Source: an uncultured Methanosarcinales archaeon
GTDB lineage: Archaea; Nanobdellota; Nanobdellia; Woesearchaeales; DSVV01
Assembly: GCA_964556185.1 (NCBI GenBank)
Contig: CAZKVI010000003.1
Span: forward strand, 2,089 to 66,088
Length of the DNA: 64,000 nt
Direction: 5' to 3'
The notes under the pieces were generated by a model that saw only the letters and a list, made by a program, of their open reading frames with translations, had not been told where the DNA came from and did no database searches. Every line of letters begins with the position of its first letter. Positions within the stretch are counted from its first letter, which is position 1. Position numbers and translations under genes: made by a program. This document shows, piece by piece, positions 1 through 64,000 of this stretch.

Positions 1-683
1 AACGAGGTTTTGCAGTTAAACAAAAATATCTTGTAAAAACTTTTGTAATCGGCGGATTAATATTTGGATTAGTTCCAATTGCATTGTGTTTATTAGGGTT
101 TGTTGCAGCAAATCCAGCTGTAAGTATAGAAGTAGCAGATCCACAAATGGTTGGTCCATTAGTTATTGGACACTTTTTACCAAAAGCAGCATTATTGTTA
201 TTTGTATTTATGGCTTTTGCAGGTTTGTCCTCGACACTAGACTCTGCTTATTGTGCAATTAGTTCTTTGGGAACAATTGATTTGTATAAAAAATACATAA
301 ATCCAAATGCAAGTAGTAGAATATTATTAAAAGTTTCAAGAACTTTAATGATAGCCATGGCTGTAATTGGTACAGTAATTGCATTATTACAACCAAAACT
401 ACTTTGGGTGTTCTTAATTTACGGTGCACTAGCATCTGCTGCCTTATTTCCAACAATATTTAGTTTGTATTGGGATAGATTAGAGAAAAATGCTGCATTC
501 TTAGCAGTAGCATTGTCCTTAGTAATTGGATTACCACTTTCAATCTATGCCAATGTTGTTGAGAATGTAAACTTGATTGTATTAGCAGCAGTATTAAGCG
601 CAACTATTGGATTAGTTGTTTGTTTAGTTGGTGGATTCATGAATACAAAACGATATAAGTTTGAAGTTTACGAGAAAGAGTAA
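1..683 (+). CDS. Integral membrane transporter, C-terminal part (frame is open to the window start; sodium/solute-symporter-like multi-TM protein)
   Basis: Frame of ORF 84..683 has no stop back to position 3. Translation is strongly hydrophobic with multiple predicted TM helices. No specific family motif is certain. Confidence 0.4.
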   Translation, partial: RGFAVKQKYLVKTFVIGGLIFGLVPIALCLLGFVAANPAVSIEVADPQMVGPLVIGHFLPKAALLLFVFMAFAGLSSTLDSAYCAISSLGTIDLYKKYINPNASSRILLKVSRTLMIAMAVIGTVIALLQPKLLWVFLIYGALASAALFPTIFSLYWDRLEKNAAFLAVALSLVIGLPLSIYANVVENVNLIVLAAVLSATIGLVVCLVGGFMNTKRYKFEVYEKE

Positions 684-1055
684 TCAAACCTCACAAACCA
701 ATCTAGAATTTGGCAATGGCTCAGAGATCTGTTGCATTATGATTGGATTCTTTTCTATAATTTTATTTCTAATCTCTACTTGGAACATCAATCTAATCTC
801 TAATTTTCCATCATTAACACTTACATTAAATTCCCATTTTGGAATTTTTAAAAGTTTATTCTTACTTAATTCTAAAAATTTAGATGCTTCGAATATTTGA
901 ATACCAACAATATAACCTTCTTTATCTATATCAAGAACTATGTTCTCCAATTCTATTGATTTAATATAATCTCTTTCTAATGTTTTAAAGAATAATATAT
1001 CTTGTTTAAAGTCATAATCAAATTCTCCTTTTGCTCTTAAAAATTTATCTTTCAT
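684..1055 (-). CDS. Hypothetical protein
   Basis: 123-aa ORF with AT-rich native codon usage, tightly packed against the neighbouring minus-strand gene. Confidence 0.3.
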   Translation of the reverse strand: MKDKFLRAKGEFDYDFKQDILFFKTLERDYIKSIELENIVLDIDKEGYIVGIQIFEASKFLELSKNKLLKIPKWEFNVSVNDGKLEIRLMFQVEIRNKIIEKNPIIMQQISEPLPNSRLVCEV

Positions 1056-1057
1056 TG

Positions 1058-1408
1058 TTATCTATGTTTAACAACAATCTTTTTCTTTATTTTGTTGTGT
1101 ACATGGTGTTTGGTTGTTTCCCAATAGAAATCTCTGAATTTTTTAATTACTGGGTTTGTTAATGCAAGTTTATACATCTTGGCTTTTCCAACAATTCTTG
1201 TATTAATTACAATTCCTTCATCTTCTAATCTTTGCCAAAATAATTTTAATGTAGAATAACCAACTCCAGATAAACTAGCTATGTCTGTCATACTGTAATC
1301 AAAGTCTTCATTAACTACAAGAAAATCTAAAACTCTCAAAATAGGAGTATCTCCAAATATTTCCAAAAATACTGTTTTTCCTTCCATTGTATACATAATA
1401 AGACACAT
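1058..1408 (-). CDS. Winged-helix transcriptional regulator
   Basis: Segment MTDIASLSGVGYSTLKLFWQRLEDEGIV is a typical wHTH recognition helix plus wing. A BRE/TATA-like gaaagatttatata lies immediately upstream on the minus strand at 1411-1431. Confidence 0.45.
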   Translation of the reverse strand: MCLIMYTMEGKTVFLEIFGDTPILRVLDFLVVNEDFDYSMTDIASLSGVGYSTLKLFWQRLEDEGIVINTRIVGKAKMYKLALTNPVIKKFRDFYWETTKHHVHNKIKKKIVVKHR

Positions 1409-1435
1409 TTCATATATAAATCTTTCTATTTATAG
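1409..1435 (-). promoter_or_regulatory. BRE/TATA promoter for the wHTH regulator gene (leaderless)
   Basis: Minus-strand reading gives gaaagatttatatatga about 25 nt upstream of the ATG. The same BRE-TATA consensus recurs upstream of many genes in the window. Confidence 0.4.
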
Positions 1436-1502
1436 CCAATATAAGCTATATATAAGAACTAAAATAAATAAGCTTTTAAATAATTACTTTATTGAATTTT
1501 TT

Positions 1503-1772
1503 ATGGGGAAAAAGTTAACTAATTCTGATTATGTAAAAATTAAGAAAAACATTCTTAAAAGATTATATTCTAAACAAGCATTTAGTCAAGGCCATTTGTT
1601 ATATGAAAGATTACGATCAAGTATCCCCCCTCATTTACATGGATTTGTAGAAGATGTTCTTAAAGATCTTATAAAAGATGGGTTAGTTATATCTTATGGA
1701 AAAACAAAACATGGAAATGCTTATCAATTAAATATTAAGAAATTAGATGAGATTGAGAATATAATAATTTAA
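1503..1772 (+). CDS. Small hypothetical protein (possible wHTH)
   Basis: 89-aa ORF with native composition. Confidence 0.3.
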   Translation: MGKKLTNSDYVKIKKNILKRLYSKQAFSQGHLLYERLRSSIPPHLHGFVEDVLKDLIKDGLVISYGKTKHGNAYQLNIKKLDEIENIII

Positions 1773-2914
1773 TTGAAATAACTCAAAACCCTATCTATTT
1801 TTTTATTTTTCTTATATTCTTTAGCTAAAGACATAACTTTCTTCTTGTCAATATCCAATCCACTTCTCTCGATAAACTTACCTGAAGAGAAGAATTGCAG
1901 AACTTGAGTTACATTCTTTGGTCTTTCAGAATAATTAGATCTTTCAAAGTCAATCAAATGAATTTTGTTCTTGTCGTCGATTATAATATGTTTCATTGGT
2001 TTATGCATCTCTTCTTTGTTTATGTTTAATTCATCCATTTTCTTCATCAATCGCAATAATTGTCTCATTACATCTTTTATTTCTTTTTTATTTCCTTTCT
2101 CAAATAAATCATGTATCAATTTCCCGTCAACAAATTCCATTACAAAGTAATCATCGCAACCAAAACACAATTTTGGACCTATTTTTTCTTTATTTAGTTT
2201 CTTTAGCCAGTTTTTCTCAATCTTTACTCTTGATATTGCTTCACTCATAGGATTTTTAGATTTGACAACAACTTTTTTACCTTTATAATTAGCTAAAAAC
2301 AATAATCCTCTATTACCTTTTGTAAAATATTGAACATTTGTTAATCCTTTTCCTTCTAAAGTTTTCAAAAACTTTTGTTTTTCAATAATATAAACATACA
2401 ATTCTTCAAAACCAACTTTCAACTTATCAATTTCCTTAAACTCAAATAAATTTCTATCTAAAATCTCACAAACTTTCTTTTTCTTAGATAATGAACTAAA
2501 TAATAACAATATTTTACCATTTTCAACTAAATAAGAATTAACATTATCCAAAAACCTCTCAATAAGTTCATAACCTTTTTTACCTCCATCTAATGCAATA
2601 TCTCGAGCATAATCTTTCTCAGGATCTGGTAAATAAGGCGGATTAAAAATAACTAAATCAAACTTCCCAGTAACTTTTGAGAACAAATCACTTTCAATAA
2701 CTTTTACATTCTTCAAATTTTGTTGTTTAACATTCTTTTGAACAAACTTAACAGCTTCTGGATTAATATCAACAGCTAATACATTAGCATATTTAGCAGC
2801 TTCTAAAGCAAGTATTCCAGAACCAGTACCTATTTCCAATACATTACCTTTGCAATAGTCTTTCAAATGCTTTTGCAATAGATAAGAGTCTTCTCTTGGT
2901 TGATATATTTCCAT
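1769..2914 (-). CDS. Fusion protein: N-terminal HemK/PrmC-type N5-glutamine methyltransferase (Mtq2-like) and C-terminal RIO/Bud32-like protein-kinase-fold domain
   Basis: N-terminus has LEIGTGSGILALEAAK (SAM-binding glycine-rich motif I) and FNPPYLP (the NPPY substrate motif of HemK/N6-adenine methyltransferases). C-terminal half has HLIDFERS (the IDFxxS motif of RIO/Kdo kinases) and IHDLFEKGN (catalytic-loop-like). Confidence 0.6.
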   Translation of the reverse strand: MEIYQPREDSYLLQKHLKDYCKGNVLEIGTGSGILALEAAKYANVLAVDINPEAVKFVQKNVKQQNLKNVKVIESDLFSKVTGKFDLVIFNPPYLPDPEKDYARDIALDGGKKGYELIERFLDNVNSYLVENGKILLLFSSLSKKKKVCEILDRNLFEFKEIDKLKVGFEELYVYIIEKQKFLKTLEGKGLTNVQYFTKGNRGLLFLANYKGKKVVVKSKNPMSEAISRVKIEKNWLKKLNKEKIGPKLCFGCDDYFVMEFVDGKLIHDLFEKGNKKEIKDVMRQLLRLMKKMDELNINKEEMHKPMKHIIIDDKNKIHLIDFERSNYSERPKNVTQVLQFFSSGKFIERSGLDIDKKKVMSLAKEYKKNKKIDRVLSYFN

Positions 2915-2950
2915 AAAGGTAATAATTCATAACTATTTATTAATTCTTTC

Positions 2951-3451
2951 CTAAAAATCCAAATCAATTTTCCTAAAATAGTCAGTTACTCTGCTCATTA
3001 TTGGTGGTAAAACATATTGTTCAATCTTCTCCCTATAAACATCTTGTAAATCACTGAATTCAACAATTCTATAATTATTCTTAATTTTCTCAACAAGAAA
3101 AATATCTCGAAGTCTTTTAATTTGTCTTCTTACATTTGAAGAAGCCACTCCAGTCAAAGGTAATTCATAATTATTCCTTGTTTCAATTACCATTGATCTT
3201 ATTTCATCAGAACTTAAGTTCTTTCTGTCTTTTTTTGCTTCTAAAATAACATAGAGTACATCAACAATTACATCTCTACTATCACCTGGCTGTAAAAGAC
3301 CCATGCTTAAGCAGAACTTTCTTACTAATTCTCTTTTATCCAAGGAATCTGGTTTTTCATATCTTCTTAATGTGAGTTCCATCAAAGGAGTATCGCGGGA
3401 GATTGTTGCCATAATTATCACCTCAATTATATGTAGCAGCATTGAGCTCAA
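2951..3451 (-). CDS. Hypothetical protein (possible DNA-binding regulator)
   Basis: 166-aa ORF. The true start is likely the internal Met (MATISRD). Confidence 0.3.
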   Translation of the reverse strand: MSSMLLHIIEVIIMATISRDTPLMELTLRRYEKPDSLDKRELVRKFCLSMGLLQPGDSRDVIVDVLYVILEAKKDRKNLSSDEIRSMVIETRNNYELPLTGVASSNVRRQIKRLRDIFLVEKIKNNYRIVEFSDLQDVYREKIEQYVLPPIMSRVTDYFRKIDLDF

Positions 3452-3540
3452 AATTCACTCAAAGAACACATCGCGACCGTTGCGAGGGGTTGCTCCCTCC
3501 GGGAACGCAGGTCCTTTGAAACATCATCCAGAATTTTGAA
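3432..3540. ncRNA. Candidate structured RNA: GC-rich stem-loop island in an AT-rich intergenic region
   Basis: tagcagc..ttgagctcaaaattc pairs with gaattttgaagctgcta to give a ~100-nt hairpin. It encloses a GC-rich inner stem (gaccgttgcgagggg ... ccctccgggaacgcaggtc). Local GC is far above the genome background. Confidence 0.25.
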
Positions 3541-3741
3541 GCTGCTATATTTATTATGATCAAACTTGTTTATATACTTCACACCAACCTGTCCAGTGTA
3601 AACAATAATACAAGCTATAACAACAAAATATAGCTAATACAAGCCATATCAACCACTCGCCAACACCTTGTCCAATACATTATTTACATATAAAAAAACT
3701 AAAATTCTGTCCACTGGATGCTAAGAAATAATAAGTAATTC

Positions 3742-6700
3742 CTAAACCTTCTCACAACTTATCAAAACTTCCATCTTTTTAATCTTCTCTTTAGAACAAT
3801 CTTGTAATGTGTCTGCTTCAACACCAACAAAGATCTCAACAGCCCCACATTTGTCTTTAATATCATCTTGCCATTTGATTAACATATCAACATATGATTG
3901 AGTACTCTGCAAATGCAATTTAATATTATCTTTTTTCTCCAATCCTAACTTTTTCCTAAATGCTTGAACTCTTCGCATGACTTCTCTGGAATAACCTTCT
4001 GCATCTAAGTCAGGAGTTCTTGTTTTATCTAAAAACAATTGTCCATGTCTATATTCTGCTTCAACTAAGTTCTCAGGCAGTTCTTTCTCAATAATAAAGT
4101 GCTCTTTTTTCAAACTTACTTTATGTCCATCTAAAACAACAGTATGTGCACCTTTTTCAACATCTGCCAAGATTTTCTCGTCAGCAACTTGTATTAATCT
4201 AGTAATTATTTTAGGAACTAATTCACCATATTCTTGACCAATTGTTCTATGGTTTGGTTTCATTTTTATCTTAACTTCAGTACACTTATCAACTAATTCA
4301 ATATGTTTGACATTTGTTTGTTTTTTAATAGTTTCATCTAACTTAGTAATAGATTCAATAGTATCATTATCAGTAACTACAATCCTAATTTTACCAACAG
4401 GCCATCTTACTCCTAGTTGTGCTCTTTCACGAGCAGCTAAAATACTTTGAATTGTATCTTTTGCAATAGAAAACTCTTTTTCTAAAGAGTTATCAATAAA
4501 CTTTGCATCAAATTTAGGCCAATCAAACAAATGAATACTCTCAACCTCAAGATCAAAGTACTCTTTCAAATCTTGATACATTCTCTCAGCTATAAATGGA
4601 GAAACAATTGCAAACATTTTCAAATTCTCTAAAAATGTTTCAAATATAACATTAAATACAACTTGTTTTTGTTCTTCCAACCCAAGAGCTGCTTTCTCAC
4701 GAACCAATTGAATATATGTTCTTGATAATTCCATAAATATTTCTTCAACTTTCAAAGGAACTTCATTTATCTTATAACTATCCATTAATTCTGTTATTTC
4801 TTTAATACCAGAATGTAATTTTGAAATCATATACTCTTCTTCTTGTTCTAAACAATTCTTATCAATTCCAGTGAATTTCAAACCATTATTCTTAGCTAAA
4901 TCAATTATAAACTTGTGCAGATTCCAATACACACCTAAATTCTTATATTTTAATTTACAGTCATCAAAATTATAATTAATATCAATTCCAGGATTAGCTC
5001 CACCAATCATATAATATCTTAATGTGTCTGCTCCGTATTTATCAACAACTTCTTGAGGTAAAATATAATTACCAAGAGATTTACTCATCTTACGTCCCTG
5101 TGAATCTTGTACAAAACCATGCATGTAAACATTTCTAAAAGAAGGTTTTTCCATGCTTACCATAGAAGCAACATGTAATAAATTAAACCAACCTCTAATT
5201 TGATCTTTTCCTTCTAAAATAAAATCAGGTGGAAACAAATTCTTAAAATTCTCTTCTTTATGTGGATAATCCAAACAAATCCATGAAGTACAACCAGCAT
5301 CTACCCAAACATCTAAAATATCTGGAATTCTTTTTTTAACACCACCACAATCACATTTGATTGTTACTTCATCAATCCAAGGTTTATGTAATTTCTCTAC
5401 TTTTTGTCCTGATAACTTTTCTAATTCAGCAACATCACCGACGACAATATAATTATCACACTCTTCACATCTCCATACTGGTACTGGTGTTCCCCAGAAT
5501 CTTTGTTTTGTAATAGAATTGTCTCTTAAGTTTTCTAACCATGAATTAAAAGCATTATAAGCAGCTTGAGGTACCCATTTAATTTTATTATTCTCTTCAA
5601 TTAACTTTTCTTTCATATCATCTACTTTAAAGAACCATTGTTTTGTAGTTTTATAGACAACAGCTTCATGACATCTCCAACAATGTGCATAACTATGATT
5701 AGTTTTACTTTGTGCAATTAAAGTGCCATTCTCATCCATTAGTTCAACAAATTTCTTATCATCTTTCTTAGCAACTAAACCAGAGAACTTTGAATCATCC
5801 TTTGGATATGTGCCATTTTCATCAATAAGATTAAATGGTTTAATACCTTTTCTTACACATAATTCATAATCAGAATCCCCGCAACCAGGTGCAAAATGCA
5901 CTAAACCAGTACCATCATCTAAATGTACATATTCATCTGATAATAAAACTGTATAAATCTTATCTTGTGTTTTTCTTGCTTCTTTAATTTGAGGAAATGA
6001 ATTTTCAAAAGAAGGAATATATTCTTTGCCTTCTAATTTCTTTCCTTTGAATTCTTCAACAATTTCATAATCTTTTCCTGCTTTTAATTTAATAACTTCT
6101 TCTGCAAGGTCTTTTGCAACAATCCAATGTTCATCACCAACTTTACATTTAACATATTCAAAATCAGGATGTACAACAACTGCTAGATTAAAAGGAATTG
6201 TCCATGGAGTTGTTGTCCAAATGATTAAATAATCATTTTCAGTTCCTCTTAATTTAAATCTTAAATAAATAGAATCATCAGTAATATCTTGGTATTCTAA
6301 TTCATGCTTTGCTAATGCTGTTGCACACGAAGCACACCAAGTCATTGCTCTTTCTCCTTCATACAATCTTTTATTTTCATGTGCTTTTTTAATTAACCAC
6401 CATTCTCCTTCAATAAATTCTTTTGAAATAGGTTGGTAAGCATTTTCAAAGCCCATCCATACACCTAATCTAGTAAAATCCTTATTCATTACATGCATAT
6501 TTTCTATAGATAGTTTTTTACATTCTTCAATAAACTTAGCAACACCAAACTTCTTGATTCCTTCTTTTCCATTAATTCCTAGTTTCTTTTCAACTGCATG
6601 CGCTGTAGGTAATCCATGCATATCATAGCCAGCTCTATCCCAAACATTGAAACCAGCCATTCTTTTATATCTAAGAACCATATCTTTTAGTGATTTGTTC

Positions 6701-6921
6701 CAAGCAGTACCTATATGAACCTTCCCAGAAGTATAAGGTGGTCCATCTAAGAAATAGTAGTCTTGGCCATCTTTACATTTATCTTTAGCTTTCTGGTATA
6801 TACTGTTCTTATCCCAGAACTCTAAAGTGCCTTCTTCAACTTCCTTGAAATCATAATTCCCTACTTGCATAAGAATTAGTGAATGAATGAGTGATTTATA
6901 AATATTATGGCATAATAACAC
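3742..6921 (-). CDS. ileS: Isoleucyl-tRNA synthetase
   Basis: 1059 aa with a HIGTAWNK (HIGH) motif, a KMSKS motif and a CP1 editing domain. Archaeal-type IleRS length. Confidence 0.95.
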   Translation of the reverse strand: MLLCHNIYKSLIHSLILMQVGNYDFKEVEEGTLEFWDKNSIYQKAKDKCKDGQDYYFLDGPPYTSGKVHIGTAWNKSLKDMVLRYKRMAGFNVWDRAGYDMHGLPTAHAVEKKLGINGKEGIKKFGVAKFIEECKKLSIENMHVMNKDFTRLGVWMGFENAYQPISKEFIEGEWWLIKKAHENKRLYEGERAMTWCASCATALAKHELEYQDITDDSIYLRFKLRGTENDYLIIWTTTPWTIPFNLAVVVHPDFEYVKCKVGDEHWIVAKDLAEEVIKLKAGKDYEIVEEFKGKKLEGKEYIPSFENSFPQIKEARKTQDKIYTVLLSDEYVHLDDGTGLVHFAPGCGDSDYELCVRKGIKPFNLIDENGTYPKDDSKFSGLVAKKDDKKFVELMDENGTLIAQSKTNHSYAHCWRCHEAVVYKTTKQWFFKVDDMKEKLIEENNKIKWVPQAAYNAFNSWLENLRDNSITKQRFWGTPVPVWRCEECDNYIVVGDVAELEKLSGQKVEKLHKPWIDEVTIKCDCGGVKKRIPDILDVWVDAGCTSWICLDYPHKEENFKNLFPPDFILEGKDQIRGWFNLLHVASMVSMEKPSFRNVYMHGFVQDSQGRKMSKSLGNYILPQEVVDKYGADTLRYYMIGGANPGIDINYNFDDCKLKYKNLGVYWNLHKFIIDLAKNNGLKFTGIDKNCLEQEEEYMISKLHSGIKEITELMDSYKINEVPLKVEEIFMELSRTYIQLVREKAALGLEEQKQVVFNVIFETFLENLKMFAIVSPFIAERMYQDLKEYFDLEVESIHLFDWPKFDAKFIDNSLEKEFSIAKDTIQSILAARERAQLGVRWPVGKIRIVVTDNDTIESITKLDETIKKQTNVKHIELVDKCTEVKIKMKPNHRTIGQEYGELVPKIITRLIQVADEKILADVEKGAHTVVLDGHKVSLKKEHFIIEKELPENLVEAEYRHGQLFLDKTRTPDLDAEGYSREVMRRVQAFRKKLGLEKKDNIKLHLQSTQSYVDMLIKWQDDIKDKCGAVEIFVGVEADTLQDCSKEKIKKMEVLISCEKV

Positions 6922-6991
6922 ATATTATATATGAAAAAGGCGTATTTTATTACACAAAAATTTAAATACTTCCTTACCAAGAAATTAAATC

Positions 6992-7219
6992 ATGGCTAAA
7001 TTATGGTTCAAAGCTAAGAAATATGGATGGGGATGGACTCCATGCACAAAAGAAGGATGGTTAATAACTTTGCTTTTTATTTTAGCTGTAATAACAATAG
7101 CAATGAGATACGCAGAAACAAATAGTATAATGTTCTTTACTTCTTTGATTGCATTAATAGCAATTTTCTTATTAATTGCTTACAAAAAAGGCGAAAAACC
7201 AAGATGGTCTTGGGGATAA
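6992..7219 (+). CDS. Small membrane protein
   Basis: 75 aa with two predicted TM helices. Confidence 0.35.
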   Translation: MAKLWFKAKKYGWGWTPCTKEGWLITLLFILAVITIAMRYAETNSIMFFTSLIALIAIFLLIAYKKGEKPRWSWG

Positions 7220-7239
7220 TAAAAATCGAGGTGAATTAA

Positions 7240-7452
7240 ATGGGATTAATAAATTGGATGGAAAGTATGATAAAAAAGATGAAATGGTATGATATTTCAC
7301 TTGTTAAAATGTCAACACTATGTTCAACATTGTTTTTAATGACAGTTTGGCCAGCATTTGCAAACTTTGTATACAGCATTGCTTGGTATTATTGGTTAAT
7401 CTTAGTGTTTGTATTCGCAGCAATACCATTGAAAAGAATGTTTCTAGATTGA
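7240..7452 (+). CDS. Small membrane protein
   Basis: 70 aa, hydrophobic, directly downstream of the previous small membrane ORF. Confidence 0.3.
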   Translation: MGLINWMESMIKKMKWYDISLVKMSTLCSTLFLMTVWPAFANFVYSIAWYYWLILVFVFAAIPLKRMFLD

Positions 7453-8769
7453 ACATAACATATGCTCTCTGAAGAAATTCATCTTCCGAGGGTATTTATT
7501 TATTTTTTCTATTGTTTTCTTATAATTATTTCTTAATTTAATAGCTTCTTTATTAGTCAATCCTGAAGAAACTTCATAAGTTAATCTAGGCTCCAATACA
7601 GTTCTTTGTTCTTCAATAATCTTAGTTATTTTGAATTTCTTTGGGTTTTTGTATACTTGAGAATCTTTTTGCAAACCAAATATTGAAACAGAGACTAAAT
7701 CAATATATTCATCATTATCTTTTAAGAATTGAATAGTTTCTAAGAATTCTTCTCTAGTTTCCCCTGGAAAACCAAACATTATGTAGACTACATTCTTTAT
7801 TCCTACTTCATGTGAATGTTTTAATACTTTTTCAACTTCTTCTTTGTTTGTTCCTTTGTTCATTAATTTCAAAACTCTATTATTTCCAGACTCAACACCC
7901 CAAATAACCATTGATAAACCAGATTCTTTTAATTTAACTAATGTTTCTTTGTTAATATCTTTTGGTTTTAATTGACAAGTGTAATTAACTTTTAATGGTT
8001 TTAAAACATTAGCTATTTCTAATAATCTTTTCTCATGTATCATGTCATCAATTAAAAAGAAATGTTTTTGTTTTGATTTCTTAATTGTTTGTTTTATTAA
8101 TTCTAAATTATATTCACAATAAGGTTGATTTGTAAAATGTGTACAAAAAGTACATCCTTTATAATAACAAGTTGATGATGTTTTAATTGGAATAACTGGT
8201 TCTGGACAAAAATACTCTTTTAGATTGTAAATAGAAAAATCAGGAACAATTTCACAGTTTAATTCATCATGTTTCACTTCTTCACCAATATATTTCAATA
8301 ATTCAACTTCATTATTCAAACACTTGGCCAGAGATTTTAATTTATCATTAACAGCAGGCCCACCAATTACAACATTCTTTAATTCTTTCAATAAAGCATA
8401 TGCATAAAATGCTTGACTTGAATAAACTAAACTAAATAAAACCAAATCAGGTTTCTTTTCTTGAATTTTCTTTAACATTTCTTCAAACAATTCTGGTTTT
8501 TCACCATTTACAACTGCTCTATTATTTTTCAGATATAATTTTGAAGTTATTTTGTTAAATTCTGTTGTTGTTTTTTCATAATCATCAAATTTACCTTCTT
8601 GGTAGTATTTATGATACTCTGGAAATTTCTTTTTATGAAATTCTAAATTCAAATCTAATACATCAATATTATGCTTTGAATTAGCCTTTAGAAATGAAGC
8701 TAAATAAGTCAATGAATAAGGAGGACTCGCAGGAGTACAAAACGGTAAATATACTAGTAATATGTTCAT
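7444..8769 (-). CDS. B12-binding-domain radical SAM protein
   Basis: N-terminus resembles a cobalamin-binding Rossmann-like domain (MNILLVYLPF). A cysteine triad CYYKGCTFC follows, then a TIM-barrel-like radical SAM core. Confidence 0.65.
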   Translation of the reverse strand: MNILLVYLPFCTPASPPYSLTYLASFLKANSKHNIDVLDLNLEFHKKKFPEYHKYYQEGKFDDYEKTTTEFNKITSKLYLKNNRAVVNGEKPELFEEMLKKIQEKKPDLVLFSLVYSSQAFYAYALLKELKNVVIGGPAVNDKLKSLAKCLNNEVELLKYIGEEVKHDELNCEIVPDFSIYNLKEYFCPEPVIPIKTSSTCYYKGCTFCTHFTNQPYCEYNLELIKQTIKKSKQKHFFLIDDMIHEKRLLEIANVLKPLKVNYTCQLKPKDINKETLVKLKESGLSMVIWGVESGNNRVLKLMNKGTNKEEVEKVLKHSHEVGIKNVVYIMFGFPGETREEFLETIQFLKDNDEYIDLVSVSIFGLQKDSQVYKNPKKFKITKIIEEQRTVLEPRLTYEVSSGLTNKEAIKLRNNYKKTIEKINKYPRKMNFFREHMLCSI

Positions 8770-8852
8770 TTCTTTAGTTAATTATCAATTGTTATTAAGG
8801 TTTTGGGTAAATAAGCATAGTCTTATATACTACCACTAATTTCACATGAATT

Positions 8853-9290
8853 ATGGGAAGATTTGAAGGTTCAAGAGGCAGAAGTTCTGGCCGTGGAAGA
8901 GACTCAAGAAGAGGCGGTAGAAGCGGCAATAGAAGAGATTCTAGTTATAGTAGAGACTCTAGCAGAAGTAATTATGGCAGAAGAGACTCTGGCAGAAGTT
9001 CTTATGGTGGAAGATCTAGCAGAGGCAGAGATTCTGGACGAAGTTATGGTGGCAGAGGCAGTAGAAGAGATAGTAATGACATTGAAATGACCAAAGTTAT
9101 TTGTGCTTCTTGTAAAGAAGAATGCGAAATCCCATTCAAACCTAAAACAGACAAGCCAGTCTATTGCAGAGATTGTTATTCAAAAGAAGGCAATGGCAGA
9201 TCATCTGGCAGATCTAATAATTCTAGCAGAGACCTTGACCAAATCAACGAAAAACTCAACAAAATCATGAAAGCATTAAATGTTGAATAA
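8853..9290 (+). CDS. Arg/Ser/Gly-rich low-complexity protein with a C-terminal CxxC..CxxC zinc ribbon
   Basis: About 75 aa of RGRSS/RRDS repeats, then ICASCKEECEIPFKPKTDKPVYCRDCY. The overlapping ORF 8863..9090 in another frame is a low-complexity artefact. Confidence 0.5.
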   Translation: MGRFEGSRGRSSGRGRDSRRGGRSGNRRDSSYSRDSSRSNYGRRDSGRSSYGGRSSRGRDSGRSYGGRGSRRDSNDIEMTKVICASCKEECEIPFKPKTDKPVYCRDCYSKEGNGRSSGRSNNSSRDLDQINEKLNKIMKALNVE

Positions 9291-9339
9291 ACTCTTAGTT
9301 AGGTTTATATACTGTATTTGATTTCTCTAGTATAAAGAG

Positions 9340-10713
9340 GTGGTTTTATGGGTGCAAAAATTGAGTTTAATAATAGATCCAAACGCAGCAGAAGAATTTG
9401 ATTATCAATTAGATAGATCTCTAAGAGTTGATATTACTTATGATCTTGATCTTGGTCTTTCAGAAAATTTAGAAAGAAAAATAGCAGCAGTCGCTAGTTC
9501 AAGAGAAAGACCAGATATTATTTGTGGGCAAAGATCTTCTTTAATACAATTACCTGAACCTTCTACTATTTTCAAAGGCTTTGATTTACAAGCCATACAA
9601 GTAAAAGGACATTTCTTTAGACCAACAGAAGAAAGCCGTGTTATTCATAATCCACAAATGACTATTTACACAGGAAGAGGTCATCCTGAAGTAATTTGGC
9701 ATTTCGATGATAAAGGAACACTAATTCTTATTCCAAATCCTGATATTCCTTGTGGTGCAATGCTCTTAGAAAATGCAAAACTTGAATTTAGAGCAGCAAA
9801 AGAAATGATGGAAGTAGGTTTACCTGTTGTTTGTCCAATGGGTTATGGAAATTTTCCTGATTTAGGATTTAATGTATATGATTCTATAATGGCTGCAACT
9901 CCAGGCACACTAAGTGGGTTTGCTATACAAGCTGGAGCATATGGTGATTTGGCAGCTATTAATAGAAGACAAGAAGTTGGATTTATGGTTTATGGAATTT
10001 ACACACCTGATAATTGTCGTTGTTTTGAAAGTGTTCTCAATGTAACTTCTGAATTAGATAAATCAAATAAAAGATTATTTTTAGCTGATTTCTTTAGAGC
10101 TTATGGAGCAGCACTAAGACAATTTCATGATAAAGGTTATATTCATGGGTCTCCTAATTTAGATAATCTTTCTCTTGTACCAGTTAGTGAAGCTAGACGA
10201 GGAATGAAATTACCAAATAAATTACAAACATTTTCTGTGTATGAAATTGTTTTCCATGATCTAACAGGAGACCTTGGAACTATTACGAGAAGAAAAGATG
10301 TTTCAAAAGAAAAATGGTTAAGTCATGTTATTTGGGATTTATCAGTTACAACAGGATTGTTATCTAATTTTTATTTTACACCAGAACGATGGGATATGGT
10401 TTATGGACATGATGGAGAAGCCCGTAGAAATATAATTAGAAGAAACCAAAGAATTGCTGAATTAACACAAGAAGTAGGTTATAATCCTGGTCCTGCTTTT
10501 TTTAAAGGATATTTAGGTGAAGATTTTCATAAACTTCCATCAGATTATTTTGAACATGATGGCAGTATGCTTATGCCATGCGATATAAGAACAAGAATAA
10601 CAATACCTTTACAATTAGCCATGAACAGAGGAGAAAAACCACAAGTAAACATCCCAGAATTCTGCAAAACAGAACCTTTAATGAATGTTGTTAGAAATGT
10701 TTATATGCAGTAA
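9340..10713 (+). CDS. Hypothetical protein (GTG start; GC-richer codon usage)
   Basis: 457-aa ORF. Its composition differs from the AT-rich core. No motif recognised. Confidence 0.45.
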   Translation: MVLWVQKLSLIIDPNAAEEFDYQLDRSLRVDITYDLDLGLSENLERKIAAVASSRERPDIICGQRSSLIQLPEPSTIFKGFDLQAIQVKGHFFRPTEESRVIHNPQMTIYTGRGHPEVIWHFDDKGTLILIPNPDIPCGAMLLENAKLEFRAAKEMMEVGLPVVCPMGYGNFPDLGFNVYDSIMAATPGTLSGFAIQAGAYGDLAAINRRQEVGFMVYGIYTPDNCRCFESVLNVTSELDKSNKRLFLADFFRAYGAALRQFHDKGYIHGSPNLDNLSLVPVSEARRGMKLPNKLQTFSVYEIVFHDLTGDLGTITRRKDVSKEKWLSHVIWDLSVTTGLLSNFYFTPERWDMVYGHDGEARRNIIRRNQRIAELTQEVGYNPGPAFFKGYLGEDFHKLPSDYFEHDGSMLMPCDIRTRITIPLQLAMNRGEKPQVNIPEFCKTEPLMNVVRNVYMQ

Positions 10714-10757
10714 ATATTATAAATACTACTTCATTTCTCTCTTTTTGGGGTTAGTTA

Positions 10758-11843
10758 ATGGGTGTTGAAGAACTTAGAGCAGCAGTAATTGGAGCAAATA
10801 AAACTAATTCAGGCTTAGGTCTATATATTGTTCAGAAATTCCATAAATTAAGTAGAGTAGATTTAGTTGCATTCTCGTGTAGAACAGAAGAATCTGCTAG
10901 ATATGCAAATACTGCTTTTAGAGAACACGGAATTGATGCAACACCTTATTATACTCATAATGGTTCTCCAGAAGATTCAATAGATGCAATGTTAACAGAA
11001 AAAAGACCAGATATTGTTGCAATATGTACACCTAATAGAACACATTTAGATTATCTTGAACTTGTTCTTGATCATAATGATACTTCTGATCGTAAAACCC
11101 ATGTTCTTCTTGAAAAACCTTTAGCAGAAAGTTCTCCAGAGCATATAGAAAGAGATCTTGACAGAGCAATTGAACTTGTAGAAAGAGCTGAAAAACAAGA
11201 CATAGTTCTTACATACAATGCTTCACTTGCTGCATTAGTTGACCCATATAAAGGAAAAGTTGGAGATTTAGATGATAATCAATTTACTGTAGCAATGCAT
11301 ATGAAACATAAAGGAGGGGAATTACCTTCTCCAAGAACACTCCAATACTCAATCTTATCCCATACAATAGGAATACTTCAAGCATATTTTGGTCCAAACA
11401 TGGGTATTGAAAATCTTGAAAGAAAAACTACTGAGCCAACAGGTGATGATAATGCAGTTGGTGCTTATCACAAATTTACATTAACATATGGTGGATGGAA
11501 AAGTGTTCCTTGCATTATTGATCTTTCTAAATCACCAGAACTTGCGAAGCATGAAAGATATTTTGGAGTTAAAGACAATTATGCTCACATTGAAAAGAAA
11601 GATGGTTTCTGGCATCTTGTTTTCAAAGATGAAGAACGAAAAGTTGAAGACTTCCAAGACACAGTTATTGCAAACATGGTAGATGTAGTCAGAACAGAAC
11701 CAAATCGTCGAGGTGTACTTGATCACCCAAAACCAATCCTCGACGGTAGAGCAATGATAATGAACCAAGTCATATTGCACACATTAATGGGAGATCTAAC
11801 ACCAGAAAAAGCTGAACAATATCAGAGAAAGTTGTATAATTAG
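10758..11843 (+). CDS. Gfo/Idh/MocA-family NAD(P)-dependent oxidoreductase
   Basis: N-terminal Rossmann domain (AAVIGANKTNSGLGLYIVQKF) followed by AICTPNRTHLDY and VLLEKPLA, the EKP motif of the family. GC-richer composition. Confidence 0.6.
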   Translation: MGVEELRAAVIGANKTNSGLGLYIVQKFHKLSRVDLVAFSCRTEESARYANTAFREHGIDATPYYTHNGSPEDSIDAMLTEKRPDIVAICTPNRTHLDYLELVLDHNDTSDRKTHVLLEKPLAESSPEHIERDLDRAIELVERAEKQDIVLTYNASLAALVDPYKGKVGDLDDNQFTVAMHMKHKGGELPSPRTLQYSILSHTIGILQAYFGPNMGIENLERKTTEPTGDDNAVGAYHKFTLTYGGWKSVPCIIDLSKSPELAKHERYFGVKDNYAHIEKKDGFWHLVFKDEERKVEDFQDTVIANMVDVVRTEPNRRGVLDHPKPILDGRAMIMNQVILHTLMGDLTPEKAEQYQRKLYN

Positions 11844-11937
11844 ATCTTATTCTACCGTAACCTTTATAAACCACCTCTCAATTCATCAGTCTATTCCCGT
11901 ACAACTATTACCAGAACGGCAATAGGAGGGCCTAAAC

Positions 11938-12585
11938 ATGAAAACAGAAGATATTCAAAAAGCATTAGAAACAATAAGAAAGGACTCTAAAAAGCGTAAT
12001 TTCCCACAAACTGTGGAATTAATTCTAGGATTACAAAACTTAGATTTGAAAAAACCTGATCATCAAGTAGAGTTCTTTACAACATTAGCAAAATCACCTA
12101 AAAAACGAAGAATTTGTGCTTTCGTAGGTCCAGAATTAAAAGATGAAGCAGAGAAAGTATGTGATTTAATAATCTCAGCAGATGACTTTAATAAATATAC
12201 AGACAAGAAAAAAGCTAAAGCATTAGCAGTAGGTTACGACTTCTTCATAGCCCAGGCAAACATCATGGCAAAAGTAGCAACTGCATTTGGTAGAACATTA
12301 GGTCCAAGAGGAAAGATGCCAAATCCAAAAGCAGGTTGTGTAGTTCCACCTAAAGCAAACTTACAACCATTATACGATAAATTACAAAGAACAATAAAAG
12401 TAAGTGCAAAAACTCAATTACAATTACAACTTTCAATTGCAAATGAAGACATGGAAGATAAAGATATTATTGAAAACATATCACATGTTTACAAACAATT
12501 AGTACATCACTTACCAACACATGAAAATAATATAAAAACTACTTATATTAAATTTACAATGTCAAAACCAGTTAGGGTGTTATAA
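11938..12585 (+). CDS. rpl1: 50S ribosomal protein L1 (uL1)
   Basis: Conserved L1 segments GPRGKMPNPKAG and VGYDFFIAQANIMAKV. It sits first in the L1-L10-L12 operon. Confidence 0.9.
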   Translation: MKTEDIQKALETIRKDSKKRNFPQTVELILGLQNLDLKKPDHQVEFFTTLAKSPKKRRICAFVGPELKDEAEKVCDLIISADDFNKYTDKKKAKALAVGYDFFIAQANIMAKVATAFGRTLGPRGKMPNPKAGCVVPPKANLQPLYDKLQRTIKVSAKTQLQLQLSIANEDMEDKDIIENISHVYKQLVHHLPTHENNIKTTYIKFTMSKPVRVL

Positions 12586-12587
12586 AG

Positions 12588-13892
12588 ATGGTAAAAAGAG
12601 CTGGAATGAAACAAAAGTTAGGAGTAATTAAGGAATTTGAAGACTTAATAGTTGAATATCCTATTATTGGTTCTGTTAATATGACTTCTTTACCAACTAA
12701 AACAGTTCAGCAAATGAGAGCTCAATTAAGAAAAAAAGGCGTTGTCCTTAAAATGAGCAAAAGAAGATTAATTAATATTGCAATAAATAATTGTAAAGAG
12801 AAAAAGAAAGGTATTGAAAATCTTCTACCTGAACTTAAAGGTATGCCAGCATTAATATTCACAAAAGAAAATCCTTTTGCATTATACAAGTTTTTATCTA
12901 AGAATAAATCATCTGCTCCTGCAAAAGCAGGCCAAATAGCTCCAAATGAAATTGTAGTTAAAGCAGGTCCAACAGGTTTTTCACCAGGACCAATTATTGG
13001 AGAACTAGGTGCTGTAGGAATTAAAGCAGGTGTTGATGGTGGAAAGATTGCAATCAAAGCAGATAGTGTTGTAGCTAAAGAAGGAGATGAAATTACAGAA
13101 CAATTAGCAGCAATATTAACAAGACTTGGTATTGAACCAATGGAAATTGGTTTAAACATGGTTGCAGTATTTGAAGAAGGTAATGTTTATGATAGTAAAA
13201 TCTTAGCAATTGATGAAGATGAATACATGAATAACATAACAACAGCAGCAACTTGGGCTTTCAACTTAGCAGTTGAAGCAGCAATACCAACACCAGATAC
13301 AACAGAATTACTATTACAAAAATGTTTCAAAGATTCCAAAGCAGTTGCAATGGAAGGAAATATTATGGCAGATGCTGTTGCAGAAGAATTACTTGCAAAA
13401 GCTGAAAGAGAAATGTTAGCTCTAAAAGCAGAAGCAAATATTAGTGATGCACCAGTAGTTGACAAAGTCAACGAAGAAGCGCAAGCTTCTGTAAAAGAAG
13501 AAGTTAAAGAAGAACCAAAAGCTGAAGAAAAACCAGCTGAAGAAGCAAAAGAAACAGAAACAAAAGAAGTTTCCGAACTTTCCGAGGGAAAGCAAGAAGC
13601 TGATAAAGCTTCTGTGGGAAACGAAGAAGTCGCAGAGACTTCTGAAGAAAAACCAGCAGAAACTACAGAAACTAAAGAAGGACCTGAAGCAGAAGGAGCT
13701 GATGAGGCACCTAAAGCAGAAGAAAAACCAGCTGAACCTGCACCAGCAGAGGAAGCAAAAGCTGAAGAGAAAGCTGATGAGGCTAAACCTGAAGCTAAAG
13801 AAGAAGCTGCACCAGAAGAACCAGCTAAAGAAGAACCTAAAGCTGAAGAAGCTCCTGCAAAAGCAGAAGATAAACCAGCTGATGAATCATAA
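12588..13892 (+). CDS. rplP0: 50S ribosomal protein P0 (uL10) with a long Lys/Glu/Ala/Pro-rich C-terminal extension
   Basis: N-terminal L10 domain plus the GTPase-associated region. About 150 aa of KEEPKAEE repeats follow and end in ...KPADES, without the GLGALFG stalk terminus. Antisense ORFs 12722..13159 and 13187..13471 are spurious. Confidence 0.9.
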
Positions 13893-13933
13893 TCAAGAGG
13901 TTGATTAATTATTATAACAAGGAGGAATTAAAA

Positions 13934-14245
13934 ATGGAATACGTTTATGCCGCAATGTTAATCCACAAAGCAGGTGGAAAAGTTGATGAAGCTAATGTTA
14001 AAAAAGTTTTAGAAGCAGCCGGAGTTAAAGCTGATGATGCAAGAATCAAAGCTTTAGTCGCAGCTCTCGATGGTGTCAATATTGACGAAGCAGTCGAGAA
14101 AGCAGCAGCAGCTCCTGTCGCAGCCGCACCAGCAGCTGCTCCAGCAGAAGGAGACGCAGCACCAGCTGAAGCTAAAAAAGACGAAGCTAAAGAAGAAGAG
14201 AAAAAAGAGGAAGCAGCAGCTGGCCTTGGAGCTCTTTTCGGATAA
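13934..14245 (+). CDS. rpl12: 50S ribosomal protein P1 (archaeal L12 stalk protein)
   Basis: [16 protein letters not shown]..., a hinge of Ala/Pro, and a terminal [13 protein letters not shown] ggaggaa RBS lies just upstream, so the true start is probably the internal Met of ORF 13901..14245. Confidence 0.85.
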
Positions 14246-14280
14246 AGGCTTTTTAGCCTTTTTTTATTTTATTTTTAATA
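14246..14280 (+). terminator. Hairpin plus oligo-T terminator after the L1-P0-P1 operon
   Basis: aaggctttttagcctt hairpin followed by tttttttattttatttt. Confidence 0.5.
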
Positions 14281-14307
14281 GAAGTTGACAACGCCAAGTG
14301 AGATCTA

Positions 14308-15198
14308 ATGGATAAAAAAGAAAAAGATAATTTATTGAAAGACATTTCTGATAAAAAGAAGGATGTTTCTGGGTTAAAACAACAACTCAATGACATTAAT
14401 TTAGAAAAGGAAAAATTCTATCAAGAAAAAGAAACTCATTCTAAGAAGATAAAAGAATTATTATCTAATCTAAAGTCTCTAAAAAAAGAAAGAGATAAGT
14501 TTACTAGAGCTGTAAGAGAACATAAAGGTAAAAGAGAAGTTATCAATAAACAAATTCAAAAGAAAATTAAAGTAGTAAGAGAATTTACTAAAGAAAAAGA
14601 CCAAGTAACTAAAAAACTCCAGATTAAAGACGATCCTGTAAAATTAAAGAAAACTATTGACCATTTAGAGCTTTCAATTGAAATAGAAGCAATGTCTTTT
14701 AAAAAAGAACAAGGAGTTATGAAAAAAATCAAGGAATTAAAGAAGAAATACGAAGATCTTTCTGAAATTACAGTTGTTCATAAAAAAATTAAAGAATTTT
14801 CAAAAGAAATAAAGAAATTAAAAAAAGAAGCAGACCAAATTCATAGAAGTGTTCAAGAGAATGCTAAAAACTCTCAAGAAAGACATGAAAAACTATTAGG
14901 ATTTTCTAAAGAAATTGACGAATTAAAAGAAAAAGAAAAAACAGCTTATGAAAAATTCTTAGAACAAAAGAAAGCTTTTACTAAAATAAATAATAAACTA
15001 AAAGAAATCTTGCCTGATATGAATAAATTACATGGAAAACTAAGTGACGAAAAGAAAAAACAAAGAAAAAAACACGAAGAAAAACAACAAAAAACTCTTC
15101 AAGAAAAAAAGAAACAAGTAAACGAGAAACTCAAAAAAGGCAAAGGCGTTACATTAACAATGGAAGATCTTCTAGCATTTCAATCTGGTAAAGAATAA
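14308..15198 (+). CDS. Lys/Glu-rich coiled-coil protein
   Basis: 296 aa, highly charged heptad-like sequence. Function unknown. Confidence 0.45.
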   Translation: MDKKEKDNLLKDISDKKKDVSGLKQQLNDINLEKEKFYQEKETHSKKIKELLSNLKSLKKERDKFTRAVREHKGKREVINKQIQKKIKVVREFTKEKDQVTKKLQIKDDPVKLKKTIDHLELSIEIEAMSFKKEQGVMKKIKELKKKYEDLSEITVVHKKIKEFSKEIKKLKKEADQIHRSVQENAKNSQERHEKLLGFSKEIDELKEKEKTAYEKFLEQKKAFTKINNKLKEILPDMNKLHGKLSDEKKKQRKKHEEKQQKTLQEKKKQVNEKLKKGKGVTLTMEDLLAFQSGKE

Positions 15199-15262
15199 TT
15201 CCGAGTAAATATCTAACTTTTCTACAGAAAGTAAAGAATAAGTATAAATAAAAAAAATAATT

Positions 15263-15439
15263 TTACAATTTCTCCATATAATGGCATTTACCGCAAGTCA
15301 TTCTGTTTTTGTGTTGTGCCATGAATACACCTTTACCACACTTTGGACAGAATTTATTTTTAGATTTGCCATTCTCATAGGATTTGTATAATTGTGATGG
15401 TTTTCTTTTAGTATCTTTTTTTCCTTTGTCTGCTGCCAT
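15263..15439 (-). CDS. rps27ae: 30S ribosomal protein S27ae (eS31)
   Basis: 58-aa ORF below the track's size cutoff: [58 protein letters not shown]. It has the C4 zinc ribbon and sits immediately downstream of S24e, as in the conserved operon. Confidence 0.75.
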
Positions 15440-15441
15440 TT

Positions 15442-15873
15442 TTATTCACTCTTTTCTGCAGGTGCTTCTGCTTTCTCTTCACCAGCGTCTTCTTTCTTTT
15501 CTTCGGCTGGAGCTTCTTTTTTATCATCAGCACTTTCTTCCTTCTTTTCTGGTGCTGGAGCTTCTTGTTCTTCCTTCTTCTCAATCACTTTCTTAAAATG
15601 CTTTGCAATTAAACCTTCGCTCTCTAATTTCTCAAGCAAGTCTTTTTTATCATAGACATGAGCAATTAATTTAGCTCTTCTTGCTCCAAATCTTTGATAA
15701 ATGTGTTTAATTATAACTAAATCAGGATTAACTTTTAATTGAGTACCTAATGCAAACTTTAATTCTAGTCTTGAAGGTGTTGTAGCTGCAAAATTAACAA
15801 ATGCAGTTACTCTTTTCCTTGATAATAAAGGTGCGTCATTTTGTTTTGTTACTTCGATTTCCATCATCTTCAC
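15442..15873 (-). CDS. rps24e: 30S ribosomal protein S24e (eS24) with an acidic Lys/Glu/Ala/Pro C-terminal tail
   Basis: [19 protein letters not shown]...LIAHVYD matches the S24e core. A tail [24 protein letters not shown] follows, compositionally similar to the P0 extension. Confidence 0.8.
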
Positions 15874-16058
15874 CTACACTTAATTGCATATTCGCCATCT
15901 TTTTCTATGCCAATCTTCTTTGCAATCTCAGATTTTTTAACATCAGTTATTGTGATTTTCCCTTGCCAGTTATTTGTAAAAGAACTTGCCTTACAAAGTG
16001 GACATTTAGCTCCTTCAACAAAACTTTTGCATAATTTACAAACTTTTTTCTTTGCCAT
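15870..16058 (-). CDS. spt4: Transcription elongation factor Spt4 (RNA polymerase subunit E'')
   Basis: 62 aa with a CKLC...CPLC zinc ribbon, then NNWQGKITITDVKKSEIAKKIGI. It is directly downstream of rpo7, as in the conserved operon. Confidence 0.75.
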   Translation of the reverse strand: MAKKKVCKLCKSFVEGAKCPLCKASSFTNNWQGKITITDVKKSEIAKKIGIEKDGEYAIKCR

Positions 16059-16059
16059 T

Positions 16060-16638
16060 TTACTTACCTGCTTTTGAGACTTTCTTTACTTTGCCTTCTC
16101 TTTTAGCTTTGTCCTCGTCAAACCATTCAGGCTTACCCAAACCTGATTGTCTCATTGTAAGTCCTAATTTTGGATTTGTTGGATCTTTGTAACTTACTGC
16201 AATAACCCTTGCTTTACAATCGTCACCAACTTTTAAACTTCTTTTACTTTCTTTTCCAAGTAAAACCTTATCCTTAGAAAAACTCACAAAATCATCCATT
16301 GTTTGTGATACATGAACCATTCCTTCTGTTGGTCCAATACTTAAGAAACCTCCAAAGTCTGCAATATCTTTCATTTTTCCTAAGAGAACTTCTTGCAACT
16401 CTGGTTTAAATGTGAATAAGTCAAAAACACATTCATAATAAGGGCTTCCATCGCCCGGAATTATAATTCCATCTTTTATCTCTTCAATACCACCTACATC
16501 AATAACGATTCCTAGGTCTTTTGAGATAAAACCCTCAAACTTAGCTTTGATTTGTTTAACAACTGCACTCTTTAATTCTAAATCGAATAATTCAGGAGTG
16601 ACTCTTATATGATCCCTAACTTTTGTTTTATAAAACAT
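16060..16638 (-). CDS. rpo7: DNA-directed RNA polymerase subunit E' (Rpo7) with S1 domain
   Basis: N-terminal Rpb7-like domain (MFYKTKVRDHIRVTPELF) plus a C-terminal S1 fold (GKVIAVSYKD...). Confidence 0.85.
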   Translation of the reverse strand: MFYKTKVRDHIRVTPELFDLELKSAVVKQIKAKFEGFISKDLGIVIDVGGIEEIKDGIIIPGDGSPYYECVFDLFTFKPELQEVLLGKMKDIADFGGFLSIGPTEGMVHVSQTMDDFVSFSKDKVLLGKESKRSLKVGDDCKARVIAVSYKDPTNPKLGLTMRQSGLGKPEWFDEDKAKREGKVKKVSKAGK

Positions 16639-16640
16639 TT

Positions 16641-17021
16641 TTATTCAAACACCAAATATTTTTTTTGTCTTAGGAAGACTTTCCTTCCTGTCAATCTTTT
16701 TTTCAACTCTGTATCTTGCGTTGCAATAATGTAATCATCATTTAACCTTACTAATACATCATCAACATAGTCATCAGAGTCTTCTATTAACACATTGATT
16801 TTCTTTGCGTCAATTAAACTCAAAGCAAGCTTAGCTTCCCTCGAATCCTTGCCACGGCCCCTTTCCTGGATTCTCTCCAGTTCTTGCTTGGACTTTTCCA
16901 AGACAAAAAGCTCATAGGGGAAATCACACATTTCCTCAAACTTCTCAAAGATATCTACACCAAGACTGGCTGGTATCATCAAAAAGTTTGTATCAAGTAT
17001 GATTTTCTTTGCCACAGGCAT
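16641..17021 (-). CDS. PIN-domain protein (conserved partner of the rpo7 operon)
   Basis: ILDTNFLM places an acidic residue near the N-terminus, and IIATQD is a further PIN acidic motif. 126 aa. Confidence 0.65.
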   Translation of the reverse strand: MPVAKKIILDTNFLMIPASLGVDIFEKFEEMCDFPYELFVLEKSKQELERIQERGRGKDSREAKLALSLIDAKKINVLIEDSDDYVDDVLVRLNDDYIIATQDTELKKRLTGRKVFLRQKKYLVFE

Positions 17022-17164
17022 TTATAGAGAAGATTTGAAGGGGATTTATAAATGTTTAGGTCCTTACTACTATTTTCCATTACATACAGAAGCTAACGCT
17101 TCTTACTTTACTGCGTAAAGTTTATATATGAACTAATCCCTAAAATACTAAAAGAGGGGACAAT

Positions 17165-19261
17165 ATGGCATTCTTTGGATCAGGATATAAAGGAGAAATG
17201 AAAGAGTACTTCTCAAGTCCAGCAGGTTATTTAGGTAGTTTTGGTGATAATCCTAGAGCTCCAAACATAGAAGCACCAATTATAGGTGTGAAAGATCTTG
17301 GCCAGAGCGTTACAGAAGGTCAAAGATTTGGTAGCTTATTACAAACTTCTACAGAAGCAATAAGAAGAGGAGCAGGTAATATGGAACTTGCAACTATTGC
17401 AGGTGGTCAAGAACCAGGCGGTGCAGAATCTTATGGTGTAGAAGCTAGACAAGCACTAAGAGAATTAGCAAGAGCAAATAATATTTACTTTACTTCAGTC
17501 CATTCGCCTGTTCAAGTTGGAAATGTTTCTGGATTTAATCCTCAAGAAAGAGGTTTTAATGATGAATTTAGACATAGAAGTGTTGAAGAAGTTAAAAGAG
17601 CAATTGAATTTGCAGCAGATGTAGGCGCAGGCGCAGTTGTTGTACATACAGGAGAAGCACAAAGAGATATGTCTCAAGCTCCTTGGAATAGAGAAATTGC
17701 TCCAGGACTGATGGAAATGATGAGTTTTGAAGAAGAACCAGGCAGACAAGTTCTTTATATGGTAGACAGAAGAAATGGTAAATTAATTACAGAAGTTAGA
17801 AAATCTCAAATTGTTTTCGAACCAGAATATGAAAGAGTAGAAATAGCAAACGGTGATTGGAGATATGTATCTGCAGATGGAGATATATTAGATGAGAATA
17901 ATGTCGACCATCTACTACTGAGAGTACCAAAATGGGATAATGAAAGAGCTAAGTTTAAAACATTTAGAAGAGATTGGGATTGGTTTAAATATAAAGCAGA
18001 ACGTTGGGATAAACTTTATCCAAGACCAGATAAAAGAAACTGGACAGCAGAAGAAATGTTTTTTAGAACACAAATGGAAACCAGAATTTTACAATCAAGA
18101 GGTCATTCTTTATTCTATGCAGGTAGATATGAAAAACAAGTAAAACAAAGAGATAGATTATTGAAAGCATTGGAATATTATGGGGAACTTGAGAAAAATA
18201 TACCTGAAGAAGAACTTTGGAAAATTATGAGAGAAGATACTGTATTTTATGGTGCTGCAGGCCAGATTGTCCACGGTGAAAAGAAAAAACCATCTGAAAT
18301 ATTAAAAGATGAACTTAGAGAAACAAATTTAAGTCTAAGACAGATTCATGAAGCTTCTTCTGCAGCAGACGCGCAAGCGGACGAGTATGAAGAAACCCTA
18401 TTACATGTCATGCCAGTTGTTGATTATGCAAAAGATAAAACATCTAGAAGTTATGCAGAAGCAGGAATCTTAGCAATGGATGTAACCCAAAATAATAAAA
18501 ATGTTCAACAAGATGTTTTTGTTGCTCCAGAAAACCTTTGGCCAGAGATGGGTTATGGAACACACCCTCAAGAATTAATTGAATTAGTGTCTGGTGCAAG
18601 AGAACGAATGGTTCAAATGCTTACAGAACAAATGATACCTGATCCTCACGAGCGAAGAGATGAAAAAGGACACCTTCTTATGGTTCCAAATCCTAATTAT
18701 CAGAAAATGGAGAAAGGCAAAGCACAAGAATATGCAAAAAGACATATTAGAGCAACATTTGATACACAACATTTAGGTATGTGGTGGAAACATTTTCAAC
18801 CTTTACCAGGAGAAACAAGAGATAAAAGAAGAGGACGTTTTAAAAAATGGTTTAAGTCTCAAGTTAAAGATATGTTAAAAAAAGATATTCTTGGTCATGT
18901 GCATGCAGTCGATGCTCTTGGTGGTGGTCATCATCACTTACCAATTGGTCAAGGTGACTTACCAGTTAAATGGGCCTTAGAATATCTAAAAAAGAAAGGT
19001 TTCAAAGGAACAATGGTTTCAGAAGGTCATGAAGAAGAATCAAGATTTGGTGCAGGAAGACAATTAACAGCTTCTTGGAGACACTTAGGCACAAATATTA
19101 CTGGTTCTCATGCTGGTGCAGGTGGTGCTGTACCAGGTGGTGGAAATTGGAATGATATTCAATATTCTTATTTCAGAAATATGCAATCTCCTTATTTTAT
19201 TTTCGGAGCTTATTCACCAAGCAATGATTGGCAATTATGGTCACAAGTACCAATGGAATGA
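17165..19261 (+). CDS. Xylose-isomerase-like TIM-barrel (sugar-phosphate isomerase/epimerase, AP-endonuclease-2 fold) protein split by a large insertion
   Basis: N-terminal part has YFTSVHSP and VVVHTGE. C-terminal part has FDTQHLGMWW, ILGHVHAVDALGGGHHHLPIG and MVSEGHEEE, which are TIM-barrel metal-ligand-like motifs. About 350 aa of non-barrel sequence lies between them. GC-richer codon usage. Confidence 0.4.
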   Translation: MAFFGSGYKGEMKEYFSSPAGYLGSFGDNPRAPNIEAPIIGVKDLGQSVTEGQRFGSLLQTSTEAIRRGAGNMELATIAGGQEPGGAESYGVEARQALRELARANNIYFTSVHSPVQVGNVSGFNPQERGFNDEFRHRSVEEVKRAIEFAADVGAGAVVVHTGEAQRDMSQAPWNREIAPGLMEMMSFEEEPGRQVLYMVDRRNGKLITEVRKSQIVFEPEYERVEIANGDWRYVSADGDILDENNVDHLLLRVPKWDNERAKFKTFRRDWDWFKYKAERWDKLYPRPDKRNWTAEEMFFRTQMETRILQSRGHSLFYAGRYEKQVKQRDRLLKALEYYGELEKNIPEEELWKIMREDTVFYGAAGQIVHGEKKKPSEILKDELRETNLSLRQIHEASSAADAQADEYEETLLHVMPVVDYAKDKTSRSYAEAGILAMDVTQNNKNVQQDVFVAPENLWPEMGYGTHPQELIELVSGARERMVQMLTEQMIPDPHERRDEKGHLLMVPNPNYQKMEKGKAQEYAKRHIRATFDTQHLGMWWKHFQPLPGETRDKRRGRFKKWFKSQVKDMLKKDILGHVHAVDALGGGHHHLPIGQGDLPVKWALEYLKKKGFKGTMVSEGHEEESRFGAGRQLTASWRHLGTNITGSHAGAGGAVPGGGNWNDIQYSYFRNMQSPYFIFGAYSPSNDWQLWSQVPME

Positions 19262-19498
19262 TTAAGGTAAGAAATCAAAGTCAGCTGGATGTCTATAAAT
19301 TTTAGGATTAACAGGTTTTTTGTTTTTCTTATAACAATCTTTACAAAAAAAGAATTTCTTATAAGTGTTAGGAATTTTTCTAGCATGCATATGTTCTTTA
19401 CAAATATACATACCACAATGATCACAGAACATATCTGTATGGGCTTTGCATTCTTTACACTTTCCGTCGACATGCATACGAATTCCCAATAAAATCAC
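19262..19498 (-). CDS. Small cysteine/histidine-rich zinc-finger protein
   Basis: CKECKAH...CDHCGMYICKEHMH...CKDCYKK. The likely start is the internal MHVDGK. Confidence 0.4.
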   Translation of the reverse strand: MILLGIRMHVDGKCKECKAHTDMFCDHCGMYICKEHMHARKIPNTYKKFFFCKDCYKKNKKPVNPKIYRHPADFDFLP

Positions 19499-19505
19499 CT
19501 ATTAA

Positions 19506-19784
19506 TTATTTAATTAGTTCATCTAATTTATCAGTTGCTTTTTCATCACCAGGTTGCTTTGCAGCCATTTCCTTAGCTTGTGCTTCTAAATCAACACCTA
19601 AATCCTTAAGTCCTTTAACATGCATTTGCATTAATTGCTCTACAATATTTAAGATCTTAATCATTTCTTCTCTTTCTTTTGCTAATGTAGCTAATGCTCC
19701 CTTGTGAAAACCTATTTGTTCTTCTTTACTTGCTGCAGGAACTTGAGCAGCAGGTTGTGGTTGTTCTTCAGCCATTATGTACAC
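19506..19784 (-). CDS. Hypothetical small helical protein
   Basis: 92-aa ORF predicted helical. A TATA-like element lies upstream. Confidence 0.35.
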   Translation of the reverse strand: MYIMAEEQPQPAAQVPAASKEEQIGFHKGALATLAKEREEMIKILNIVEQLMQMHVKGLKDLGVDLEAQAKEMAAKQPGDEKATDKLDELIK

Positions 19785-19896
19785 CTCATAATCTTGATAA
19801 AGTTGATTAAATTACAATCATATATAAATTAATCGCTTAAAATTATTTATTCTAATAGCGTAAACTTTATATATCTCTACATACTAAATCAACAAC

Positions 19897-20112
19897 ATGG
19901 GAACAAAAAGATCAACAATAATACCAAAAGCACCTTTAGCAAGAATTCTAATGAATGCAGGTGCAAAAAGAGTTTCAGCAGATGCAGTAAATGCACTAAC
20001 AGATGCAATGGAAGATTTCGCAGAAAGAATAGGAACACAATCTGTTAAAATCGCAAAACACTCAGGTAGAAAAACAGTACATGAAGGAGATGTTAAATTA
20101 GCTGCAAAATAA
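19897..20112 (+). CDS. Archaeal histone (HMf-type histone fold)
   Basis: PKAPLARILMNAGAKRVSADAV...AKHSGRKTVHEGDVKLA follows the HMfB pattern (the RKT motif and loop residues). 71 aa. Confidence 0.85.
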   Translation: MGTKRSTIIPKAPLARILMNAGAKRVSADAVNALTDAMEDFAERIGTQSVKIAKHSGRKTVHEGDVKLAAK

Positions 20113-20144
20113 GTTATTTCTTTTATTATTTAATTTAGAATTGA

Positions 20145-21065
20145 TTAAGCTGCAGGTCTAGGTTGTTGTTGACGTACTGGTCGAGGTCTTGCAGCAAGAT
20201 ATGTTCCAGTAGCATCTTCTAAAGAATATGCATGAACATCTATTCTTGTTTCTATTGTTGTAGTTGCATCAGCTTCAATAATTTTTGGTCTTGATCTAGC
20301 CTTAGCAGCACAAGCCATCATCGCATCAATTGTACTATTAGCTCTTGTTGATCCATCATATTTATTGAAAGCTCTCATTGTATATTGAAGTCTTTGATCT
20401 TCCATTCTTTGTTGTATCTGTAAATCTTCTTCACGAGCAGCATCTTCTGTTTCTCTATATCTATCAACTGCTGCAACTAAAGTAGATCTATTAACTTCTC
20501 TCTTAATAGGTTGCCTTAGTGGAACTACATTAGCAGGTCTTTCTAAATACTCATCAACTGCTGTAACTATTCCTGGTTTAGTACCAGAAGCTCTCCTACT
20601 ACCTACTAAATCTCCATAAGAATAACCTGTTGCAGCCCTTGTTCTTGCTCTTTGCTTAGCAGCTGTTTGAGAATATTGTCTAACTTGAGGTTTAGCATAA
20701 CTTTTTCCACCATATGCTGAAACCATATCTGCATGACTTGGACTATTTCCATAAGCTGATCTTCCAGAACGTACAGCAGGTTTTCTTTCTGAGTCTGCAT
20801 ATGTTATAGCAGGAAGATTTGCATACCATGTTCTATATGCTTGAGCTCCAGCTATTACTGCAGCACCTACCAAAGCAAATAATGATGAAGTTTTATCAAA
20901 TCCATAAGTTAATGCTTCATTAATACCAAAAAGAACTCCACCTAATCCAGCTGCTTGAGCTGTTCTAACCATCATTTCTGTAAGTAAATCTACTTCTCCT
21001 ACTGCTGACTCAACTACATCATCTATTGTTCTAGTTATTGAGGTCATCCCATATCTATTAAACAC
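20145..21065 (-). CDS. Hypothetical protein of atypical composition (Ala/Arg/Thr/Ser/Tyr-rich, one N-terminal hydrophobic helix)
   Basis: 306-aa ORF with no competing ORF on either strand. Composition and codon usage differ from neighbouring histone and L7Ae genes. Confidence 0.35.
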   Translation of the reverse strand: MFNRYGMTSITRTIDDVVESAVGEVDLLTEMMVRTAQAAGLGGVLFGINEALTYGFDKTSSLFALVGAAVIAGAQAYRTWYANLPAITYADSERKPAVRSGRSAYGNSPSHADMVSAYGGKSYAKPQVRQYSQTAAKQRARTRAATGYSYGDLVGSRRASGTKPGIVTAVDEYLERPANVVPLRQPIKREVNRSTLVAAVDRYRETEDAAREEDLQIQQRMEDQRLQYTMRAFNKYDGSTRANSTIDAMMACAAKARSRPKIIEADATTTIETRIDVHAYSLEDATGTYLAARPRPVRQQQPRPAA

Positions 21066-21227
21066 TTCAATTATTTAAAATTTTACTTATTATCACCTAA
21101 AAGTTTATAAATAACCCCGAAAAAACAGACTATAGCCTGTGACTAATGAGAATCGAAAGGTTTGAATGAGGCCATAAGTTCTATTAGTCATTTACTATTA
21201 ATTAAAGGCATATTGGAGGTAAATAAA

Positions 21228-21545
21228 ATGGCAGACAATGATAAAGTATACGAAGCTATTGAAGTAGCAAAAGCTACTGGAAAAATTAGAAAAGGTACAA
21301 ATGAAGTTACAAAAGCAATTGAAAAAGGCAATGCAAAATTAGTTGCAGTTGCATCTGATGTTAATCCACCAGAAATTACAATGCATCTTCCTTTATTATC
21401 AAAAGAAAAAGGTGTTCCATGTTTTACAGTTGGAAATAGAGAAGAACTTGGAGCTGCTGCTGGTTTAGGAGTTTCTACAACTGCTGTTGCAATTGTTCAA
21501 GAAGGAGAAGCAAAAAACCTTATTGGAAGATTATCTAAAGAATAA
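21228..21545 (+). CDS. rpl7ae: 50S ribosomal protein L7Ae (K-turn binding)
   Basis: [45 protein letters not shown] matches L7Ae. A ggaggt RBS sits 8 nt upstream of the ATG. Confidence 0.9.
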
Positions 21546-21556
21546 GGTGTAATAAG

Positions 21557-21847
21557 ATGGCAGCAATAAAGAAAATGGTTAAAAAACCTGGCAAAGAAGA
21601 AGCCTCTGCAAAAGGTCAAGTTAATTTTTCTTATGCAGTTCCTGCAAAAGTTGAAGAAGTAATTGGCAGAACTGGATCAAGAGGAGAAGCTACTCAAGTA
21701 AGATGCAGGGTTTTAGATGGTCGTGATAAAAACAAAGTATTGAGAAGAAATGTTAAAGGTCCTGTTCAAAAAGATGATGTGTTAATGTTAAGGGAAACAG
21801 AAATCGAAGCTAGACCATTAACAAAAGCAGGAAGAGGACAAGGGTGA
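21557..21847 (+). CDS. rps28e: 30S ribosomal protein S28e with an N-terminal extension
   Basis: [54 protein letters not shown] matches the S28e OB fold. It is preceded by about 25 extra residues. Confidence 0.85.
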
Positions 21848-21852
21848 TTATA

Positions 21853-22035
21853 ATGGTTAAATGTACTTTTTGTGCAAACGAATTCCCTAAAGGAACTGGA
21901 AAGATCTTTGTTAAAAAAGATGGAAAAATATTTTATTTTTGTTCAAGCAAATGCGAAAAAAGTCTCTTAAAATTAAAGAGAAATCCAAGAAAAACTTCAT
22001 GGACAGAAACATGGAGAAAAATAAAAAAGAAATAG
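21853..22035 (+). CDS. rpl24e: 50S ribosomal protein L24e
   Basis: MVKCTFCANEFPKGTGKIFVKKDGKIFYFCSSKCEKS is the L24e zinc-binding motif. Confidence 0.85.
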   Translation: MVKCTFCANEFPKGTGKIFVKKDGKIFYFCSSKCEKSLLKLKRNPRKTSWTETWRKIKKK

Positions 22036-22524
22036 GTGATGTTAATGATTCAACAAACATTAGTTTTACTAAAACCTGATGCAGTCGAAAGAGGACTTAC
22101 AGGTAGAATAATTGATAGGTTTGAAACAGCTGGATTAAAACTTATAGCTATGAAAATGGTTTGGATTGATAAGGAGTTTTCAAAAAAGCATTACAAAGCT
22201 CACGTCGACAAACCTTTTTATGCAGGTCTTGAAGAATTTATTGTTTCAGGTCCAGTAGTTGCAATAGCTATTGAAGGTATTGAAGCTGTTGAACTTGTAA
22301 GAAAAATGGTTGGTGCAACAGAACCAAAAGCTGCTCAACCTGGTACAATTAGAGGAGATTTTTCACATCACTCTTATGGTTATGCTGACGAAAAAGGCAT
22401 AGCAATCAAAAACCTAGTTCATGCTTCTGGTAGCTTAGATGATGCTAAAGAAGAAATGAAAATTTGGTTTACAGAAGAAGAACTACATAAATATGATTTA
22501 GTTCATGAAAAACATACAAGATAA
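22036..22524 (+). CDS. ndk: Nucleoside diphosphate kinase
   Basis: LVLLKPDAVERGLTGRIIDRFE, YxxHVDKPFY and NLVHASGS contain the catalytic His in the NxxHxS context. Confidence 0.9.
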   Translation: MMLMIQQTLVLLKPDAVERGLTGRIIDRFETAGLKLIAMKMVWIDKEFSKKHYKAHVDKPFYAGLEEFIVSGPVVAIAIEGIEAVELVRKMVGATEPKAAQPGTIRGDFSHHSYGYADEKGIAIKNLVHASGSLDDAKEEMKIWFTEEELHKYDLVHEKHTR

Positions 22525-22549
22525 ACAAAAGAATTAGTGAGGTAGTAAA

Positions 22550-24718
22550 ATGGGAGAAAAGATGGTAGATAGGGTTACAAGAAGTATGAAGAACAAAGAA
22601 CAAATTAGAAATATTGCTATTTGTGCTCATATTGATCATGGTAAAACAACATTCTCAGATAACTTATTAGCAGGAGCAGGAATGTTGAGTGAAGAAATCG
22701 CAGGAAAAGCTTGTGTTCTTGATTTTCACGATGACGAACAAGAAAGAGGAATCACAATTGATTCTGCAAGTGTATCTATGGTTCACACTTTCAAAGAAAA
22801 AGATTACTTAATTAACTTAATTGATACTCCTGGTCACGTTGATTTTGGTGGAGACGTTACAAGAGCAATGCGTGCAGTTGATGGTGCAATTGTTTTAGTA
22901 GACGCTGTTGAAGGTGTTATGCCACAAACAGAAACAGTTCTAAGACAAGCATTAAAAGAAAGAGTTAAACCAATACTTTTCATTAATAAATCTGATAGAT
23001 TAATCAAAGAATTACAATTAACACCAGAACAAATGCAAGAAAAGTTTGTCAAAGTGATTACACATGTTAATAAATTAATCAAAGATATTGCAGGCGAAGA
23101 ACTTGGAAACAAATGGCAAGTTAATGTTCAAGACGGTTCTGTTTGTTTTGGATCTGCTTTCCACAATTGGGCACTTTCTATTGACTACATGCAGTCAAAA
23201 GGAATTTCTTTTAAAGATATTATTGATGCTTATGAAGCAGGCGAAGAAGCTTACAAAGAACTTGGAAAAAAAGCACCTTTGCATGAAGTTATCTTAAATT
23301 CTGTTATTACACATCTACCAAATCCAGATGAAGCTCAAAGATATAGAATTCCAAAGCTTTGGAGAGGAGATATGGAAAGTGAAGACGGAAAAGGATTAAT
23401 ATCATGTGATCCAAATGGCCCTTTATTTTTTATAATTACAAAAATTGTTGTTGATCCTCAAGCAGGAGAAATCTCTGCCGGTAGATTATTCTCAGGAACA
23501 ATGAAAAAAGGGACACCTGTTTACTTAAACAGAGCAAAGTGTAATTTAAGAGTACAACAAGTGTTTATTTACAATGGATCTAAAAGAGAAATTGTCGACG
23601 AGGTTCCAGCAGGAAACATTATTGGTGTAGCTGGATTAAAAGCAGCTCCTGGAGAAACAATTACATTAGAACCTTCAGAACCTTTTGAAGAAATTAAACA
23701 CATTTTTGATCCTGTTGTTACAAAAGCAATTGAAGCAGCAAGACCAAGCGATCTTCCAAAATTAATTGAAGTCTTAAGAATGGTTCAAAAAGAAGATCCA
23801 ACAATTAAAATTGAAATTAATGAAGAAACAGGCGAACATTTAATGAGTGGAATGGGTGAACTACACCTGGAAGTAATTGAAAATAGAATTAAGACAGAGA
23901 AAAATGTAGAAGTAAAGACTTCACCACCTGTTGTTGTTTACAGAGAAACCATTACAAAAACATCTGAAATATTTATGGGTAAATCCCCTAATAAACACAA
24001 CCATTTATTCTTTAGTGTGGAACCAGTTCCACAAGCTGTAGCTGATGCAATTAAGTCTGGCGACATCCCATCTGGAAGAATAAAGAAAAAAGACATTGAA
24101 TTAAGAGACAAATTGGTTGATTTAGGAATGGACTCTAAAATGGCTTCACAAGTTAAAAATATTCATGAAGGAAATATGTTATTTGAAACCACACGTGGTC
24201 AAGTACATATTGGAGAAATCATGGAAATGGTTAACGATATGTTTGAAGATGTTATGCATGCAGGTCCAGTTGCTAGAGAACCATGTACAGGAGTTTTAGT
24301 GAAATTTGTTGATTGTAAATTACATGAAGATGCTATTCACAGAGGTCCTGCACAAATGTACCCAGCAATTAGAGAAGGTATTAGAGAAGCAATGGCACAT
24401 GCAAAACCAATGATCTTTGAACCAGTACAAACCCTTCAATTCGAGGCTCCTGAAGAATTTATGGGAGAAGTTTCCAAATTAATCTCTAACAAAAGAGGAC
24501 AACTATTAGACATGCAACAAGATGCAGGTACAGTAGTTGTAAAAGGTAAAATGCCAGTTGGAGAAATGTTTGGGTTAAGTAATGATCTTAGATCTGCAAC
24601 AGGGGGAAGAGGAAGCTCTTCTTTAGTTGATCAGACATTCGAAAGACTACCTGATGAATTACAGCAAAAGATCATAAAACAAATTAGAGATAGAAAAGGG
24701 CTAACAGATGCTCAATAA
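22550..24718 (+). CDS. fusA: Elongation factor 2 (aEF-2)
   Basis: G domain AHIDHGKTTFSD, DTPGHVDF and NKSD. Domain IV has AIHRGPAQ, the diphthamide histidine context. Confidence 0.95.
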   Translation: MGEKMVDRVTRSMKNKEQIRNIAICAHIDHGKTTFSDNLLAGAGMLSEEIAGKACVLDFHDDEQERGITIDSASVSMVHTFKEKDYLINLIDTPGHVDFGGDVTRAMRAVDGAIVLVDAVEGVMPQTETVLRQALKERVKPILFINKSDRLIKELQLTPEQMQEKFVKVITHVNKLIKDIAGEELGNKWQVNVQDGSVCFGSAFHNWALSIDYMQSKGISFKDIIDAYEAGEEAYKELGKKAPLHEVILNSVITHLPNPDEAQRYRIPKLWRGDMESEDGKGLISCDPNGPLFFIITKIVVDPQAGEISAGRLFSGTMKKGTPVYLNRAKCNLRVQQVFIYNGSKREIVDEVPAGNIIGVAGLKAAPGETITLEPSEPFEEIKHIFDPVVTKAIEAARPSDLPKLIEVLRMVQKEDPTIKIEINEETGEHLMSGMGELHLEVIENRIKTEKNVEVKTSPPVVVYRETITKTSEIFMGKSPNKHNHLFFSVEPVPQAVADAIKSGDIPSGRIKKKDIELRDKLVDLGMDSKMASQVKNIHEGNMLFETTRGQVHIGEIMEMVNDMFEDVMHAGPVAREPCTGVLVKFVDCKLHEDAIHRGPAQMYPAIREGIREAMAHAKPMIFEPVQTLQFEAPEEFMGEVSKLISNKRGQLLDMQQDAGTVVVKGKMPVGEMFGLSNDLRSATGGRGSSSLVDQTFERLPDELQQKIIKQIRDRKGLTDAQ

Positions 24719-24738
24719 TTCTTTCTTTATTTTTCTTA

Positions 24739-26331
24739 TTATTTTTTCAATTGCTCAGATTTAGCAAAATCTCTATTTGCTTCATCTTGTCTATCCATCC
24801 TTTCTAGTGCACAACCTCTATTGTTATAACATGTAGCCAAGAATTCATCTGAAACGTCTTCTGCTTTATCAATTACAATTGAATATTGTTCAAATGCATT
24901 TTCATTATCTCCTTTTTTAAGGTAAGCATATCCTAATCCTGATATTGCATCATAATCATCTGGTTCTAATTTTAATTGTTCAAATCTACACTCAATAGCT
25001 AAATCATATTCTTCTAAGCTTACAGCTGCAACTGCAGCATTATTATAAACAGCTTTTTGTGTTCCTTCCTCTAATTCATTTCTAACTTCTATTAATATTT
25101 TATAATGACGTAGTGCATCTTCTTTATTTCCAAGTTCTCCATTAGCATAAGCTACACCAAAACGTGCATCATGATTATTTGGATCAAAAGCAAGTAAATA
25201 ATAACCATCTACAATAGCACCTTTCCAATCACCGACTTCTCTTCTTGCACCAAAACTATTAGTTCGTATATACATACAATTAGGAAATAAAGAACTTGCT
25301 CTATTCAAACAATCAGAAGCTTTTTCCATACATTGCTCTTTTTCACCTTCTTCAGCAATATCAGATCTTACTATCCATTCATATCCTAAGTTCCCATACA
25401 TAATTCCAGCAATTTGTTTTTTATTAAGACCTTTCATATATCCTCCTCTTTCTAATTCATCTCTACCTAAACCAAATTCTTCAATATATTCTTCATCACT
25501 CCTTGCAATTCCTGCAGTAGTTTCCCAATTCACATGACTACCATCAAATTTCCCCCATCTTACAAACATATGTTCTGGGCCTAATACAGCTTCAATAGGG
25601 AAATTAAGTACTTGCCCAATTGCAAGATAAATCATTGACATATTGTCACAATCCATTTGGTAAAATCCTTGACTATATTTTTCTATTTTTCTTCTTCTTG
25701 AACCTCTTCTATATTCACTAAGGAAAGAGAAATAACCAGAAGGAGATTGAGTACGTAAAATATGATCATTTATGAAATCATTTACTTCTTCTGATGCTTC
25801 TGTAAATTCATCTCCTTCAAAATCAATAATTTTTTGAGCATTTCCTTCATCTTTTAGATATTCTACAATTTCTCCTTCTTGTTTTGTAAATGCTGAACCT
25901 AGTCTATTATTTTCTTTATAAACAACATTAAATATATCAGAAAGAGCTTCATCAATCCATCCCATAATCTTTCTTATGTCATCTAGATCATATGTTTCTA
26001 TCATTTCACTACTAAAAGCTGAGTCAACTCCTTCCTCACCAAGCCTTGAACCTAAAGATACTCTTTCTGGGCTTGCAATTTCTGCTTTATATTTTGTTCT
26101 AATTTCATGAATAACAGAATCTAAGAAATCATAATTTTCTTGAGTTACTTCAAAACCTTGTAGATGTTCAGCATCTAAAAATGAATGAGCATATGTATTA
26201 TATCTAGAATCAAATCCAGATCTTTCTCTCTCAATTGCCAAGGCTGTAACAGGTGCAAAACTAGTCACAATTGCTGCCAAACCAGCTGCAGCTCCACTAG
26301 CACCCAAAAACCACCTTCTACTCCTTTCCAT
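24739..26331 (-). CDS. Tat-signal secreted protein with a transglutaminase-like cysteine-protease core and C-terminal TPR repeats
   Basis: N-terminus MERSRRWFLGASGAAAGLAA is a twin-arginine signal. QMDCDNMSMIYLAIG ... PEHMFVRW is a Cys/His core. The C-terminal half has repeated TPR-like W/Y-x-N/A patterns. GC-richer composition. Confidence 0.45.
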   Translation of the reverse strand: MERSRRWFLGASGAAAGLAAIVTSFAPVTALAIERERSGFDSRYNTYAHSFLDAEHLQGFEVTQENYDFLDSVIHEIRTKYKAEIASPERVSLGSRLGEEGVDSAFSSEMIETYDLDDIRKIMGWIDEALSDIFNVVYKENNRLGSAFTKQEGEIVEYLKDEGNAQKIIDFEGDEFTEASEEVNDFINDHILRTQSPSGYFSFLSEYRRGSRRRKIEKYSQGFYQMDCDNMSMIYLAIGQVLNFPIEAVLGPEHMFVRWGKFDGSHVNWETTAGIARSDEEYIEEFGLGRDELERGGYMKGLNKKQIAGIMYGNLGYEWIVRSDIAEEGEKEQCMEKASDCLNRASSLFPNCMYIRTNSFGARREVGDWKGAIVDGYYLLAFDPNNHDARFGVAYANGELGNKEDALRHYKILIEVRNELEEGTQKAVYNNAAVAAVSLEEYDLAIECRFEQLKLEPDDYDAISGLGYAYLKKGDNENAFEQYSIVIDKAEDVSDEFLATCYNNRGCALERMDRQDEANRDFAKSEQLKK

Positions 26332-26569
26332 TAAATCAAGGAATAAATTGGCTATATATAATCCTTTCTATAGCGTATTATTTCTAAGTAAATACGCTTT
26401 ATTCAGCTAAAAAACCCAAAAAAAGCCCATTTTCAGCTTTAGAATACGTAACCTTTTTAAATCACTGAAATTTTATCCCTAATACATAAAAAGAGGCAAA
26501 GAAGCCTTTAAATCATGAATAGGGCTCAATTAAGGCTCAAAATCAAGAAAACAGTTGGAGGAATAGAGA

Positions 26570-27862
26570 ATGGCAGATAAAAAAATCCATATAAACCTTG
26601 TTTTTATCGGACACGTCGATCACGGTAAATCCACTACAGTAGGAAGACTACTTTTCGATTCAGGAAATATTGATGAAGCAGCAATGAGAAAGTTAAAAGA
26701 CAAAGCACAAGAGCTTGGAAAAGGTGGCTTTGAATTCGCTTTTGTCATGGACAACTTAAAAGAAGAAAGAGAAAGAGGAGTTACAATTGATCTAGCTCAC
26801 AAAAAGTTTGAGACAGACAAATACTACTTCACTATTATCGATGCACCAGGTCACAAGGACTTTATCAAGAACATGATTACAGGAGCATCACAAGCAGATG
26901 CAGGTGTTTTAGTTGTAGCTGCAAATGATGGTGTAAATGCACAAACAAAAGAACACGTCTTCTTATCCAAAACACTTGGAGTTAACCAATTAATTGTTGC
27001 AGTTAACAAAATGGATATCTCAGGTGTTGACTATGCTGAAGCAAAATTCAATTCAGTTCAAGAAGAAGTAGGAACACTTTTGAAATCAGTAGGTTATAAA
27101 GCAGATGAAATTCCATTTGTAGCAATCGCTTCTTTACCAGGAGATAATGTTGTTAAGAAAACAGACAAAATGCCATGGTATAAAGGAAAATCATTATTAG
27201 AAACAATCAATGATCTTAAGGAACCTGAAAAACCAACAGAACTTCCACTAAGACTTCCAATCCAAGATGTTTATAACATCACAGGTATTGGTGTTGTCCC
27301 AGTTGGAAGAGTTGAAACAGGTGTACTAAAAGTTGGACAAAAAGTTGTAGCAATTCCAGGAAGAGAAGGAAAAGGAGTTCCAGGCGAAGTTAAATCTATT
27401 GAGATGCATCACGAACAATTACAAGAAGCTGTTCCAGGTGACAACTGCGGATTTAATGTTCGAGGCTTTGGAAAAACAGACATTGCAAGAGGCGATGTTA
27501 TTGGTCCAGCAGATAATGCACCAACATTAGCAACAGAATTCACAGCACAAATTGTTGTGTTAAATCATCCATCTGTTGTAACTGTCGGTTACACACCAGT
27601 ATTCCACATACATACAGCTCAAGTTGCATGTCAAATTACAGCAATTGAGAAAAAGCTAAATCCAGCAACTGGAGAAGTTTTAGCAGAAAATCCTGACTTC
27701 ATCAAAAATGGTGACGCAGCAATTGTTAAAATTAAACCAGTACAACCTTTAGTAATTGAAACACAAAAGGAAATTCCACAACTTTCAAGATTCGCAATCA
27801 GGGATTCCGGTGCAACAGTTGCAGCAGGTATGTGTACAGCTTTAACTAAAAAGGAACTTTAA
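26570..27862 (+). CDS. tuf: Elongation factor 1-alpha (aEF-1alpha)
   Basis: [17 protein letters not shown] and NKMD GTPase motifs. 430 aa. Confidence 0.95.
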
Positions 27863-27926
27863 ACCTTTTTATTTTATTTTATTTTTTTCATGATCATTCA
27901 CACGGTTTTCATGAGGTAAACAGAGA

Positions 27927-28235
27927 ATGCAAAAAGCAAGAATAAAGATAGCAAGTACAGACATAGACAAGATTAATAATACTTGTAGGTATATTTCTGA
28001 TATAGCTGATAAAACTGGTGTTGATATGCGTGGTCCTATTCCTTTACCAACTAAAAAATTAAAATTAACTACTCGTAAAACTCCTTGCGGAGACGGAAAA
28101 GCTTCCTGGGAAAGATACGAAATGCGAATTCATAAAAGATTCATTGATCTCGGCTTAGATGAAAGAGCTTTAAGATTGGTTATGAGGGTACCAATACCTG
28201 AAGGCTTGAACATAGAAATTGAAATGATTGATTAA
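27927..28235 (+). CDS. rps10: 30S ribosomal protein S10 (uS10)
   Basis: MQKARIKIASTDIDKINNTCRYISDIADKTGVDMRGPIPLPTKK matches S10. It is directly downstream of EF-1alpha, as in the conserved archaeal arrangement. Confidence 0.9.
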   Translation: MQKARIKIASTDIDKINNTCRYISDIADKTGVDMRGPIPLPTKKLKLTTRKTPCGDGKASWERYEMRIHKRFIDLGLDERALRLVMRVPIPEGLNIEIEMID

Positions 28236-28336
28236 GTTTGTTCTTGATTAACTCTTAGAATTGAGGCCGAAAGGCTCGAAGTCGAAGACTTCGCCCGCCT
28301 GAAGGCTTGAACATTGAGATTGAAATGATAGACTGA
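28197..28336 (+). repeat. Direct repeat: the last 13 codons of rps10 (28197..28235) duplicated at 28298..28336, separated by a 62-bp GC-rich hairpin-containing spacer
   Basis: Copy 1 is cctgaaggcttgaacatagaaattgaaatgattgattaa. Copy 2 is cctgaaggcttgaacattgagattgaaatgatagactga. The five differences are all synonymous and include stop TAA versus TGA. Confidence 0.8.
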
Positions 28337-28390
28337 TTCTACCCAAAAGCTTTTATTTGATACTTGATTTCTCTCTATTTAGGGTGCAAA

Positions 28391-28828
28391 ATGGCTAAAG
28401 TTAAGAGTAATGCAATTGGAAAACTTGAAGATGGTACTGAAGATAATAGAGCATATAATGCATTGGTTCGTCAATATGGTGTTGCATTTAAAGAATTATA
28501 TGATAATTTTCCAAGAGAACCAAAACCAAGATTAGGTCTTTATATGATGAGTATTAAAAGACCTGAAGGAGTCTTACGTCTTACACCAGGGGTTGTTGGT
28601 AGTTCATCAGATGGGATCCAGAAAAGAGTTCAAGCACATCTAGGAAAATGCTTAGATCAAATTGGATTAGATGATTTATGTATGGACGTTTTTACAGTTT
28701 CTTGTAATAGTACGAGCAGTGTTTGTGAAATAACTCCTTACACACTTGAAGCTAGAGCTTATTTAAAACATTATGGACAACAAATACTTGTTCCAGAAAT
28801 GCGAAGATTAAGATCTCAATCAAAATAA
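28391..28828 (+). CDS. Hypothetical protein
   Basis: The likely start is MAKVKSN, internal to ORF 28364..28828. Composition is slightly GC-richer. Confidence 0.3.
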   Translation: MAKVKSNAIGKLEDGTEDNRAYNALVRQYGVAFKELYDNFPREPKPRLGLYMMSIKRPEGVLRLTPGVVGSSSDGIQKRVQAHLGKCLDQIGLDDLCMDVFTVSCNSTSSVCEITPYTLEARAYLKHYGQQILVPEMRRLRSQSK

Positions 28829-29232
28829 TCTTCATAAGCAAATTTTCTTTTTTCAAATGTACAAGATCCTTTGTCTTCAATAACATTTCCATCTAGAGAA
28901 TTCCTAAATCTAGCAATTAATGCATTACAATCACTACATCTTCGAAAACAAGTTCCAATTTCCACTTCAAAACCTTTTTCATTTAATTGTTTTAACTTAG
29001 TTGGCACTTCTGCTCTTTCTCTGAAGACATTATAAACATTATGAACAAAAGAAGAATCAATTATTGCATCAGAGAGTCTAATTTGAAGTTTACATTTCTT
29101 AGGTGCTTTAGTTTCAACAACATCTTTCCTTATAAGGATACATCTAGAATTCTTTAGTCTATTCTCTCTATCTTGCTTTTGCTTTGCAAACTTATCAGGA
29201 AGTTTAATACTTCCATCAGGATTGAATTCCAT
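28816..29232 (-). CDS. Hypothetical Cys-containing protein (CxxC...CxxxCxxC)
   Basis: ORF 28816..29328 is trimmed to the internal Met (MEFNPDG) because its N-terminal 32 codons overlap the tRNA-Lys gene. Confidence 0.3.
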   Translation of the reverse strand: MEFNPDGSIKLPDKFAKQKQDRENRLKNSRCILIRKDVVETKAPKKCKLQIRLSDAIIDSSFVHNVYNVFRERAEVPTKLKQLNEKGFEVEIGTCFRRCSDCNALIARFRNSLDGNVIEDKGSCTFEKRKFAYEDYFD

Positions 29233-29236
29233 TTTA

Positions 29237-29356
29237 CGGGCCCACGGGGATTCGAACCCCGGGCCTATGGCTGTCTGTGCGTAAGCAAAGACCCAGTGGA
29301 TCTTTGATCCTAACGCGTAAGAGGCCACCGCTCTAACCAGGCTGAGCTATGAGCCC
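29237..29356 (-). tRNA. tRNA-Lys (anticodon CUU) with a ~45-nt intron at the canonical 37/38 position
   Basis: Minus-strand read: GGGCUCA-UA-GCUC-AGCCUGGUUA-GAGC-G-GUGGC-CUCUUA[intron]A-GCCAU-AGGCC-CGGGG-UUCGAAU-CCCCG-UGGGCCC-G. All four stems pair. The T-loop is TTCGAAT. Confidence 0.7.
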
Positions 29357-29485
29357 ATAAAGGGCTTGACTGACCAAAGGGAAGGAAACCCTTCTTGCGT
29401 GTCGACCGAGCGTAACCAGTCGCCACGGGTGAGATTGAGCCCATATTATTCTCAGAATTAAATATTAATTTATAAAAGTTCTTGA

Positions 29486-30367
29486 TTATCCTTGATAAAA
29501 ACCAATTAACTGTCTTTGTCTCTTAACATGTCTTAATTTTCTTAAGGCTTTTACTTCGATTTGTCTTATTCTTTCTCTTGTTAAATCAAATACTTGACCA
29601 ATCTCTTCAAGAGAATAATGACGAGGATGATCAATTCCATATCTCATTTTCATAACTTTTTCTTCTCTGGGTGTTAATTCAGCAAGTACACTTCTAACAG
29701 CCTTTGCTAAATCAGAATCCCCTACATTTTCATCAGGTCTTCGAACACTAGCTCCTTCTATAAAATCACCTATGGTTGCATCTGATTCATCACCAACTTT
29801 TTGCTCTAATGATAATGGTTCTCTTGCAAGCCTATAAATATCTTCAATTTTTTCAACTGGTTCACCTAACCAATCTGCAATTTCTTCAGAAGTTGGTTCT
29901 CTACCAAGATCAGTAACAAGTTTTCGAGCCGTTCTTCTAACTTTAGTAACCATTTCTAATTTATAAATTGGAATTCTTATTGTTCTTACTGTAGCTTCTA
30001 TTCCTCTAATAACACTTTGTCTAATCCACCAAGAAGCATATGTAGAAAATTTATATCCTCTTCTATATTCAAATTTTTCAACAGCTCTTATTAAACCTAA
30101 ATTACCTTCTTGAATTAAATCACCAAGTGGCAAGCCTCTATATTGGTATTGTCTTGCAATACTAACAACTAGTCTTAAATTGCCTTTTATTAAATCTTCT
30201 TTAGCTGTAGCTGCTTCATAAGGAGTGCCTTCTTCCATTGTTGTAGCTAATCTAACTTCATCATCTCTAGATAATAATGCTACAGCCCCCATTTGATTCA
30301 TATACTTCCTTAGAACTCTAGGATCATCTCTATATCTTGGCCCACCTTGATAATGACTAACACCCAT
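29486..30367 (-). CDS. Bacterial-type RNA polymerase sigma-70 family factor (regions 2, 3 and 4, RpoD-like)
   Basis: [40 protein letters not shown] aligns nearly residue-for-residue with RpoD region 2.1-2.4. [14 protein letters not shown] matches region 3. [15 protein letters not shown]...[29 protein letters not shown] matches the region 4.2 HTH. GC-richer codon usage. Confidence 0.8.
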
Positions 30368-30406
30368 TTCATAAGGTAATCAATAGTTACTTTTAAACCT
30401 TCCTAG

Positions 30407-31510
30407 GTGGTCTGTGTTGATTATACCCATTCTCAAGTAGTTAAAAACAGAAAGGCTTATATATGGGATAAAGTACCTTCATATATAAAGTGGGGTTTAA
30501 ATATGAGTAAAGCAAGACAGCTTATACAAAGAGCATTGGCAGCAAAAGATGATGAATTTTTTGATGGTGTTTATAGATTTAAAAGAGGAAATGTGTTTTC
30601 ACCAATCCCTATAGACACAGCTGACCATCTTGATCTTTATAGTTCTATAGTTCAGCTTTTGAGACCAAGCAGAACACCAAGAAAATCTATTGGGGCAACT
30701 CTACTTTATCTTTTCTTAGTATCTTCACAGGAGTTTTATGGTCAAGGACCTAAAAATTATACAACTTTTGGAAGAAGAGGAAGAGATCAAATGAAAGAAC
30801 AATTGGAAGCATATTGTAGTTCTATATCTGCTTTAGAAATTGTTTATCATGATAATAATACACCAGATGGAGCTAATGCAACTGTAGGTAAATTTGATGA
30901 ACATAGCACAAGACATGAATTAGAAGATTTACTAGATCTTGTTCGAACTGATGAATGGAGAGAAGGAAGAAGTTATGAAATTGTTTATGTACAATCACCA
31001 GGAGATCTTGTTAGTGAAGATGGCAGAGAAGATATTGTAGCAGGTAGTTTATCTCAAAGATTTATAGAAGGACTTAGAGTACACGAAGATTATTTTGCAA
31101 CAAATGATACATTTAGAGAAGAAGTACCTGATGAAGATTATGCACACCTTTTTGAAGGTGATGTTAGTCATAGGGAAACATATGAACTATGTGATCAATA
31201 TCTTGTAGATCACCAAGAACTTTCAGATACAACAAGAGAACATCTTGAAGGATTTAGAGCTAGAATGTTATTCATGGCATGCTCACAAGAACAAGACCCA
31301 AAGGCGGAAGCTTTCTTTGATGGATTAGTTGCCCAAGTTTTACCAGCTCTCCCAACAGAAGAGTTTTACATAAATCAACTAGCTAGAAACGTTGCACAAA
31401 CTGGCGGTGTGTTAATTCTTGAAGGATTCCAACAACAAGAAGTAGAAGGTTTCGAACTTCTCCAAGAAGATAGGAATGTTCGTTTATACACTAGAGTTGT
31501 TGAGGAATAA
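30407..31510 (+). CDS. Hypothetical acidic protein (divergent from the sigma-factor gene)
   Basis: The likely start is the internal MSKARQ at about 30503. No motif recognised. GC-richer. Confidence 0.35.
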   Translation: MVCVDYTHSQVVKNRKAYIWDKVPSYIKWGLNMSKARQLIQRALAAKDDEFFDGVYRFKRGNVFSPIPIDTADHLDLYSSIVQLLRPSRTPRKSIGATLLYLFLVSSQEFYGQGPKNYTTFGRRGRDQMKEQLEAYCSSISALEIVYHDNNTPDGANATVGKFDEHSTRHELEDLLDLVRTDEWREGRSYEIVYVQSPGDLVSEDGREDIVAGSLSQRFIEGLRVHEDYFATNDTFREEVPDEDYAHLFEGDVSHRETYELCDQYLVDHQELSDTTREHLEGFRARMLFMACSQEQDPKAEAFFDGLVAQVLPALPTEEFYINQLARNVAQTGGVLILEGFQQQEVEGFELLQEDRNVRLYTRVVEE

Positions 31511-31561
31511 CTCTAACTATTTATCAATAAACTTTAAAAGGACTTAATTTATTCCTAATTT

Positions 31562-32260
31562 ATGGATAACTCATTTATTGCTGAAGTTTTGAAATATTCT
31601 AATATGATGAATGTTGAGCAAGGTATGAATATTTATCATTTATTAAGTCAAGTACTTGCACAAGATATTCCTGGAGAAATAGTTGAACTTGGGTGTTATG
31701 AAGGTATTACAGGTGTTCTTATCCAGAAAACATTAGATCAAGCAAATAGTAAAAAAGAATTACATTTATTTGATTCTTTTGAAGGCTTACCAAAAGTCTT
31801 ACCAGAAGATGGTCTTACTACAGCAAAAGAAGGTATGTTACGAACAGCAAAAGATAGTGTTATAGCAAACTTTAACAGATTTAATTTAAAACAACCTACT
31901 ATTTTTGAAGGTTGGTTTAAAGATACTTTACCAACTAATCTACCTGATAAAATATGTTTTGCACATTTAGATGGAGATATGTATTCTTCAATAATAGAAA
32001 GTCTTAATTATATTTATCCAAAACTTTCTAAAGGTGCAATTGTTATTATTGATGATTATTATTGTCGTGAAGGCCATATGAAAATAGAAAAAAGAATGAA
32101 TGAAAATTCATACCAACAATTTCGTAATATAATAACAGAAGTCAAAGATATTCTTCCAGGTGTAAAAAAAGCATGTGATGAGTTCTTTGAAGATAAACCA
32201 GAGAAAATAATTGTTTTAATGGCAGGTTGCGAAAGACATGCATATTTTAAGAAAATGTAG
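31562..32260 (+). CDS. Class I SAM-dependent O-methyltransferase, TylF/MycF (macrocin-O-methyltransferase) family
   Basis: GEIVELGCYEGITG (SAM motif), LHLFDSFEGLP, FAHLDGDMYSS and LSKGAIVIIDDY follow the TylF pattern. Confidence 0.65.
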   Translation: MDNSFIAEVLKYSNMMNVEQGMNIYHLLSQVLAQDIPGEIVELGCYEGITGVLIQKTLDQANSKKELHLFDSFEGLPKVLPEDGLTTAKEGMLRTAKDSVIANFNRFNLKQPTIFEGWFKDTLPTNLPDKICFAHLDGDMYSSIIESLNYIYPKLSKGAIVIIDDYYCREGHMKIEKRMNENSYQQFRNIITEVKDILPGVKKACDEFFEDKPEKIIVLMAGCERHAYFKKM

Positions 32261-32295
32261 TTAAATTTATAATACATTGCTTCTAATCTAAGAAA

Positions 32296-32973
32296 ATGGA
32301 AAAACTACACAGAGTTCAGAAATTATTAAGCAACTACGGCTATTGTTCTAGACGAAAAGCTGAAACATTAATCCAAGATGGAAGAGTTAGAGTAAATAAC
32401 AAAAGAATTACAATTGGTGATAAAGCTACTGAGAAAGATAATTTATATGTAGATAATAAACTAGTAAATAAAGAAAGTAAAATATACATAATCTTCAACA
32501 AACCTGTTGGTTGTGTAACTGCAGTAAGAGACAGAGATTACAAAACAGTTATGGATTTTGTAAAAGTTAAAGAAAGAGTTTTCCCAATTGGAAGATTAGA
32601 TTTCAACACTTCTGGATTATTATTGTTAACAAATGATGGAGACTTTGCTAACAAAGTAATGCATCCAAGATATGAAGTAGAGAAAACATACATCGTAGAA
32701 ATTGACAGACAAATTAGTAAAAAAGATATGCTAAATATCCAAAGAGGAGTTAAATTAAGAGATGGATTCACTTCCCCAGCTAAACTTAGAAGAATTAACT
32801 TAGATATAATAGAAATTAAAATCCACGAGGGCAAAAACAGAGTTGTAAGAAGAATCTTCAACAAATTAGGTTATAGAATTAACTCATTAGAAAGAGTTGC
32901 AATTGGTAAACTAAGATTAGGCAAATTACAATCTAAAAAATACAAAATTCTAAAAACAGAACCAAGAATTTAA
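32296..32973 (+). CDS. Pseudouridine synthase, RsuA/RluB family, with N-terminal S4 domain
   Basis: S4 segment VQKLLSNYGYCSRRKAETLIQDGRVRVN. Catalytic motif FPIGRLDFNTSGLLLLTNDGDF with the conserved Asp. Confidence 0.8.
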   Translation: MEKLHRVQKLLSNYGYCSRRKAETLIQDGRVRVNNKRITIGDKATEKDNLYVDNKLVNKESKIYIIFNKPVGCVTAVRDRDYKTVMDFVKVKERVFPIGRLDFNTSGLLLLTNDGDFANKVMHPRYEVEKTYIVEIDRQISKKDMLNIQRGVKLRDGFTSPAKLRRINLDIIEIKIHEGKNRVVRRIFNKLGYRINSLERVAIGKLRLGKLQSKKYKILKTEPRI

Positions 32974-35222
32974 CCCCAAGAATAATCAACAACTATATGC
33001 ACTGGAACTATTGTGCCACCATACTCAAAATTTCCCATACCTGCTCCTTGTAATCTTGTTGCATCGTTATTTAATTCTGCTAAAACATCTGGATTATTTG
33101 GATAATGAGGAACAACACTAGTCTTACTTGTAGATGAATCATGGAAATATCCAAATGGATCTGGTGTTGCAATTCCCCAGAAATCACATGTTCTTGAGAA
33201 CTCAGAAGACTCCCACCAAGATAATAACCAGTCAGTACTTCCATCATAAACATTCAAATTAACTTCATAAGCAGAAGGATCATCTTCAGAAGCTTCTAAT
33301 CTTGTTGGTGCTTTACTTGAAGAAGGATATTTCTCATCAACTTCCCATGTATTATATTCAGAACCACTTACAGTACTTGAATCACTTTCCCATTGCAGAC
33401 TACATGATCTTGCGTATTCTATAAATTGGTGTTCATTATAACTATAATAAAGCATTTGATCTTTAACAACAAACTCATCATTGTCCTCGTCATAAACCAA
33501 TGTATCTCTTGACATCATATATCCTCTTTCAAACCAAGATCCTGTTCCAGGATCTCCTGATAAAGTTAATTCAGACATATCTACAGATGTACTATAACTC
33601 CATGAATAAGTTGTATAACCACTCCATTCAGGAGCACATTTACCTTCTGCATCAATATCAAATTGAGTAAATGCAATATTATCTAAATGTGAATTTGCAA
33701 CAATAACAACTGCTACATCTATTTCTTCTGTTGGTCTTGTTCTACAAAATTTTAACTTTTTCAACTCAGAAACATCTTGGTAAAACCAATGCTCTCCAAT
33801 TTTATAAACTATTTGTGTTGCAAAGTCTGGTTGAGAATCTGTAGTAATTAAACTAAAATCAAACTCAACTCTATCAATATCATCTTCAAAGAAATAATAA
33901 TAATACATTATTCCTCCTGGGTTTAAATTAACTTCTTGAGTGTATTTTTCTTTATTCTCAAATGTTTTCTTTTTCCTACTTTGTCCATATGGTTTTTTTG
34001 TTGGTTTATTATTATGATCATAATAAAACTTAAATGGTTCTGTATTGTAATTGTATAAAGCATATTGTTTAAACTCTTCATAAAAGTCTGGTCTATTTTT
34101 TATTGCATCTTTCATACCTAATAAACCTGCTTCATCTAACATTTTCTTGACGACCATTCCATCTTTTCCATATCTATGTGATAAAAACCAAGGCCATAAA
34201 TAAGAACCATATTGATGATAAGTTACATTATCAGAGTCAAAAAAATCTTTATTAAAATAAGGAAAAATATTACTATCAAAACCATGCTCTGTATTAACTT
34301 CAGGATATGTAAAATCTTCTGACCATGTTGCAGTTGATTCCCAAATCCATTCTTCTGTAGAATATGACTTCAAAGGAATATATTGTTGAAAACAATGAAA
34401 TAATTCATGTGCTGTTGATGTTTTTAATGCATCATCACTTTGTGAAGTACTAATTAAAATATGACATCTATTAGCTCCTTCATGATCATCCATATATTGT
34501 TGTCCATCATCTTCTAAGCTTTGTACTTTTACATAAATCCAATCTGTTGGTTCTTTCATTCCAAGATTTTTATATTTATTATAAGAATGTTCTAAAGCAG
34601 CTTTTACAATATCTGCTTTATCAGTTATCCAAGGATCATCATAATGCACTTGCCATTTTCCATCAATTGGATGTTCATTATCCATTGCATTTACTGAAGG
34701 TATAATAGCTACTGCATCTAAAAATTCCCTTGCTAAAGATTCATCTTCTTGATTAATTTTATACCAATAACTTTCAGGATCATCAGGATTTGTAACAAAA
34801 GGTCTTAGAATATCTTGTGTTTCCTCAGAGAAATCATCAATTCTATCATTAATCATCAATAATAAGAAAGAACTATCTCTTCTTTCTGCTCTAATTGATT
34901 TGTATTCATTTGGTAAGTTTTTATGATCAAATGCTTCCAAAACTCTTAGAATATAATACTCTTCTTCTGTAATTATTCCTTTATTATGATAAGCATCATT
35001 GATTAATGTTAGAGATAATGGTTCTTCAGGTTCCTCTGGTTCTCTTTCTTCATAAATATCTAATAACCAGTCTTCAAAATCACTTGTATCTACATTACCA
35101 CCACCAATTGAAAATCCACTATCATCACTTCCACAACCTTTGAATAACAAGAATAGAATTACTAATATTACAATACCTACAATTGCAAGAAGAATAGTTT
35201 TCCGCCCCATAGGCATTTCCAA
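32970..35222 (-). CDS. Membrane-anchored secreted protein with an HExxH zinc-metallopeptidase motif
   Basis: N-terminal signal-anchor (ILLAIVGIVILVILFLLF), a TSTAHELFHCFQQY motif, and a large Trp/Tyr-rich extracytoplasmic domain. Confidence 0.45.
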   Translation of the reverse strand: MEMPMGRKTILLAIVGIVILVILFLLFKGCGSDDSGFSIGGGNVDTSDFEDWLLDIYEEREPEEPEEPLSLTLINDAYHNKGIITEEEYYILRVLEAFDHKNLPNEYKSIRAERRDSSFLLLMINDRIDDFSEETQDILRPFVTNPDDPESYWYKINQEDESLAREFLDAVAIIPSVNAMDNEHPIDGKWQVHYDDPWITDKADIVKAALEHSYNKYKNLGMKEPTDWIYVKVQSLEDDGQQYMDDHEGANRCHILISTSQSDDALKTSTAHELFHCFQQYIPLKSYSTEEWIWESTATWSEDFTYPEVNTEHGFDSNIFPYFNKDFFDSDNVTYHQYGSYLWPWFLSHRYGKDGMVVKKMLDEAGLLGMKDAIKNRPDFYEEFKQYALYNYNTEPFKFYYDHNNKPTKKPYGQSRKKKTFENKEKYTQEVNLNPGGIMYYYYFFEDDIDRVEFDFSLITTDSQPDFATQIVYKIGEHWFYQDVSELKKLKFCRTRPTEEIDVAVVIVANSHLDNIAFTQFDIDAEGKCAPEWSGYTTYSWSYSTSVDMSELTLSGDPGTGSWFERGYMMSRDTLVYDEDNDEFVVKDQMLYYSYNEHQFIEYARSCSLQWESDSSTVSGSEYNTWEVDEKYPSSSKAPTRLEASEDDPSAYEVNLNVYDGSTDWLLSWWESSEFSRTCDFWGIATPDPFGYFHDSSTSKTSVVPHYPNNPDVLAELNNDATRLQGAGMGNFEYGGTIVPVHIVVDYSWG

Positions 35223-35294
35223 TGTCTTCTACTATTTAAATTTTAAGAAAATCTTTATAAATAACTATATTAATTAATTCCATGGGGTGATATA

Positions 35295-35828
35295 ATGAAA
35301 TACTTAGCAATAATCTTAGCAATTTCACTTTTATTTTTAGCAGCCTGTGGTGGAGATAATGATGACCAATCTGCTCTACAACAAAGAGCAGCTGAAAAAC
35401 AAGTTGAATATGCAGCAGACGCAGCTGAAGATGCTGCAGAAGAAGCAGCTCACGAAGCTTCACAAGAATTAGTAAACTTCAAATGTGTAATTGCAGACAT
35501 GCAAACAATATATTTCTACAAAGAAAAAGCCAAAATAAAATCTGATTGGAGTGAATCATGGTTAAATGATGATGGTTCTTTTGTAGTAATGGAATTAATG
35601 GGTGAAGAATATCTTGTTCAATACCCAGCAGATCAATCTGAAATGGATAGAGAAGGAATGATGACAACTTATCACACTTCTAAAACATTAGATAATATTG
35701 ATTGTGAATTAGATGTTGTCACAGAAGCAGACGTAACTCTTCCAGACTTAGAAATAGTTAGTGACGAAGAATTCCAGAACTTATTAATGGAAGATATGAT
35801 GGCTGGTTACGAAGATATGTATGAATAA
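35295..35828 (+). CDS. Acidic lipoprotein
   Basis: Signal peptide with a lipobox (LLFLAACGG), followed by a highly acidic mature part. Confidence 0.5.
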   Translation: MKYLAIILAISLLFLAACGGDNDDQSALQQRAAEKQVEYAADAAEDAAEEAAHEASQELVNFKCVIADMQTIYFYKEKAKIKSDWSESWLNDDGSFVVMELMGEEYLVQYPADQSEMDREGMMTTYHTSKTLDNIDCELDVVTEADVTLPDLEIVSDEEFQNLLMEDMMAGYEDMYE

Positions 35829-35846
35829 TTATTTCTTTTTTTCTTT

Positions 35847-36605
35847 TTATTCTTTTGCTTGTTTCCATAAAGTCTCAAAAAACTTTCTAAAACCATCAAC
35901 TGTTTCTTGATTTTTCATTAAAATTCCAATTGGTTTTTTCTGAGAAATAAACAAAAGCACATATTCATTATAAACATAAGTTTCAACTAATGTTTTTTGA
36001 TGTAAATATCTTATTTCATGTAATTTACAATTATCATAATATATATGTCTTTGTTTTCTTTTTCTCATGTCCTCATTAAAGATTATTCTAACTTTGAAAC
36101 CTCGTTTCTCAACTCTAGCTTGGTGTTTTCTCCAAAAAATATCACCAACTTCAGGTTCTTTTCCAGCACTTGCTCCAAAAACTAAACTTTCATCTCCTTT
36201 TGACATAGAATTCTCAAGAGTTAAAAAAGCAGTTTTCAATCCATCCCAACCATAAAAGACTTCAACATCAACACTTTCTTCTGTTTTTTGATACTTCAAC
36301 AATAATGTTGGTAATAATTCTTCAACTAAAGTTTCTTCTTCAATAATCTCTTTTTTCTTTTCTTGAATAAAGTCCTTTAGTCTTTTAGGATTCGCAGCAC
36401 TAAAATGAATTACTCCATTTTTCTTTACAGATGAGATAATACCTTTTTCTAATAATCTATTTGCTATTTCATAAACCTTTGAAGAAGAAATACCAGATTT
36501 CTTAACTAGTTTTGTTCTAGTACTTTCACCTAATTCTAATAAAGCATTGTATACCTTGATTTCACCTTCTGTAAGCCCTATTTTCTTTAAATCTTTGAGA
36601 TCCAT
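35847..36605 (-). CDS. TrmB-family transcriptional regulator
   Basis: The N-terminal wHTH LTEGEIKVYNALLELGESTRTKLVKKSGISSSKVYEIANRLLEKGII is TrmB-like. A leaderless BRE/TATA promoter gaaagatttatata lies about 25 nt upstream. Confidence 0.7.
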   Translation of the reverse strand: MDLKDLKKIGLTEGEIKVYNALLELGESTRTKLVKKSGISSSKVYEIANRLLEKGIISSVKKNGVIHFSAANPKRLKDFIQEKKKEIIEEETLVEELLPTLLLKYQKTEESVDVEVFYGWDGLKTAFLTLENSMSKGDESLVFGASAGKEPEVGDIFWRKHQARVEKRGFKVRIIFNEDMRKRKQRHIYYDNCKLHEIRYLHQKTLVETYVYNEYVLLFISQKKPIGILMKNQETVDGFRKFFETLWKQAKE

Positions 36606-36702
36606 ATATTTAGATTATATTAAGAATATATAAATCTTTCTATAGTTGCCCCTGAAGGGGGTGCATGAGTTTAAATACCTAATACTATTCAGTAGTAATA
36701 AA

Positions 36703-38541
36703 ATGTGCGGAATAAATGGAATAGTGGATTATAAAGCCTCAATTGATGATTCAATAGTTCATGCTATGAATGATTCATTAGCACATAGGGGTCCAGATGG
36801 TGAAGGAATTTTCACATCAAGAACCAGGAATGTCGCATTAGGGAATAGGAGATTAAGTATTGTTGATATTGACAATGGTTCACAACCTGTTGTTGTAACT
36901 CACAATGGTTATGAATTTGCAATAACTTATAATGGTGAAGTTTACAATCACAAAGAGTTAAGACACGAATTAGAAAGCAGAGGATATAAATTTAAAACAA
37001 ACTCTGATACAGAAGTTGTATTAAATGCATATGTTGAATTTGGAGAAAGATGTGTAGATAGATTTAATGGTCAATTTGCTTTTGCAATCTATGATGGAAA
37101 AAAAGATTCAGTTTATTTAGCAAGAGATAAATTTGGAATTAAACCTTTATATTATGCTAATGTTAATGGTGCACTTGTTTTTAGTTCAGAACCAAAAGGA
37201 ATTTTAACTCATCCTAATTTTAATGCTAAACCAAATTTAGAAACAATTGCAGACTTTTTTTTAACAATGGATATATTTACAGATGGCCATATTTCATTAA
37301 ATAGAACTTTTTTTGATGGAATTCATGCACTTGAACCAGGAATGTATTGTGTTGTTGATAGAAATGGTTCTGAAATACAAAGATATTGGGATGTTAATAT
37401 TCATACAGATAATCCGGATGAAATTACAGAAGAATTAATTAGAAATGCAGTCTCAATTAGAATTCCTGATGAAGTTAGAGTAGGAACTGCTTTAAGTGGT
37501 GGTTTAGATTCAAGTATTGTAACTTATTTAACATTACAACAAGGACACCAACTTCCTGCTGCAACTGTTAAATACAATGGTGTTAAGTACAATCCAGATT
37601 GGGATCATGCACAATTATTTGCAGACGAGTTTGGAGTAGAAAATCTTTGTGTAGGATTAGATGCAAACACACTACTTGATGATATTGATCCAATGATTAG
37701 AGCAATGGATGAACCACATACTTCAATAAGACAACTTGGGTTGTATGCAACTTATAGGGCTTTAAGTAATGCAGGTTGTAAAGTTGTATTGGTTGGAGAG
37801 GGTGCAGATGAATTTAACATGGGTTATTTCTGGGATTATCCTGGGTTTTTTAAAGATCATGATAAAGTCGCTAGTGCAAATTCACTAAGAACATTCATGC
37901 AAAGAAAAGTAGGATTTGTTTCAAGATATTTTACAAGAGATTTTTTAGATGGGATTAATTTTAACACAGTAATTGATTCTACAATTGAAAATTATTACAG
38001 TAGATGTAAACATCCAGATAAATTTGAAAGAATGAGATATTATTATGCTAAAAAATTCTTAAAATATAGATTGGATGCTAATGATAAGTGTGGAATGGCA
38101 CATTCAGTTGAAGCTCGTGTCCCATTTTTAGATCCGGGTGTTGTGGCTGCAGCATTAAGCATACCTTACAAAGATCATTTAAGATTTGGAAGTGAAAAAT
38201 ATCCTTTAAGACATGCATTTGAAACCCAACTTCCACAAGCAATCATTGATAGAAGAAAATATTCTTTTCCTGAGAGCCAAGATGTTAGATTTCATAAAAT
38301 GGTTGCAGATGAATTAGATAGAAATATGTATGGAATTAATAGTGAAGTTTGGGATATTTTTGATAGAAATTATGTAACAGAATTAAATACAAGATTCAGA
38401 AGAAAATTAAGTTTATTACATGGAAAAGACGCTACTGATTTAACCACTGAAACAGCAATGAATGAAGATGATGATGTCAGAATAAAACATGTATTTAGTG
38501 TATTAACATTCATGCGTTGGTTTGAGATGAATTTTGGTTAA
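36703..38541 (+). CDS. asnB: Asparagine synthetase (glutamine-hydrolysing)
   Basis: MCGINGIV gives the N-terminal nucleophile Cys2. SGGLDSS is the PP-loop. The start is chosen at the internal ATG so that Cys follows Met. Confidence 0.9.
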   Translation: MCGINGIVDYKASIDDSIVHAMNDSLAHRGPDGEGIFTSRTRNVALGNRRLSIVDIDNGSQPVVVTHNGYEFAITYNGEVYNHKELRHELESRGYKFKTNSDTEVVLNAYVEFGERCVDRFNGQFAFAIYDGKKDSVYLARDKFGIKPLYYANVNGALVFSSEPKGILTHPNFNAKPNLETIADFFLTMDIFTDGHISLNRTFFDGIHALEPGMYCVVDRNGSEIQRYWDVNIHTDNPDEITEELIRNAVSIRIPDEVRVGTALSGGLDSSIVTYLTLQQGHQLPAATVKYNGVKYNPDWDHAQLFADEFGVENLCVGLDANTLLDDIDPMIRAMDEPHTSIRQLGLYATYRALSNAGCKVVLVGEGADEFNMGYFWDYPGFFKDHDKVASANSLRTFMQRKVGFVSRYFTRDFLDGINFNTVIDSTIENYYSRCKHPDKFERMRYYYAKKFLKYRLDANDKCGMAHSVEARVPFLDPGVVAAALSIPYKDHLRFGSEKYPLRHAFETQLPQAIIDRRKYSFPESQDVRFHKMVADELDRNMYGINSEVWDIFDRNYVTELNTRFRRKLSLLHGKDATDLTTETAMNEDDDVRIKHVFSVLTFMRWFEMNFG

Positions 38542-38647
38542 TTTCCTCAGTAAACCTTAAATACTTGTTCTGTATTCTAACTAATGATAAGGGCTCTTTG
38601 AACAATAGTTTTCTATTGGCTTGATGATAAGTATTTAGAGGAATATT

Positions 38648-39094
38648 ATGCTAGACGGAAAACAAATTGCAGATGTTGTTAGAGCTTTTGAAGAAGAAGT
38701 ATTAAGCCAAATAGCTCCTGATCAAGCAGCAGATGCAGCTGCAGATCTTGATATGAGGTTACGTAGAGATTTATTAGGTGATGCAGTGTTCGGTGATATT
38801 GTTTTTAAAGATGGTTATTATTATAGCACAAGTTCCCAGTATGGCAAACAAAAAGCAGACTCAACACCAGGTCTTATCTTAAGGTATTTATTGGACCATG
38901 AAGGAGAAACTTTCTCAAAAGATGAACTCTTTCCAAACATTCCACGTGAAGACAGTACTTGTTCTGGTGCATTAACACTTGATGTTATTCCTTGGGTAAA
39001 TGAATATTCAAAAGTCTATGAAGCATTTAAAGAAGGATATGCACCTACAAAATATGGAATAAGAAGAATACAAGAAGCTCCTCAAGATACTTAA
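38648..39094 (+). CDS. Hypothetical protein
   Basis: 148 aa, GC-richer composition. Confidence 0.35.
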   Translation: MLDGKQIADVVRAFEEEVLSQIAPDQAADAAADLDMRLRRDLLGDAVFGDIVFKDGYYYSTSSQYGKQKADSTPGLILRYLLDHEGETFSKDELFPNIPREDSTCSGALTLDVIPWVNEYSKVYEAFKEGYAPTKYGIRRIQEAPQDT

Positions 39095-40077
39095 TCTTCC
39101 ATATCTTTTATTTTCTTCCAATCTTCTTCCATCTCTCGCAACAATTCAATATCAAATTTCTCAGATAACTTTTTCCTTAATTTTGCAGCACCAGGAACAC
39201 CTTTTGTGAAAAAGAATGCGTGCTGTTTTAAGTCATTGAAATCAAGATTAAACTCTTTCCATAACTTAAGATACTCTTCAAACATTTCAACTTTCGATTT
39301 CTGCTCCAAAACTTTCCCAGTCCTAAGATACTCATCAATCTGTTTAAACAAAAATGGATTTCCACATGCAGCTCTTCCAATCATTATTCCATCACAATTA
39401 GTCTGTTTCAATAATAACTCTGCACTTTTGCAATCAACAACATCTCCATTTCCAATAACTGGAATATTTAATTCATCCTTAACTTCCTTAATCACAAACC
39501 ATTTTGCTTTGCCAGAATAAGATTGCGCAACTGTTCTACCATGAATAGTTATTGCAGATGCTCCTGCCTTCTCTATCACCCTCGCAATCTTCAAACAATT
39601 ATGCTTTTTAATACCAGATCGAATTTTCGCAGTAACTGGTTTATCAGTAGAAGAAACCATTGCTTCAATAATTTCTTTAATCTTTGCAGGCCTTTTCAAT
39701 AAAGCAGAACCAGCACCTTGTTGTATAATTTTTCTAGCAGGACAACCAAAATTAAAATCAATTATATCTGCTTTTTTCTCAATAATTGAAACAGCTTTTT
39801 TAATAACATCTATTCTAGTTCCAAATAATTGCATTGCTACTGGCTTATCTCTAGCACAAGTAGCTGTCATTCTTATTGTAGCTTTATTATTCCTAGATAA
39901 GGCATTTGCATTGATCATCTCACTAACACATAATCCAGCATTATACTTATTACACATAACCCTAAAAGCCACATTTGAAACACCTGCCATAGGTGCCAAT
40001 ATAAGGTTATTCCTTAACTTTAGCTTGCCAATCTTCATATATGTGAAGAAATTCATAATATTTATAAAACCTTCCAA
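39091..40077 (-). CDS. dus: tRNA-dihydrouridine synthase (Dus family, FMN TIM barrel)
   Basis: LILAPMAGVSNVAFRVMC, DFNFGCP and a catalytic Cys context. The likely start is the internal MKIGKL. Confidence 0.85.
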   Translation of the reverse strand: MEGFINIMNFFTYMKIGKLKLRNNLILAPMAGVSNVAFRVMCNKYNAGLCVSEMINANALSRNNKATIRMTATCARDKPVAMQLFGTRIDVIKKAVSIIEKKADIIDFNFGCPARKIIQQGAGSALLKRPAKIKEIIEAMVSSTDKPVTAKIRSGIKKHNCLKIARVIEKAGASAITIHGRTVAQSYSGKAKWFVIKEVKDELNIPVIGNGDVVDCKSAELLLKQTNCDGIMIGRAACGNPFLFKQIDEYLRTGKVLEQKSKVEMFEEYLKLWKEFNLDFNDLKQHAFFFTKGVPGAAKLRKKLSEKFDIELLREMEEDWKKIKDMED

Positions 40078-40091
40078 CTTCGCAATTTTCT

Positions 40092-42887
40092 ATGTCAATA
40101 CAACCTACAAAGAAAAACCCAATATTCTCATTTATTATACCGATCTTAATTGTAATTTTCTTTTCATCAACTAAATTAATCAATTTAGTAACAGATTATT
40201 GGTGGTTCGATGCATTAGGTTTCAAAGAAATCTTTATGATCAGCTTAAAAGCTAAATTAACATTATTCATAGCAGCAGCATTATTCTTCTTCATATTCGC
40301 ATTAATTAATCTAACTATCTCAACCTATCTAAACAAGAAAATAACAATGCCAAAAGGTGTTAAACCAATACCATTTAGATTCAAACTTTTATTAACATCT
40401 TTAGTGGCTTTATTTGTTGGTTTTGTATCTTACAATTCTTGGTTTAATGTTTTGCAATACTTAAATCAAACACCTTTTAATTTACAAGATCCAATATTTT
40501 TTAGAGATGTTGCATTCTATGTGTTTTCATTGCCATTTTTCTTATTTGCCTGGAAATTTTTAATGGCAACTTTAGTAATTACAACAATTATTGTAGCTAT
40601 AGATTATTTACAAGCAATATTCTTTTCATTACTTAAGAAAAAACATGACAAACCACAAGTTGTTGATGCAAACGGAATCCCAAGAAGTACTGGTCAAATA
40701 AACATAGCTGAAATATTCAAAAACATAAAACAATATGCATTAGTACATCTAGCTTTCTTAGGTTCATTATTTTTCATTTTATTAGCTGTAAAACATTATT
40801 TAACAAAATTCTCAATTATGTATTCAGAAGCAGGAATTGTCGTCGGAGCCGGTTATACAGATGTAGTAGTTTTTGTCCCAATTGTAAAATTACTTACAAT
40901 CTTAGCAGTCATTGTGTCTGTATTATTCTTTGTCTGGATTTTTGTAATATCAAAATCACAAAGATTAAAGAAAAGACATATTTTAGCTTACTTCGTAATC
41001 CTATATTTGATATTTTTCTTTATAGCACCAACAGTAATCCCAGGTGTAATTCAAGCATTAAAAGTTGATCCAAATGAAATCAATCTAGAAAAACCTTATA
41101 TTGAAAACAATATTGAATTTACAAAAATTGCTTACGGTTTAGAAGATGTTGAAGAAACAGATTTCTCAGTAGAAATGTCATTAACACCAGAAATCTTAGA
41201 AGAAAATCCAGAAACAATTGATAATGTAAGAATATTAGATTGGAGACCATTAACACAAACATATAAACAAACACAAGAAATAAGGTTGTATTATGATTTA
41301 GCAAATATTGATATTGATAGATATACAATTGAAGGAAAATATACAGAAGTCATGCTCTCACCAAGAGAAATTAATCAATATCAAATCATAGATAATGCAC
41401 AAACATGGGTTAATTTACACATGGTTTATACTCATGGTTATGGTGTTGTAGTAAGTCCTGTTAATAAAGTCACAGAACAAGGAATGCCTGAGTATCTTGT
41501 ACAAGATATTCCATCTGTGTATAATGTTGATGAACCTTCTTTAATTGTAGAAACACCACAAATATATTATGGAGAAATAGACAATGATTTTATCTTAACA
41601 AACACATTAACTCCAGAATTTGATTATCCAAAGGGAAACACAAATGAATACCTGCATTATGATGGAAATGGCGGAATTGTTCTCGACACTTTCTGGAAAA
41701 AAGCATTAATGGCATTAAGATTCATGGATATTAAGATATTATTATCAGATGATTTAACTATAGAAAGTAAGATAATGTTTACAAGAGCAATCCAAGACAG
41801 AATTGCAAAATTAACACCATTCTTAATGCTTGATTATGATCCTTATTTAGTTATCAATGATGGAAAATTATATTGGATACAAGATGCTTACACTTATACA
41901 GGGAACTTCCCATACTCTGAAAAATACAACATGATTAATTACATGAGGAACTCTGTGAAAATTGTAGTCGATGCATACAATGGAGATGTAACTTATTATA
42001 TTGTTGACACAGAAGATCCATTAATTGCAACATATGCAAAAATCTTCCCAGATCAATTTAAGTCATTCGAAGAATTCCCAGAAGGATTAATTGAACATAT
42101 TAGATATCCTGAAAACTTATTTGATATACAAGCTTACATTTATAGTACATATCATATGAATGATCCAACTGTCTTTTATAATAAAGAAGATGCATGGGAT
42201 ATTCCTACAGAAGTCTATGGTACTGGTCAACAAATATATGTTGAACCATATTATATTATTATGAAATTACCAGGAGAAGAATCTGAAGAATTTGTTTTAA
42301 TGACTTCATTTACTCCAATAAGTAAAGATAATATGATTGCATGGCTAGCAGCAAGATCTGACGGAGATAATTATGGTAAACTATTGTTATACAAATTCCC
42401 AAAAGATAAATTAATCTATGGTCCATTACAAATAGAAGCTAAATTTGACCAAGACTCAGAAATATCTCAGCAATTAACACTTTGGTCTCAACAAGGTTCT
42501 AGTGTTACAAGAGGTAACTTATTAGTAATTCCAATTGATGATAGTATTTTATACATTGAACCACTTTATATCCAAGCAGAAACAGGTCAATTGCCAGAAT
42601 TAAAAAGAGTTTTAGTTTCAGATGGAGAAAGAGTAGTAATGGAACAATATTTATCAGATGCATTAGAAATTCTATTCGGAAAATCATCAACAGTTGAAGA
42701 TACAGAAGACGACAGGGAATATACTGGAGATGTAGAATACTCAGGCGATGAAACAGATGAAGAATTAATGCAATCTGCTCAAGATTACTATGATTCAATA
42801 TTAGAATCTATGGAATCTGGTGATTGGGTAGAATTTGGAGAAAACTTTGACAATCTTGGCCAAGTTTTGAATGAATTGAATAATTAA
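40092..42887 (+). CDS. UPF0182-family large membrane protein (N-terminal multi-TM region plus large extracytoplasmic domain)
   Basis: 931 aa. About seven TM helices in the first 300 aa are followed by a long soluble region carrying motifs I associate with COG1615 (GNLLVIPIDDSILYIEPLYIQA). Confidence 0.6.
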   Translation: MSIQPTKKNPIFSFIIPILIVIFFSSTKLINLVTDYWWFDALGFKEIFMISLKAKLTLFIAAALFFFIFALINLTISTYLNKKITMPKGVKPIPFRFKLLLTSLVALFVGFVSYNSWFNVLQYLNQTPFNLQDPIFFRDVAFYVFSLPFFLFAWKFLMATLVITTIIVAIDYLQAIFFSLLKKKHDKPQVVDANGIPRSTGQINIAEIFKNIKQYALVHLAFLGSLFFILLAVKHYLTKFSIMYSEAGIVVGAGYTDVVVFVPIVKLLTILAVIVSVLFFVWIFVISKSQRLKKRHILAYFVILYLIFFFIAPTVIPGVIQALKVDPNEINLEKPYIENNIEFTKIAYGLEDVEETDFSVEMSLTPEILEENPETIDNVRILDWRPLTQTYKQTQEIRLYYDLANIDIDRYTIEGKYTEVMLSPREINQYQIIDNAQTWVNLHMVYTHGYGVVVSPVNKVTEQGMPEYLVQDIPSVYNVDEPSLIVETPQIYYGEIDNDFILTNTLTPEFDYPKGNTNEYLHYDGNGGIVLDTFWKKALMALRFMDIKILLSDDLTIESKIMFTRAIQDRIAKLTPFLMLDYDPYLVINDGKLYWIQDAYTYTGNFPYSEKYNMINYMRNSVKIVVDAYNGDVTYYIVDTEDPLIATYAKIFPDQFKSFEEFPEGLIEHIRYPENLFDIQAYIYSTYHMNDPTVFYNKEDAWDIPTEVYGTGQQIYVEPYYIIMKLPGEESEEFVLMTSFTPISKDNMIAWLAARSDGDNYGKLLLYKFPKDKLIYGPLQIEAKFDQDSEISQQLTLWSQQGSSVTRGNLLVIPIDDSILYIEPLYIQAETGQLPELKRVLVSDGERVVMEQYLSDALEILFGKSSTVEDTEDDREYTGDVEYSGDETDEELMQSAQDYYDSILESMESGDWVEFGENFDNLGQVLNELNN

Positions 42888-43204
42888 TCAACTTTCATAT
42901 CTTTTAATTTCTTATTTATTGTAATTTCAATTAAATCTAAATTAATATTTTCATAACCTTTAGATATTCTTAATTGTAACTCTGCATTTACTTTTCTGTT
43001 TAATTTATTCTTAATATTTTCAATATCTTTATCTGGCAATACTGTATAAGTTGGATTTATCTTCTCTCTGTATTTCATAGAAATATCAAAACTATTCTTA
43101 AGTTCTTTATCATAATGTTTTCTAATGTTGTCGTCATCAATGGCTTTAGATAATATTTCATGGATTATTGAATTTGATAAGTTACCAATAAATAAGTCTA
43201 TCAA
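42884..43204 (-). CDS. Hypothetical protein
   Basis: 106 aa. It is immediately downstream (on the minus strand) of the palindrome-containing promoter module. Confidence 0.3.
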   Translation of the reverse strand: MIDLFIGNLSNSIIHEILSKAIDDDNIRKHYDKELKNSFDISMKYREKINPTYTVLPDKDIENIKNKLNRKVNAELQLRISKGYENINLDLIEITINKKLKDMKVD

Positions 43205-43206
43205 TT

Positions 43207-43300
43207 TATACTAAAAGTGATTAATTTTCGTACAAATTAATCACTTTTGTATATACCAGAGTGTAAAATAATTTGACTTTATTTTACACTTTAAGTATAT
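43207..43300. promoter_or_regulatory. Repeated intergenic module (copy A): TATA box plus AAAAGTGATTAAT..ATTAATCACTTTT palindrome plus GTGTAAAATAA..TTATTTTACAC palindrome
   Basis: About 85% identical to 50041..50120. The palindrome lies between the TATA box and the start codon of the minus-strand gene 42884..43204. Confidence 0.5.
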
Positions 43301-43302
43301 TT

Positions 43303-44100
43303 CTATTTTGAACCACTTTTAATCCCTCTCAAAATCTTTGTTTCTAATTTCTTATACAATTTCTTGTATTTTCTAAGAAATCTCTTTTTATCACTTATTA
43401 TGTTCTCTTTTATTTCTTTGTATGCATTCTTTCCGAACAATTTATCAATTTCCTTGTCAACTTTATCTTTACTTATCTTATTTTTATTTAAAAACAATGA
43501 AATAGAAACAACATTCCTTAACATTTCATATTTTTCATTACCATTTAACATATTAAAGTTTTCAATTAATAATTTGCTTTTTAATAAGTGCAAATCTAAT
43601 ATTTTATAATTAATTTTATGTTTTGTTTTATAGATAAATCTTTTTCTAGTAATACATTTACTTAACATTGTTTGATACAATGGATCTGTATTCAAACCAT
43701 TAATTAAGGCTTTATTATTTATTAGAATTATGTGCGGTTTAATACCTAATTTATTTTCTAATTCTTCTTCAAGATATTTCTCATCAATTTGATCATCCAT
43801 AATAACTAATACATCAATATCATTAAAATGAAACCCTTTTTCTAAAAATGAACCTGTTATGATTAGGTTATCATAAGTTTTGAATATTTTATCTATATTC
43901 TCAAATATTTGGCTGATTATATTAACTTTTACAGGCTCTAAGAAGTCAATATTATAGAAAAATGGTTTCTCAATAGGTCTTTCTAACTCTTGTAATGGTT
44001 TTATGGTTACATGACTACCTACTTCAAACCCAAGCCTTCTTTTTGGGATGTATATTTGATCCATCCTACTTCCTTTACTAATCTTACTTATTAGTTTCAT
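43303..44100 (-). CDS. Pol-beta-superfamily nucleotidyltransferase-domain protein
   Basis: ITGSFLEKGFHFNDIDVLV fits the GS-x(9-13)-DxD minimal nucleotidyltransferase motif. Confidence 0.45.
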   Translation of the reverse strand: MKLISKISKGSRMDQIYIPKRRLGFEVGSHVTIKPLQELERPIEKPFFYNIDFLEPVKVNIISQIFENIDKIFKTYDNLIITGSFLEKGFHFNDIDVLVIMDDQIDEKYLEEELENKLGIKPHIILINNKALINGLNTDPLYQTMLSKCITRKRFIYKTKHKINYKILDLHLLKSKLLIENFNMLNGNEKYEMLRNVVSISLFLNKNKISKDKVDKEIDKLFGKNAYKEIKENIISDKKRFLRKYKKLYKKLETKILRGIKSGSK

Positions 44101-44135
44101 ATTACGTAATATTACGTAATAATATATAAATCTTT
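44085..44135 (-). promoter_or_regulatory. Promoter with tandem ATTACGTAAT palindromes between the TATA box and the start codon
   Basis: Minus strand reads ccgaaagatttatata then ttattacgtaatattacgtaat then ATG. Confidence 0.4.
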
Positions 44136-44140
44136 CGGTT

Positions 44141-44443
44141 TTATTTCAGGCTTTTATTATTTAATCTAGCTTTTCTAATTTTAATAAGCTTCTTAATCTT
44201 CTTATTCCATCTTTTAATATCTAAAAATTTAGCAAAACAAGATTTATCACTTCTTAATTTTGTTCTGTCATCATAACCTCTAAATCCATCTCTATAATTT
44301 GTCCAATCATCATACATTTCTTTTGGTTCTAGACATTCTTCAATTAGTTTACTCTTTTTTAACTTAATGGTTGAGTTAGGAGTAACTCTACCACTATGTC
44401 TTCTTTTCTTTCTGTTCATTTTATTAGAATACCCTAATGACAA
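44141..44443 (-). CDS. Small basic (Lys/Arg-rich) protein
   Basis: 100 aa with K/R-rich termini. Confidence 0.3.
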   Translation of the reverse strand: MSLGYSNKMNRKKRRHSGRVTPNSTIKLKKSKLIEECLEPKEMYDDWTNYRDGFRGYDDRTKLRSDKSCFAKFLDIKRWNKKIKKLIKIRKARLNNKSLK

Positions 44444-44556
44444 GGCTTTTACCTTGCCATTTTAAGATTATATCTATTAAGGGTAGCAGCACATGGCTTT
44501 GCATCTTTTCTCACCATCTGTCCAAAAGTACATGACTTATTTTTATTGTTCTTGGA

Positions 44557-44904
44557 CTATGAGTTAATTGTTGGAGAAGTTTTACTAATCTCTTCAATAG
44601 ATTTTAAAGCTTCTTCAATTGCTTTAATCTTTTCTTCAGAGATCTCTTCTTTTTCCACAATCCTTTGTTTCATATTATCATATTCTTGTATGGCTTTCTC
44701 AATCTCTCTTTCTTTATTCCTTTTTTCTCTTTTTATGTCTTCTTCAATATCTTTGTTCCAGTTTTCTAAATCAATCTTTAATTCTTCTATTTGTTGTTCT
44801 TTGTGTTTTAATTTTTCCTTAAATGTTGACTTGGTAGTCATGATGTCAAGTTTTCTTCCTGTAAGTCTTTCCACAATACTATATCTTGATTGACTTTCTG
44901 TCAT
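44557..44904 (-). CDS. Coiled-coil protein
   Basis: 115 aa, Glu/Lys heptads. Confidence 0.35.
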   Translation of the reverse strand: MTESQSRYSIVERLTGRKLDIMTTKSTFKEKLKHKEQQIEELKIDLENWNKDIEEDIKREKRNKEREIEKAIQEYDNMKQRIVEKEEISEEKIKAIEEALKSIEEISKTSPTINS

Positions 44905-44934
44905 GTTCTCACCTCATTTTTTTACTGTTAATAG

Positions 44935-45070
44935 CGCCAGGGACGGGAGTTTCAGTAACTTCAAAGAGTTACACCCCATCAGTTGACATTTGAACCCACG
45001 TGACATTCAGGGGACGAATGTCAACTGGATCATCAGTCCAGCGTCTTGAGCCAGACTCGACCACCCTGGC
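44935..45070 (-). ncRNA. tRNA-like structured RNA (possible multi-intron tRNA, anticodon-like arm with GAU), with a partial duplicate at 45120..45175
   Basis: Minus strand has a 7-bp terminal helix GCCAGGG/CCCUGGC, UG, a D-like arm GUCG-AGUCUGGCUCA-AGAC, a stem-loop CUGGA-CUGAUGA-UCCAG and GUGGGUUCAAAU. About 60 extra nt include an 8-bp hairpin UGACAUUC/GAAUGUCA. A BRE/TATA ccgaaaactttatata in minus orientation lies at 45247-45262. Confidence 0.3.
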
Positions 45071-45224
45071 CTCGCCAACAGTAAAGTTTATATACTTGTT
45101 TGAATATACAATTAATTAAGGGGACGAATGTCAATTTGGATTATCAATCCAGTTTCTTTGGCCAACTTGGCCTTTTTTCTTTTTCAATATTCATTTTATA
45201 TATTGGCTCTATAAAGAACCATTA

Positions 45225-45725
45225 TTGGTAACCAATATAGATTACAATAAATATATAAAGTTTTCGGTTACTAATATATATTGTAATATGTATCCAGCTA
45301 AAAAAGAAAAGATAATTCATACAAAAATTATTGAATTTTTGAGAAATAATCCAAAAGGCCTTACTATGACTCAATTAGTAAGAGCCACAAAATTCTCTAG
45401 AAAGGCCATTGAAAAGCACCTAGAAGTATTAATATTGGAAAATGAGATTTATATGAAAAAATTTGGAGTTACAAAGGTTTATTACCCAAACCATAGAATT
45501 CATCACTTTGATTTTGAAAAATTGAGCTTTAACAACAGAACTATTTGGTTTGATATTTTAGAGAATGAATACGGGAAATATTTATTGATACAAAAAAAGA
45601 AAAAAGTAGAAGATAAATGGGAACATGAGCATTCAATCACAATACCATTAGAAAAAAGCAAAGAATTCTTAAAAACATTAGATAATCTTTTGAAATCAAG
45701 TAGAATGAAGAAATTGATTAAATAA
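45225..45725 (+). CDS. Winged-helix DNA-binding protein
   Basis: LTMTQLVRATKFSRKAIEKHLEVLILENEIY is wHTH-like. The true start is probably MYPAKKEK at about 45288. Confidence 0.4.
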   Translation: MVTNIDYNKYIKFSVTNIYCNMYPAKKEKIIHTKIIEFLRNNPKGLTMTQLVRATKFSRKAIEKHLEVLILENEIYMKKFGVTKVYYPNHRIHHFDFEKLSFNNRTIWFDILENEYGKYLLIQKKKKVEDKWEHEHSITIPLEKSKEFLKTLDNLLKSSRMKKLIK

Positions 45726-45766
45726 CCATCAATAAATTTATTAATACATCAATCAATAATCTTTCT

Positions 45767-46648
45767 ATGAACAAATCAATTATAATCTCATTAATACTTA
45801 TACTTGTCTTAATCACATCAGTTTATGCATTAGAAGGTTCTAGAACTGAATTAGAAAAAGCATCTGCTCAAGAATATGGCTATGCAAGAGGATATGACCA
45901 AGCTTCTGATGGAATGTCAAAAGATCCAAATTGGGTTAGCAAATATACAAATAGATTAAGTAGTATTGCAAGACACTATGTAATTGATGTAACTGAAGAA
46001 GAAATTGAAGCATATCAATCAGCAAAAGGTACATATTTGTTAGCATATAAACAAGGCTATGATGATTATAAACAAGGAGAACCTGAACCACAAACTAAAA
46101 AAGTTGAAAAAGTTGAAAGATATGGAACAGTTACAGAAGAAATAACAGAATCACCTTTAACAAATATAGATTGGGATAAATCTACAGAAGAACTTGGTTA
46201 TGAATTCGGTGTTTATGATGCACAACAAGGCAATGCAAAATCTCCTTATACAATTTTGAATAAACTTAGTTGGGATACTTCTTTGAAAATAAAAGCACGA
46301 AGAATAGTTAATGAAAAAGTAGACTTTATCAAAGCATACAAAAAAGGATATGAAGCATCTGATTCTGTTGAAATAGTAAGACAACAAGACAAAGGCATGG
46401 CTGAAAAAGGAGAATCTGAAATAATTGGCTGGGCACTAGGTTATTCTCATGCAATTAATGGCCAAGAACAAGACTCAGGAGTTATTTATGATTACACATA
46501 CCTTAGCAGGCTTCCTAAGGATCTATTTGACAAAAGTGTACATCATATGTTACCACGTAGATTAAAAATCAGTCCTAATGAAAGACATTGGTTTGAACAA
46601 GGCTATAACAATGGCTATGCAGATGGTTTGCTGAAGTTAGAAGAATGA
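45767..46648 (+). CDS. Secreted repeat protein (signal peptide; repeated Y-x-x-G-Y-D/E motifs)
   Basis: N-terminal signal SIIISLILILVLITSVYALEG. At least five GY-rich repeats (YARGYDQASDG, AYKQGYDDYKQG, KAYKKGYEASD, GYNNGYADG and others). Confidence 0.45.
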   Translation: MNKSIIISLILILVLITSVYALEGSRTELEKASAQEYGYARGYDQASDGMSKDPNWVSKYTNRLSSIARHYVIDVTEEEIEAYQSAKGTYLLAYKQGYDDYKQGEPEPQTKKVEKVERYGTVTEEITESPLTNIDWDKSTEELGYEFGVYDAQQGNAKSPYTILNKLSWDTSLKIKARRIVNEKVDFIKAYKKGYEASDSVEIVRQQDKGMAEKGESEIIGWALGYSHAINGQEQDSGVIYDYTYLSRLPKDLFDKSVHHMLPRRLKISPNERHWFEQGYNNGYADGLLKLEE

Positions 46649-46755
46649 TGGTAATTATATAACATTAAATATTGTTTATCACAACATCTGATGTTAAACT
46701 AAAGTTCTCTAAAATTAACAGATTGTTAATAACAAAGAACAAGTGAAAAACTTCT

Positions 46756-47571
46756 CTACTTAAAGTCATGTTCTTTGTATTTCTTAAGAAGTCCTAAAAT
46801 TTCCTTATCTTTAATATCTTTCAATTTTAAAATAATATTATTTATATCATCGCCTTCTTCACTATTGTCTTCTTTTCTAAAACTTATTGAAATTTTATCA
46901 TCTTGCCAAATAAAATATCTCAATATCTCAATATCTTTATCATTAGAGTTGTCCTCTAGCCATTTTCCAAGCTTTTTCTTTAATTTAAATAAATCTTCAT
47001 CATATTTTGGTGTTTTAGTATAAAGTGCTCTAGCGAAACCCTCTAATCCAATAATACTATTAAGTTTTTTCTTTGTTTTTCTTGAATAATATTCATAGTC
47101 TGTTCTACTAATTGGTTTTTCCTCAATAATCCTTTTAATTATTTGTTTTTCTTTTTTTGTGAAAATTTGAGATAGCCACATCTGTAGATTTCTCTCTGCA
47201 TAGATTTTTTGCTTGTCAATTATTAATTCAGATTTTTTTAATCTAGCTAATTGCAATTCAAACTCTTGTTTAAATTCATCATAATCAAGATTTCCTTTAT
47301 TACTAAACTCAGGCAATTGTTTATCAATATTATTCTCTTCAAATATTATTCTTGTAAAAGCTAATATTTGGCTAAAAATCTTTTTTTTAGGTGTTTTTTG
47401 ATATAATTCTTCAATATCTAAGTCATACTTATAAATTAGAAATGGAATAGCTTTCAAATATCTTATATTCTCAGTCTTCAAAATAGATAAAATTAGTTTT
47501 TCTTTGCTTTTATCTGCACCAAGCATCCTGTAGCCTGCATCAGTAAGCTTTTTCTCTATTGCTGTTGCCAT
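46756..47571 (-). CDS. Hypothetical protein (second gene of the inserted two-gene cassette)
   Basis: 271 aa. It overlaps the upstream nucleotidyltransferase-like gene by 16 nt. Confidence 0.35.
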   Translation of the reverse strand: MATAIEKKLTDAGYRMLGADKSKEKLILSILKTENIRYLKAIPFLIYKYDLDIEELYQKTPKKKIFSQILAFTRIIFEENNIDKQLPEFSNKGNLDYDEFKQEFELQLARLKKSELIIDKQKIYAERNLQMWLSQIFTKKEKQIIKRIIEEKPISRTDYEYYSRKTKKKLNSIIGLEGFARALYTKTPKYDEDLFKLKKKLGKWLEDNSNDKDIEILRYFIWQDDKISISFRKEDNSEEGDDINNIILKLKDIKDKEILGLLKKYKEHDFK

Positions 47572-48176
47572 TTTTTAACCTCATTTATTATTTCTTTATT
47601 TTCCATATTCCATTCTTTAAATTTTATTTCAATTAGATCTAATAATTTTTGTTTATAATTTGCAACAATAGATGTTTGCATAGTTTCTTTATATCTACTA
47701 ACAAGTTCTTTAAGATCTATTTTCTCTTTTTCAAAAATTCTTTTTACATCATCAAAGTCTCTAGAATCACCTCTTGCTAATTTACTTATTATAACATCAT
47801 ACAAAGATAATGTATAAAGTTCAATCTTACCAAATGATTGAATATGTTTGGATTTTTCTAAACAATCTGGAAGTAAATCAGTTCCTAAAATATATGAACT
47901 ATGAAAGACATCAAAAGCCAAACCTTCTTGTGTAATCCAGCGAATATGTCCTGTTTTCTCAAATCCAATCTGTTCAAATATCTTACAGATATATTTGTAT
48001 TCTTTATCTGAGTGGATATTAATATCTATGTCTAATGTTGATTGTTTGATATTAAGTATTGTTAATGCTGTTCCACCTAATGCATACATCTTAGTTTTCT
48101 TTTCAATAAATTTTGATAGGGATTCAAGTAATTCAAAGAGTTCATTAGCATTAATTTCTTTTTTATTGTGAGGCAT
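47556..48176 (-). CDS. Nucleotidyltransferase-fold protein (AbiEii/MNT-like) inside the inserted cassette
   Basis: YALGGTALTILNIKQSTLDIDINI fits the G-G-x(n)-DxD nucleotidyltransferase signature. Confidence 0.4.
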   Translation of the reverse strand: MPHNKKEINANELFELLESLSKFIEKKTKMYALGGTALTILNIKQSTLDIDINIHSDKEYKYICKIFEQIGFEKTGHIRWITQEGLAFDVFHSSYILGTDLLPDCLEKSKHIQSFGKIELYTLSLYDVIISKLARGDSRDFDDVKRIFEKEKIDLKELVSRYKETMQTSIVANYKQKLLDLIEIKFKEWNMENKEIINEVKKWQQQ

Positions 48177-48553
48177 ATTACTAATAAAACAGCTTTAGTA
48201 TATAAATCTTCCTATTTTTGTACGTATATATACAATTATTGTATAAAAAACTCACAAAGAAGGCTATAACAATGACTATGCAGATGGATTGTTGAAGTTG
48301 GAAGAATGAATATAAACAAAGAAAACTAGCAAATAATGTAGTGGTTAACTTTTTAATAAATTACTATTTAATATGTAAAATGTAGTGGTTATATATTTCT
48401 CTAAATTAGGTGTCTACATTTATGGTGTTTTGTAGTCACCCATATATTGATTATTTATTTCTAACTAGTTCAATTAATTTCATTCTTACTTTGGTTCAAA
48501 TTAAGACCAAAAAAGTTCTTCTTAAGATTTGAGTATGGATTGTAAGAAAAAAA

Positions 48554-48640
48554 CGCCACGACCCGGACTTTCAAACCACAGGTTTGAACCTTTTGGTTTT
48601 TGAACCGGGATACAATATGAGCTTTGCTCATATGTACAAA
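48554..48640 (-). pseudogene. tRNA 3'-end-like fragment (duplicate of the tRNA-Ser T-arm and acceptor 3' strand with a ~31-nt insertion in the T-loop), ending in oligo-T
   Basis: Minus strand reads GUAUCCCGG-UUCAAA[31 nt]U-CCGGG-UCGUGGCG-UUUUUUU. The intact tRNA-Ser just upstream has AUAUCCCGG-UUCAAAU-CCGGG-CCACAGCG. Confidence 0.3.
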
Positions 48641-48649
48641 AAATTAAAA

Positions 48650-48763
48650 CGCTGTGGCCCGGATTTGAACCGGGATATCCCGGAGGAAACAAGCTAAACA
48701 GTGCATGCCTTGAAAATACATACATTTCCAGGCTTGCGCAGTACCAGGTTGTGCCACCACAGC
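48650..48763 (-). tRNA. tRNA-Ser (anticodon GGA) with a ~30-nt intron at 37/38 and a long variable arm
   Basis: Acceptor GCUGUGG/CCACAGC plus G. Anticodon stem CAAGC/GCUUG. Loop CUGGAA[intron]A. Variable arm ~15 nt. T-arm CCCGG-UUCAAAU-CCGGG. Confidence 0.65.
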
Positions 48764-48770
48764 AAAAAAA

Positions 48771-48897
48771 GGTGGCAGTGGCGGGATCTGAACCCGCGGC
48801 TTCTAGATCGCCCAGATATAAAGTTTAATCATCGGCATGAGCCTCATCACTCAAATCTTATGAGTCTAGCACTCTAACCAGGCTGAGTTACACTGCC
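48771..48897 (-). tRNA. tRNA-Met (CAU anticodon; possibly Ile2 if C34 is modified) with a ~50-nt intron at 37/38, encoded CC, and an oligo-T terminator
   Basis: Acceptor GGCAGUG/CACUGCC plus A plus CC. D-arm ACUC-AGCCUGGUUA-GAGU. Anticodon stem CUAGA/UCUAG. Loop CUCAUA[intron]A. T-arm GCGGG-UUCAGAU-CCCGC. The intron contains GUGAUGA (C-box-like). Confidence 0.65.
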
Positions 48898-48914
48898 TTA
48901 ATTATTGTTTAGAA

Positions 48915-49334
48915 CTAGTGGTCTTTTAAAAAGCTTACTATCTTTTCCTGTACAGATTCAGCTTCTCCTTCTGCATACTGGCCACCTGGCCAATGTTGAT
49001 AACCATCATTTGGTATCCTTGGAATAACATGAATATGAGCATGGAATACTATTTGTCCAGCTACTGCTTTGTTATTCATTATCAAATTAACACCAGATGC
49101 TTCAGTAGATTCAAGTATTGCAGTAGATATCTTCTTAGCAACAGCAATCATATTCTTAGAATCTTCCTCTGGCAAATCAACAATATCAGCATAATGCTTT
49201 TTTGGAATAACTAATGTATGCCCAGGATTATTTGGAGCAATATCTAAGAATGCAAACACATTGTCGTCTTCATAGACTTTTTTACAAGGAATATCTCCTT
49301 TGATAATTTTGCAGAATATACACTCATCTGTCAT
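48915..49334 (-). CDS. HIT-family (histidine triad) hydrolase
   Basis: HAHIHVIPR gives the HxHxHxx triad. N-terminal CIFCKII. Confidence 0.85.
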   Translation of the reverse strand: MTDECIFCKIIKGDIPCKKVYEDDNVFAFLDIAPNNPGHTLVIPKKHYADIVDLPEEDSKNMIAVAKKISTAILESTEASGVNLIMNNKAVAGQIVFHAHIHVIPRIPNDGYQHWPGGQYAEGEAESVQEKIVSFLKDH

Positions 49335-49375
49335 TGTAATCTCTAGGAGAATATAGTTGTTAAAAAATGTTTTGG

Positions 49376-49879
49376 TTAATAACTACCTTGCATTTCTTTG
49401 ATTTTTTCTTTAAGAACTTCGATTGTTCGTGCATTATCTTGTTGTTGTAATAATGTACCACATTCAGGACACTTAAACTCTAACTCTGTACTTTGCTCAA
49501 AATCTAATCTAGCGCAAGCATTTGTGCATAAAAAGAAACATCCTTTGTTTGATTCTTCTCTTTCAAGTCTTTCTTGTAGTTTTTCTAAGCGAGTACTATG
49601 AATAACAGAAGCAACATCTTTAAGTCTTTTAGGAAAATAAGTCCAATAACTGATATAATAACCTTTTTTAGAGTCTTTTTTTCTTTTATATGTAGCAAGA
49701 TTCATACTATGCATTCTATATAAGATATTTCTTACTTGATGGATCTCAATCTCAGTTTTCTCAGAAATTATAAACTCAGAAATATTTTTCCTATTTTTAA
49801 GGAAATCTACAATAGGTAAACAGTCTTCACCGATTGCATTTGTTATTGTATCTTGAGCCATCTTATTTGTCATACGCAT
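49376..49879 (-). CDS. tfe: Transcription factor E (TFE, TFIIE-alpha homologue)
   Basis: N-terminal winged helix (IVDFLKNRKNISEFIISEKTEIEIHQVRNILYRMHSMNLATYKRKKD) plus a C-terminal zinc ribbon (C-x-x-C ... CPECG). Confidence 0.75.
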   Translation of the reverse strand: MRMTNKMAQDTITNAIGEDCLPIVDFLKNRKNISEFIISEKTEIEIHQVRNILYRMHSMNLATYKRKKDSKKGYYISYWTYFPKRLKDVASVIHSTRLEKLQERLEREESNKGCFFLCTNACARLDFEQSTELEFKCPECGTLLQQQDNARTIEVLKEKIKEMQGSY

Positions 49880-50040
49880 AAGTCTCTTCCCCCATTCTCG
49901 GAGCGACAGAGTCCTATGTTTTGGAGTCTTGTTTTACTTCCCCAACAACACATTACTCTCAATTCCCCGTATAGTTCCTCTGGTAACTTATATAAAAACT
50001 TTTTCATTGTGTCATATATACGTTTTCTGAGGTTTCTGTT

Positions 50041-50120
50041 TATACTAAAAGTGATTAATCACTTTTGTATATACAAAAGTGTGAAATAATGAAATTATTT
50101 TGCACTTTAAGTATATATAT
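50041..50120. promoter_or_regulatory. Repeated intergenic module (copy B) with the perfect palindrome AAAAGTGATTAATCACTTTT and a second palindrome GTGTGAAATAAT..ATTATTTTGCAC
   Basis: Paralogous to 43207..43300. A minus-oriented BRE/TATA (ccgaaaggtttatatata, 50207-50230) lies upstream, so it may be transcribed. Confidence 0.45.
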
Positions 50121-50269
50121 AGCGAAGTTAGAAGTTCAACAAGAACTTCTCATTATTACCCATATACTGGATAATAACCTTCATATCAATATTAATGCCA
50201 TAGGTTATATATAAACCTTTCGGTTATGTAGTTACTTTAGAGGAGTTAATATATAAAAGAAAGTATATA

Positions 50270-50341
50270 TGGACTCACCGAGATTTGAACTCGGAGTCTC
50301 CCCGAAGCCAACGGGGTGCGATACCATTTCGCCATAAGCCC
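50270..50341 (-). tRNA. tRNA-Ala (anticodon GGC), intron-less
   Basis: Acceptor GGGCUUA/UGAGUCC includes the G3:U70 alanine identity pair. D-arm GCGA-AAUGGUA-UCGC. Anticodon arm CCCCG-UUGGCUU-CGGGG. T-arm CCGAG-UUCAAAU-CUCGG. Confidence 0.8.
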
Positions 50342-50508
50342 ATACAATGCTAGCTACATATATGCTTATATATAATTTACGCTAATTTCTCACTATATGT
50401 AGTACTTGTACACATTACATAACTTTCTAATAAAGCAATCCTAATATACAAATCATAACCTTTTTATATCACCTTAGTCATACTTTGACTTAACACGGGG
50501 GTGTTTAA

Positions 50509-50895
50509 ATGGTAATTTTATTTGATAGATTCAATATGCCGGATGATGTTTTCGAAGTCATCTTCGCTACACCACAACAGAAAATAGTTGGTAAACTTCT
50601 AATTAAAATGATAAAAGAAAAAGGTGGAGAAATTACTAAAACAGAAATGAGCACTTTTGCAATGGCTCTCCATGAAGGAAGACTAGTAACAAATGAAGTT
50701 GATGATCCACAATACAAAAATAAAGAAGTCAAACTAAGTTATAACAAAAGACAATTCTACGACAGAATATTGACTCCAATGAAAGGTATGGGTTTAATCG
50801 ACTACGATCTTTACAAAAAGACATACAGAATCTCAGACAAATTCAACAAAGCAATGATAAAAGTAGGATTAATGTGGATGAGAGAGATAAGGTAA
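50509..50895 (+). CDS. Hypothetical protein (possible wHTH)
   Basis: 128-aa ORF. Confidence 0.3.
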   Translation: MVILFDRFNMPDDVFEVIFATPQQKIVGKLLIKMIKEKGGEITKTEMSTFAMALHEGRLVTNEVDDPQYKNKEVKLSYNKRQFYDRILTPMKGMGLIDYDLYKKTYRISDKFNKAMIKVGLMWMREIR

Positions 50896-51297
50896 TCATC
50901 CACCAATCTTTTTATCTATATCTTCAGCTATTTCTTTAAGACTATCAAAAGTCCTATGCATATCCTTCTCTAACTCATCAATTAATCTACTCAAGTTGTG
51001 AACTCTTAGAATATAACCTTTCTTTTCCTGCACTACAATCCCTGAATCCATTAACTTATGCAAGTGATGCACTACAGTGCCCCTAGATAATTGCAATCTA
51101 ACAGCTAATCCATCACTAGAAATAGGCTCATCTTTCTTTGCTTGCTTTAATAATTCAATAAATATTCTAAAACATGATCGATCTTTATCACGTAAACTAA
51201 ATAATCCAAGAGAAGTACCAAACCACTGCAATTTCTCATTAATATTACTTCTCACAGGCCTTCTAATCTTGATTATAGTGATTCTTCGTTGCTCCAT
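50896..51297 (-). CDS. ArsR/SmtB-family transcriptional regulator
   Basis: CFRIFIELLK...ISSDGLAVRLQLSRGTVVHHLHKLMDSGIVV is an ArsR-type HTH. Confidence 0.6.
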   Translation of the reverse strand: MEQRRITIIKIRRPVRSNINEKLQWFGTSLGLFSLRDKDRSCFRIFIELLKQAKKDEPISSDGLAVRLQLSRGTVVHHLHKLMDSGIVVQEKKGYILRVHNLSRLIDELEKDMHRTFDSLKEIAEDIDKKIGG

Positions 51298-51340
51298 ATT
51301 AGAAATTGATGTAGAAGATGTTTATAAATATTCTTTAATT

Positions 51341-51583
51341 TTACTGTAAATCTTTATGATATAAAGCAATAATATAAATGACTCTTTTTTCAATCCTATA
51401 TGATAATCTAAATGGAGGAATATACAACTCTCTTGTCCCTTTTCTATTATACATCATAGGTTTGCCAATCTCAGGATTATCTTTTATTTTAGAAATTTGT
51501 TTGATGATTTTCTGTTTAAGGGCATTATTCTTAATCTTACTAAATTCCTTCTTAAATAAAGAATCAAAAATAACTTCTACCAC
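51341..51583 (-). CDS. RelE/ParE-family type II toxin
   Basis: 80 aa. C-terminus ...RELYIPPFRLSYRIEKRVIYIIALYHKDLQ follows the RelE/ParE pattern. It overlaps the upstream antitoxin gene by 7 nt. Confidence 0.55.
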   Translation of the reverse strand: MVEVIFDSLFKKEFSKIKNNALKQKIIKQISKIKDNPEIGKPMMYNRKGTRELYIPPFRLSYRIEKRVIYIIALYHKDLQ

Positions 51584-51843
51584 TTTTTCATTTCCTCAAG
51601 AAAATCATCAAATTCCATTTTAATGCCTTTACCTTCTTCAATTCTCTTCCAAGCTTGTTCTGTTCTTTTTGCAAATTCTAGATCTTCTTTTAGATTTTTC
51701 TCTAATTCTGTAGCTTTCTTCATAATTAATTGATGGTCATTCTTAATAATGATTAATTTATCTCCTTCATGAAGATCTCCTCTCATTTCATTAGGAATTA
51801 CAACTTGGCCTTTTGAACTCATTCGTGTTATAGCAACATCCAT
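51577..51843 (-). CDS. AbrB/MazE/SpoVT-type antitoxin
   Basis: MDVAITRMSSKGQVVIPNEMRGDLHEGDKLII is a swapped-hairpin beta-barrel DNA-binding motif. Confidence 0.6.
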   Translation of the reverse strand: MDVAITRMSSKGQVVIPNEMRGDLHEGDKLIIIKNDHQLIMKKATELEKNLKEDLEFAKRTEQAWKRIEEGKGIKMEFDDFLEEMKKW

Positions 51844-51960
51844 ATTATCACCAAGTAAGATTAATCTTACTTAGTATATAAAGTTTACGGTTTTACACGT
51901 AAACTAAGAAGTCGAAGACTTCTGTATCTTTCTATTTTAGTATATAAATTAGTATAATAT

Positions 51961-52386
51961 TTACTGTAACCAAATAGGCAACATTGGACTAACTATTGGA
52001 GCTACTAATTCCCATGCATATGGTGCTAATATGATAATAACTCCTAAAATCAATGTATGATACCAACGTTCACCAACTTTTCCTGCAATAGCTGCTGCAC
52101 CAGCAATTTTAAACATTGCAATAATACCTATCACAACCCTAATACCAAATTCTACAAACCAATCAGCTGTAAAAGCTAAATTCATCCATCCAAGAACAAA
52201 ACTAATATTCATACTTACAAAAACAAAGAATAATGTAAATGGCAGAGCATGCAAAGCATGAGTAAACCAACCCATTCCTGCTTCATCACTATGTACAAAC
52301 ACAACTTCAATAAGCCCAATCAAAATACCCATAACAATAGCAGGCCCTATAACATATGTTTGTACAACTATCTCTTCTGTCACCAT
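51961..52386 (-). CDS. Integral membrane protein (4 TM)
   Basis: 141 aa, hydrophobic. Confidence 0.4.
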   Translation of the reverse strand: MVTEEIVVQTYVIGPAIVMGILIGLIEVVFVHSDEAGMGWFTHALHALPFTLFFVFVSMNISFVLGWMNLAFTADWFVEFGIRVVIGIIAMFKIAGAAAIAGKVGERWYHTLILGVIIILAPYAWELVAPIVSPMLPIWLQ

Positions 52387-52469
52387 CTTGTCAATAATTC
52401 TGAAGATTTTCCTATAAAAACTTTTCTATTGTGACAATATTTAAATATGAGTAATCTGCAAATATACCT

Positions 52470-53072
52470 ATGCAGTGGAAAAAACTATCTCCATACATAT
52501 TATCTTTCTTTGTGTTACTTACAGCAGTTTATGCAAGAACTAGGTTTCCAACAGGAGAATTAAGAGATGTTATGAATGTATTTGGAGATATTTACAACCA
52601 AGCACCATATTTAGTTGATGCATTAGTATTATTAATTATATTTGTACCTTTAGCAAGGAAGATCCTAGGAGAAAGACTAGGTAAAGTCCCAGCAACAGGC
52701 TTAGGATTTTTATTAGTGCTTTCAGTTATTGTTTCAGAAGCAAAATTCGATTATAGTATTATTAGGGATTTTAGTATTCCAGCAGTTATAATCTTATTAT
52801 CAATGTTTGGAATTAGTTTATTTGTTATGTTAAAACAATTTGATGCAAATACTTGGTTAGCAGTCAGTGCTGGTTGGGTAGCTGTTGTCGTAGTATCTTA
52901 TTTTGCAGTCCCAGATGTTGTTGAAATGATACAAAGAGATTATGAAGTCATTTGGTGGTTTTTAATTGTATTAACTGGATTTTTTATACTTGCATTTGTT
53001 TTTAGTATGTTCTTTGGCGGTGGCGGAGGGGGCCATCATGAACCAGCAGCTCCAGCAGCACCTCATCCTTAA
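52470..53072 (+). CDS. Integral membrane protein with a Gly/His/Pro-rich C-terminal tail
   Basis: N-terminal signal/TM, about 5 TM helices, and a tail GGGGGGHHEPAAPAAPHP. Confidence 0.4.
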   Translation: MQWKKLSPYILSFFVLLTAVYARTRFPTGELRDVMNVFGDIYNQAPYLVDALVLLIIFVPLARKILGERLGKVPATGLGFLLVLSVIVSEAKFDYSIIRDFSIPAVIILLSMFGISLFVMLKQFDANTWLAVSAGWVAVVVVSYFAVPDVVEMIQRDYEVIWWFLIVLTGFFILAFVFSMFFGGGGGGHHEPAAPAAPHP

Positions 53073-53177
53073 TTACTTTTAGTATAAAATCAAACTAAAC
53101 ATTTATATATACTATTTCTTAGAAATTATACTATTGTGGGTAATCAATTAAACTTTCCGAAGGAAAGCAAGAAGTCG

Positions 53178-54143
53178 ATGAGACTTCTGTGGAAGAGGAT
53201 AATATTAGTTTTATCTATATTTCTTGCTACATTGCAGACTACTCTAGCTTATTCTTGGAGTGAGTTTGTAAGCACAACAATGAAAATATACAATGCTCAA
53301 GCAGATTTCTTTTCTAATATATTTAATGCAGCACCTCCTTTATTCCATGCACTCTTTTATTGGCTTTTTATCTATATTGCAATCTTCAGAAAATATGTAA
53401 AACCAAAATTAGGAGCAGGTTTTGCATTGGGAATGCCTGTTTTATTAGCTCTTGGGGTTGTTACAGCTGAACGCTTAACAGGAGTAAGCTTTTTTTGGAT
53501 GTTTTTAATCTTTTTTGGAATATATAAAACATTGTTTGTAATTCTTGCATTCAGAAAAGCTAATTTTCCAGTAATTTTAATTGGATCATTAGCTTTTATT
53601 ATTGCATTTGTTCTTTTATTATTTTACCAACCAGCATGGTTTATTGATTTTAGACAAGATCATCCACTTATTATGTTATTAGGATATATTTTGTTTGCAA
53701 TCTTTTCAATAATTACTTTATTTGGTGCTTTTAGATACATAATTGGTGGAGGTTATAGTAATATTCAATGGCCACCTCCATTTAGACAAACATATAAAGA
53801 TTTATATGGTGATCCAGGATCCTCCTCCTCTTCAGGTCAATCAACACCAAATATGTCAAGATTACATAGAAAAGCTGAAAAGTTTCTTGCAAATTCTGCA
53901 GAATACGCTGCTGCAGAACAAAAGTATGCACAAATGAATGCATCACAAAGAGCAAAAGTAGAAAAAGATATGCAAGATAGTCGAATTTCTTTGATAGCAA
54001 GGGGAACTGCAATAAGAAATCATAAAAAATATGAAAGAGATGTTCCACAAGATGTTAAACATAGATTTGAAACAGCATTTAATGCTATTATGACTCAAGG
54101 TGGCTCACATGGTGGAGCAGGTGGCGGAGGCCCTGGCCATTAA
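53178..54143 (+). CDS. Integral membrane protein with a Gly/His-rich C-terminal tail
   Basis: Start placed at the internal ATG (MRLLWKRIILVLSIFLATL, signal-like). It has multiple TM helices and a tail GGSHGGAGGGGPGH. The track ORF begins at 53136. Confidence 0.4.
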   Translation: MRLLWKRIILVLSIFLATLQTTLAYSWSEFVSTTMKIYNAQADFFSNIFNAAPPLFHALFYWLFIYIAIFRKYVKPKLGAGFALGMPVLLALGVVTAERLTGVSFFWMFLIFFGIYKTLFVILAFRKANFPVILIGSLAFIIAFVLLLFYQPAWFIDFRQDHPLIMLLGYILFAIFSIITLFGAFRYIIGGGYSNIQWPPPFRQTYKDLYGDPGSSSSSGQSTPNMSRLHRKAEKFLANSAEYAAAEQKYAQMNASQRAKVEKDMQDSRISLIARGTAIRNHKKYERDVPQDVKHRFETAFNAIMTQGGSHGGAGGGGPGH

Positions 54144-54176
54144 CCAGGACATTAAAATAAAGAAAAGAGGGAATAA

Positions 54177-55388
54177 ATGGGAATAAGAGATCTTTTTGAA
54201 TCACATCTACAAAGAGTCTTTGAAGATGCAATGGCTAAAGTAGAAGAAGATCTAGAATACTTAGAACAAGAAATAGCTAAAATAAAAGCTAGAGCAGAGA
54301 AAAAAAGACAATTAATTTTACAAGCACAACAATCTGGTCAATATACAGAAGCTCAAGCAGCAGAGCAATTAAGATTTGTAAATGGCAAAGAAGAAAGAGA
54401 ACTAAATAGATTAAGGCAAGGTTTGGATTTAGTTGATGGAACTACCCCAGAAAAAGAAACAGCAGCAAAAGCAGAAATCCCTCGAAGAAAAGAATTTGAT
54501 TCTTTAAGTCATCAAGTTGAAGGTTGTGCAGATGATGCAGAACATACTTTAGCTAAAACTAGAAAATATCTAAATTACTTAAAATCACTTTTGGTTCTAA
54601 GAGTTAGAGAAACACATGAAATTGAAGCAGATATGCAAAAAATAAGAACTCTACTTTCAAATTTTCAACATGCAACGGAATCTGAACAATTAAAACAAGA
54701 TTCAACAAGAATGCAAAAAATAAAACACAATGCTCTTAAAGAATTAGAGGTACTTATAATGCAAGCATCTCATTTTCTTAAATTAGAAGAAAGAGCAGAG
54801 AGAAAAGTAGTAAGAATTGAGAGAAGAATCTTTAGCACAGAAGCAGATTTTGAAAAAGCAGACCAACAATTACAACAATTTATTCTTAAAACAGAATATT
54901 TTATTAAACAAGCATGGCATAATCAACAAGCTTATCAAAAAGCAGAACAACAATTTGGTCAATTAAACTCAGCTTTACATTCCCTGAATGATGATTTTAT
55001 TAATGTTTATAGGCCATTATTAGCAATGACAAAAAAAGTTTATCTAAGAGAACAAAGAATGGAATCTGCATTAAAACAAGTAAGGAACATGGTAGAAACA
55101 TTAGATACTTCATCTAATCAATTACAAAATGCACAAACTTTTAGAAGATTATTTGAACAACTTAGTTTAATTGAACAAGTTTTACAACAAGAAATGGGTA
55201 CTGGTTCTATCCAAGAGTTCTTTCCAGGAATACAAGGAGAAGTGCGAGCATTAAGAAGAGCTGAACAAGATATAGATAGAATGATCCAAGTTCTTGAACA
55301 AATAAATTCTATATTTGATGAATTAAGAAAAATGGAACTTGAAGCAATACAACAACAATCTCCTGAATTAATAGAGCTAGCAGCATAA
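54177..55388 (+). CDS. Long coiled-coil protein (Gln/Glu-rich)
   Basis: 403 aa with heptad periodicity. Stop and next start are adjacent (55388/55390). Confidence 0.4.
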   Translation: MGIRDLFESHLQRVFEDAMAKVEEDLEYLEQEIAKIKARAEKKRQLILQAQQSGQYTEAQAAEQLRFVNGKEERELNRLRQGLDLVDGTTPEKETAAKAEIPRRKEFDSLSHQVEGCADDAEHTLAKTRKYLNYLKSLLVLRVRETHEIEADMQKIRTLLSNFQHATESEQLKQDSTRMQKIKHNALKELEVLIMQASHFLKLEERAERKVVRIERRIFSTEADFEKADQQLQQFILKTEYFIKQAWHNQQAYQKAEQQFGQLNSALHSLNDDFINVYRPLLAMTKKVYLREQRMESALKQVRNMVETLDTSSNQLQNAQTFRRLFEQLSLIEQVLQQEMGTGSIQEFFPGIQGEVRALRRAEQDIDRMIQVLEQINSIFDELRKMELEAIQQQSPELIELAA

Positions 55389-55389
55389 A

Positions 55390-57348
55390 ATGAAAAACAA
55401 ACTTATTCTTATAATTTGTATCTCAATCTTTTTAATAATTCCATTATTTTCCACAATATCTTTTGCACAAGCTGGCCATTTAAAATTATTAGCAGTAACT
55501 TCTGAGACTAAAGGTGTAGAAGCAAACCTTGATTTAAGACTAATGCCAGGTACTGGAAGTGTTTTTATTGCAACATCTCCTTTAACAAAAATAGATACAC
55601 AATTATCTACAAGATTTGCTAAAGATATTGCATGCAAATTCCTCGAGAAGGATTGTTCAAATTTAGATTTCTTTTATACAATAACAAGTAATGCATCTAT
55701 TGTTGGTGGCCCAAGTGCAGGTGCAGCAATAAGTGCTTTAACAATAGCCTTACTTGAGGGCTATGAATTAGATGAAAGCTTTACAATAACAGGAACAATT
55801 AATTCAGGTGGTCTAGTCGGAAGTGTAGGTGGCTTAAAACCTAAAATAGAAATTGCTTCAAAAATTGGAGTAAAGAAAGTTTTAATACCTGCAGGAGAAA
55901 GATTTATCATAAATGAAACAATTATTTCTTTAAACACCACTGGATCAAATGCAACATTAAATTCATCAATCAATAATATTAACAATACAAACACTAATAA
56001 TAACACAACAAACACCAATTCAACACTTACTGCAACTATAAACAATACAATTGATTTATACGAATTTGGTAAAGAATTTGGAATAGAAGTAAAAGAAGTT
56101 GCAAATTTATATGATGTTATGTATGAATTTACAAATATAACTTATGAACAACTCTCAGGAGAAATCACACCAGATGATTGGTATATTGAAACAATGAGAA
56201 ATATTTCTAATGATCTTTGCGAAAGAAGCAATAACTTACAAAATGAACTTACTACACCTGAAAACACATCTAGTGATTACTTGTTTTACTCAACAGGATT
56301 AAATTTAACACAAAATGCAGAATCTGCATTATCTGAACAAGATTATTACTCAGCAGCATCATTTTGTTTTGGAGCAGCAGGTAAATTTGGTTATTTATTT
56401 CTAAAAAAACAAAATATGACAAACAATGAAACCTTAATAATACTTAATGAAACAAATGGTTCTATTGATTCAATAAGACAAAAAATAAACAATATTAATT
56501 TACAAACAATCACAGATATTCAAACTTATGTTATTGTAAATGAAAGATTAAAAGAAGCAGAGAACACATTAACTCTTGTTAATGATGCTCTTCAAGAATA
56601 TATTAATATGACTTTAACTTTAACAAATGCTAATATAACAGAAACAAATAACACAAAACAACAACTTGAACAAGTTCATGATATACTTTTACAAAAATTA
56701 GCTTATTCAATAGAAAGATTAAATAGTGCAGTTGCCTGGAGTAGCTTTTTCAATAAACCAGGTTCTACTTTTAACTTTAGCCCAGAATCTATTCATCAAT
56801 CATGTATAATAAAACAAAAAGAAGTAGAAGAAAGAATAAACTATATTCAAATTATTACTCTATTAGGTTTAGAAGGTGTAAAACAAGGTTTAGATGATGC
56901 AAAACAAGAAGAAAAAAGAGGTAATTTTATTCTTTGTCTTTTCAAAGCATCTAAAGCAAAAGCAGAAGCAGATACTGTAATGAGTATGATTGGAGCTAAA
57001 GAAGACTCAATTCAAGGTATTATTGATACAAGATTAACATTAGCTACAGATGTTATACTAAAACAACAACGCCAAGCTAGTTTCCCAATATTTGGTTATA
57101 GTTATTATGAATATGCAAAGACATTACAAATTGATGATCCTAGTTCTGCTTTGATATATTCTCATTATGCTCTTGAATTAAGTAACCTTGATATGTACTT
57201 TGAAAAAGAGCTTGATTTAGCTACTTTAGATACAGAGCTAACTAAAGATCCTGGCAATACATTCTATTTTATAATTGGATTTATTCTAGGAATATTAGTA
57301 ACAATACTCTATGTAATGAATTTTAAACCAAAGAAATCAAAAAAGTAA
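55390..57348 (+). CDS. Membrane-anchored extracytoplasmic Lon-type (S16) protease-domain protein without an AAA+ module
   Basis: N-terminal signal. NASIVGGPSAGAAISALTIALLEG has the Lon catalytic Ser motif. SVGGLKPKIEIASKIG has the catalytic Lys. An Asn/Thr-rich linker carries many N-x-S/T sequons. C-terminal TM FYFIIGFILGILVTILYV. Confidence 0.55.
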   Translation: MKNKLILIICISIFLIIPLFSTISFAQAGHLKLLAVTSETKGVEANLDLRLMPGTGSVFIATSPLTKIDTQLSTRFAKDIACKFLEKDCSNLDFFYTITSNASIVGGPSAGAAISALTIALLEGYELDESFTITGTINSGGLVGSVGGLKPKIEIASKIGVKKVLIPAGERFIINETIISLNTTGSNATLNSSINNINNTNTNNNTTNTNSTLTATINNTIDLYEFGKEFGIEVKEVANLYDVMYEFTNITYEQLSGEITPDDWYIETMRNISNDLCERSNNLQNELTTPENTSSDYLFYSTGLNLTQNAESALSEQDYYSAASFCFGAAGKFGYLFLKKQNMTNNETLIILNETNGSIDSIRQKINNINLQTITDIQTYVIVNERLKEAENTLTLVNDALQEYINMTLTLTNANITETNNTKQQLEQVHDILLQKLAYSIERLNSAVAWSSFFNKPGSTFNFSPESIHQSCIIKQKEVEERINYIQIITLLGLEGVKQGLDDAKQEEKRGNFILCLFKASKAKAEADTVMSMIGAKEDSIQGIIDTRLTLATDVILKQQRQASFPIFGYSYYEYAKTLQIDDPSSALIYSHYALELSNLDMYFEKELDLATLDTELTKDPGNTFYFIIGFILGILVTILYVMNFKPKKSKK

Positions 57349-57412
57349 TATCTATATTAGTTATTCTAAAAAGCTCTAAATAATCTTCTTTTAACTAGAA
57401 ACGGTTAAAAAA

Positions 57413-57454
57413 CCCCGCAAACACTCCCGAAGGAATGTTTGCGCGGGAAAAAGA
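57413..57454 (-). terminator. GC-rich hairpin followed by T6 on the minus strand
   Basis: Minus strand reads cccgcgcaaacattccttcgggagtgtttgcgggg then tttttt. Confidence 0.35.
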
Positions 57455-57658
57455 GGTGATCGTGATTGTTATCTGGCCAATGGCCAATAAATCCCCAAAT
57501 TAGCTTAAGATACCTACTTCATTTATTAAGACCATAATCATATTTAAACCTTTCCATTCTAGAGTGGTGACATTTGTTTAGGAGTTTAGAGTGAACTTGG
57601 GATACATACTTCATGTTACCGGAAAATTTATATACCTTATTTCAGAGAAATAAGACTT

Positions 57659-58192
57659 ATGGCCACTGGTAAGAATGTCGACAGAAGTTTATTACAAGTT
57701 GTACGTTATAGGGGTATTTTTGATATAGAAGCAGTCTATAAAGCTGTATATGATTGGTTGAGATCAAGAGGTATGGAAGTCCAAGAAACAAAATTCAAGA
57801 CATATGATAGGGCATATGGAAGAGAACATCAAATTAAATGGAGTGCTTGGAATAATGAAACTGACTTTGTAAAAAATTGGATATTTATCACATGGAGATT
57901 TATTGATGTTGTAGAATTAGAAGTAGTTAAAGATGGAAAAAAGAAAAAGTTAAGTAAATGTCAAGCAGATATTAGAATTCAACACGCAATGGAGTTTGAT
58001 TATAGTGAACGTTTTACAAAAACAGTGTACCAAATCCGCGCATTGGAATTTATTACAGGTTGGTTATTTAGAAAAAAGATAGATACTTTATGGGAAGATA
58101 AGTTAAGGTTTAAATGTTATGAATTGCAAAATGTTGTAAAAGAAACATTAGAAGCTCAAACAAAAGGTAATGAGCATTATGATGTATGGTAA
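57659..58192 (+). CDS. Hypothetical protein (paralogue 1 of a tandem pair)
   Basis: 177 aa. Blocks shared with the next ORF: VYDWLRSRG / VDRWLREKG, VVKDGKKKKL / VEKDGMKKKL, and W-rich segments. Confidence 0.4.
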   Translation: MATGKNVDRSLLQVVRYRGIFDIEAVYKAVYDWLRSRGMEVQETKFKTYDRAYGREHQIKWSAWNNETDFVKNWIFITWRFIDVVELEVVKDGKKKKLSKCQADIRIQHAMEFDYSERFTKTVYQIRALEFITGWLFRKKIDTLWEDKLRFKCYELQNVVKETLEAQTKGNEHYDVW

Positions 58193-58214
58193 TTAGATAA
58201 ACAAAGGTATTAAT

Positions 58215-58715
58215 ATGGTCGAGAGAAGAATTGTTGTAGATACAATGAGGATGCATTACCAAGGTCTTCTTAATGTAGTTGAATTTATGGAATTTGTAGA
58301 TCGTTGGCTTCGTGAAAAAGGTTATTATAAAAAAATTGGCAGAACAGATGAAAAAGTTTTCAAAGAAAACAGACAAGTAGAAATTGAATGGGAACCTTGG
58401 AAAAAAGTTGATGAAAATGCAAAAATAGTTATTCAAATGAAATTCTTATTCACAAATGTAAAAGATGTTGTTGTAGAAAAAGACGGAATGAAGAAAAAAC
58501 TTCAACAAGCCAAGATCTCAGTTACAATGATGGGACTTATGGAATCAGACTGGGAACACAAATGGGAAAAAAGACCTTTTTACTTCTTATTCTTCTCAGT
58601 TATTGATCAGTTTGTCTGGAAAATTCATTCTGATAAGTACTTTGGTTTAGTAGCAGAAGACTGCACAGAACTAAGAAACGAAATGAAAGCTTTCTTGAAT
58701 TTGTATAGGTTCTGA
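58215..58715 (+). CDS. Hypothetical protein (paralogue 2 of a tandem pair)
   Basis: 166 aa, colinear similarity with 57659..58192. Confidence 0.4.
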   Translation: MVERRIVVDTMRMHYQGLLNVVEFMEFVDRWLREKGYYKKIGRTDEKVFKENRQVEIEWEPWKKVDENAKIVIQMKFLFTNVKDVVVEKDGMKKKLQQAKISVTMMGLMESDWEHKWEKRPFYFLFFSVIDQFVWKIHSDKYFGLVAEDCTELRNEMKAFLNLYRF

Positions 58716-58773
58716 GTCACAATACAAACATTTTTAAATATTCTAAATTTCATTTGAAAAAGACCAGATATTT

Positions 58774-58938
58774 GTGGGGGTAGCCCGTAAGAAGATTCTT
58801 TGGGTTCCCTAGAGCAAAGTCTGGTCAAATGCGCAGGACTTAAGATACACTGAAGACAGCCTTCACGGCAAAGTCTTTGTTTTGAATTAGACATCCTGTC
58901 ACTTAGTGTGTTCGGGGGTTCGAATCCCCTCCCCCACA
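58774..58938 (+). tRNA. tRNA-Leu (anticodon UAA) with two introns: ~29 nt between positions 9 and 10, and ~48 nt at 37/38
   Basis: Acceptor GUGGGGG/CCCCCAC plus A. After UA comes an insert [GCCCG...CUAGA]. D-arm GCA-AAGUCUGGUCAAA-UGC. G-CAGGA-CUUAAG[intron]A-UCCUG. Variable arm ~15 nt. T-arm GGGGG-UUCGAAU-CCCCU. Mature length ~88 nt fits a class II tRNA. Confidence 0.55.
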
Positions 58939-59068
58939 TTTTATTCTTTATTTTCTATTTTATGTGCGTACTGCTTTGCAAAGCAAATGCAGTACTCGCT
59001 GACTTTTTCCCAAGTTTTTACGAACGTAAAAAGCTGGTGGGGATCATCCTCCCCCACATTTTCTTTTT
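58926..59068 (+). repeat. Direct repeat of the tRNA-Leu 3' end (CCTCCCCCACATTTT at 58926..58940 and 59054..59068) bracketing a 110-bp spacer with a long palindromic hairpin
   Basis: Spacer contains gcgtactgc-tttgcaaagcaaa-tgcagtactcgc. The second copy forms an acceptor-like minihelix ggtgggg-atcatcct-cccccac. Confidence 0.5.
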
Positions 59069-59083
59069 GATTTTGATTAAGAA

Positions 59084-60844
59084 TTAAGGTTCAGTTGGTT
59101 CATCTAGTGATGCACTTGTTTCTAAGCCACTTCTTCTTAAACCTTTAAGAGTATAAGTTGGATCTTCAAGATAACTCTCACACTGTGCTTTAATTCCAAG
59201 AGCAGCCATAAGCATTTTATCTTTATCATCGTAAATTTCTCTAATAGAATCTCTATCTTTCATTGTTCTTGGATTAAATACTTCTGATAAAATTCCATCA
59301 AAAGAAAATTCATCTGCTGATTCAGATTGTTCTGTTACTTCACCAAATCCTCCTTTTGCTTTATAAGTTTCATAAAGCCTATGGATTTTATAAACTTTAT
59401 AATGGCTTAAGGAAGAAGAATCACTTGTATGGTAAGAACACAAATGATCAATTATTTGGTTTGTTTCTTCTAAAGTTTTTCTTACTAATACAAAGTTTTG
59501 AACATCTGGAATTTCACGACCTTCTTCGGCTTTCCATCTTCTGTAAGCATTTACAAGAATAACATTTTTGTATAATCTGTATAATCTTTCAAATCCTGCA
59601 TAATATTTTGTTCCTTTTCTAACATTTATTATTGGGTGTTTTTCAGCTAATGCATTTGCTCTTTCCTTTAATTGAGTTCTTATATCTCTTGTCCCATGTA
59701 AATCTTGTCCACTATATGCTGCAATAATTTCATCATAAGTTATTTCTTCAATTGACTCACCATCATCAGTTAATCTTTTTCTTTTCTTACTTCCATGTTC
59801 TCGTCTGCGAATTTCATCAGTATTTGCATGACAATCTGCAAACTTAACCATTATAGCTCTTTCTATATCTTCTTCTTTTATTGCTCTCTCTTTTCCTCCC
59901 CAACAAATTATTCCATCCCAGTCACTAGGTCTAAATATTTTGTTTACAGAATCATAATAATTTTGTTTAGTCCCCTTTGTCAAAAGATAACTAGTAACAG
60001 CAACTCCTCCAATCATTTCAACCATTGTACTATCAATAGCACCACCAAGGTCTTTCATGTAATTTTCTAAACAATTATAAATCCCATGATCGACAAAAAT
60101 ATCAGCTACTCTTTCCCCTTTTGTCATTAATTTACCTCTAACTTCAGATTTCTCTGAGAAACCATGTTTTCTTATTTCATCCCTCTTTTCTTGGATAAAT
60201 TTCTTCTTCTCAATAATTTCTTCTTCAACTCCCTCTAGTTCTTCCATTCTTTCTGCAACCTTTGCTTTATAACCATCTCTTCTTTTCCCTTCTAATTGTT
60301 TAATACTTCTTGTTAAGAAACCATGTCTTTCTATCAATCCACCAAGTTCTTCATGTTCAGCCATATTATAAATTCTAACAGTGTCTCTGATATAATGATC
60401 AATAAATTCTTCAGCAGTATCATGATATAATGCTGCAATAATTGTTGTAAGATCAGTAACACCAGCTTTGATGAGTGTTCTTGTAACTCTTAGTGGATGT
60501 TGTACAAAAGGTGCTCCTGTTAATTTTCTATCTGGTGCAATTCTATATTTCTCAAAACTATCATACAATGCAACTTTTAAGAATGTTTGTTCATCATCTT
60601 CTAAAGCAGAATAAGCTTCTTCTTGACCTCTATAAAGCATTCCAACAACGCTTTCGAGTTTTTCTTCTTTGTCTTTAAAATCAACTTTAAAGCTATCATC
60701 AGAATCTTTGTTTGTAAAGAAAGCAACCATTCCATGATCTATTCGACTTAAATAAAGCTCATTTCTTCCAATAAGCCTTTCAAGATTTACATGGCCACTA
60801 TGTGGACTTGGACTAACACCCATCTTCTCTTCAAATAATCTCAA
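59084..60844 (-). CDS. HD-domain protein of the RelA/SpoT (Mesh1-like (p)ppGpp hydrolase) type with long non-catalytic extensions
   Basis: HPLRVTRTLIKAGVTDLTTIIAALYHDTAEE matches the RSH hydrolase H-x(n)-HD motif. KFADCHANTDEI matches K-L-A-D-R-L-H-N. No synthetase domain recognised. GC-richer. Confidence 0.55.
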   Translation of the reverse strand: MRLFEEKMGVSPSPHSGHVNLERLIGRNELYLSRIDHGMVAFFTNKDSDDSFKVDFKDKEEKLESVVGMLYRGQEEAYSALEDDEQTFLKVALYDSFEKYRIAPDRKLTGAPFVQHPLRVTRTLIKAGVTDLTTIIAALYHDTAEEFIDHYIRDTVRIYNMAEHEELGGLIERHGFLTRSIKQLEGKRRDGYKAKVAERMEELEGVEEEIIEKKKFIQEKRDEIRKHGFSEKSEVRGKLMTKGERVADIFVDHGIYNCLENYMKDLGGAIDSTMVEMIGGVAVTSYLLTKGTKQNYYDSVNKIFRPSDWDGIICWGGKERAIKEEDIERAIMVKFADCHANTDEIRRREHGSKKRKRLTDDGESIEEITYDEIIAAYSGQDLHGTRDIRTQLKERANALAEKHPIINVRKGTKYYAGFERLYRLYKNVILVNAYRRWKAEEGREIPDVQNFVLVRKTLEETNQIIDHLCSYHTSDSSSLSHYKVYKIHRLYETYKAKGGFGEVTEQSESADEFSFDGILSEVFNPRTMKDRDSIREIYDDKDKMLMAALGIKAQCESYLEDPTYTLKGLRRSGLETSASLDEPTEP

Positions 60845-60893
60845 TTAATATTTAAATCTTCCCAACATTAACCACTATAAAGTGGAATAGAAA

Positions 60894-61373
60894 TTAAGCA
60901 ATATTCCACATGTCATCGCCTACATGGTGGATATTCTCAATGACTTTCCCAGAATTCATTCCTAACATTTCCTCAGAATTAAACAAAACCTTACCAATTG
61001 CCAGAGCTTTTCCATGTGTTTCATCAACAATAACTACAAACTCACCAACTTTAATTCCTTCATCAATCTTTGTAATACCTGGTCTCATAATGTCTGCACC
61101 AGATGTTACAAACTTTATTGCACCCATATCAACTGTAATATTTTTCAATAACTCTAAATTGTCCATAACCAATTTCAAACAAGGAATTAAAACATCATCT
61201 TGAAAAAAGAAATACAACTTTTGATTTACAAAAACTAAATTATTTTCTTTCTCAACTTTATCTTTTTTACTTAGAAAGTTCTCTTTTCCATACAATTCAA
61301 AAATCTTAGAATTCAATTCTTTAATTTCTGACTTATTAAGCTGTTTCCTCATAAGGTACAACCTCAATCTCAA
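60894..61373 (-). CDS. PUA-domain RNA-binding protein (Tma20/MCT-1-like)
   Basis: C-terminal VVIVDETHGKALAIGKVLFNSEEM is PUA-like. About 155 aa. Confidence 0.5.
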   Translation of the reverse strand: MRLRLYLMRKQLNKSEIKELNSKIFELYGKENFLSKKDKVEKENNLVFVNQKLYFFFQDDVLIPCLKLVMDNLELLKNITVDMGAIKFVTSGADIMRPGITKIDEGIKVGEFVVIVDETHGKALAIGKVLFNSEEMLGMNSGKVIENIHHVGDDMWNIA

Positions 61374-61746
61374 TTTTCATCTTATGATCTTTTGCTTTTT
61401 CTCTAAATTCATCAGAAAAATCTATAGAAGCTTTGTTTGTATTAAATGCAAGTGTTCTATTATCTAAGAAATCAGATTTTCTAACAACAAATTCATGATC
61501 ATCGTCGTAAAACTCATTATATTCTGCAATTACTTCTTCAACAACATCATCTGCAGTAATTTTAATTAATAATTTTCCACCATTACCAACTTTCTCACCA
61601 ACTTTTTGCAATTCTTTCTTATCAAAAGTTGATTTAATTCCACAAATACAATTACCTTTCCATGTTACAAAATCATCTTTTGTAAATTCAAAAGTAGTTT
61701 CGTGGTTAGCTCTAATTTCTCTATGTCCATATGCAAAGAATTTCAT
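61336..61746 (-). CDS. Hypothetical conserved small protein
   Basis: 136 aa. It overlaps the downstream PUA gene, consistent with an operon. Confidence 0.35.
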   Translation of the reverse strand: MKFFAYGHREIRANHETTFEFTKDDFVTWKGNCICGIKSTFDKKELQKVGEKVGNGGKLLIKITADDVVEEVIAEYNEFYDDDHEFVVRKSDFLDNRTLAFNTNKASIDFSDEFREKAKDHKMKIEIEVVPYEETA

Positions 61747-61799
61747 AAAATAAATTAATTATGTGTTAGTTATAAACTTTCCGGTGTTTTTGTCGTTAT

Positions 61800-61995
61800 T
61801 TTAGTTACCATCAATTTACGAGGCTCTTTAAGTTTTATATGAACAAGCAGAGGGGGTTGCCCCATCCGGGGAGATGCTGCTCTTTGAATTAAGCATAGAA
61901 AGCTGAGTCGATGGTAACTCAATAGAATTATGAAAAAAGTCATGGCCCGTTTCAACAATTCTGTGGGGTGGGGGTTTAGAATTAAGATCAGTATC
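61800..61995. ncRNA. Candidate structured ncRNA (GC-rich island between divergent genes)
   Basis: GC-rich hairpins (agagggggttgccccatccggggagatg; ggcccg..cgggcc) in an AT-rich intergenic region. ORF 61770..61958 here has poor coding character. Confidence 0.2.
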
Positions 61996-62167
61996 TACGG
62001 GCCTGACCTCTAATCTATATTATAGTTAAACTAGTATATAAATGTTACGTTTTTGTATACTGGTGTGGTTATTCTATATTTAAAGAGTATATCTTCACTA
62101 TAAAGTGATTAATATAACGAAAGGTTTATATACACCCTACAGATTACGTTTTCAAGGAGTTTAGAAA

Positions 62168-63631
62168 ATGAAACATGGAGTTTTGGGTAGTCTAGCTGGA
62201 TTAGTATCAATCTTATTCACAGCTCTAGCTCCAGGCAATGCAGGAGCGATTTCTCCTGACTTAAGAAAACAATTAGCAAGTGAAGAAGATAGACAAGAGC
62301 AAGTTGAATACACTCCAGATGTTTCTCAATTACAAATTGGTTTGTCAAGAGATGTTTCAACTTTAGAAGGTTGTTTAGATATTGAAGGAGAAGTTCTTCC
62401 TTGGAATGTTTATCATAAATTCAAACATAGAGATAATTTAGGCCAAGAATTAATTGCATATGCTCAAAACATTGATTCATTAACAACACAAGGAAATGAA
62501 CCAGAACAATTTGAGTTATTATTAAATGGATTACAAATTTATGCTCAGAATTTAGCTATTATTGGAAATGCACCAGAGGATCCACAAAAAGAACGACAAC
62601 TATTAGAAGATATAACACAAGCTAGAACTACTTTACAAGATTATAACACACAACAATCACATCTGGCCAATAATGATTCAATACTTCAACAATATGTAAA
62701 TAATCTAGATCAAAGTTCACTAAATCAAAGACAACAAACTCAATTATTCCAAAGACTTTTTACTTTGGATGATAAGCCACAATTACAAACACAAATTGCA
62801 ACAATTCTTAAACAAAGTTTTGAAAACATGCCAGGAGATAAGATTGGAATTATTGGTACAAATGATATTCCTTATGCAATTGCTGACAACAGAGTTGCTC
62901 AACTTTCTATTTTAGGAGTAGATATTCAAGATACAAATAGAAAACTCTTAAGATCAGGACCAGTTAGAGCTATTGACAGAGAATTAAATCCTGTTGATGG
63001 TTTTTATTTATTAAATGCTGAAAGATTAGCTCATTATGGAATTAATCCAGATGATACAATAACAATAGAAGGTGAAACAGGACTTGTTTATGCAACTGGT
63101 GATACAACTACAACTGACTTTTTATTTAGTTTATATGAACAACTCCCAATAAATCCAACACAACAACAAAGACTTTTAGTTAATTACATGTTCTCAGATA
63201 TTGATCCAGATAATATTTCTGGTCAAGTAACTCAACCTAGAAACAGAGGAAAATCTGTTGTTTTTTCATTTGTTCCAATGTTAGACACAACTGTTGAAGT
63301 TTTACATCCATCTTCTCAAAAATATTCAACAACAACACTTTATATATCTCCAGAAATGGAACAAGGTGTAGAAGATTATAAATTACCTGCATGGGGAGTT
63401 TCTCCTATTGATTTACAACAAATACAATCTTCTTTAGATCAATATGATCAAGCTTTTGCAGACTATGTAAGAGCAAATCTTCCTGAACTTGAACAGAGTG
63501 CAAGAGAACAAGCAGAAGCTTTTTCTAGAATGATTACACCATATCTACAAATAGCTAGTAATCCAGCTCTAGAATATACTATTGATGCAAATAGCTCTCA
63601 AGAACCAAATGAACACCTACCAATAGAATAA
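62168..63631 (+). CDS. Secreted Gln/Asn-rich protein (signal peptide)
   Basis: MKHGVLGSLAGLVSILFTALAPGNAGA signal. A cgaaaggtttatata BRE/TATA and a ggag RBS lie upstream. An AAAGTGATTAAT half-site sits at 62103. Confidence 0.45.
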   Translation: MKHGVLGSLAGLVSILFTALAPGNAGAISPDLRKQLASEEDRQEQVEYTPDVSQLQIGLSRDVSTLEGCLDIEGEVLPWNVYHKFKHRDNLGQELIAYAQNIDSLTTQGNEPEQFELLLNGLQIYAQNLAIIGNAPEDPQKERQLLEDITQARTTLQDYNTQQSHLANNDSILQQYVNNLDQSSLNQRQQTQLFQRLFTLDDKPQLQTQIATILKQSFENMPGDKIGIIGTNDIPYAIADNRVAQLSILGVDIQDTNRKLLRSGPVRAIDRELNPVDGFYLLNAERLAHYGINPDDTITIEGETGLVYATGDTTTTDFLFSLYEQLPINPTQQQRLLVNYMFSDIDPDNISGQVTQPRNRGKSVVFSFVPMLDTTVEVLHPSSQKYSTTTLYISPEMEQGVEDYKLPAWGVSPIDLQQIQSSLDQYDQAFADYVRANLPELEQSAREQAEAFSRMITPYLQIASNPALEYTIDANSSQEPNEHLPIE

Positions 63632-64000
63632 TCACTTACTTATTTTAATAGCTCTTAATTTATCACAAACACTTCTTGAATATGCTAATCTGTCTTTTGT
63701 ATCAGAATAAATTGTAAATAATTTATCTCCTGGTTTAACATGATCTCCTGTATGCACATGCAAATAAACTCCTGCTTCTTTATCATGTGGTGCACCAGCA
63801 AACCTTGCAAATTTATTTATTAAATTATTGCCAATATGTAAAACTTTTCCAGGCCTATTTGTTTTTACAGTATAAAAGTGTTTAGCCAATCTAATTTTCT
63901 CAGCTTTAACTTTTTTGCCATTCTGTGCTTTAATAATTTCCCAGAATTTCTTCTCAGCTTTTCCACTCTCAAGAATTTCTCTTGCTAATTTCTTACCTTT
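63632..64000 (-). CDS. Thymidine/AMP phosphorylase family protein, C-terminal part (frame open to the window end)
   Basis: The C-terminal domain GAPHDKEAGVYLHVHTGDHVKPGDKLFTIYSD resembles the pyrimidine-nucleoside phosphorylase C-terminus. The reading frame continues without a stop to position 64000. Confidence 0.55.
   Translation of the reverse strand, partial: KGKKLAREILESGKAEKKFWEIIKAQNGKKVKAEKIRLAKHFYTVKTNRPGKVLHIGNNLINKFARFAGAPHDKEAGVYLHVHTGDHVKPGDKLFTIYSDTKDRLAYSRSVCDKLRAIKISK

Follow-up and report, generated by a model that had tools for sequence, protein, structure and literature searches.

Four genes, ORF1 to ORF4, are packed closely on the plus strand between positions 52470 and 57348 of the window, that is, the whole 64,000-nucleotide stretch of DNA analysed here. 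A previous sequence-only reading described them as co-directional and tightly spaced, and all four were confirmed as open reading frames, with intergenic gaps of 63 nt (105 nt if ORF2 is counted from the ATG at 53178), 33 nt and 1 nt. The cluster is adjoined by a divergent gene, ORF0 (51961-52386, minus strand), coding for a small membrane protein of 141 aa with four transmembrane (TM) segments in a hydrophobicity scan and no match in Pfam, NCBIfam or PADLOC. Homologs of ORF0 occupy the equivalent divergent site in contigs L084 (74% identity) and L008 (65%), and a 141-aa minus-strand gene stands at its place in the contig of P0002, an ORF4 relative at 76% identity. A GC-rich hairpin (57413-57446, no strand assigned; -20.5 kcal/mol, z=-3.7) begins 65 nt 3' of the ORF4 stop codon and is likely a 3'-end or terminator-like structure; it has no second copy in the window and no match in Rfam. 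Farther downstream, at 57659-58715 on the plus strand, are ORF5 (57659-58192) and ORF6 (58215-58715), which code for paralogs of about 170 aa without hydrophobic segments (25% identity, E=5e-10).

ORF1 (52470-53072, plus strand; 200 aa) and ORF2 (53136-54143, plus strand; 335 aa from a GTG) were recognized by ORF and hydrophobicity scans as genes for polytopic membrane proteins, with about six hydrophobic segments apiece, and the Gly/His tails quoted earlier for both were found as quoted. ORF1 combines a signal-like N-terminus and an IYNQAPYL motif with about five more TM segments and a Gly/His/Pro tail; it had no family match in Pfam and NCBIfam scans, and it is 61% identical to L084:5213-5818. 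ORF2, also with a signal-like N-terminus, contains an AAPPLF motif, a TM bundle, a linker rich in Gly, Pro and Ser, a K/R-rich helical tail of 139 aa that is predicted to be cytoplasmic, and the Gly/His end. Such an inside location of the C-terminus would fit the K/R-rich loops at residues 85-91 and 138-145 together with the tail. ORF1 is a short paralog of ORF2, the paralogy being weak (30% identity, E=6e-6), and a profile of the two matched L004:3490-4626 (E=3.7e-16). ORF2 is 28% identical to its counterpart in L084. Its relatives make up only two representative clusters among 1.8 billion proteins, and a search of 5.8 billion proteins with its family profile found five matches, none of them below 75% identity.

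Gene callers start ORF2 at the ATG at 53178, which yields a protein of 321 aa (P0127). This ATG falls in the loop of the second of two small hairpins in a 49-nt DNA repeat (53151-53199, plus strand) at the 5' end of the gene. The repeat is 82% identical to positions 13576-13624, which lie in the tail of the ribosomal P0/L10 gene and are read there in another frame. The start of ORF2 had been placed inside a recurring hairpin; the placement holds for the ATG at 53178, but the recurrence comes down to that one other locus in the window.

ORF3 (54177-55388, plus strand), likewise recognized by ORF and hydrophobicity scans, codes for a Gln/Glu/Lys-rich protein of 403 aa, 31% of whose residues are charged. 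Because the hydrophobicity scan found neither a signal peptide nor a TM or other hydrophobic segment, the protein is predicted to be cytoplasmic. NCBIfam gave only weak SMC-like or coiled-coil matches, and only three homologs (82-87% identity) were found among 5.8 billion proteins. More distant counterparts are L084:7422-8792 (32% identity over 280 aa) and L004:4631-5911, the latter through a profile match (E=1.5e-6). The stop codon of ORF3 lies 1 nt ahead of the start codon of ORF4.

ORF4 (55390-57348, plus strand) codes for a putative type I membrane protein of 652 aa with an ATPase-less S16 (Lon-fold) serine protease domain. A signal peptide spans residues 1-26 (55390-55467, plus strand; MKNK, a hydrophobic core and SFA|QAG), with a hydrophobicity of 3.3, a basic n-region and an A-x-A-like site, the exact cleavage site being a heuristic estimate. 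It is followed by the Lon proteolytic domain (residues ~27-250; 55468-56139, plus strand), which was delimited by Pfam, alignment to PDB structures and Foldseek. The proposed Lon_C domain (PF05362) was recovered at 36.1 bits against a gathering cut-off of 21.1 (E=6.6e-9), and PF05362 is carried by 120/120 ORF4 relatives among the matches listed. The best NCBIfam match of the domain is the P-domain region of archaeal LonB (TIGR00764, E=7e-13), and residues 25-169 align to LonB of A. fulgidus (PDB 1z0b, E=2e-12). In that alignment Ser109 (55714-55716) and Lys152 (55843-55845, both plus strand) coincide with the catalytic residues, which bears out the earlier assignment of GPSAG...LKPK as the Ser-Lys dyad. 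An AF2 model of ORF4 (pLDDT 84) gave a TM-score of 0.81 and a probability of 1.00 to the P-domain of E. coli Lon (3wu6_A) in Foldseek, and the top 50 PDB matches were all Lon or BrxL P-domains.

The active site is conserved throughout the relatives, 82 to 84 of which were used for counts of the dyad, motifs, tail and signal peptide. Loss of the dyad, which would have spoken against a protease, did not occur: the Ser is invariant in 82/82 relatives and the Lys in 84/84. The two are separated by the canonical spacing of 42 residues in ORF4 and in 82/82 relatives; a catalytic Ser and Lys exactly 42 residues apart are a criterion for S16 (PMC9569914). The GPSA motif and its Pro108 are likewise kept in 82/82, and the position of Thr134 holds Thr in 80 relatives and Ser in four. 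Such conservation is the pattern expected for purifying selection on catalysis. As judged from its sequence, ORF4 has no ATPase and no room for an AAA+ module, because the alignment to 1z0b begins at residue 25, just past the signal peptide, and neither Pfam nor NCBIfam scans gave an AAA match.

An Asn/Thr-rich, disordered insertion (residues 178-216; 55921-56037, plus strand), with a pLDDT below 50, sits at the tip of a beta-hairpin of the Lon domain, where it separates strands 172-180 and 214-222. Previously it was described as a linker dense in N-glycosylation sequons. The sequons are indeed dense, but the segment is a loop inserted in the Lon fold and not an interdomain linker: the fold alignment runs across it (237 columns against a 185-residue target), and the consensus of the relatives has a shorter and variable loop there. 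The Lon domain is followed by an all-helical domain of about 12 helices (residues ~263-603; 56176-57198, plus strand), modelled with a pLDDT of 92.5 and a pTM of 0.89, which contains two Cys pairs (277/326 and 472/516) and Tyr/Phe motifs (FPI.GYSYYEYA), all of them invariant. It had no match in the PDB (best E=0.06, TM-score at most 0.2), in the viral structures of BFVD or in Pfam, and no internal duplication was detected in it. The protein ends in a TM helix (residues 621-644), in which G630-x3-G634 is conserved, and the basic tail KPKKSKK (helix and tail together 57250-57345, plus strand).

The body of ORF4 is predicted to lie outside the cytoplasmic membrane in a type I orientation on account of its signal peptide, basic tail, six invariant Cys and strong enrichment in sequons. 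A signal peptide was found in 78/84 relatives, and the tail that follows the TM helix has a median length of 15 aa with eight K/R and no D/E across 84 relatives. The six Cys are invariant across the relatives and include Cys82 and Cys89 of the Lon domain. ORF4 contains 22 N-X-S/T sequons where its own composition predicts 9.5, a number reached in 0/300 shuffles; its sequon density is the highest of the 54 ORFs in the window, and ten of the 22 sequons fall at residues 175-218. Among relatives the count ranges from 2 to 22; therefore, heavy glycosylation is not a constant of the family. These arguments from hydrophobicity, charge, Cys and sequons favor the extracytoplasmic, ATPase-free S16 domain of the sequence-only reading over a cytoplasmic one. 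No PGF-CTERM/archaeosortase signal was found: the PGNTF position of the window protein is not conserved among 40 relatives, and NCBIfam gave no sorting-signal match.

Novelty had earlier been argued from the premise that a Lon domain is as a rule cytoplasmic and coupled to ATP. This premise overlooks SepM and YlbL/DdcP of Firmicutes, which are already known as extracytoplasmic, ATPase-less S16 enzymes (PMC11197336, PMC6051672), and also that many MEROPS S16 groups have no ATPase components (PMC9569914). In SepM of Streptococcus mutans, which cleaves CSP-21, the S16 domain is combined with a TM segment and a PDZ domain (PMC11197336). YlbL of Bacillus subtilis needs its Ser and Lys and removes YneA, a membrane-bound, mostly extracellular protein (PMC6051672); substrates of both enzymes are thus extracytoplasmic or membrane proteins. 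Purified YlbL without its TM segment had no activity in vitro (PMC6051672). ORF4, if located as its sequence suggests, resembles these proteins in its S16 Lon fold, Ser-Lys dyad, single TM tether and lack of AAA+. However, SepM and YlbL have an N-terminal anchor and a PDZ domain ahead of S16 in about 340-350 aa, whereas ORF4 has a signal peptide, S16 first, then a helical domain of 340 aa and a C-terminal anchor. It scored 22.1 bits against a cut-off of 200 for the SepM/YlbL family (NF041438, SepM_fam_S16), and no PDZ match was found at E values up to 0.1. ORF4 therefore appears to be a new architectural variant of a class known from Firmicutes.

Other Lon-like proteins fit ORF4 less well. The P-domains of archaeal LonB (A. 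fulgidus, M. jannaschii and T. onnurineus), a membrane-associated protease, are its best sequence matches and share its fold and Ser-Lys spacing. Nonetheless, LonB has AAA+ with an inserted membrane anchor, a cytoplasmic protease domain and an Asp before the catalytic Ser (PMC9569914); ORF4 has no AAA+ or embedded anchor N-terminal to the P-domain, and Pro108 in place of the Asp. A Pro before the Ser (an A-type centre, GPSAG) is shared with LonA, but the N-terminal LON domain and AAA+ of that enzyme were not found in ORF4 by Pfam or NCBIfam. LonC (MtaLonC of Meiothermus taiwanensis, TTC1975 of Thermus) is a protease of Lon fold that needs no ATP for degrading unfolded substrates (PMC3391209); it is cytoplasmic and soluble, with a large degenerate AAA-like N-terminal region, whereas ORF4 is predicted to be exported and has just the 26-residue signal peptide ahead of the P-domain. 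BrxL of BREX defence matched at 15 bits and over its Lon-like part only, with no other PADLOC matches nearby. Isolated Lon P-domains can be poorly active.

ORF4, itself already present in public databases as a hypothetical protein with a Lon_C domain, is one member of a large, unstudied family of DPANN archaea. The family comprises more than 963 proteins; relatives of full length, alike in plan and with the dyad invariant, occur in at least 585 species-level genomes, and the genomes with relatives are nearly all labelled Woesearchaeota, Nanoarchaeota or Nanobdellota. The JGI name of P0002 is 'predicted archaeal serine protease, S18 family', which we take to be the label of COG1750, in which case the family would be already recognized at the level of annotation. 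A search of the literature gave no paper with 'COG1750' and no match for 'archaeal serine protease'.

The other genes of the cluster are far less widespread. The gene order is kept in the P0002 contig, L084 and L004. Order and tight spacing persist in four contigs, down to a protease identity of 45%; three of these, the P0002 contig and L084 among them, have a gap of 1 nt between ORF3 and the protease gene, and genes of L084 overlap by 1-4 nt. The four genes thus look like an operon in the nearest relatives, but in about 75/84 relatives no counterparts of ORF1-3 lie within 6 kb of the protease gene, whose neighbours there are unrelated. Therefore, the protease works without these partners, and any 'apparatus' is a feature of the sublineage and not the core of the family. 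ORF1-3 had no detectable relatives outside a narrow lineage in the sets of 1.8 and 5.8 billion proteins; they are fast-evolving and lineage-restricted, and stand beside the protease gene in a small subclade only.

ORF4 of this DPANN archaeon is probably, as far as its sequence features allow, a serine protease that is anchored in the membrane, exposed at the surface and independent of ATP. It would be exported through Sec, fold outside with three disulfides and be N-glycosylated, most heavily on the variable loop inserted in the Lon domain. Lys152 would act as the general base for the nucleophile Ser109, as in other S16 enzymes. Lacking an unfoldase, the enzyme would be limited to peptides, exposed loops and chains that are already unfolded. 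The helical domain, standing between the catalytic domain and the membrane, might replace the non-energetic roles of an AAA+ ring, such as oligomerization and the gating or selection of substrates, and the conserved GxxxG of the TM helix might aid self-association; both of these roles are purely conjectural. As for SepM and YlbL, the substrates would most likely be extracytoplasmic, either envelope or secreted proteins of the cell itself (maturation or quality control) or proteins of the host or environment. In the sublineage of the window, ORF4 would be co-transcribed with ORF3, taken to be a cytoplasmic coiled-coil protein, downstream of fast-evolving polytopic membrane proteins with cytoplasmic tails, and ORF1-3 would be lineage-specific accessories that may tether or regulate the protease.

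Another reading, close to the apparatus suggested by the sequence-only reading, is that all four (or five) genes build a single trans-envelope machine, with ORF1 and ORF2 bridging ORF3 to the extracellular ORF4, either for control of protease activity or position from inside or for signalling inward that proteolysis takes place outside. The order and spacing described above, and the predicted cytoplasmic, helical nature of both the ORF2 tail and ORF3, are consistent with it. Moreover, charged non-TM proteins lie directly upstream of the protease in L003, L005 and L008, a sister group, and L008 has a 6-TM protein of similar build with a Pro/Gly linker and helical tail; but these showed no detectable homology to ORF3 and to ORF1/2, respectively (hhalign probability below 1% for the charged proteins). 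Given also the absence of ORF1-3 around most relatives and beyond the narrow lineage, a cytoplasmic tail of only nine residues with which ORF4 could make contact, and no kinase, receiver or sigma/anti-sigma-like domain in the cluster in Pfam and NCBIfam scans, such an apparatus seems unlikely. Slightly less likely still is a nutrient-scavenging surface hydrolase with which the organism, a host-dependent DPANN cell of reduced biosynthesis, would turn host or environmental proteins into importable peptides beside other exported hydrolases. A gene for a double PLDc_2-domain protein, one example of which has a hydrophobic N-terminal segment, lies downstream on the same strand in 52/83 relatives, and the ORF4 family is near-universal and, among the matches listed, confined to DPANN-labelled genomes. 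Furthermore, divergence is fast for the protease and its partners in the sublineage, as expected of surface or host-facing proteins (57% identity between window and L084 for the protease, against 89-92% for flanking regulators). However, the linkage to PLD may reflect no more than conserved gene order, since the same loci share housekeeping neighbours (a 738-aa topoisomerase-like protein, PfkB and NAD-synthesis-like genes); there is no linked peptide transporter and no PLD gene in the window, and Lon-fold proteases that have no unfoldase degrade proteins poorly in bulk.

It is very improbable that ORF4 retains the Lon-like fold without catalysis and serves as a structural protein of the surface, such as an adhesin or a scaffold of the envelope. 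In favor of this, S16 has many homologues that are not peptidases (PMC9569914), Lon-like domains also occur in BrxL and RadA/Sms, and a surface scaffold might well combine a large helical domain with heavy glycosylation; yet the Ser, the Lys, GPSA, the 42-residue spacing and the Thr134 position are all kept across the 82 to 84 relatives, although overall identity is about 40%. We also consider, as a long shot, that in this sublineage a Lon-fold ring swapped its AAA+ motor for ORF1/2/3 partners that couple the cell interior to the extracellular protease, in a complex that evolves fast because it faces the host. If true, this would be a previously unknown type of surface protease, regulated across the membrane and used by DPANN archaea in interaction with their hosts; in the family at large, the helical domain would be a new fold that gates the Lon chamber in place of the AAA+ ring.

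DPANN archaea are tiny, mostly uncultured and host-dependent, and little is known of their surface biology. A predicted surface protease of Lon fold with an intact active site in so many of their genomes is a good candidate for a core function at the envelope or host interface. It would represent a second, independent extracellular use of the Lon domain without ATP, with a C-terminal anchor and helical domain where the bacterial enzymes have an N-terminal anchor and PDZ; nothing established about ATPase-less, extracytoplasmic S16 enzymes is overturned by it. The invariant Ser109, Lys152, six Cys and FP..GYSYYEYA motif, together with the confident models, offer direct targets for expression and mutagenesis. 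The family of ORF5 and ORF6 is a recurrent downstream neighbour of the protease gene, lying within about 1 kb of it in L004, L070, L059 and L069 and nearby in L014.

ORF4 (55390-57348) is the last of four genes on the plus strand, all lying at exactly the positions given by an earlier, sequence-only reading, with intergenic gaps of 63, 33 and 1 nt. Its product scores above the gathering cut-off against Pfam Lon_C, and its nearest NCBIfam and PDB sequences are the proteolytic domains of archaeal LonB. The alignment to A. fulgidus LonB begins at residue 25, directly behind the signal peptide, so that no ATPase can precede the Lon domain. In this alignment, the Ser-Lys dyad proposed by the earlier reading is retained, as Ser109 (GPSAG) and Lys152 (LKPK) fall on the catalytic residues of A. 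fulgidus LonB. The spacing of 42 between Ser and Lys, together with a proline preceding the catalytic serine, marks the predicted active centre as A-type, yet the domain as a whole is by sequence most similar to LonB. What ORF4 presents is a Lon-fold domain that lacks an ATPase, is fully conserved in its catalytic apparatus, and is predicted to be exported and anchored in the membrane.

The topology of ORF4 was assessed by four independent sequence arguments, namely the signal peptide, the positive-inside rule, cysteines and N-glycosylation sequons. ORF4 begins with a classical signal peptide: a basic n-region is followed by a strong hydrophobic core and an A-x-A-like site. Of 84 relatives, 78 have a signal peptide. 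At the C-terminus, a single transmembrane (TM) helix (residues 621-644) is followed by the tail KPKKSKK. The 84 relatives have a median of 15 residues past this helix, including 8 K/R and 0 D/E, which by the positive-inside rule puts the tail inside and the body of the protein outside. Six cysteines (82/89, 277/326 and 472/516) are invariant across all relatives, as would be expected if an exported protein used them for disulfides. Finally, ORF4 contains 22 N-X-S/T sequons, against 9.5 expected from its composition, a number reached in none of 300 shuffles; their density is 3.4 per 100 residues, compared to at most 1.4 in every other ORF of at least 120 residues in the window. All four arguments agree on an extracytoplasmic S16 domain, as had been supposed, rather than a cytoplasmic one. 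The heavy sequon load is specific to ORF4 and not general to exported proteins in the window. Three other proteins with strongly hydrophobic N-termini (32970-35222, minus strand; 40092-42887 and 45767-46648, plus strand) are not enriched in sequons, one of them having a single sequon where 5.0 are expected. A PGF-CTERM or archaeosortase signal in ORF4 was rejected, the conserved motif not being found. Within the TM helix, the family conserves G630-x3-G634, a motif that hints at helix-helix association.

An AlphaFold2 model of ORF4 built on 40 relatives (pLDDT 84, pTM 0.74) matches the E. coli Lon P-domain with a TM score of 0.81, and the top 50 PDB matches are all P-domains of Lon or BrxL. In the model, the Asn/Thr-rich segment 178-216 is disordered and lies between strands 172-180 and 214-222, with the final beta-alpha unit of the Lon fold coming after these strands. 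Judged by the model and the span of the alignment, the linker noted earlier would thus be an insertion loop inside the catalytic domain and not a connection between domains. Residues 263-603 form an all-helical domain that, modelled alone, reaches a pLDDT of 92.5 and a pTM of 0.89. Nothing in the PDB (best E=0.06, TM at most 0.2) or among viral predicted structures matched this domain significantly, and Pfam gave no match. An internal duplication of the helical domain, conceived from two Cys pairs of similar spacing, was rejected on an hhalign probability of <=5%.

The best relatives of ORF4 come from metagenome-assembled genomes of Woesearchaeota and Nanoarchaeota. More than 963 relatives were found in a large protein database; the best 120 of these are 563-686 residues long, ~40% identical over their full length and carry PF05362 as the sole domain. 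With each GTDB species represented by one genome, a scan detected a relative in at least 585 species. The best 80 of these bear the labels Woesearchaeota, Nanoarchaeota, Nanoarchaeia or Nanobdellota, except for outliers (the generic "uncultured Methanosarcinales", one "archaeon" and one "Aminicenantes" bin) that are probably labelling or binning artefacts. Many contigs with a DPANN-type gene and DPANN-like neighbours (L004, L008, L010-L012, L015 and others among the collected loci) carry the title "uncultured Methanosarcinales archaeon", and for one contig with a DPANN-type gene the title is "Candidatus Aminicenantes bacterium"; such titles probably represent placeholder or erroneous taxonomy, or binning contamination. 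The JGI annotation of one relative reads "predicted S18 family serine protease", which we take to be the label of COG1750. Literature searches for COG1750, an archaeal S18-family serine protease, a Woesearchaeota Lon protease and PF05362 in archaea found no description of the family.

The three genes preceding the protease are narrowly distributed. ORF1 (52470-53072) and ORF2 (53136-54143) are paralogs. In each, the N-terminus resembles a signal peptide and carries over into a protein with a short conserved "AP" motif, a bundle of TM segments and a low-complexity stretch rich in Gly and Pro; ORF2 additionally possesses a K/R-rich helical tail of 139 residues. The count of hydrophobic segments and the K/R-rich loops suggest that both C-termini are cytoplasmic. 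ORF3 (54177-55388) is 31% charged and lacks a hydrophobic segment. Only 3 homologs of ORF3 (82-87% identity) were found among 5.8 billion proteins and 2 representative clusters for ORF2 among 1.8 billion, while a profile of the ORF2 family found 5 proteins, each at least 75% identical to ORF2.

Gene order and sizes match the window in the contig of a 76%-identical protease. In a second locus, L084, identities to the window are 74% for ORF0 (the divergent gene at 51961-52386), 61% for ORF1, 28% for ORF2, 32% for ORF3 and 57% for the protease; genes overlap by 1-4 nt, an additional 225-aa gene lies between the ORF2 and ORF3 homologs, and the flanks contain an HTH regulator (92% identical) and a 128-aa protein (89% identical). 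Rates are strongly heterogeneous along the locus between the window and L084. The gap between ORF3 and the protease gene is 1 nt in the window, in the contig of the 76%-identical protease and in L084. In L004 (protease 45% identical), profile HMMs identified a TM protein (E=3.7e-16) and a coiled-coil protein (E=1.5e-6) directly upstream. The absence of ORF1-3 near all distant relatives, as indicated by tblastn, was therefore rejected, since the context of P0126 and the profile HMMs revealed fast-diverged homologs in L084 and L004; ORF1-3 now appear to be conserved in a small subclade only. A neighbour-joining tree groups the window-type loci with L003, L005, L006, L008 and L014 in one subclade, and in 6 of 7 subclade loci with upstream sequence, a charged non-TM protein is encoded directly upstream of the protease. 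Those of L003, L005 and L008 are related to one another; homology of these to ORF3 was rejected, as was homology between the L008 TM protein and ORF1/2 (hhalign probability <1% in both cases), and they are treated as architectural analogues only. Owing to this subclade-only conservation of gene order and to the different neighbours elsewhere, the four genes are best described as a real, operon-like unit that is sublineage-specific, with the protease as its only widely conserved member.

As to mechanism, ORF4 would use Ser-Lys dyad catalysis, like other S16 enzymes. Because an unfoldase is absent, its substrates would be restricted to peptides, unfolded chains or exposed loops (cf. LonC, PMC3391209). 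By analogy with YlbL and SepM, these may be extracytoplasmic: YlbL, which requires both its Ser and its Lys, removes YneA, a membrane-bound and mostly extracellular protein (PMC6051672), and the substrate of SepM is the peptide CSP-21, which it cleaves (PMC11197336). The helical domain would lie between the membrane and the catalytic domain, and we propose that it serves in oligomerisation and in substrate gating or selection. In the sublineage, TM contacts could, speculatively, allow the ORF2 tail and cytoplasmic ORF3 to tether the protease or regulate it.

Other readings of ORF4 can be weighed against an exported protease of this kind. One would make it part of a dedicated trans-envelope apparatus, akin to the novel apparatus originally suggested; the system is not categorically novel, as ATPase-less extracytoplasmic S16 proteases are known in Firmicutes and the partner genes are sublineage-specific. 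Another would make it a scavenging hydrolase paired with a PLD-like enzyme. At the remaining ~75 loci the neighbours of the protease gene differ from those in the window, and a double PLDc_2-domain protein of ~330 aa is encoded downstream on the same strand in 52/83 loci (L001:10369-11334, L015:8331-9320 and 50 more); the one example examined has a hydrophobic N-terminus. The arrangement could mean that another exported hydrolase is linked to the protease, or may reflect plain conserved gene order. A 183-aa Zn-ribbon protein (27/83 loci) is often encoded between the protease and PLDc_2 genes, a PfkB kinase (23/83) follows the PLDc_2 gene, and a topoisomerase-like protein of 738 aa lies upstream in 32/83; none of these four was found in the window. 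A third reading regards ORF4 as an inert scaffold. Conservation across the 84 members collected speaks against it: 82/82 have GPSA, 84/84 the lysine and 82/82 a spacing of 42 residues, while the position of Thr134 is occupied by Thr in 80 members and by Ser in the other 4. A defence-system origin was rejected, as PADLOC gave just a 15-bit BrxL match to the Lon part, and so was a viral origin, PHROGs giving just a generic Lon match.

Profile, dyad, spacing and fold all place ORF4 in MEROPS S16 and Pfam Lon_C. Its identity as LonA, LonB, LonC, SepM/YlbL or BrxL was rejected, since in every case it proved to lack features that define the group. Like the Firmicutes S16 proteases, ORF4 is ATPase-less, membrane-tethered and, by sequence, extracytoplasmic, a likeness that is a functional grouping; ATPase components are missing from many of the S16 groups in MEROPS (PMC9569914). 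Relative to characterised systems, what is new is the predicted order of an S16 domain first, a helical domain without a detectable fold relative and a C-terminal anchor, along with predicted disulfides and a predicted glycosylated insertion loop. The near-universal presence of the family in one DPANN group is also new.

Downstream of ORF4, a 12-bp GC-rich hairpin (57413-57446) with A-runs on its flanks lies 65 nt after the stop codon, within a 311-nt spacer. With a folding energy of -20.5 kcal/mol (z=-3.7), the hairpin is conspicuous against the ~31% G+C of the window, where it occurs once; the spacer, hairpin included, gave no match in Rfam. ORF5 (57659-58192) and ORF6 (58215-58715) then encode paralogous ~170-aa proteins without hydrophobic segments, for which no significant family match was found; ORF5 ends in GNEHYDVW. 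Members of this family, sometimes in two or three tandem copies, recur just downstream of the Lon-like gene in otherwise dissimilar loci (L004:8677-10253, L070:9419-10552, L059:8649-9239, L069:8686-9273 and L014:5593-6806).

At the 5' end of ORF2, a 49-nt segment (53151-53199) is 82% identical to a segment of the P0/L10 gene (12588-13892), where it belongs to an acidic low-complexity tail, is read in another frame and is half-duplicated 30 nt downstream (13576-13654). It contains two small hairpins, the second of which holds the ORF2 ATG at 53178 in its loop. The "recurring hairpin" noted earlier at this start codon thus corresponds to a genuine repeat with hairpins, confined to just two loci within the window. 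This ATG is the start picked by gene callers (P0127, the gene-caller entry for ORF2, 321 aa), and with it the ORF1-ORF2 gap becomes 105 nt.

Among the archaeal housekeeping genes of the window are those for IleRS, EF-2, ribosomal P0/L10 and TFIIE-alpha. Judged by these, by intron-containing tRNA genes and by the Woesearchaeota and Nanoarchaeota origin of the best ORF4 relatives, the DNA comes from a DPANN archaeon. Rfam found three tRNA genes of 114-125 nt (29237-29356, 48650-48763 and 48773-48897) that ARAGORN missed, which implies introns; a tRNA-Ala(GGC) gene (50269-50342) is of normal length. Immediately upstream of the cluster, overlapping genes for a ParE toxin and a MazE/AbrB antitoxin occupy 51341-51843 on the minus strand; in L084, the corresponding space is filled by other genes, including one for a RelA_SpoT-domain protein. 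A 72-nt direct repeat (46596-46667 and 48257-48328, 81% identity) spans with its first copy the 3' end of the ORF at 45767-46648, and its second copy lies ~80 nt past the annotated end of the ORF at 47556-48176, which suggests a duplicated C-terminal coding segment (…GYNNGYADGLLKLEE).

Follow-up and report, generated by a model that had tools for sequence, protein, structure and literature searches.

A tRNA-Leu(UAA) gene with two introns in a DPANN archaeon, with a probable recent intron gain beside a LAGLIDADG gene and a putative 105-nt mobile insertion at its 3' edge

Standard tRNA finders pass over positions 58774-58938 (plus strand) of the window, by which we mean the whole stretch of 64,000 nucleotides analysed here, and the last nucleotides of this segment are repeated shortly downstream. 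The locus raises the questions of whether it holds a working tRNA gene, how that gene came to be interrupted, and what the repeated end represents. The host is an AT-rich DPANN archaeon, Woesearchaeota/Nanoarchaeota-like. A reading of the letters alone (the original prediction) had proposed that a tRNA-Leu(UAA) gene here carries two introns, one of them canonical and the other non-canonical; our analysis, based on ARAGORN and on intron-less orthologues, supports this. That reading also held non-canonical introns to be restricted to particular archaeal lineages, in agreement with the DPANN host, since disrupted tRNA genes have been reported in this group (PMC5829648). We regard it as likely that the locus combines a functional tRNA-Leu(UAA) with two bulge-helix-bulge (BHB) introns, a recently acquired first intron that travels with a LAGLIDADG gene, and a 105-nt mobile insertion.

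ARAGORN, run with or without its anticodon-intron option, called no tRNA at 58774-58938; with the intron option it found three canonical-intron tRNAs in the window and missed tRNA-Leu(UAA). Such a search had been proposed as a check on the original prediction, and it succeeds only after editing: when some 31 nt around positions 8-12 are taken out, ARAGORN calls a tRNA-Leu(taa) with a 48-nt intron in the anticodon loop (i 42,48). Over 58650-59200 Rfam found no tRNA match, either at gathering threshold or at E up to 10; orthologues that have no intron 1 (L004, L022, L014-L017 and L019; loci of relatives are given by such handles) score 45.5-59.2 bits with RF00005. A covariance model built from the mature tRNA of the orthologues found the exons as separate matches (58814-58852, 23 bits; 58867-58932, 35.7 bits) and did not bridge the introns. 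The parts of the gene are as follows.

58774-58781, plus strand: exon 1, positions 1-8, GTGGGGGT; a boundary up to 3 nt further 3' is possible (from intron-less orthologues)
58782-58812, plus strand: intron 1, 31 nt, non-canonical 8/9 (from its absence in relatives and BHB geometry)
58813-58844, plus strand: exon 2, positions 9-37, with the D arm, the 5' strand of the anticodon stem, UAA and G37 (from spliced alignment and covariance model)
58845-58892, plus strand: intron 2, 48 nt, canonical 37/38 (from ARAGORN and intron-less L016)
58893-58938, plus strand: exon 3, positions 38-73 (from spliced alignment and covariance model)

With both introns removed, the exons form a class II cloverleaf, as predicted, of 86 nt without CCA and not about 88 nt. 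It has U33, anticodon UAA, G37 and a discriminator A, the last contributed by exon 3 together with the 3' strand of the anticodon stem, the variable arm, the T arm and the 3' acceptor strand; CCA is not encoded in the gene. This doubly spliced tRNA is identical to the spliced tRNA of L004 and near-identical to those of other relatives. The locus has the marks of an archaeal intron-containing tRNA gene: removal of the inserts restores a canonical cloverleaf and a sensible anticodon loop, insert-free orthologues score as tRNAs, and the junctions show 3-nt bulges and a 4-bp helix, of the relaxed type. Between the window and L004 the exons show no change at all and intron 2 shows 4 in its 48 positions; intron 1, compared between the window and L008, shows 9 in 31. 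Because the exons are unchanged while the introns diverge, purifying selection appears to act on the exons. Following the known pathway, the archaeal splicing endonuclease would cut both introns and an RNA ligase would join the exons into the mature tRNA. No splicing endonuclease gene was found among the window ORFs scanned, and a loop-bearing EndA has been reported in DPANN lineages with disrupted tRNA genes (PMC5829648).

The spliced product is the same whether intron 1 sits at 8/9, 9/10, 10/11 or 11/12, and whether intron 2 sits at 38/39 instead of 37/38. The exon junction in orthologues without the 31-nt insert (neighbouring protein 93% identical) is GTGGGGGTAGCAAAGTCTGG, the intron-less allele at the tRNA-Leu 5' region reads ...ACTCCTTATGTGGGGGTAGCAAAGTCTGG..., and the intron 2 junction read from the intron-less orthologue L016 is CTTAAGATCCTG. 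Among the candidate sites of intron 1, only 8/9 gives a 4/4 central helix, with bulges GUA and AGA and an inner helix broken by one bulged U, and the exon helix flanking it is 5 bp long in the window and 4 bp in L008. The non-canonical intron is therefore present as predicted, but its length is 31 nt and not 29 nt, and its predicted 9/10 site lies within an ambiguous range in which BHB geometry favours 8/9. Only 2-3% of shuffled introns match the quality of this motif. Its minimum-energy architecture is common to the window and L008 despite compensatory changes in the intron hairpin; the motif has either an extra bulged U opposite the 5' bulge or, in the minimum-energy fold, 1-nt bulges. The 5' acceptor strand would pair with the 3' end of intron 1 (GGGG/CCCU), which would place both cut sites in 3-nt bulges. 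The second intron, predicted at about 48 nt after position 37, was placed by ARAGORN at exactly that length and at the canonical site. Its BHB has three of four central pairs (a U-U mismatch), bulges AGA and ACA, and the anticodon stem as outer helix, and its internal hairpin has one compensatory pair; pair counting over four sequences is compatible with the structure, although 131 of 500 shuffles did equally well and the splice-site flanks are invariant, hence uninformative. Both BHB motifs are of the relaxed type. The predicted mature junctions are GUGGGGGU joined to AGCAAAG (U8-A9) and CUUAAG joined to AUCCUG (G37-A38).

Orthologues of this gene differ in their introns. Intron 1 is absent from L004, L006, L022, L023 and L014-L019, and is present in L008, where it also measures 31 nt. 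L016 has no intron; L004, L006, L022, L014, L015, L017 and L019 have only the canonical one; L023 has the canonical intron and a 31-nt T-loop intron at 59/60; and other non-canonical introns occur in relatives. Since intron states differ in this way among relatives, tRNA-Leu introns appear to turn over quickly. Distant homologues of the neighbouring 166-aa protein (at most 58% identity) have lost synteny and gave no tRNA-Leu locus, the downstream HD-domain protein used as query matched only itself, and a 94%-related HIT-protein locus has no tRNAs after the HIT gene.

One feature directly upstream of exon 1 bears on how intron 1 was acquired.

58730-58773, plus strand: remnant of the 3' end of a LAGLIDADG gene, aligning with about the last 14 codons of the L008 ORF

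In L008 this ORF (1188-1817) is intact and encodes 209 aa that match LAGLIDADG_3 (Pfam E = 1.9e-13) and, in the PDB, the intein endonuclease PI-PkoII (E = 4e-5); its end lies within intron 1. The window remnant of about 44 nt aligns to the last 45 nt or so of that ORF, and an in-frame stop is present. A TATA-like TTTTTAAATA at 58731-58740 lies inside the remnant, upstream of the tRNA, so that the remnant may carry the tRNA promoter; the window probably keeps the last 44 nt or so of the LAGLIDADG gene because they now have this role. Intron 1 and the LAGLIDADG flank occur together in the window and in L008, and both are missing from L004 and L023, which have a different, common upstream flank. 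The neighbouring protein, in contrast, groups the window with L004 (93% identity) and L008 with L023 (84%). The comparison comprises two lineages with the cassette and several without, and it suggests that intron 1 is a recent, patchily distributed insertion travelling with the LAGLIDADG gene directly upstream.

On the other side of the gene, the repeated end delimits a separate insertion.

58928-58942, plus strand: direct repeat copy 1, CCTCCCCCACATTTT, spanning the tRNA's final 11 nt and 4 nt of trailer
58943-59047, no strand assigned: 105-nt non-coding insertion, with an empty site in L004, L006, L022 and L023
59048-59062, plus strand: direct repeat copy 2, CCTCCCCCACATTTT

The duplicate of the tRNA 3' end had been noticed from the letters and is exact (15/15 identical), with a spacer of 105 nt in place of the 110 bp given. 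The two copies start 120 nt apart; about 0.07 matches to CCTCCCCCACATTTT are expected in the window by chance, and at least two occurred in 0 of 100 shuffles. From left to right the insertion consists of a T-rich left end, hairpin 1 (58968-58995, or 58964-58999 with 3 further bp; -17.4 kcal/mol, z = -4.05), the conserved linker CGCTGACTTTTTCCCAAG, hairpin 2 (59010-59037) and a right end with GTGGGG (59037-59042). The palindrome described earlier as 8 bp with a 13-nt loop exists, and is better drawn as a hairpin of 12 bp that has a single bulged U and an AAA loop. The acceptor-like minihelix is also there (GTGGGG-N9-CCCCACA at 59037-59058), its 6 bp formed by repeat copy 2 and 59037-59047; the covariance model of the orthologous tRNA recognises in it no more than an acceptor stem (10.3 bits, E about 0.05). 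The flank 3' of repeat copy 2 (CTTTT...GATTAAGAATTAAGG) matches the post-tRNA flank in L004 and L022. On this comparison of alleles, the downstream repeat copy is one end of the insertion, which close relatives lack, and not a feature of the tRNA.

L026 has an inverted homologue of the insertion at 2730-2808 (77% identity over 69 nt, E = 1.3e-8), and L027 has another; in both, a 17-nt copy of the 5' end of tRNA-Met lies on one side of it and the full tRNA-Met gene on the other. These copies are flanked by GGCAGTGTAAC(T/C)CAGCC, the window copy by CCTCCCCCACATTTT. The tRNA-Met site is empty in the window, so that filled and empty alleles are known at both insertion sites, which lie in different genomes. 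The core of about 75 nt comprises hairpin 1, CGCTGANTTTTNCNCAAG and TTTTACGAACGTAAAA, and the pairing of hairpin 1 is kept in the window and in L026 although most stem positions differ. No further copies were found in the window or in viral contigs with three patterns, and L026 and L027 were the only loci with copies among all those compared; nor did the window or the viral contigs yield a parent element. The insertion has no terminal inverted repeats, its two internal hairpins being the sole inverted repeats; the window ORFs of at least 170 aa gave no integrase, transposase or Cas1, and Rfam 15 families gave nothing relevant at E up to 10 over 58650-59200.

Judged from sequence, the 105-nt insertion is most likely a small non-coding mobile element. 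An element with two conserved hairpins would have entered at the gene's 3' edge, with a 15-nt direct repeat of its target on either side; the upstream copy would complete the tRNA, leaving the gene intact, and the T-rich left end of the element would supply the terminator. The element would belong to a small mobile family moved in trans by a recombinase or transposase, and the minihelix would be a by-product of its right end abutting the repeat. Other ideas about these structures were tried and dropped. A GC-AAA-GC apex, considered as a family sign of the hairpins downstream of tRNA-Leu and tRNA-Ser, occurs also in unrelated hairpins (L023, L018 and a tRNA-Lys intron of L028) and is therefore no sign of homology. 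Repeat copy 2 is not a decayed T arm with a 59/60 intron of the kind in the tRNA-Ser fragment, as inspection gave no T-stem or central-helix pairing; nor is it the 3' half of a split tRNA, as it shares 15 nt only and the sequence upstream of it is the element, not a T arm.

Duplicated ends at other loci of the window, which the original prediction had also reported, are present.

48554-48640, minus strand: end duplication downstream of tRNA-Ser
28197-28336: end duplication, 3' end of the ribosomal protein S10 gene
44935-45172: end duplication beside a hidden tRNA

Between the two copies of the S10 3' end there are 5 differences, each of them synonymous and one of them TAA to TGA, and recombination with a diverged allele appears to fit this repeat better than target-site duplication. 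The displaced tRNA-Ser fragment has a T-loop intron and a different acceptor strand.

Since the S10 differences are synonymous only, the tRNA-Leu repeats could also be att sites. The 105 nt would then be what remained of an att-flanked integrated element after internal deletion, or a cis-mobilisable mini-derivative of one, and not a transposon with a target-site duplication; we consider this possible but unlikely. CIMEs are cis-mobilisable att-flanked mini-elements, and the insertion is comparable to them. Direct repeats of the target gene end do lie on both sides of the insert, and the gene is completed by one of them. Archaeal integrated elements typically occupy tRNA 3' ends and less often tRNA 5' ends or protein-gene 3' ends, they may have att sites of only 8-17 bp, and tRNA fragments are common beside them (PMC6563490, PMC9897764); all three target types occur in the window and its relatives. 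The five synonymous differences in S10 are expected if one allele came on an element, and the intron in the tRNA-Ser fragment recalls the attP/attB intron difference of Caldiarchaeum (PMC3293823). However, the insert is only 105 nt long and gene-free, no integrase family was found in the neighbouring or other window ORFs, and the related copies do not share an att core. The two-hairpin core of about 75 nt recurs at two targets with unrelated repeats (15 nt of tRNA-Leu, 17 nt of tRNA-Met), which bound it within 4-25 nt at either target; the same core at two targets makes two independent decay events unlikely.

Very improbable, in our judgement, is a small RNA gene or co-transcribed RNA in the spacer, which RNase Z would release at the tRNA 3' end and RNase P/Z at the minihelix. 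The original prediction had asked whether the spacer hairpin is co-transcribed and processed, and our analysis gave no support for this. The segment does fold far better than shuffled sequence (z = -5.99), the pairing of hairpin 1 kept between the window and L026 includes a possible G-U pair in the window orientation only, and the minihelix mimics the tRNA's own acceptor stem. Against this, no Rfam family matched even at E up to 10, C/D and H/ACA RNAs were rejected (no box arrangement by eye, no pseudouridylation pocket), and T runs of 4-5 lie inside the putative transcript at 58939-58942, 59006-59010 and 59016-59020. Such runs terminate archaeal transcription. The segment is also absent from 93%-related strains, and since the L026/L027 homologue is antisense to and upstream of its tRNA, co-transcription with a tRNA is not a shared property. 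We give still less credence to the idea that the 31-nt insert disabled the gene, 58774-58938 being a pseudogene with a working copy elsewhere. The failure of standard tRNA finders and Rfam and the imperfect BHB would fit it, but introns and flanks have diverged from those of relatives whereas the exons have stayed identical, L008 (neighbouring protein 78% identical to that of the window) keeps the 31-nt insert with compensatory changes and the same splice-site geometry, and relatives carry other non-canonical introns, up to three per gene. Least credible of all is that, without any mobile element, local replication slippage or tandem duplication copied the tRNA tail: a short direct repeat at close range (120-nt spacing) would fit this, but the intervening 105 nt copy nothing upstream and are homologous to a segment at another tRNA gene elsewhere.

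A small mobile element remains our preferred reading of the insertion, and several described systems resemble it in part. The casposon target of Aciduliprofundum boonei (PMC5137440) likewise has a 15-bp duplication over a tRNA 3' end, directly after the T-arm palindrome; casposon duplications are 14-15 bp, and the repeat here is 15 nt, with its start 2 nt inside the T stem's 3' strand. It overlaps the tRNA by 11 nt, compared with 5 nt for the A. boonei target. Casposons, however, are large, with terminal inverted repeats, Cas1 and PolB, none of which were found here, and at the second copy of our element the repeat is 17 nt and lies at a tRNA 5' end. The insertion resembles MITEs (PMC10969869) in being about 100 bp long, non-coding and structured, with direct repeats, filled and empty sites, more than one copy and, presumably, movement in trans. 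Unlike MITEs, it has no terminal inverted repeats matching a parent insertion sequence, and its repeats are 15-17 nt where typical MITE duplications are 2-10 bp (PMC10969869).

The gene itself is like known tRNA genes that carry introns at non-canonical sites (2008; PMC4090602) in having a canonical 37/38 intron plus one non-canonical intron, exon-intron helices that put the cut sites in 3-nt bulges, orthologues that vary in intron content, and invisibility to standard finders. It differs in its DPANN host (Woesearchaeota/Nanoarchaeota-like) and in that both motifs are relaxed. The extra intron at 8/9 (up to 11/12) is not among the sites listed in that review (3/4, 20/21, 22/23, 25/26, 29/30, 30/31, 45/46, 53/54, 56/57, 59/60, 'etc.'), a list that is explicitly incomplete. 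In tRNA-Thr(GGU) of Caldiarchaeum subterraneum (Sugahara et al. 2012, PMC3293823), too, relatives differ in intron number and in a tRNA fragment that forms a direct repeat across an insert, and intron gain together with the fragment was proposed to occur via a mobile element. That insert is 1.8 kb, encodes a recombinase and carries a 5' fragment, whereas ours is 105 nt, non-coding and bordered by a 15-nt 3'-end fragment, and the homing-endonuclease gene to which our intron is linked lies across the tRNA from the insert.

A more speculative proposal, which we hold to be quite unlikely as it stands, is that intron 1 may spread between genomes as a passenger of a free-standing LAGLIDADG gene; separately, the 105-nt element may belong to a class of mini-elements, so far undescribed, that target tRNA ends and make 15-17-nt duplications. 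In naive genomes the enzyme would cut the uninterrupted 5' region of tRNA-Leu, and the endonuclease gene, the 8-nt exon 1 and the intron would all be copied together during repair. The intron would protect the carrier allele and would be harmless, since the host splicing endonuclease would remove it. A parallel exists in the collaborative or trans homing of phage T4 mobE/I-TevIII (PMC2790892; review PMC3984707), where an endonuclease gene likewise lies beside, not inside, a short intron and is co-inherited with it; here the gene concerned is a conserved RNA gene. The T4 introns are self-splicing group I introns of a phage, whereas ours is of the protein-spliced archaeal type, with a putative endonuclease known from sequence.

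ARAGORN and Rfam miss an essential gene at this locus, which helps explain why DPANN lineages, in which tRNA gene disruption is more frequent, have incomplete predicted tRNA sets (PMC5829648); comparison with close relatives can recover tRNA genes that are invisible to standard finders. The four intron states of one orthologous gene in related uncultured archaea (none; 37/38; 8/9 and 37/38; 37/38 and 59/60) offer a close-range view of the gain and loss of protein-spliced introns, which is rare. The insertion and the other duplicated ends suggest that tRNA and gene ends in reduced genomes are active targets of insertion or recombination, and that very small inserts, not only islands of 10-20 kb, can leave tRNA fragments. 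The mechanism of archaeal tRNA intron 'transposition' is still unknown according to a review (PMC4090602). The 8/9 intron is coupled both physically and phylogenetically to a homing-endonuclease gene, which suggests a testable mechanism of movement and, if true, would provide a DNA-level route for the 'transposition' of protein-spliced archaeal tRNA introns.

The tRNA-Leu(UAA) gene and the repeat downstream of it lie between two protein-coding neighbours:

58215-58715, + strand: ORF of 166 aa, function not assigned, upstream neighbour of 58774-59068
58774-58938, + strand: tRNA-Leu(UAA) gene
58782-58812, + strand: intron 1, 31 nt
58845-58892, + strand: intron 2, 48 nt, at 37/38
58928-58942 and 59048-59062: the two copies of a direct repeat
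58943-59047: insert between the copies
59084-60844, - strand: convergent HD-domain ORF, downstream neighbour

No tRNA was called at 58774-58938 by ARAGORN, whether run by default or with anticodon-loop introns, or by Rfam, whether at curated thresholds or at E up to 10; elsewhere in the window the same searches recovered tRNA-Ala as well as tRNA-Lys, tRNA-Ser and tRNA-Met, these three with canonical introns. ARAGORN with its intron option misses the gene unless about 31 nt are deleted near positions 8-12, upon which it calls tRNA-Leu(taa) with a 48-nt anticodon-loop intron; this call, together with a relative's intron-free gene, bears out the two introns of the original prediction, including the 48-nt one. 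A covariance model built from the mature tRNA-Leu sequences of the orthologues also matched the exons, but as separate pieces, 58867-58932 (35.7 bits) and 58814-58852 (23 bits). After both splices the tRNA, GTGGGGGTAGCAAAGTCTGGTCAAATGCGCAGGACTTAAGATCCTGTCACTTAGTGTGTTCGGGGGTTCGAATCCCCTCCCCCACA, folds as a class II cloverleaf, as foreseen, with U33, anticodon UAA, G37 and discriminator A, and measures 86 nt instead of about 88 nt.

The exon junctions come from syntenic loci fetched via homologues of the 166-aa protein. In three relatives in which this protein is 93% identical (L004, L006, L022), tRNA-Leu is without intron 1, reads GTGGGGGTAGCAAAGTCTGG, and carries the 48-nt canonical intron with four substitutions relative to the window; four further loci (L014, L015, L017, L019) have a canonical intron alone, of unrelated sequence, and L016, whose gene is intron-free, establishes CTTAAGA as the anticodon loop. 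The Rfam tRNA model scores 45.5-59.2 bits on orthologues without intron 1. The exons of the window and L004 are identical while introns and flanks have diverged, which shows that the gene is under selection and not a pseudogene.

Cutting intron 1 at 8/9, 9/10, 10/11 or 11/12 yields one identical product, and only 8/9 gives a proper bulge-helix-bulge; the predicted early intron stands, with its length corrected from about 29 to 31 nt and its site moved from 9/10. Its central helix pairs G3-G6 with CCCU of the intron 3' end (4/4 pairs), the bulges are G7-U8-A and A-G-A, the 5-bp outer helix joins leader U(-3..-1)-G1-U2 to G10-C11-A12-A13-A14, and the intron's own hairpin supplies the inner helix, with an offset of one bulged U; 2-3% of shuffled introns match this quality. 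A locus whose 166-aa protein is 78% identical (L008) has the same 31-nt intron with nine differences, among them a shifted hairpin bulge and a double change from C-G to U-A, and keeps the minimum-energy architecture and the 4/4 central helix. In intron 2 the anticodon stem serves as outer helix, the central helix has 3/4 pairs (C-G, U-A, U·U, A-U), and A36-G37-A and A-C-A38 form the bulges; across four sequences its internal hairpin shows two wobble changes and a compensatory one, which fit the structure and are statistically not significant. By the established archaeal pathway (PMC4090602), the splicing endonuclease would cut both introns, and ligation would follow. Loop-bearing endonucleases and raised tRNA gene disruption have been reported together in DPANN lineages (PMC5829648).

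Intron content varies between close relatives. L023, also a 78% relative, is without intron 1 and has a 31-nt T-loop intron at 59/60, GGGGGTTCGAA[ATTGG...GCATG]TCCCCT, for which pairing by hand gives the T stem as outer helix, a 3/4 central helix and a UUGG/CCAA inner helix. The D loop of tRNA-Met in L026 contains a palindromic intron of 35 nt, which is missing from the window tRNA-Met (48771-48897, - strand), and in the more distant L028 (2936-3280; HIT protein 61% identical) tRNA-Met has canonical and T-loop (59/60) introns, and after it comes a tRNA-Lys-like gene that contains three introns or inserts, in the D, anticodon and T loops. On these cases the clade is rich in non-canonical introns, which differ from one close relative to another.

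Intron 1 may not have travelled alone. The 166-aa gene and tRNA-Leu of L008 are separated by a 209-aa ORF; it is a LAGLIDADG_3 protein (E = 1.9e-13) whose closest solved relative is the intein endonuclease PI-PkoII, and it crosses the 8-nt first exon to end at a TAG within intron 1. Because the 44 nt 5' of the window tRNA-Leu align with the final ~14 codons of this ORF, though they contain an in-frame stop, the window retains a remnant of a homing-endonuclease gene, and the TATA-like TTTTTAAATA within it probably explains its retention. Neither remnant nor intron 1 is present in L004, L006, L022 and L023, which have in common a different upstream flank, ...ACTCCTTAT. This distribution cuts across the groups defined by the 166-aa protein (window-L004 93%, L008-L023 84%, 78-79% between groups), so the cassette is patchy across the tree, which needs allele exchange, by homing or recombination, or long-lived polymorphism. 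The link between intron 1 and the endonuclease, in so few lineages, is suggestive; that a protein-spliced tRNA intron spreads with such help we consider quite unlikely.

Downstream, CCTCCCCCACATTTT occurs at 58928-58942 and again at 59048-59062, the predicted tail repeat, with a spacer of 105 nt where 110 bp had been given. Compared with L004 and L022, the surplus in the window is exactly one repeat unit plus these 105 nt, and the flank 3' of copy 2 is the sequence found 3' of tRNA-Leu in both; the site is also empty in L006 and L023. The insert folds as two hairpins (z = -5.99 against shuffles), hairpin 1 of 12 bp with an AAA loop and one bulged U, hairpin 2 with the stem TTTTTAC/GTAAAAA, and GTGGGG at its right end pairs with CCCCAC of copy 2, which is the acceptor-like minihelix originally described. 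Its core (hairpin 1, linker CGCTGA-TTTT-C-CAAG, hairpin 2) recurs, inverted relative to the window, with the complete tRNA-Met on one side and a 17-nt copy of that gene's 5' end on the other:

L026, 2713-2860: 17-nt copy and element homologue preceding tRNA-Met (77% over 69 nt, E = 1.3e-8)
L027, 1677-1722: the same arrangement, the homologue cut by the contig end

At the window tRNA-Met the corresponding site is empty. Most stem positions of hairpin 1 differ between the two copies and pairing is still complete; in each copy, hairpin 1 is the one on the side of the functional gene.

Both sites have filled as well as empty alleles, and at each the repeat derives from the local target; this points to a mobile element that is small and non-autonomous. 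The 15-nt duplication, next to the T-arm palindrome, is like the target of the A. boonei casposon (PMC5137440), whereas every other defining casposon feature is absent. We found no terminal inverted repeats in the insert, no further copies in the window, viral contigs or fetched loci beyond L026 and L027, and no integrase, transposase or Cas1 among window ORFs of at least 170 aa. The main rival, that the insert is the remnant of an att-flanked integrated element, we regard as rather unlikely; it is kept because it fits both the model proposed for Caldiarchaeum, where an intron distinguishes the attachment site of a mobile element from the host gene (PMC3293823), and the known tendency of integrated elements in archaea to use short att sites and to sit at the 3' or 5' ends of tRNAs or at the 3' ends of genes (PMC6563490). 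It also draws on the other end duplications in the window, which were correctly anticipated and lean toward recombination with diverged alleles:

27927-28235, + strand: ribosomal protein S10 gene
28197-28336, + strand: S10 end duplication, in which the final 13 codons and the stop appear again 62 nt downstream, beyond two small hairpins
48554-48640, - strand: 3' fragment region downstream of tRNA-Ser(GGA), in the order T run, hairpin, copy of T arm and 3' acceptor strand

The S10 repeat has five differences, all synonymous, including TAA to TGA, though the second copy is outside any ORF. The tRNA-Ser fragment (48554-48610), which adjoins the hairpin (48611-48637, 12 bp, AAA loop), contains at 59/60 a T-loop intron of 31 nt whose bulge-helix-bulge has a perfect 4/4 central helix, and its acceptor strand differs by four transitions; the fragment resembles a 3' end that was displaced or was borne by a mobile element.

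Other irregular tRNA loci were seen. At 44935-45070 and 45115-45172 (- strand) lies a candidate class-II-like tRNA, called by neither ARAGORN nor Rfam, with acceptor GCCAGGG/CCCTGGC and G as discriminator, CTGATGA as anticodon loop, a ~40-nt T-loop insert and, in place of the variable arm, a 25-nt hairpin; ARAGORN calls tRNA-Ile(gat) only once 32-43 nt are deleted. About 45 nt upstream, its D arm, its anticodon arm and half the hairpin recur in a diverged, incomplete copy (16 nt exact; 19/20 over the repeat). One Nanoarchaeota MAG (L019, 4500-4600, - strand) has an independent 13-nt tRNA-Leu tail duplication, CCCCTCCCCCACA, after a 44-nt unstructured spacer, and a second MAG (L017) is without it despite identical tRNA and intron sequences. 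In L018 (~3513-3580; also L020, L021) part of the T arm and acceptor of a tRNA-Leu(CAA) is repeated in inverted form, TGGGGAGGGGATTCGAAC, on the opposite strand ~45 nt downstream of the gene; this copy may be another fragment, or it may end a disrupted tRNA in convergent orientation. In L025 (628-1147; HIT protein 94% identical) a protein-coding gene replaces the window's tRNA-Met and tRNA-Ser cluster after the HIT gene; even close strains thus differ by rearrangement of this tRNA neighbourhood.

The host is most likely a DPANN archaeon, because the window (G+C ~31%) encodes the archaeal markers EF-2, EF-1alpha, ribosomal proteins S10, L1 and L10P (with the archaeal/eukaryotic insert), TFIIE-alpha and Rpb7, because the last 22 nt of tRNA-Leu, scanned against species-representative genomes, matched archaeal MAGs only (four labelled Woesearchaeota or Nanoarchaeota, two 'uncultured Methanosarcinales'), and because the named homologues of the nearby HIT protein include some from Nanoarchaeia and Woesearchaeota, plus Patescibacteria-group ones. 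Three metagenome contigs bear identical copies of the tRNA-Leu locus. An ORF at 29486-30367 (- strand) has all four bacterial sigma-70 regions, r1.2, r2, r3 and r4 (E 1.9e-8 to 3e-21), on a contig that is otherwise rich in genes for archaeal translation and transcription, and may be a horizontally acquired bacterial gene.

Overall the original observation at 58774-59068 is confirmed and its interpretation supported with refinements: the window tRNA is a multi-intron archaeal tRNA gene of an already known kind, in a DPANN host, and the 105-nt insert represents, on a very small scale, the well-known phenomenon of insertion at tRNA ends.

Follow-up and report, generated by a model that had tools for sequence, protein, structure and literature searches.

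Signaling by (p)ppGpp is seen as belonging essentially to bacteria and plastids. The model organisms among the archaea do not produce (p)ppGpp (PMC8646023), and RSH genes found in archaea have been interpreted as infrequent acquisitions from bacteria (PMC3153485). The rarity of alarmone metabolism in archaea, which the initial annotation of the gene described here had also assumed, needs qualifying, as RelA/SpoT genes are annotated in 41.7% of Woesearchaeota genomes (PMC8407392). Among the described systems, the long RSHs (Rel, SpoT, and RelA) carry HD, SYNTH, TGS, and ACT domains on one polypeptide, and the small alarmone hydrolases (SAHs; MESH1/HDDC3, Mesh1-L, PbcSpo, and PaSpo) are small proteins of ~180 to 200 amino acids (aa) with a single HD domain only (Atkinson 2011; Jimmy 2020). 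In toxSAS-SAH pairs, such as FaRel/ATfaRel of Cellulomonas marina, an RSH hydrolase gene lies beside an RSH synthetase gene.

Here, an HD-domain gene was analyzed in a 64-kb window (the whole stretch of DNA under study). It is a native gene of a tiny, symbiotic DPANN archaeon of the Woesearchaeota type, and its product appears from its sequence to be a very divergent, apparently active relative of the alarmone hydrolases SpoT and human MESH1. The archaeal setting had been recognized correctly from the outset: the window contains intron-bearing tRNAs, TFE, a universal archaeal PUA protein, and an EF-1alpha that is 85% identical to that of metagenome-assembled Woesearchaeota/Nanoarchaeia genomes. 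The features of the locus are as follows, with residue numbers referring to the 579-aa form of the HD protein (P0001).

59030..59074, minus strand: hairpin (GTGGGG..CCCCAC) followed by a T-run, ~10 nt past the HD stop codon (read from the sequence).
59084..60844, minus strand: RSH-type (HD_4-like) hydrolase of an unnamed family (ORF, family profile against PDB, hhalign, AF2).
59087..59638, minus strand: family-specific helical C-terminal domain, residues ~396 to 579 (conserved in both the archaeal and the bacterial branches).
59798..59989, minus strand: C-terminal half of the HD core, residues ~279 to 342 (alignments with RelA, SpoT 7qps, and RelSeq 1vj7; invariant columns).
59999..60373, minus strand: archaeal-branch insertion, residues ~151 to 275 (gapped columns in the hhalign archaeal-bacterial alignment; AF2).
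60365..60547, minus strand: N-terminal half of the HD core, residues ~93 to 153 (phmmer with MESH1 3nr1, profile with RelA 8fr8, invariant columns).
60894..61373, minus strand: universal archaeal PUA-domain protein (arCOG04150, MCT-1/Tma20 homologue), upstream neighbor (Pfam PUA, 2.5e-22).
61336..61746, minus strand: DUF371 protein, upstream neighbor (Pfam DUF371, 5.6e-26; linkage statistics).

Open reading frame analysis showed that the HD ORF is uninterrupted and encodes 586 aa if translation starts at the TTG at 60844 or 579 aa if it starts at the ATG at 60823. The ATG is the likely start; P0001 is identical to the NCBI-predicted protein, which was called from that codon.

Assignment of the protein to the RSH/Mesh1-type HD hydrolases, as first proposed, holds. 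P0001 alone scored 20.4 bits (4e-4) against Pfam HD_4 (PF13328), below the gathering cut-off of 27.2, and its best single-sequence PDB match by phmmer was MESH1 (3nr1; 5e-5). A profile of the 29 closest relatives gave 19 PDB matches with E <= 1e-5 (1e-14 to 9e-6), all of them RSH HD domains. The best values were obtained with RelA (8fr8; 1e-14) and MESH1 (2.6e-12), and Rel, SpoT, and SAHs were matched as well. The long RSHs (including RelSeq 1vj7, Acinetobacter baumannii SpoT 7qps, and Mycobacterium tuberculosis Rel 5xnx) were the best profile matches (1e-14 to 1e-8) and aligned with the family over the whole HD domain. Profiles of the short bacterial branch (see below) aligned contiguously over this domain with SpoT 7qps (9e-10) and RelSeq 1vj7 (3e-8), the KLADRLxN motif included. 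Of the Pfam and NCBIfam families, only HD_4, HD, and spoT_relA were matched; 20 of the 73 proteins found by phmmer, which include some ordinary short SAH-like proteins, matched HD_4 (best, 1.7e-35). Weak Pfam matches to Cas_Csm6_HEPN (E of 0.088) and GHD were absent from all relatives and were discounted as noise. In sum, the PDB, Pfam, and NCBIfam profile searches placed the protein in no HD subfamily unrelated to RSH. P0001 matched neither RelA_SpoT nor TGS nor ACT, in line with the earlier observation that a synthetase domain is lacking.

The catalytic motifs that had been pointed out are present (HPLRV...IIAALYHDTAEE at residues 109 to 139 and KFADCHAN at residues 327 to 334), matching those of RelA, Rel, and MESH1 in the alignments. 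In the N-terminal half of the HD core, Y93, R99-K100, H109-P110, H134-D135, and E138-E139 correspond to the RK..G.PY..HP...HD..ED motifs of RelSeq and MESH1. In the C-terminal half, LLT282, Y289-Y290, and K327-F-A-D330-C-H-A-N334 are the counterpart of VTK...KLADRLHN of Rel/SpoT, with K327, D330, and N334 aligning within vKvADRLHN of RelA. Eight residues (R99, H109, H134, D135, E138, K327, D330, and N334) were invariant in the 29 relatives, and because these relatives are only 18 to 30% identical to P0001, the positions of the catalytic motifs are not due to chance. In 48 sequences, hyper-divergent ones included, R99, H109, H134, D135, E138, T282, K327, and D330 were invariant, and N334 was kept in 44. 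By this pattern of conservation, the active site is under purifying selection in the family.

The metal-binding tetrad (H109, H134, D135, and D330) is present and aligned with the motifs of MESH1, RelA, and RelSeq. We take the corresponding tetrads to be H53, H77, D78, and D144 in RelSeq and H35, H61, D62, and D122 in MESH1, and the catalytic ED pairs to be E81-D82 and E65-D66, respectively. Of the residues at the ED pair, E138 is invariant, while the second position is E139 in P0001 and most of the archaeal branch and Asp in bacterial and some divergent members. As judged from sequence, EE for ED is a conservative change that may affect catalysis. Of the substrate-binding Arg/Lys residues, R99 is invariant and K100 is common. 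By analogy to RelSeq and MESH1, H109, H134, D135, and D330 would hold an Mn2+ ion; R99/K100, E138 (with E139 in place of the Asp of the ED pair), K327, and N334 would position the substrate and activate water; and the enzyme would remove a 3'-pyrophosphate (or a 2'- or 3'-phosphate) from a ribonucleotide.

The large insertion within the HD domain (residues ~150 to 275, ~125 aa) was also borne out. It is predicted by AF2 to form a long helical hairpin (residues 154 to 178 and 184 to 221), a small beta hairpin (residues 225 to 234), and two more helices. Beyond the HD core, a 250-aa C-terminal region of unknown function had been described. These ~250 aa indeed lack a Pfam match; what had been missed is that they include a domain of ~180 aa conserved across a large family, with the motifs HP, RLYxxYKN, CSYH, GG..VT, FDG, and LY..K..M..AA. 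This domain had no match in Pfam, PDB, or BFVD. The AF2 model built from the family alignment was confident and compact (pLDDT of 86.9, pTM of 0.90), and the region after the HD domain was all-helical and unrelated to the SYNTH fold. AF2 modeling from the single sequence was unusable (pLDDT of 33.5).

The family was opened up by an exhaustive phmmer search. A word-indexed search with P0001 found only P0001 itself, the same type of search with the alignment of the 29 relatives found only three proteins, and P0001 as a single query had no relative among GTDB representative genomes. The bacterial branch (P0029, P0161, and others, from Desulfobacterales and elsewhere) consists of proteins of ~386 aa in >1,000 clusters, all annotated as hypothetical. 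These share the HD core and the C-terminal domain with P0001 but lack the ~125-aa helical insertion that the archaeal branch adds, have ED rather than EE, and are without DUF371; among the bacterial relatives checked, neither DUF371 nor any conserved neighbors were found. Since the two branches aligned over their full length by hhalign with a probability of 100% (E of 2.7e-45), they constitute one family. The profiles define an unnamed family with an RSH-type HD core and a conserved ~180-aa helical C-terminal domain, including >1,000 bacterial clusters that escape current Pfam and NCBIfam models.

How does the archaeal protein compare with the described systems? Like the SAHs (e.g., MESH1, 3nr1 and 5vxa), it is a stand-alone HD_4-type hydrolase without a synthetase domain, and it shares with them the motif set R-K..G.PY..HP, HD..E(D/E), (L/V)T(K/R), and K.AD...N. 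In contrast to the SAHs, it is 579 aa long, with an insertion in the HD domain and an additional C-terminal domain, has EE in place of ED, and falls below the Pfam HD_4 threshold; furthermore, no link to DUF371 was found for any SAH subfamily in PMC3153485 or bioRxiv 10.1101/575399. It is hydrolase-only like an SAH but is not "small," and none of the existing SAH subfamilies is an appropriate place for it. Unlike in the long RSHs, hydrolase and synthetase are encoded by separate genes in the archaeal loci, the protein has no TGS, ACT, or ribosome-binding domains, and the window locus has no synthetase at all.

Two features of the wider locus had gone unmentioned in the initial annotation, namely, the link to DUF371 and the presence of a RelA_SpoT-type synthetase gene in relatives. 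The DUF371 gene overlaps the start of the PUA gene. The order DUF371-PUA-HD is conserved, which is a new result. DUF371 was located directly upstream of the HD gene, with or without PUA, in six of seven independent archaeal-type HD loci (the exception being L090). Conversely, 41 distinct DUF371 loci had 2 kb or more of downstream sequence; 12 of these contained an HD-family gene and 8 contained a RelA_SpoT-like gene. In archaea, DUF371 is thus the conserved genomic partner of the HD family. Its PDB matches (7y7n and 3cbn [MTH639]) are both uncharacterized. The PUA protein was identified by TIGR03684 (148.7 bits; cut-off, 120.6), PH0734 (3.6e-26), and human MCT-1 (9e-15), and its gene occupies the same position in five related loci (L001, L089, L092, L093, and L102) and in the contig encoding P0005. 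Two small paralogous ORFs downstream of the HD gene occur only in the closest genomes and lie outside the module.

In nine related archaeal loci, this neighborhood continues with a RelP-like synthetase gene; a family hydrolase is recognizable in four of the nine. A RelA_SpoT-like gene follows the HD gene in L103, L168, and L170, whereas in L173 the HD and synthetase-like genes share 8 nt, and LeuRS comes next. This order, hydrolase gene first, recalls the HD-SYNTH order of the long RSHs. The profile of the synthetase-like proteins matched RelP (1.6e-19) as well as RelQ, Rel, and RelA. In L143, L147, L154, L169, and L150, the proteins whose genes separate DUF371 from the synthetase-like gene could not be shown by hhalign to belong to the family (E of 0.01 to 0.2); one group of such in-between proteins shows only the right motif order. 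No synthetase-like ORF was found in the 64-kb window (best E, 0.055), and the window locus is a variant without a synthetase gene nearby. The loci resemble toxSAS-SAH pairs in having an RSH hydrolase gene beside an RSH synthetase gene, yet they differ in that they are a chromosomal arrangement kept beside DUF371 and the universal archaeal PUA gene, with the hydrolase first, and in the window without a synthetase.

The DUF371 and RelA_SpoT synthetase neighbors in related loci therefore lead us to read the family as the hydrolase arm of a split RSH-like system, and the occurrence of RelA_SpoT next to the family in four loci suggests that its members in general carry out 3'-pyrophosphate chemistry. 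In this reading, which we consider probable, the HD protein is a long small-alarmone-hydrolase-like protein in a split archaeal (p)ppNpp system, with DUF371 as a recurrent third partner. From sequence and context, the most likely function of the protein would be that of an Mn-dependent 3'-pyrophosphohydrolase arm of this system, possibly coupled functionally with DUF371 or the PUA protein. These findings bear on the bacterial and plastidial view of (p)ppGpp: the hydrolase gene is native and long conserved, its active site is intact, and the family to which it belongs recurs beside DUF371, a gene specific to archaea, and beside true RelA_SpoT synthetase homologues. They also raise testable questions, i.e., whether DPANN archaea have a turnover of 3'-pyrophosphorylated nucleotides or a modification of tRNA ends, and which role DUF371 plays.

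A broader proposal, to which we give appreciable but less than even credence, is that DPANN archaea have a previously undescribed RSH-like system whose three parts have a gene each: DUF371 as a beta-barrel protein, the long and rapidly evolving HD hydrolase, and a RelP/RelQ-like synthetase. The hydrolases may include hyper-divergent forms beyond profile recognition, the synthetase-like proteins may carry an N-terminal extension of ~200 to 330 aa, and the system may often lie beside the MCT-1/Tma20-like PUA protein. If correct, this would represent an archaeal counterpart of the stringent response or a translation-tied cycle of tRNA-3'-end pyrophosphorylation, would supply the first functional context for DUF371, and would make the window gene the hydrolase of a reduced version without a synthetase.

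Of the alternatives, the one that survives best, although we judge it unlikely, is RNA-end repair, in which the substrate of the HD domain would be the 3'-pyrophosphate or phosphate at the tRNA CCA end rather than that of a free alarmone, the RelA_SpoT-like proteins of the relatives would be toxSAS-type tRNA pyrophosphokinases, and the PUA neighbor would reflect a role in translation. MESH1 and the SAH ATfaRel strip toxSAS-placed pyrophosphate from the CCA end of tRNA (Kurata et al., bioRxiv 10.1101/2021.04.30.441581), the upstream gene encodes a homologue of the tRNA/ribosome-binding PUA/MCT-1 proteins, and the gene overlap in L173, with LeuRS following, is toxin-antitoxin-like. However, RelP and RelQ, to which the synthetase-like profile is nearest, are alarmone producers; the module has the appearance of a conserved part of the chromosome rather than of a mobile toxin-antitoxin cassette; and the HD protein showed no RNA-binding domain. 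Moreover, because DUF371-PUA pairs are also found without an HD gene (in seven of the nine such loci with 2 kb or more of downstream sequence), PUA may be no more than a neighbor of DUF371.

Less probable still is a non-alarmone nucleotide phosphatase, such as a MESH1-like NADPH 2'-phosphatase or a salvage enzyme for scavenged hyper-phosphorylated nucleotides. Such an enzyme would fit a DPANN symbiont relying on host nucleotides, and de novo nucleotide synthesis is missing from many DPANN genomes (PMC8407392). Human MESH1, which is the best single-sequence PDB match here, is reported to act as an NADPH phosphatase in an organism that has no synthetase (cited in bioRxiv 10.1101/2021.04.30.441581), and the window likewise lacks one; yet a true RelA_SpoT synthetase homologue directly adjoins the family in the four related loci.

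The initial annotation had correctly recognized an RSH/Mesh1-type core in an archaeon but went on to suggest a horizontally acquired anti-phage or counter-defense enzyme that degrades alarmones, and this part is unsupported and very improbable. SAHs are common in phages and prophages, where they neutralize toxSAS toxins (Jimmy et al., bioRxiv 10.1101/575399), and a bacterial origin has been inferred for DPANN RelA/SpoT genes (PMC8407392). However, the codon usage is not GC-richer, as had been stated: the GC content of the HD gene is 0.320 (GC3, 0.136), compared to 0.316 ± 0.036 (GC3, 0.180 ± 0.058) for 54 long ORFs of the window. The gene is syntenic over ~12 kb with L001, with the orthologues being 28 to 30% identical, and because this synteny is found in such divergent relatives, recent acquisition is unlikely on sequence grounds. 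The neighbors are housekeeping genes (PUA, DUF371, a Lon-like protease, and TFE), and neither flanking defense genes nor a mobile-element context was found. PADLOC gave no match for the HD protein, DUF371, PUA, or the two small paralogues, and there was no significant BFVD match. Finally, a scaffold without catalytic activity or a generic phosphohydrolase of the HD superfamily with no particular tie to RSH enzymes, to which the subthreshold Pfam score, the EE pair, and an insertion and extra domain that could have altered function might point, is hardly credible given metal-binding and catalytic positions that are invariant at 18 to 30% identity and family profiles that matched RSH HD domains exclusively in PDB, with no match to HD-GYP, dNTPase, Cas3, or YfbR-type proteins.

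A suspected tRNA at 58.76 to 58.94 kb was not confirmed. A TATA-like box is located ~29 nt upstream of the ATG, and the HD gene is for this reason possibly transcribed apart from DUF371 and PUA. The hairpin and T-run at 59030..59074 may mark the end of its transcript. One copy of a 27-nt direct repeat overlaps this hairpin.

The HD hydrolase gene is an unbroken ORF of 586 codons if started at TTG; the NCBI-predicted start, the ATG at 60823, gives a protein of 579 residues (P0001, used here for residue numbering), and a TATA-like TTTAAATA lies ∼29 nt 5' of this ATG. Two genes lie upstream:

59084-60844, minus strand: HD hydrolase gene
60894-61373, minus strand: universal archaeal PUA protein, MCT-1/Tma20 homologue
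61336-61746, minus strand: DUF371 gene

The PUA gene overlaps the end of the DUF371 gene, and the 3' side of the HD gene carries a hairpin and T-run, followed by a pair of small, convergently oriented paralogous ORFs. The initial annotation had based an RSH-type hydrolase domain on two motifs, and both were found, HPLRV...YHDTAEE at residues 109 to 139 and KFADCHAN at residues 327 to 334. Its observation was confirmed except for the claim of GC-richer codon usage: the HD gene has a GC of 0.320 and a GC3 of 0.136, against 0.316 ± 0.036 and 0.180 ± 0.058 for 54 long ORFs of the window.

P0001 alone matched Pfam HD_4 (E = 4.4e-4, 20.4 bits) below the gathering score of 27.2, NCBIfam spoT_relA below threshold (2e-5), and human MESH1/HDDC3 in the PDB (5e-5), all within the first 50 residues of the HD core, and a word-indexed database search returned no match besides P0001. 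When 1.84 billion representatives were searched exhaustively with phmmer, 72 relatives were recovered, of which 29 (430 to 730 residues, 18 to 30% identity to P0001) were aligned. The profile of this alignment (A2) matched 19 PDB sequences at E ≤ 1e-5, all RSH hydrolase domains; the best match was RelA (8fr8, 1.1e-14), and others included Rel (5xnx), SpoT (7qps), MESH1 (2.6e-12), and small alarmone hydrolases (SAHs). A second stretch of the profile, KFADRxAN, aligned on vKvADRLHN. These profile matches identify P0001 as a homologue of RSH hydrolase domains. The hydrolase assignment stood, but the suggestion of an acquired or anti-phage function did not: neither the HD protein nor its neighbours had a PADLOC match, and the gene is native and kept by vertical descent.

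The family also has a bacterial branch of ∼386 residues (>1,000 clusters, mostly from Desulfobacterales-type bacteria, including P0029, P0161, and P0089 at loci L003 to L008). All of its named members are "hypothetical protein," and Pfam HD_4 does not catch them; they aligned unbroken across the entire HD domain with SpoT (9e-10) and RelSeq (3e-8). Full-length comparison of the archaeal and bacterial branches (hhalign probability 100%, E = 2.7e-45) indicates that they are one family end to end. Archaeal members are set apart by ∼125 extra residues inserted after the HD..EE helix. Common to both is a C-terminal domain of ∼180 residues (motifs RLYxxFKN, CxYH, GG..VT, FDG, and LY.DK.LM..AAL), which had no match in Pfam, PDB, or BFVD. 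An AlphaFold2 model of P0001 built with the family alignment (pLDDT 86.9, pTM 0.90) was compact and nearly all-helical, with the insertion predicted as a long helical hairpin.

Twelve columns of A2 were invariant (R99, H109, H134, D135, E138, Y289, Y290, K327, D330, N334, K419, and G510). A2 was then widened to 48 sequences, among them highly divergent archaeal members that were identified later. In all 48, R99, H109, H134, D135, E138, T282, K327, and D330 were invariant, and N334 was retained in 44. The counterparts of the conserved positions in RelSeq and MESH1 bind Mn2+ and substrate. The RSH catalytic set is departed from only at the ED pair, with EE here and in most of the archaeal branch. 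Apart from this change, the catalytic residue set is conserved in full despite strong divergence, and the pattern is that of an active enzyme rather than a decayed one.

The DUF371-PUA-HD order recurred at five further places, namely L001/L002 (P0004, 28 to 30% identical), L089 (P0007), the contig of P0005, L092 (P0022), and L093 with L102; the flanks beyond the trio differ in L092 and the P0005 contig. In L091, L103, and L122, the HD gene directly follows DUF371. DUF371 lay immediately upstream, with or without PUA between, in six of seven independent archaeal-type HD loci found by protein search. A reverse scan of metagenomes with a DUF371 alignment yielded 80 loci (67 distinct DUF371 sequences), and counts were taken over the 41 distinct loci whose downstream sequence was 2 kb or longer. 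An HD-family gene was present in 12/41, including a divergent cluster seen only by profile-profile comparison (hhalign against A2, probability 98.2%, E = 5.5e-14); PUA was present in 9/41, and a RelA_SpoT-matching gene (Pfam PF04607, 13 to 59 bits) in 8/41. Linkage to DUF371 is a feature of the archaeal HD family, and linkage to a genuine RSH synthetase homologue is frequent. The bacterial loci checked had neither DUF371 nor any conserved neighbour; in one bacterial lineage, an acyl-ACP thioesterase gene follows the HD-family gene. DUF371 is an uncharacterised protein with solved structures (3cbn and 7y7n), related by ECOD to the GutA-like PTS IIA barrel (PMC4256011). Just upstream of the trio in L001 (2850-8393) are PAS/GAF histidine kinases and a response regulator, a signalling set unusually rich for a DPANN genome; the matching window position (from 61.8 kb on) is without it.

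A profile of the archaeal synthetase-like proteins matched Staphylococcus aureus RelP (1.6e-19), RelQ, and the SYNTH domains of Rel and RelA. These RelA_SpoT (PF04607) proteins have 350 to 467 residues, with an N-terminal region of ∼200 to 330 residues and a C-terminal catalytic domain. Their genes are usually the second past DUF371, and in L100 the gene directly follows it. They and the divergent proteins of three groups (c2, c4, and c5) are located as follows:

L103, L143, L147, L150, L154, L168, L169, L170: synthetase-like genes, ∼1.3 to 2.0 kb downstream of DUF371
L173:3359-4762; L100:543-1427: synthetase-like genes
L143:5002-6408; L147:3375-4700; L154:609-2093; L124:2935-4320: group c5
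L169:4282-5391; L115:1894-3696; L149:5462-7459: group c4
L139:3802-5319; L150:507-2030: group c2

A recognisable HD-family gene directly precedes the synthetase gene in L103, L168, and L170, and the two overlap by 8 nt in L173 (P0031), a contig assigned to archaea because its LeuRS is of archaeal type. Five more loci have, between DUF371 and the synthetase, a gene that could not be recognised as an HD-family member. The c2, c4, and c5 proteins (370 to 670 residues) had no Pfam match; their genes directly follow DUF371 or PUA, the slot of the HD family elsewhere. The motifs R..H..HD..E and K..D...(N/T) occur in the correct order in group c5, with a nonsignificant hhalign score (E = 0.012). These proteins may be hyper-divergent HD-family members.

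We propose that the HD protein would be a Mn2+-dependent phosphohydrolase that takes the 3'-pyrophosphate off a ribonucleotide, acting as the degradative component of a split RSH-like system. C-terminal domains of long RSHs serve regulation or substrate selection, and the family's C-terminal domain, possibly DUF371 too, could have such a role. P0001 does not belong to the long RSHs; it would work like a SAH, yet it lies outside every described SAH subfamily, since those are small single-domain proteins (PMC3153485; bioRxiv 10.1101/575399). Because no window ORF is synthetase-like (best E = 0.055), there are several substrate candidates in the source archaeon: (p)ppGpp or (p)ppApp, supplied by a host or by synthesis elsewhere in the genome; the CCA ends of pyrophosphorylated tRNA, a substrate that MESH1 and ATfaRel are able to repair (bioRxiv 10.1101/2021.04.30.441581); and NADPH, reported as a MESH1 substrate as cited in that preprint. 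RelA/SpoT has been annotated in 41.7% of Woesearchaeota and 69% of Diapherotrites genomes, with a bacterial origin inferred (PMC8407392), so finding an RSH-type gene in this lineage is in itself not new. In the literature searched, we found no description of the family architecture (C-terminal domain plus insertion), the recurrent linkage to DUF371, or the encoding of hydrolase and synthetase by separate genes.

Three of the four tRNA genes in the window contain introns; a default ARAGORN run overlooked these three, which were detected by Rfam and by ARAGORN with introns allowed:

c29236-29357, minus strand: tRNA Lys-CTT, 45-nt intron
c48649-48764, minus strand: tRNA Ser-GGA, 30-nt intron
c48771-48897, minus strand: tRNA Met-CAT, 50-nt intron

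The window also encodes EF-1alpha (at most 85% identical to those of Woesearchaeota/Nanoarchaeia metagenome-assembled genomes), a TFE-like protein, and the universal archaeal PUA protein. Together with the intron-bearing tRNAs, these markers identify the source (GC ∼31%) as a Woesearchaeota-type DPANN archaeon.

Further features lie around the HD gene:

58913-58930, plus strand: perfect tRNA T-arm (GGGGGTTCGAATCCCCT), then CCCCCA
57659-58192 and 58215-58715, plus strand: tandem paralogous ORFs (177 and 166 residues, 25% identical)
55390-57348, plus strand: 652-residue Lon_C protein (proteolytic domain, E = 6.6e-9)
62168-63631, 54177-55388, and 53136-54143, plus strand: large Gln-rich or coiled-coil ORFs

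No tRNA was called at the T-arm site by Rfam or by ARAGORN with introns allowed; the site might represent a fragmentary tRNA, a tRNA whose introns are unusual, or the scar of an old integration event. A 27-nt direct repeat (58928-58954 and 59048-59074; 89% identical, 120 nt apart) overlaps it, and the second copy of the repeat is immediately 3' to the HD gene. The tandem ORFs, which had no match in Pfam or PADLOC, are confined to the closest relatives; syntenic L001 has three copies (13245-14789). Also conserved in synteny in L001 (15573-17363) is the Lon_C protein, which has a signal/anchor sequence, an Asn/Thr-rich low-complexity insert, and a C-terminal transmembrane helix. The Gln-rich or coiled-coil ORFs had no Pfam match and a very low GC3 (0.09 to 0.16); they are likely secreted or membrane-associated, as is typical of DPANN surface proteins.
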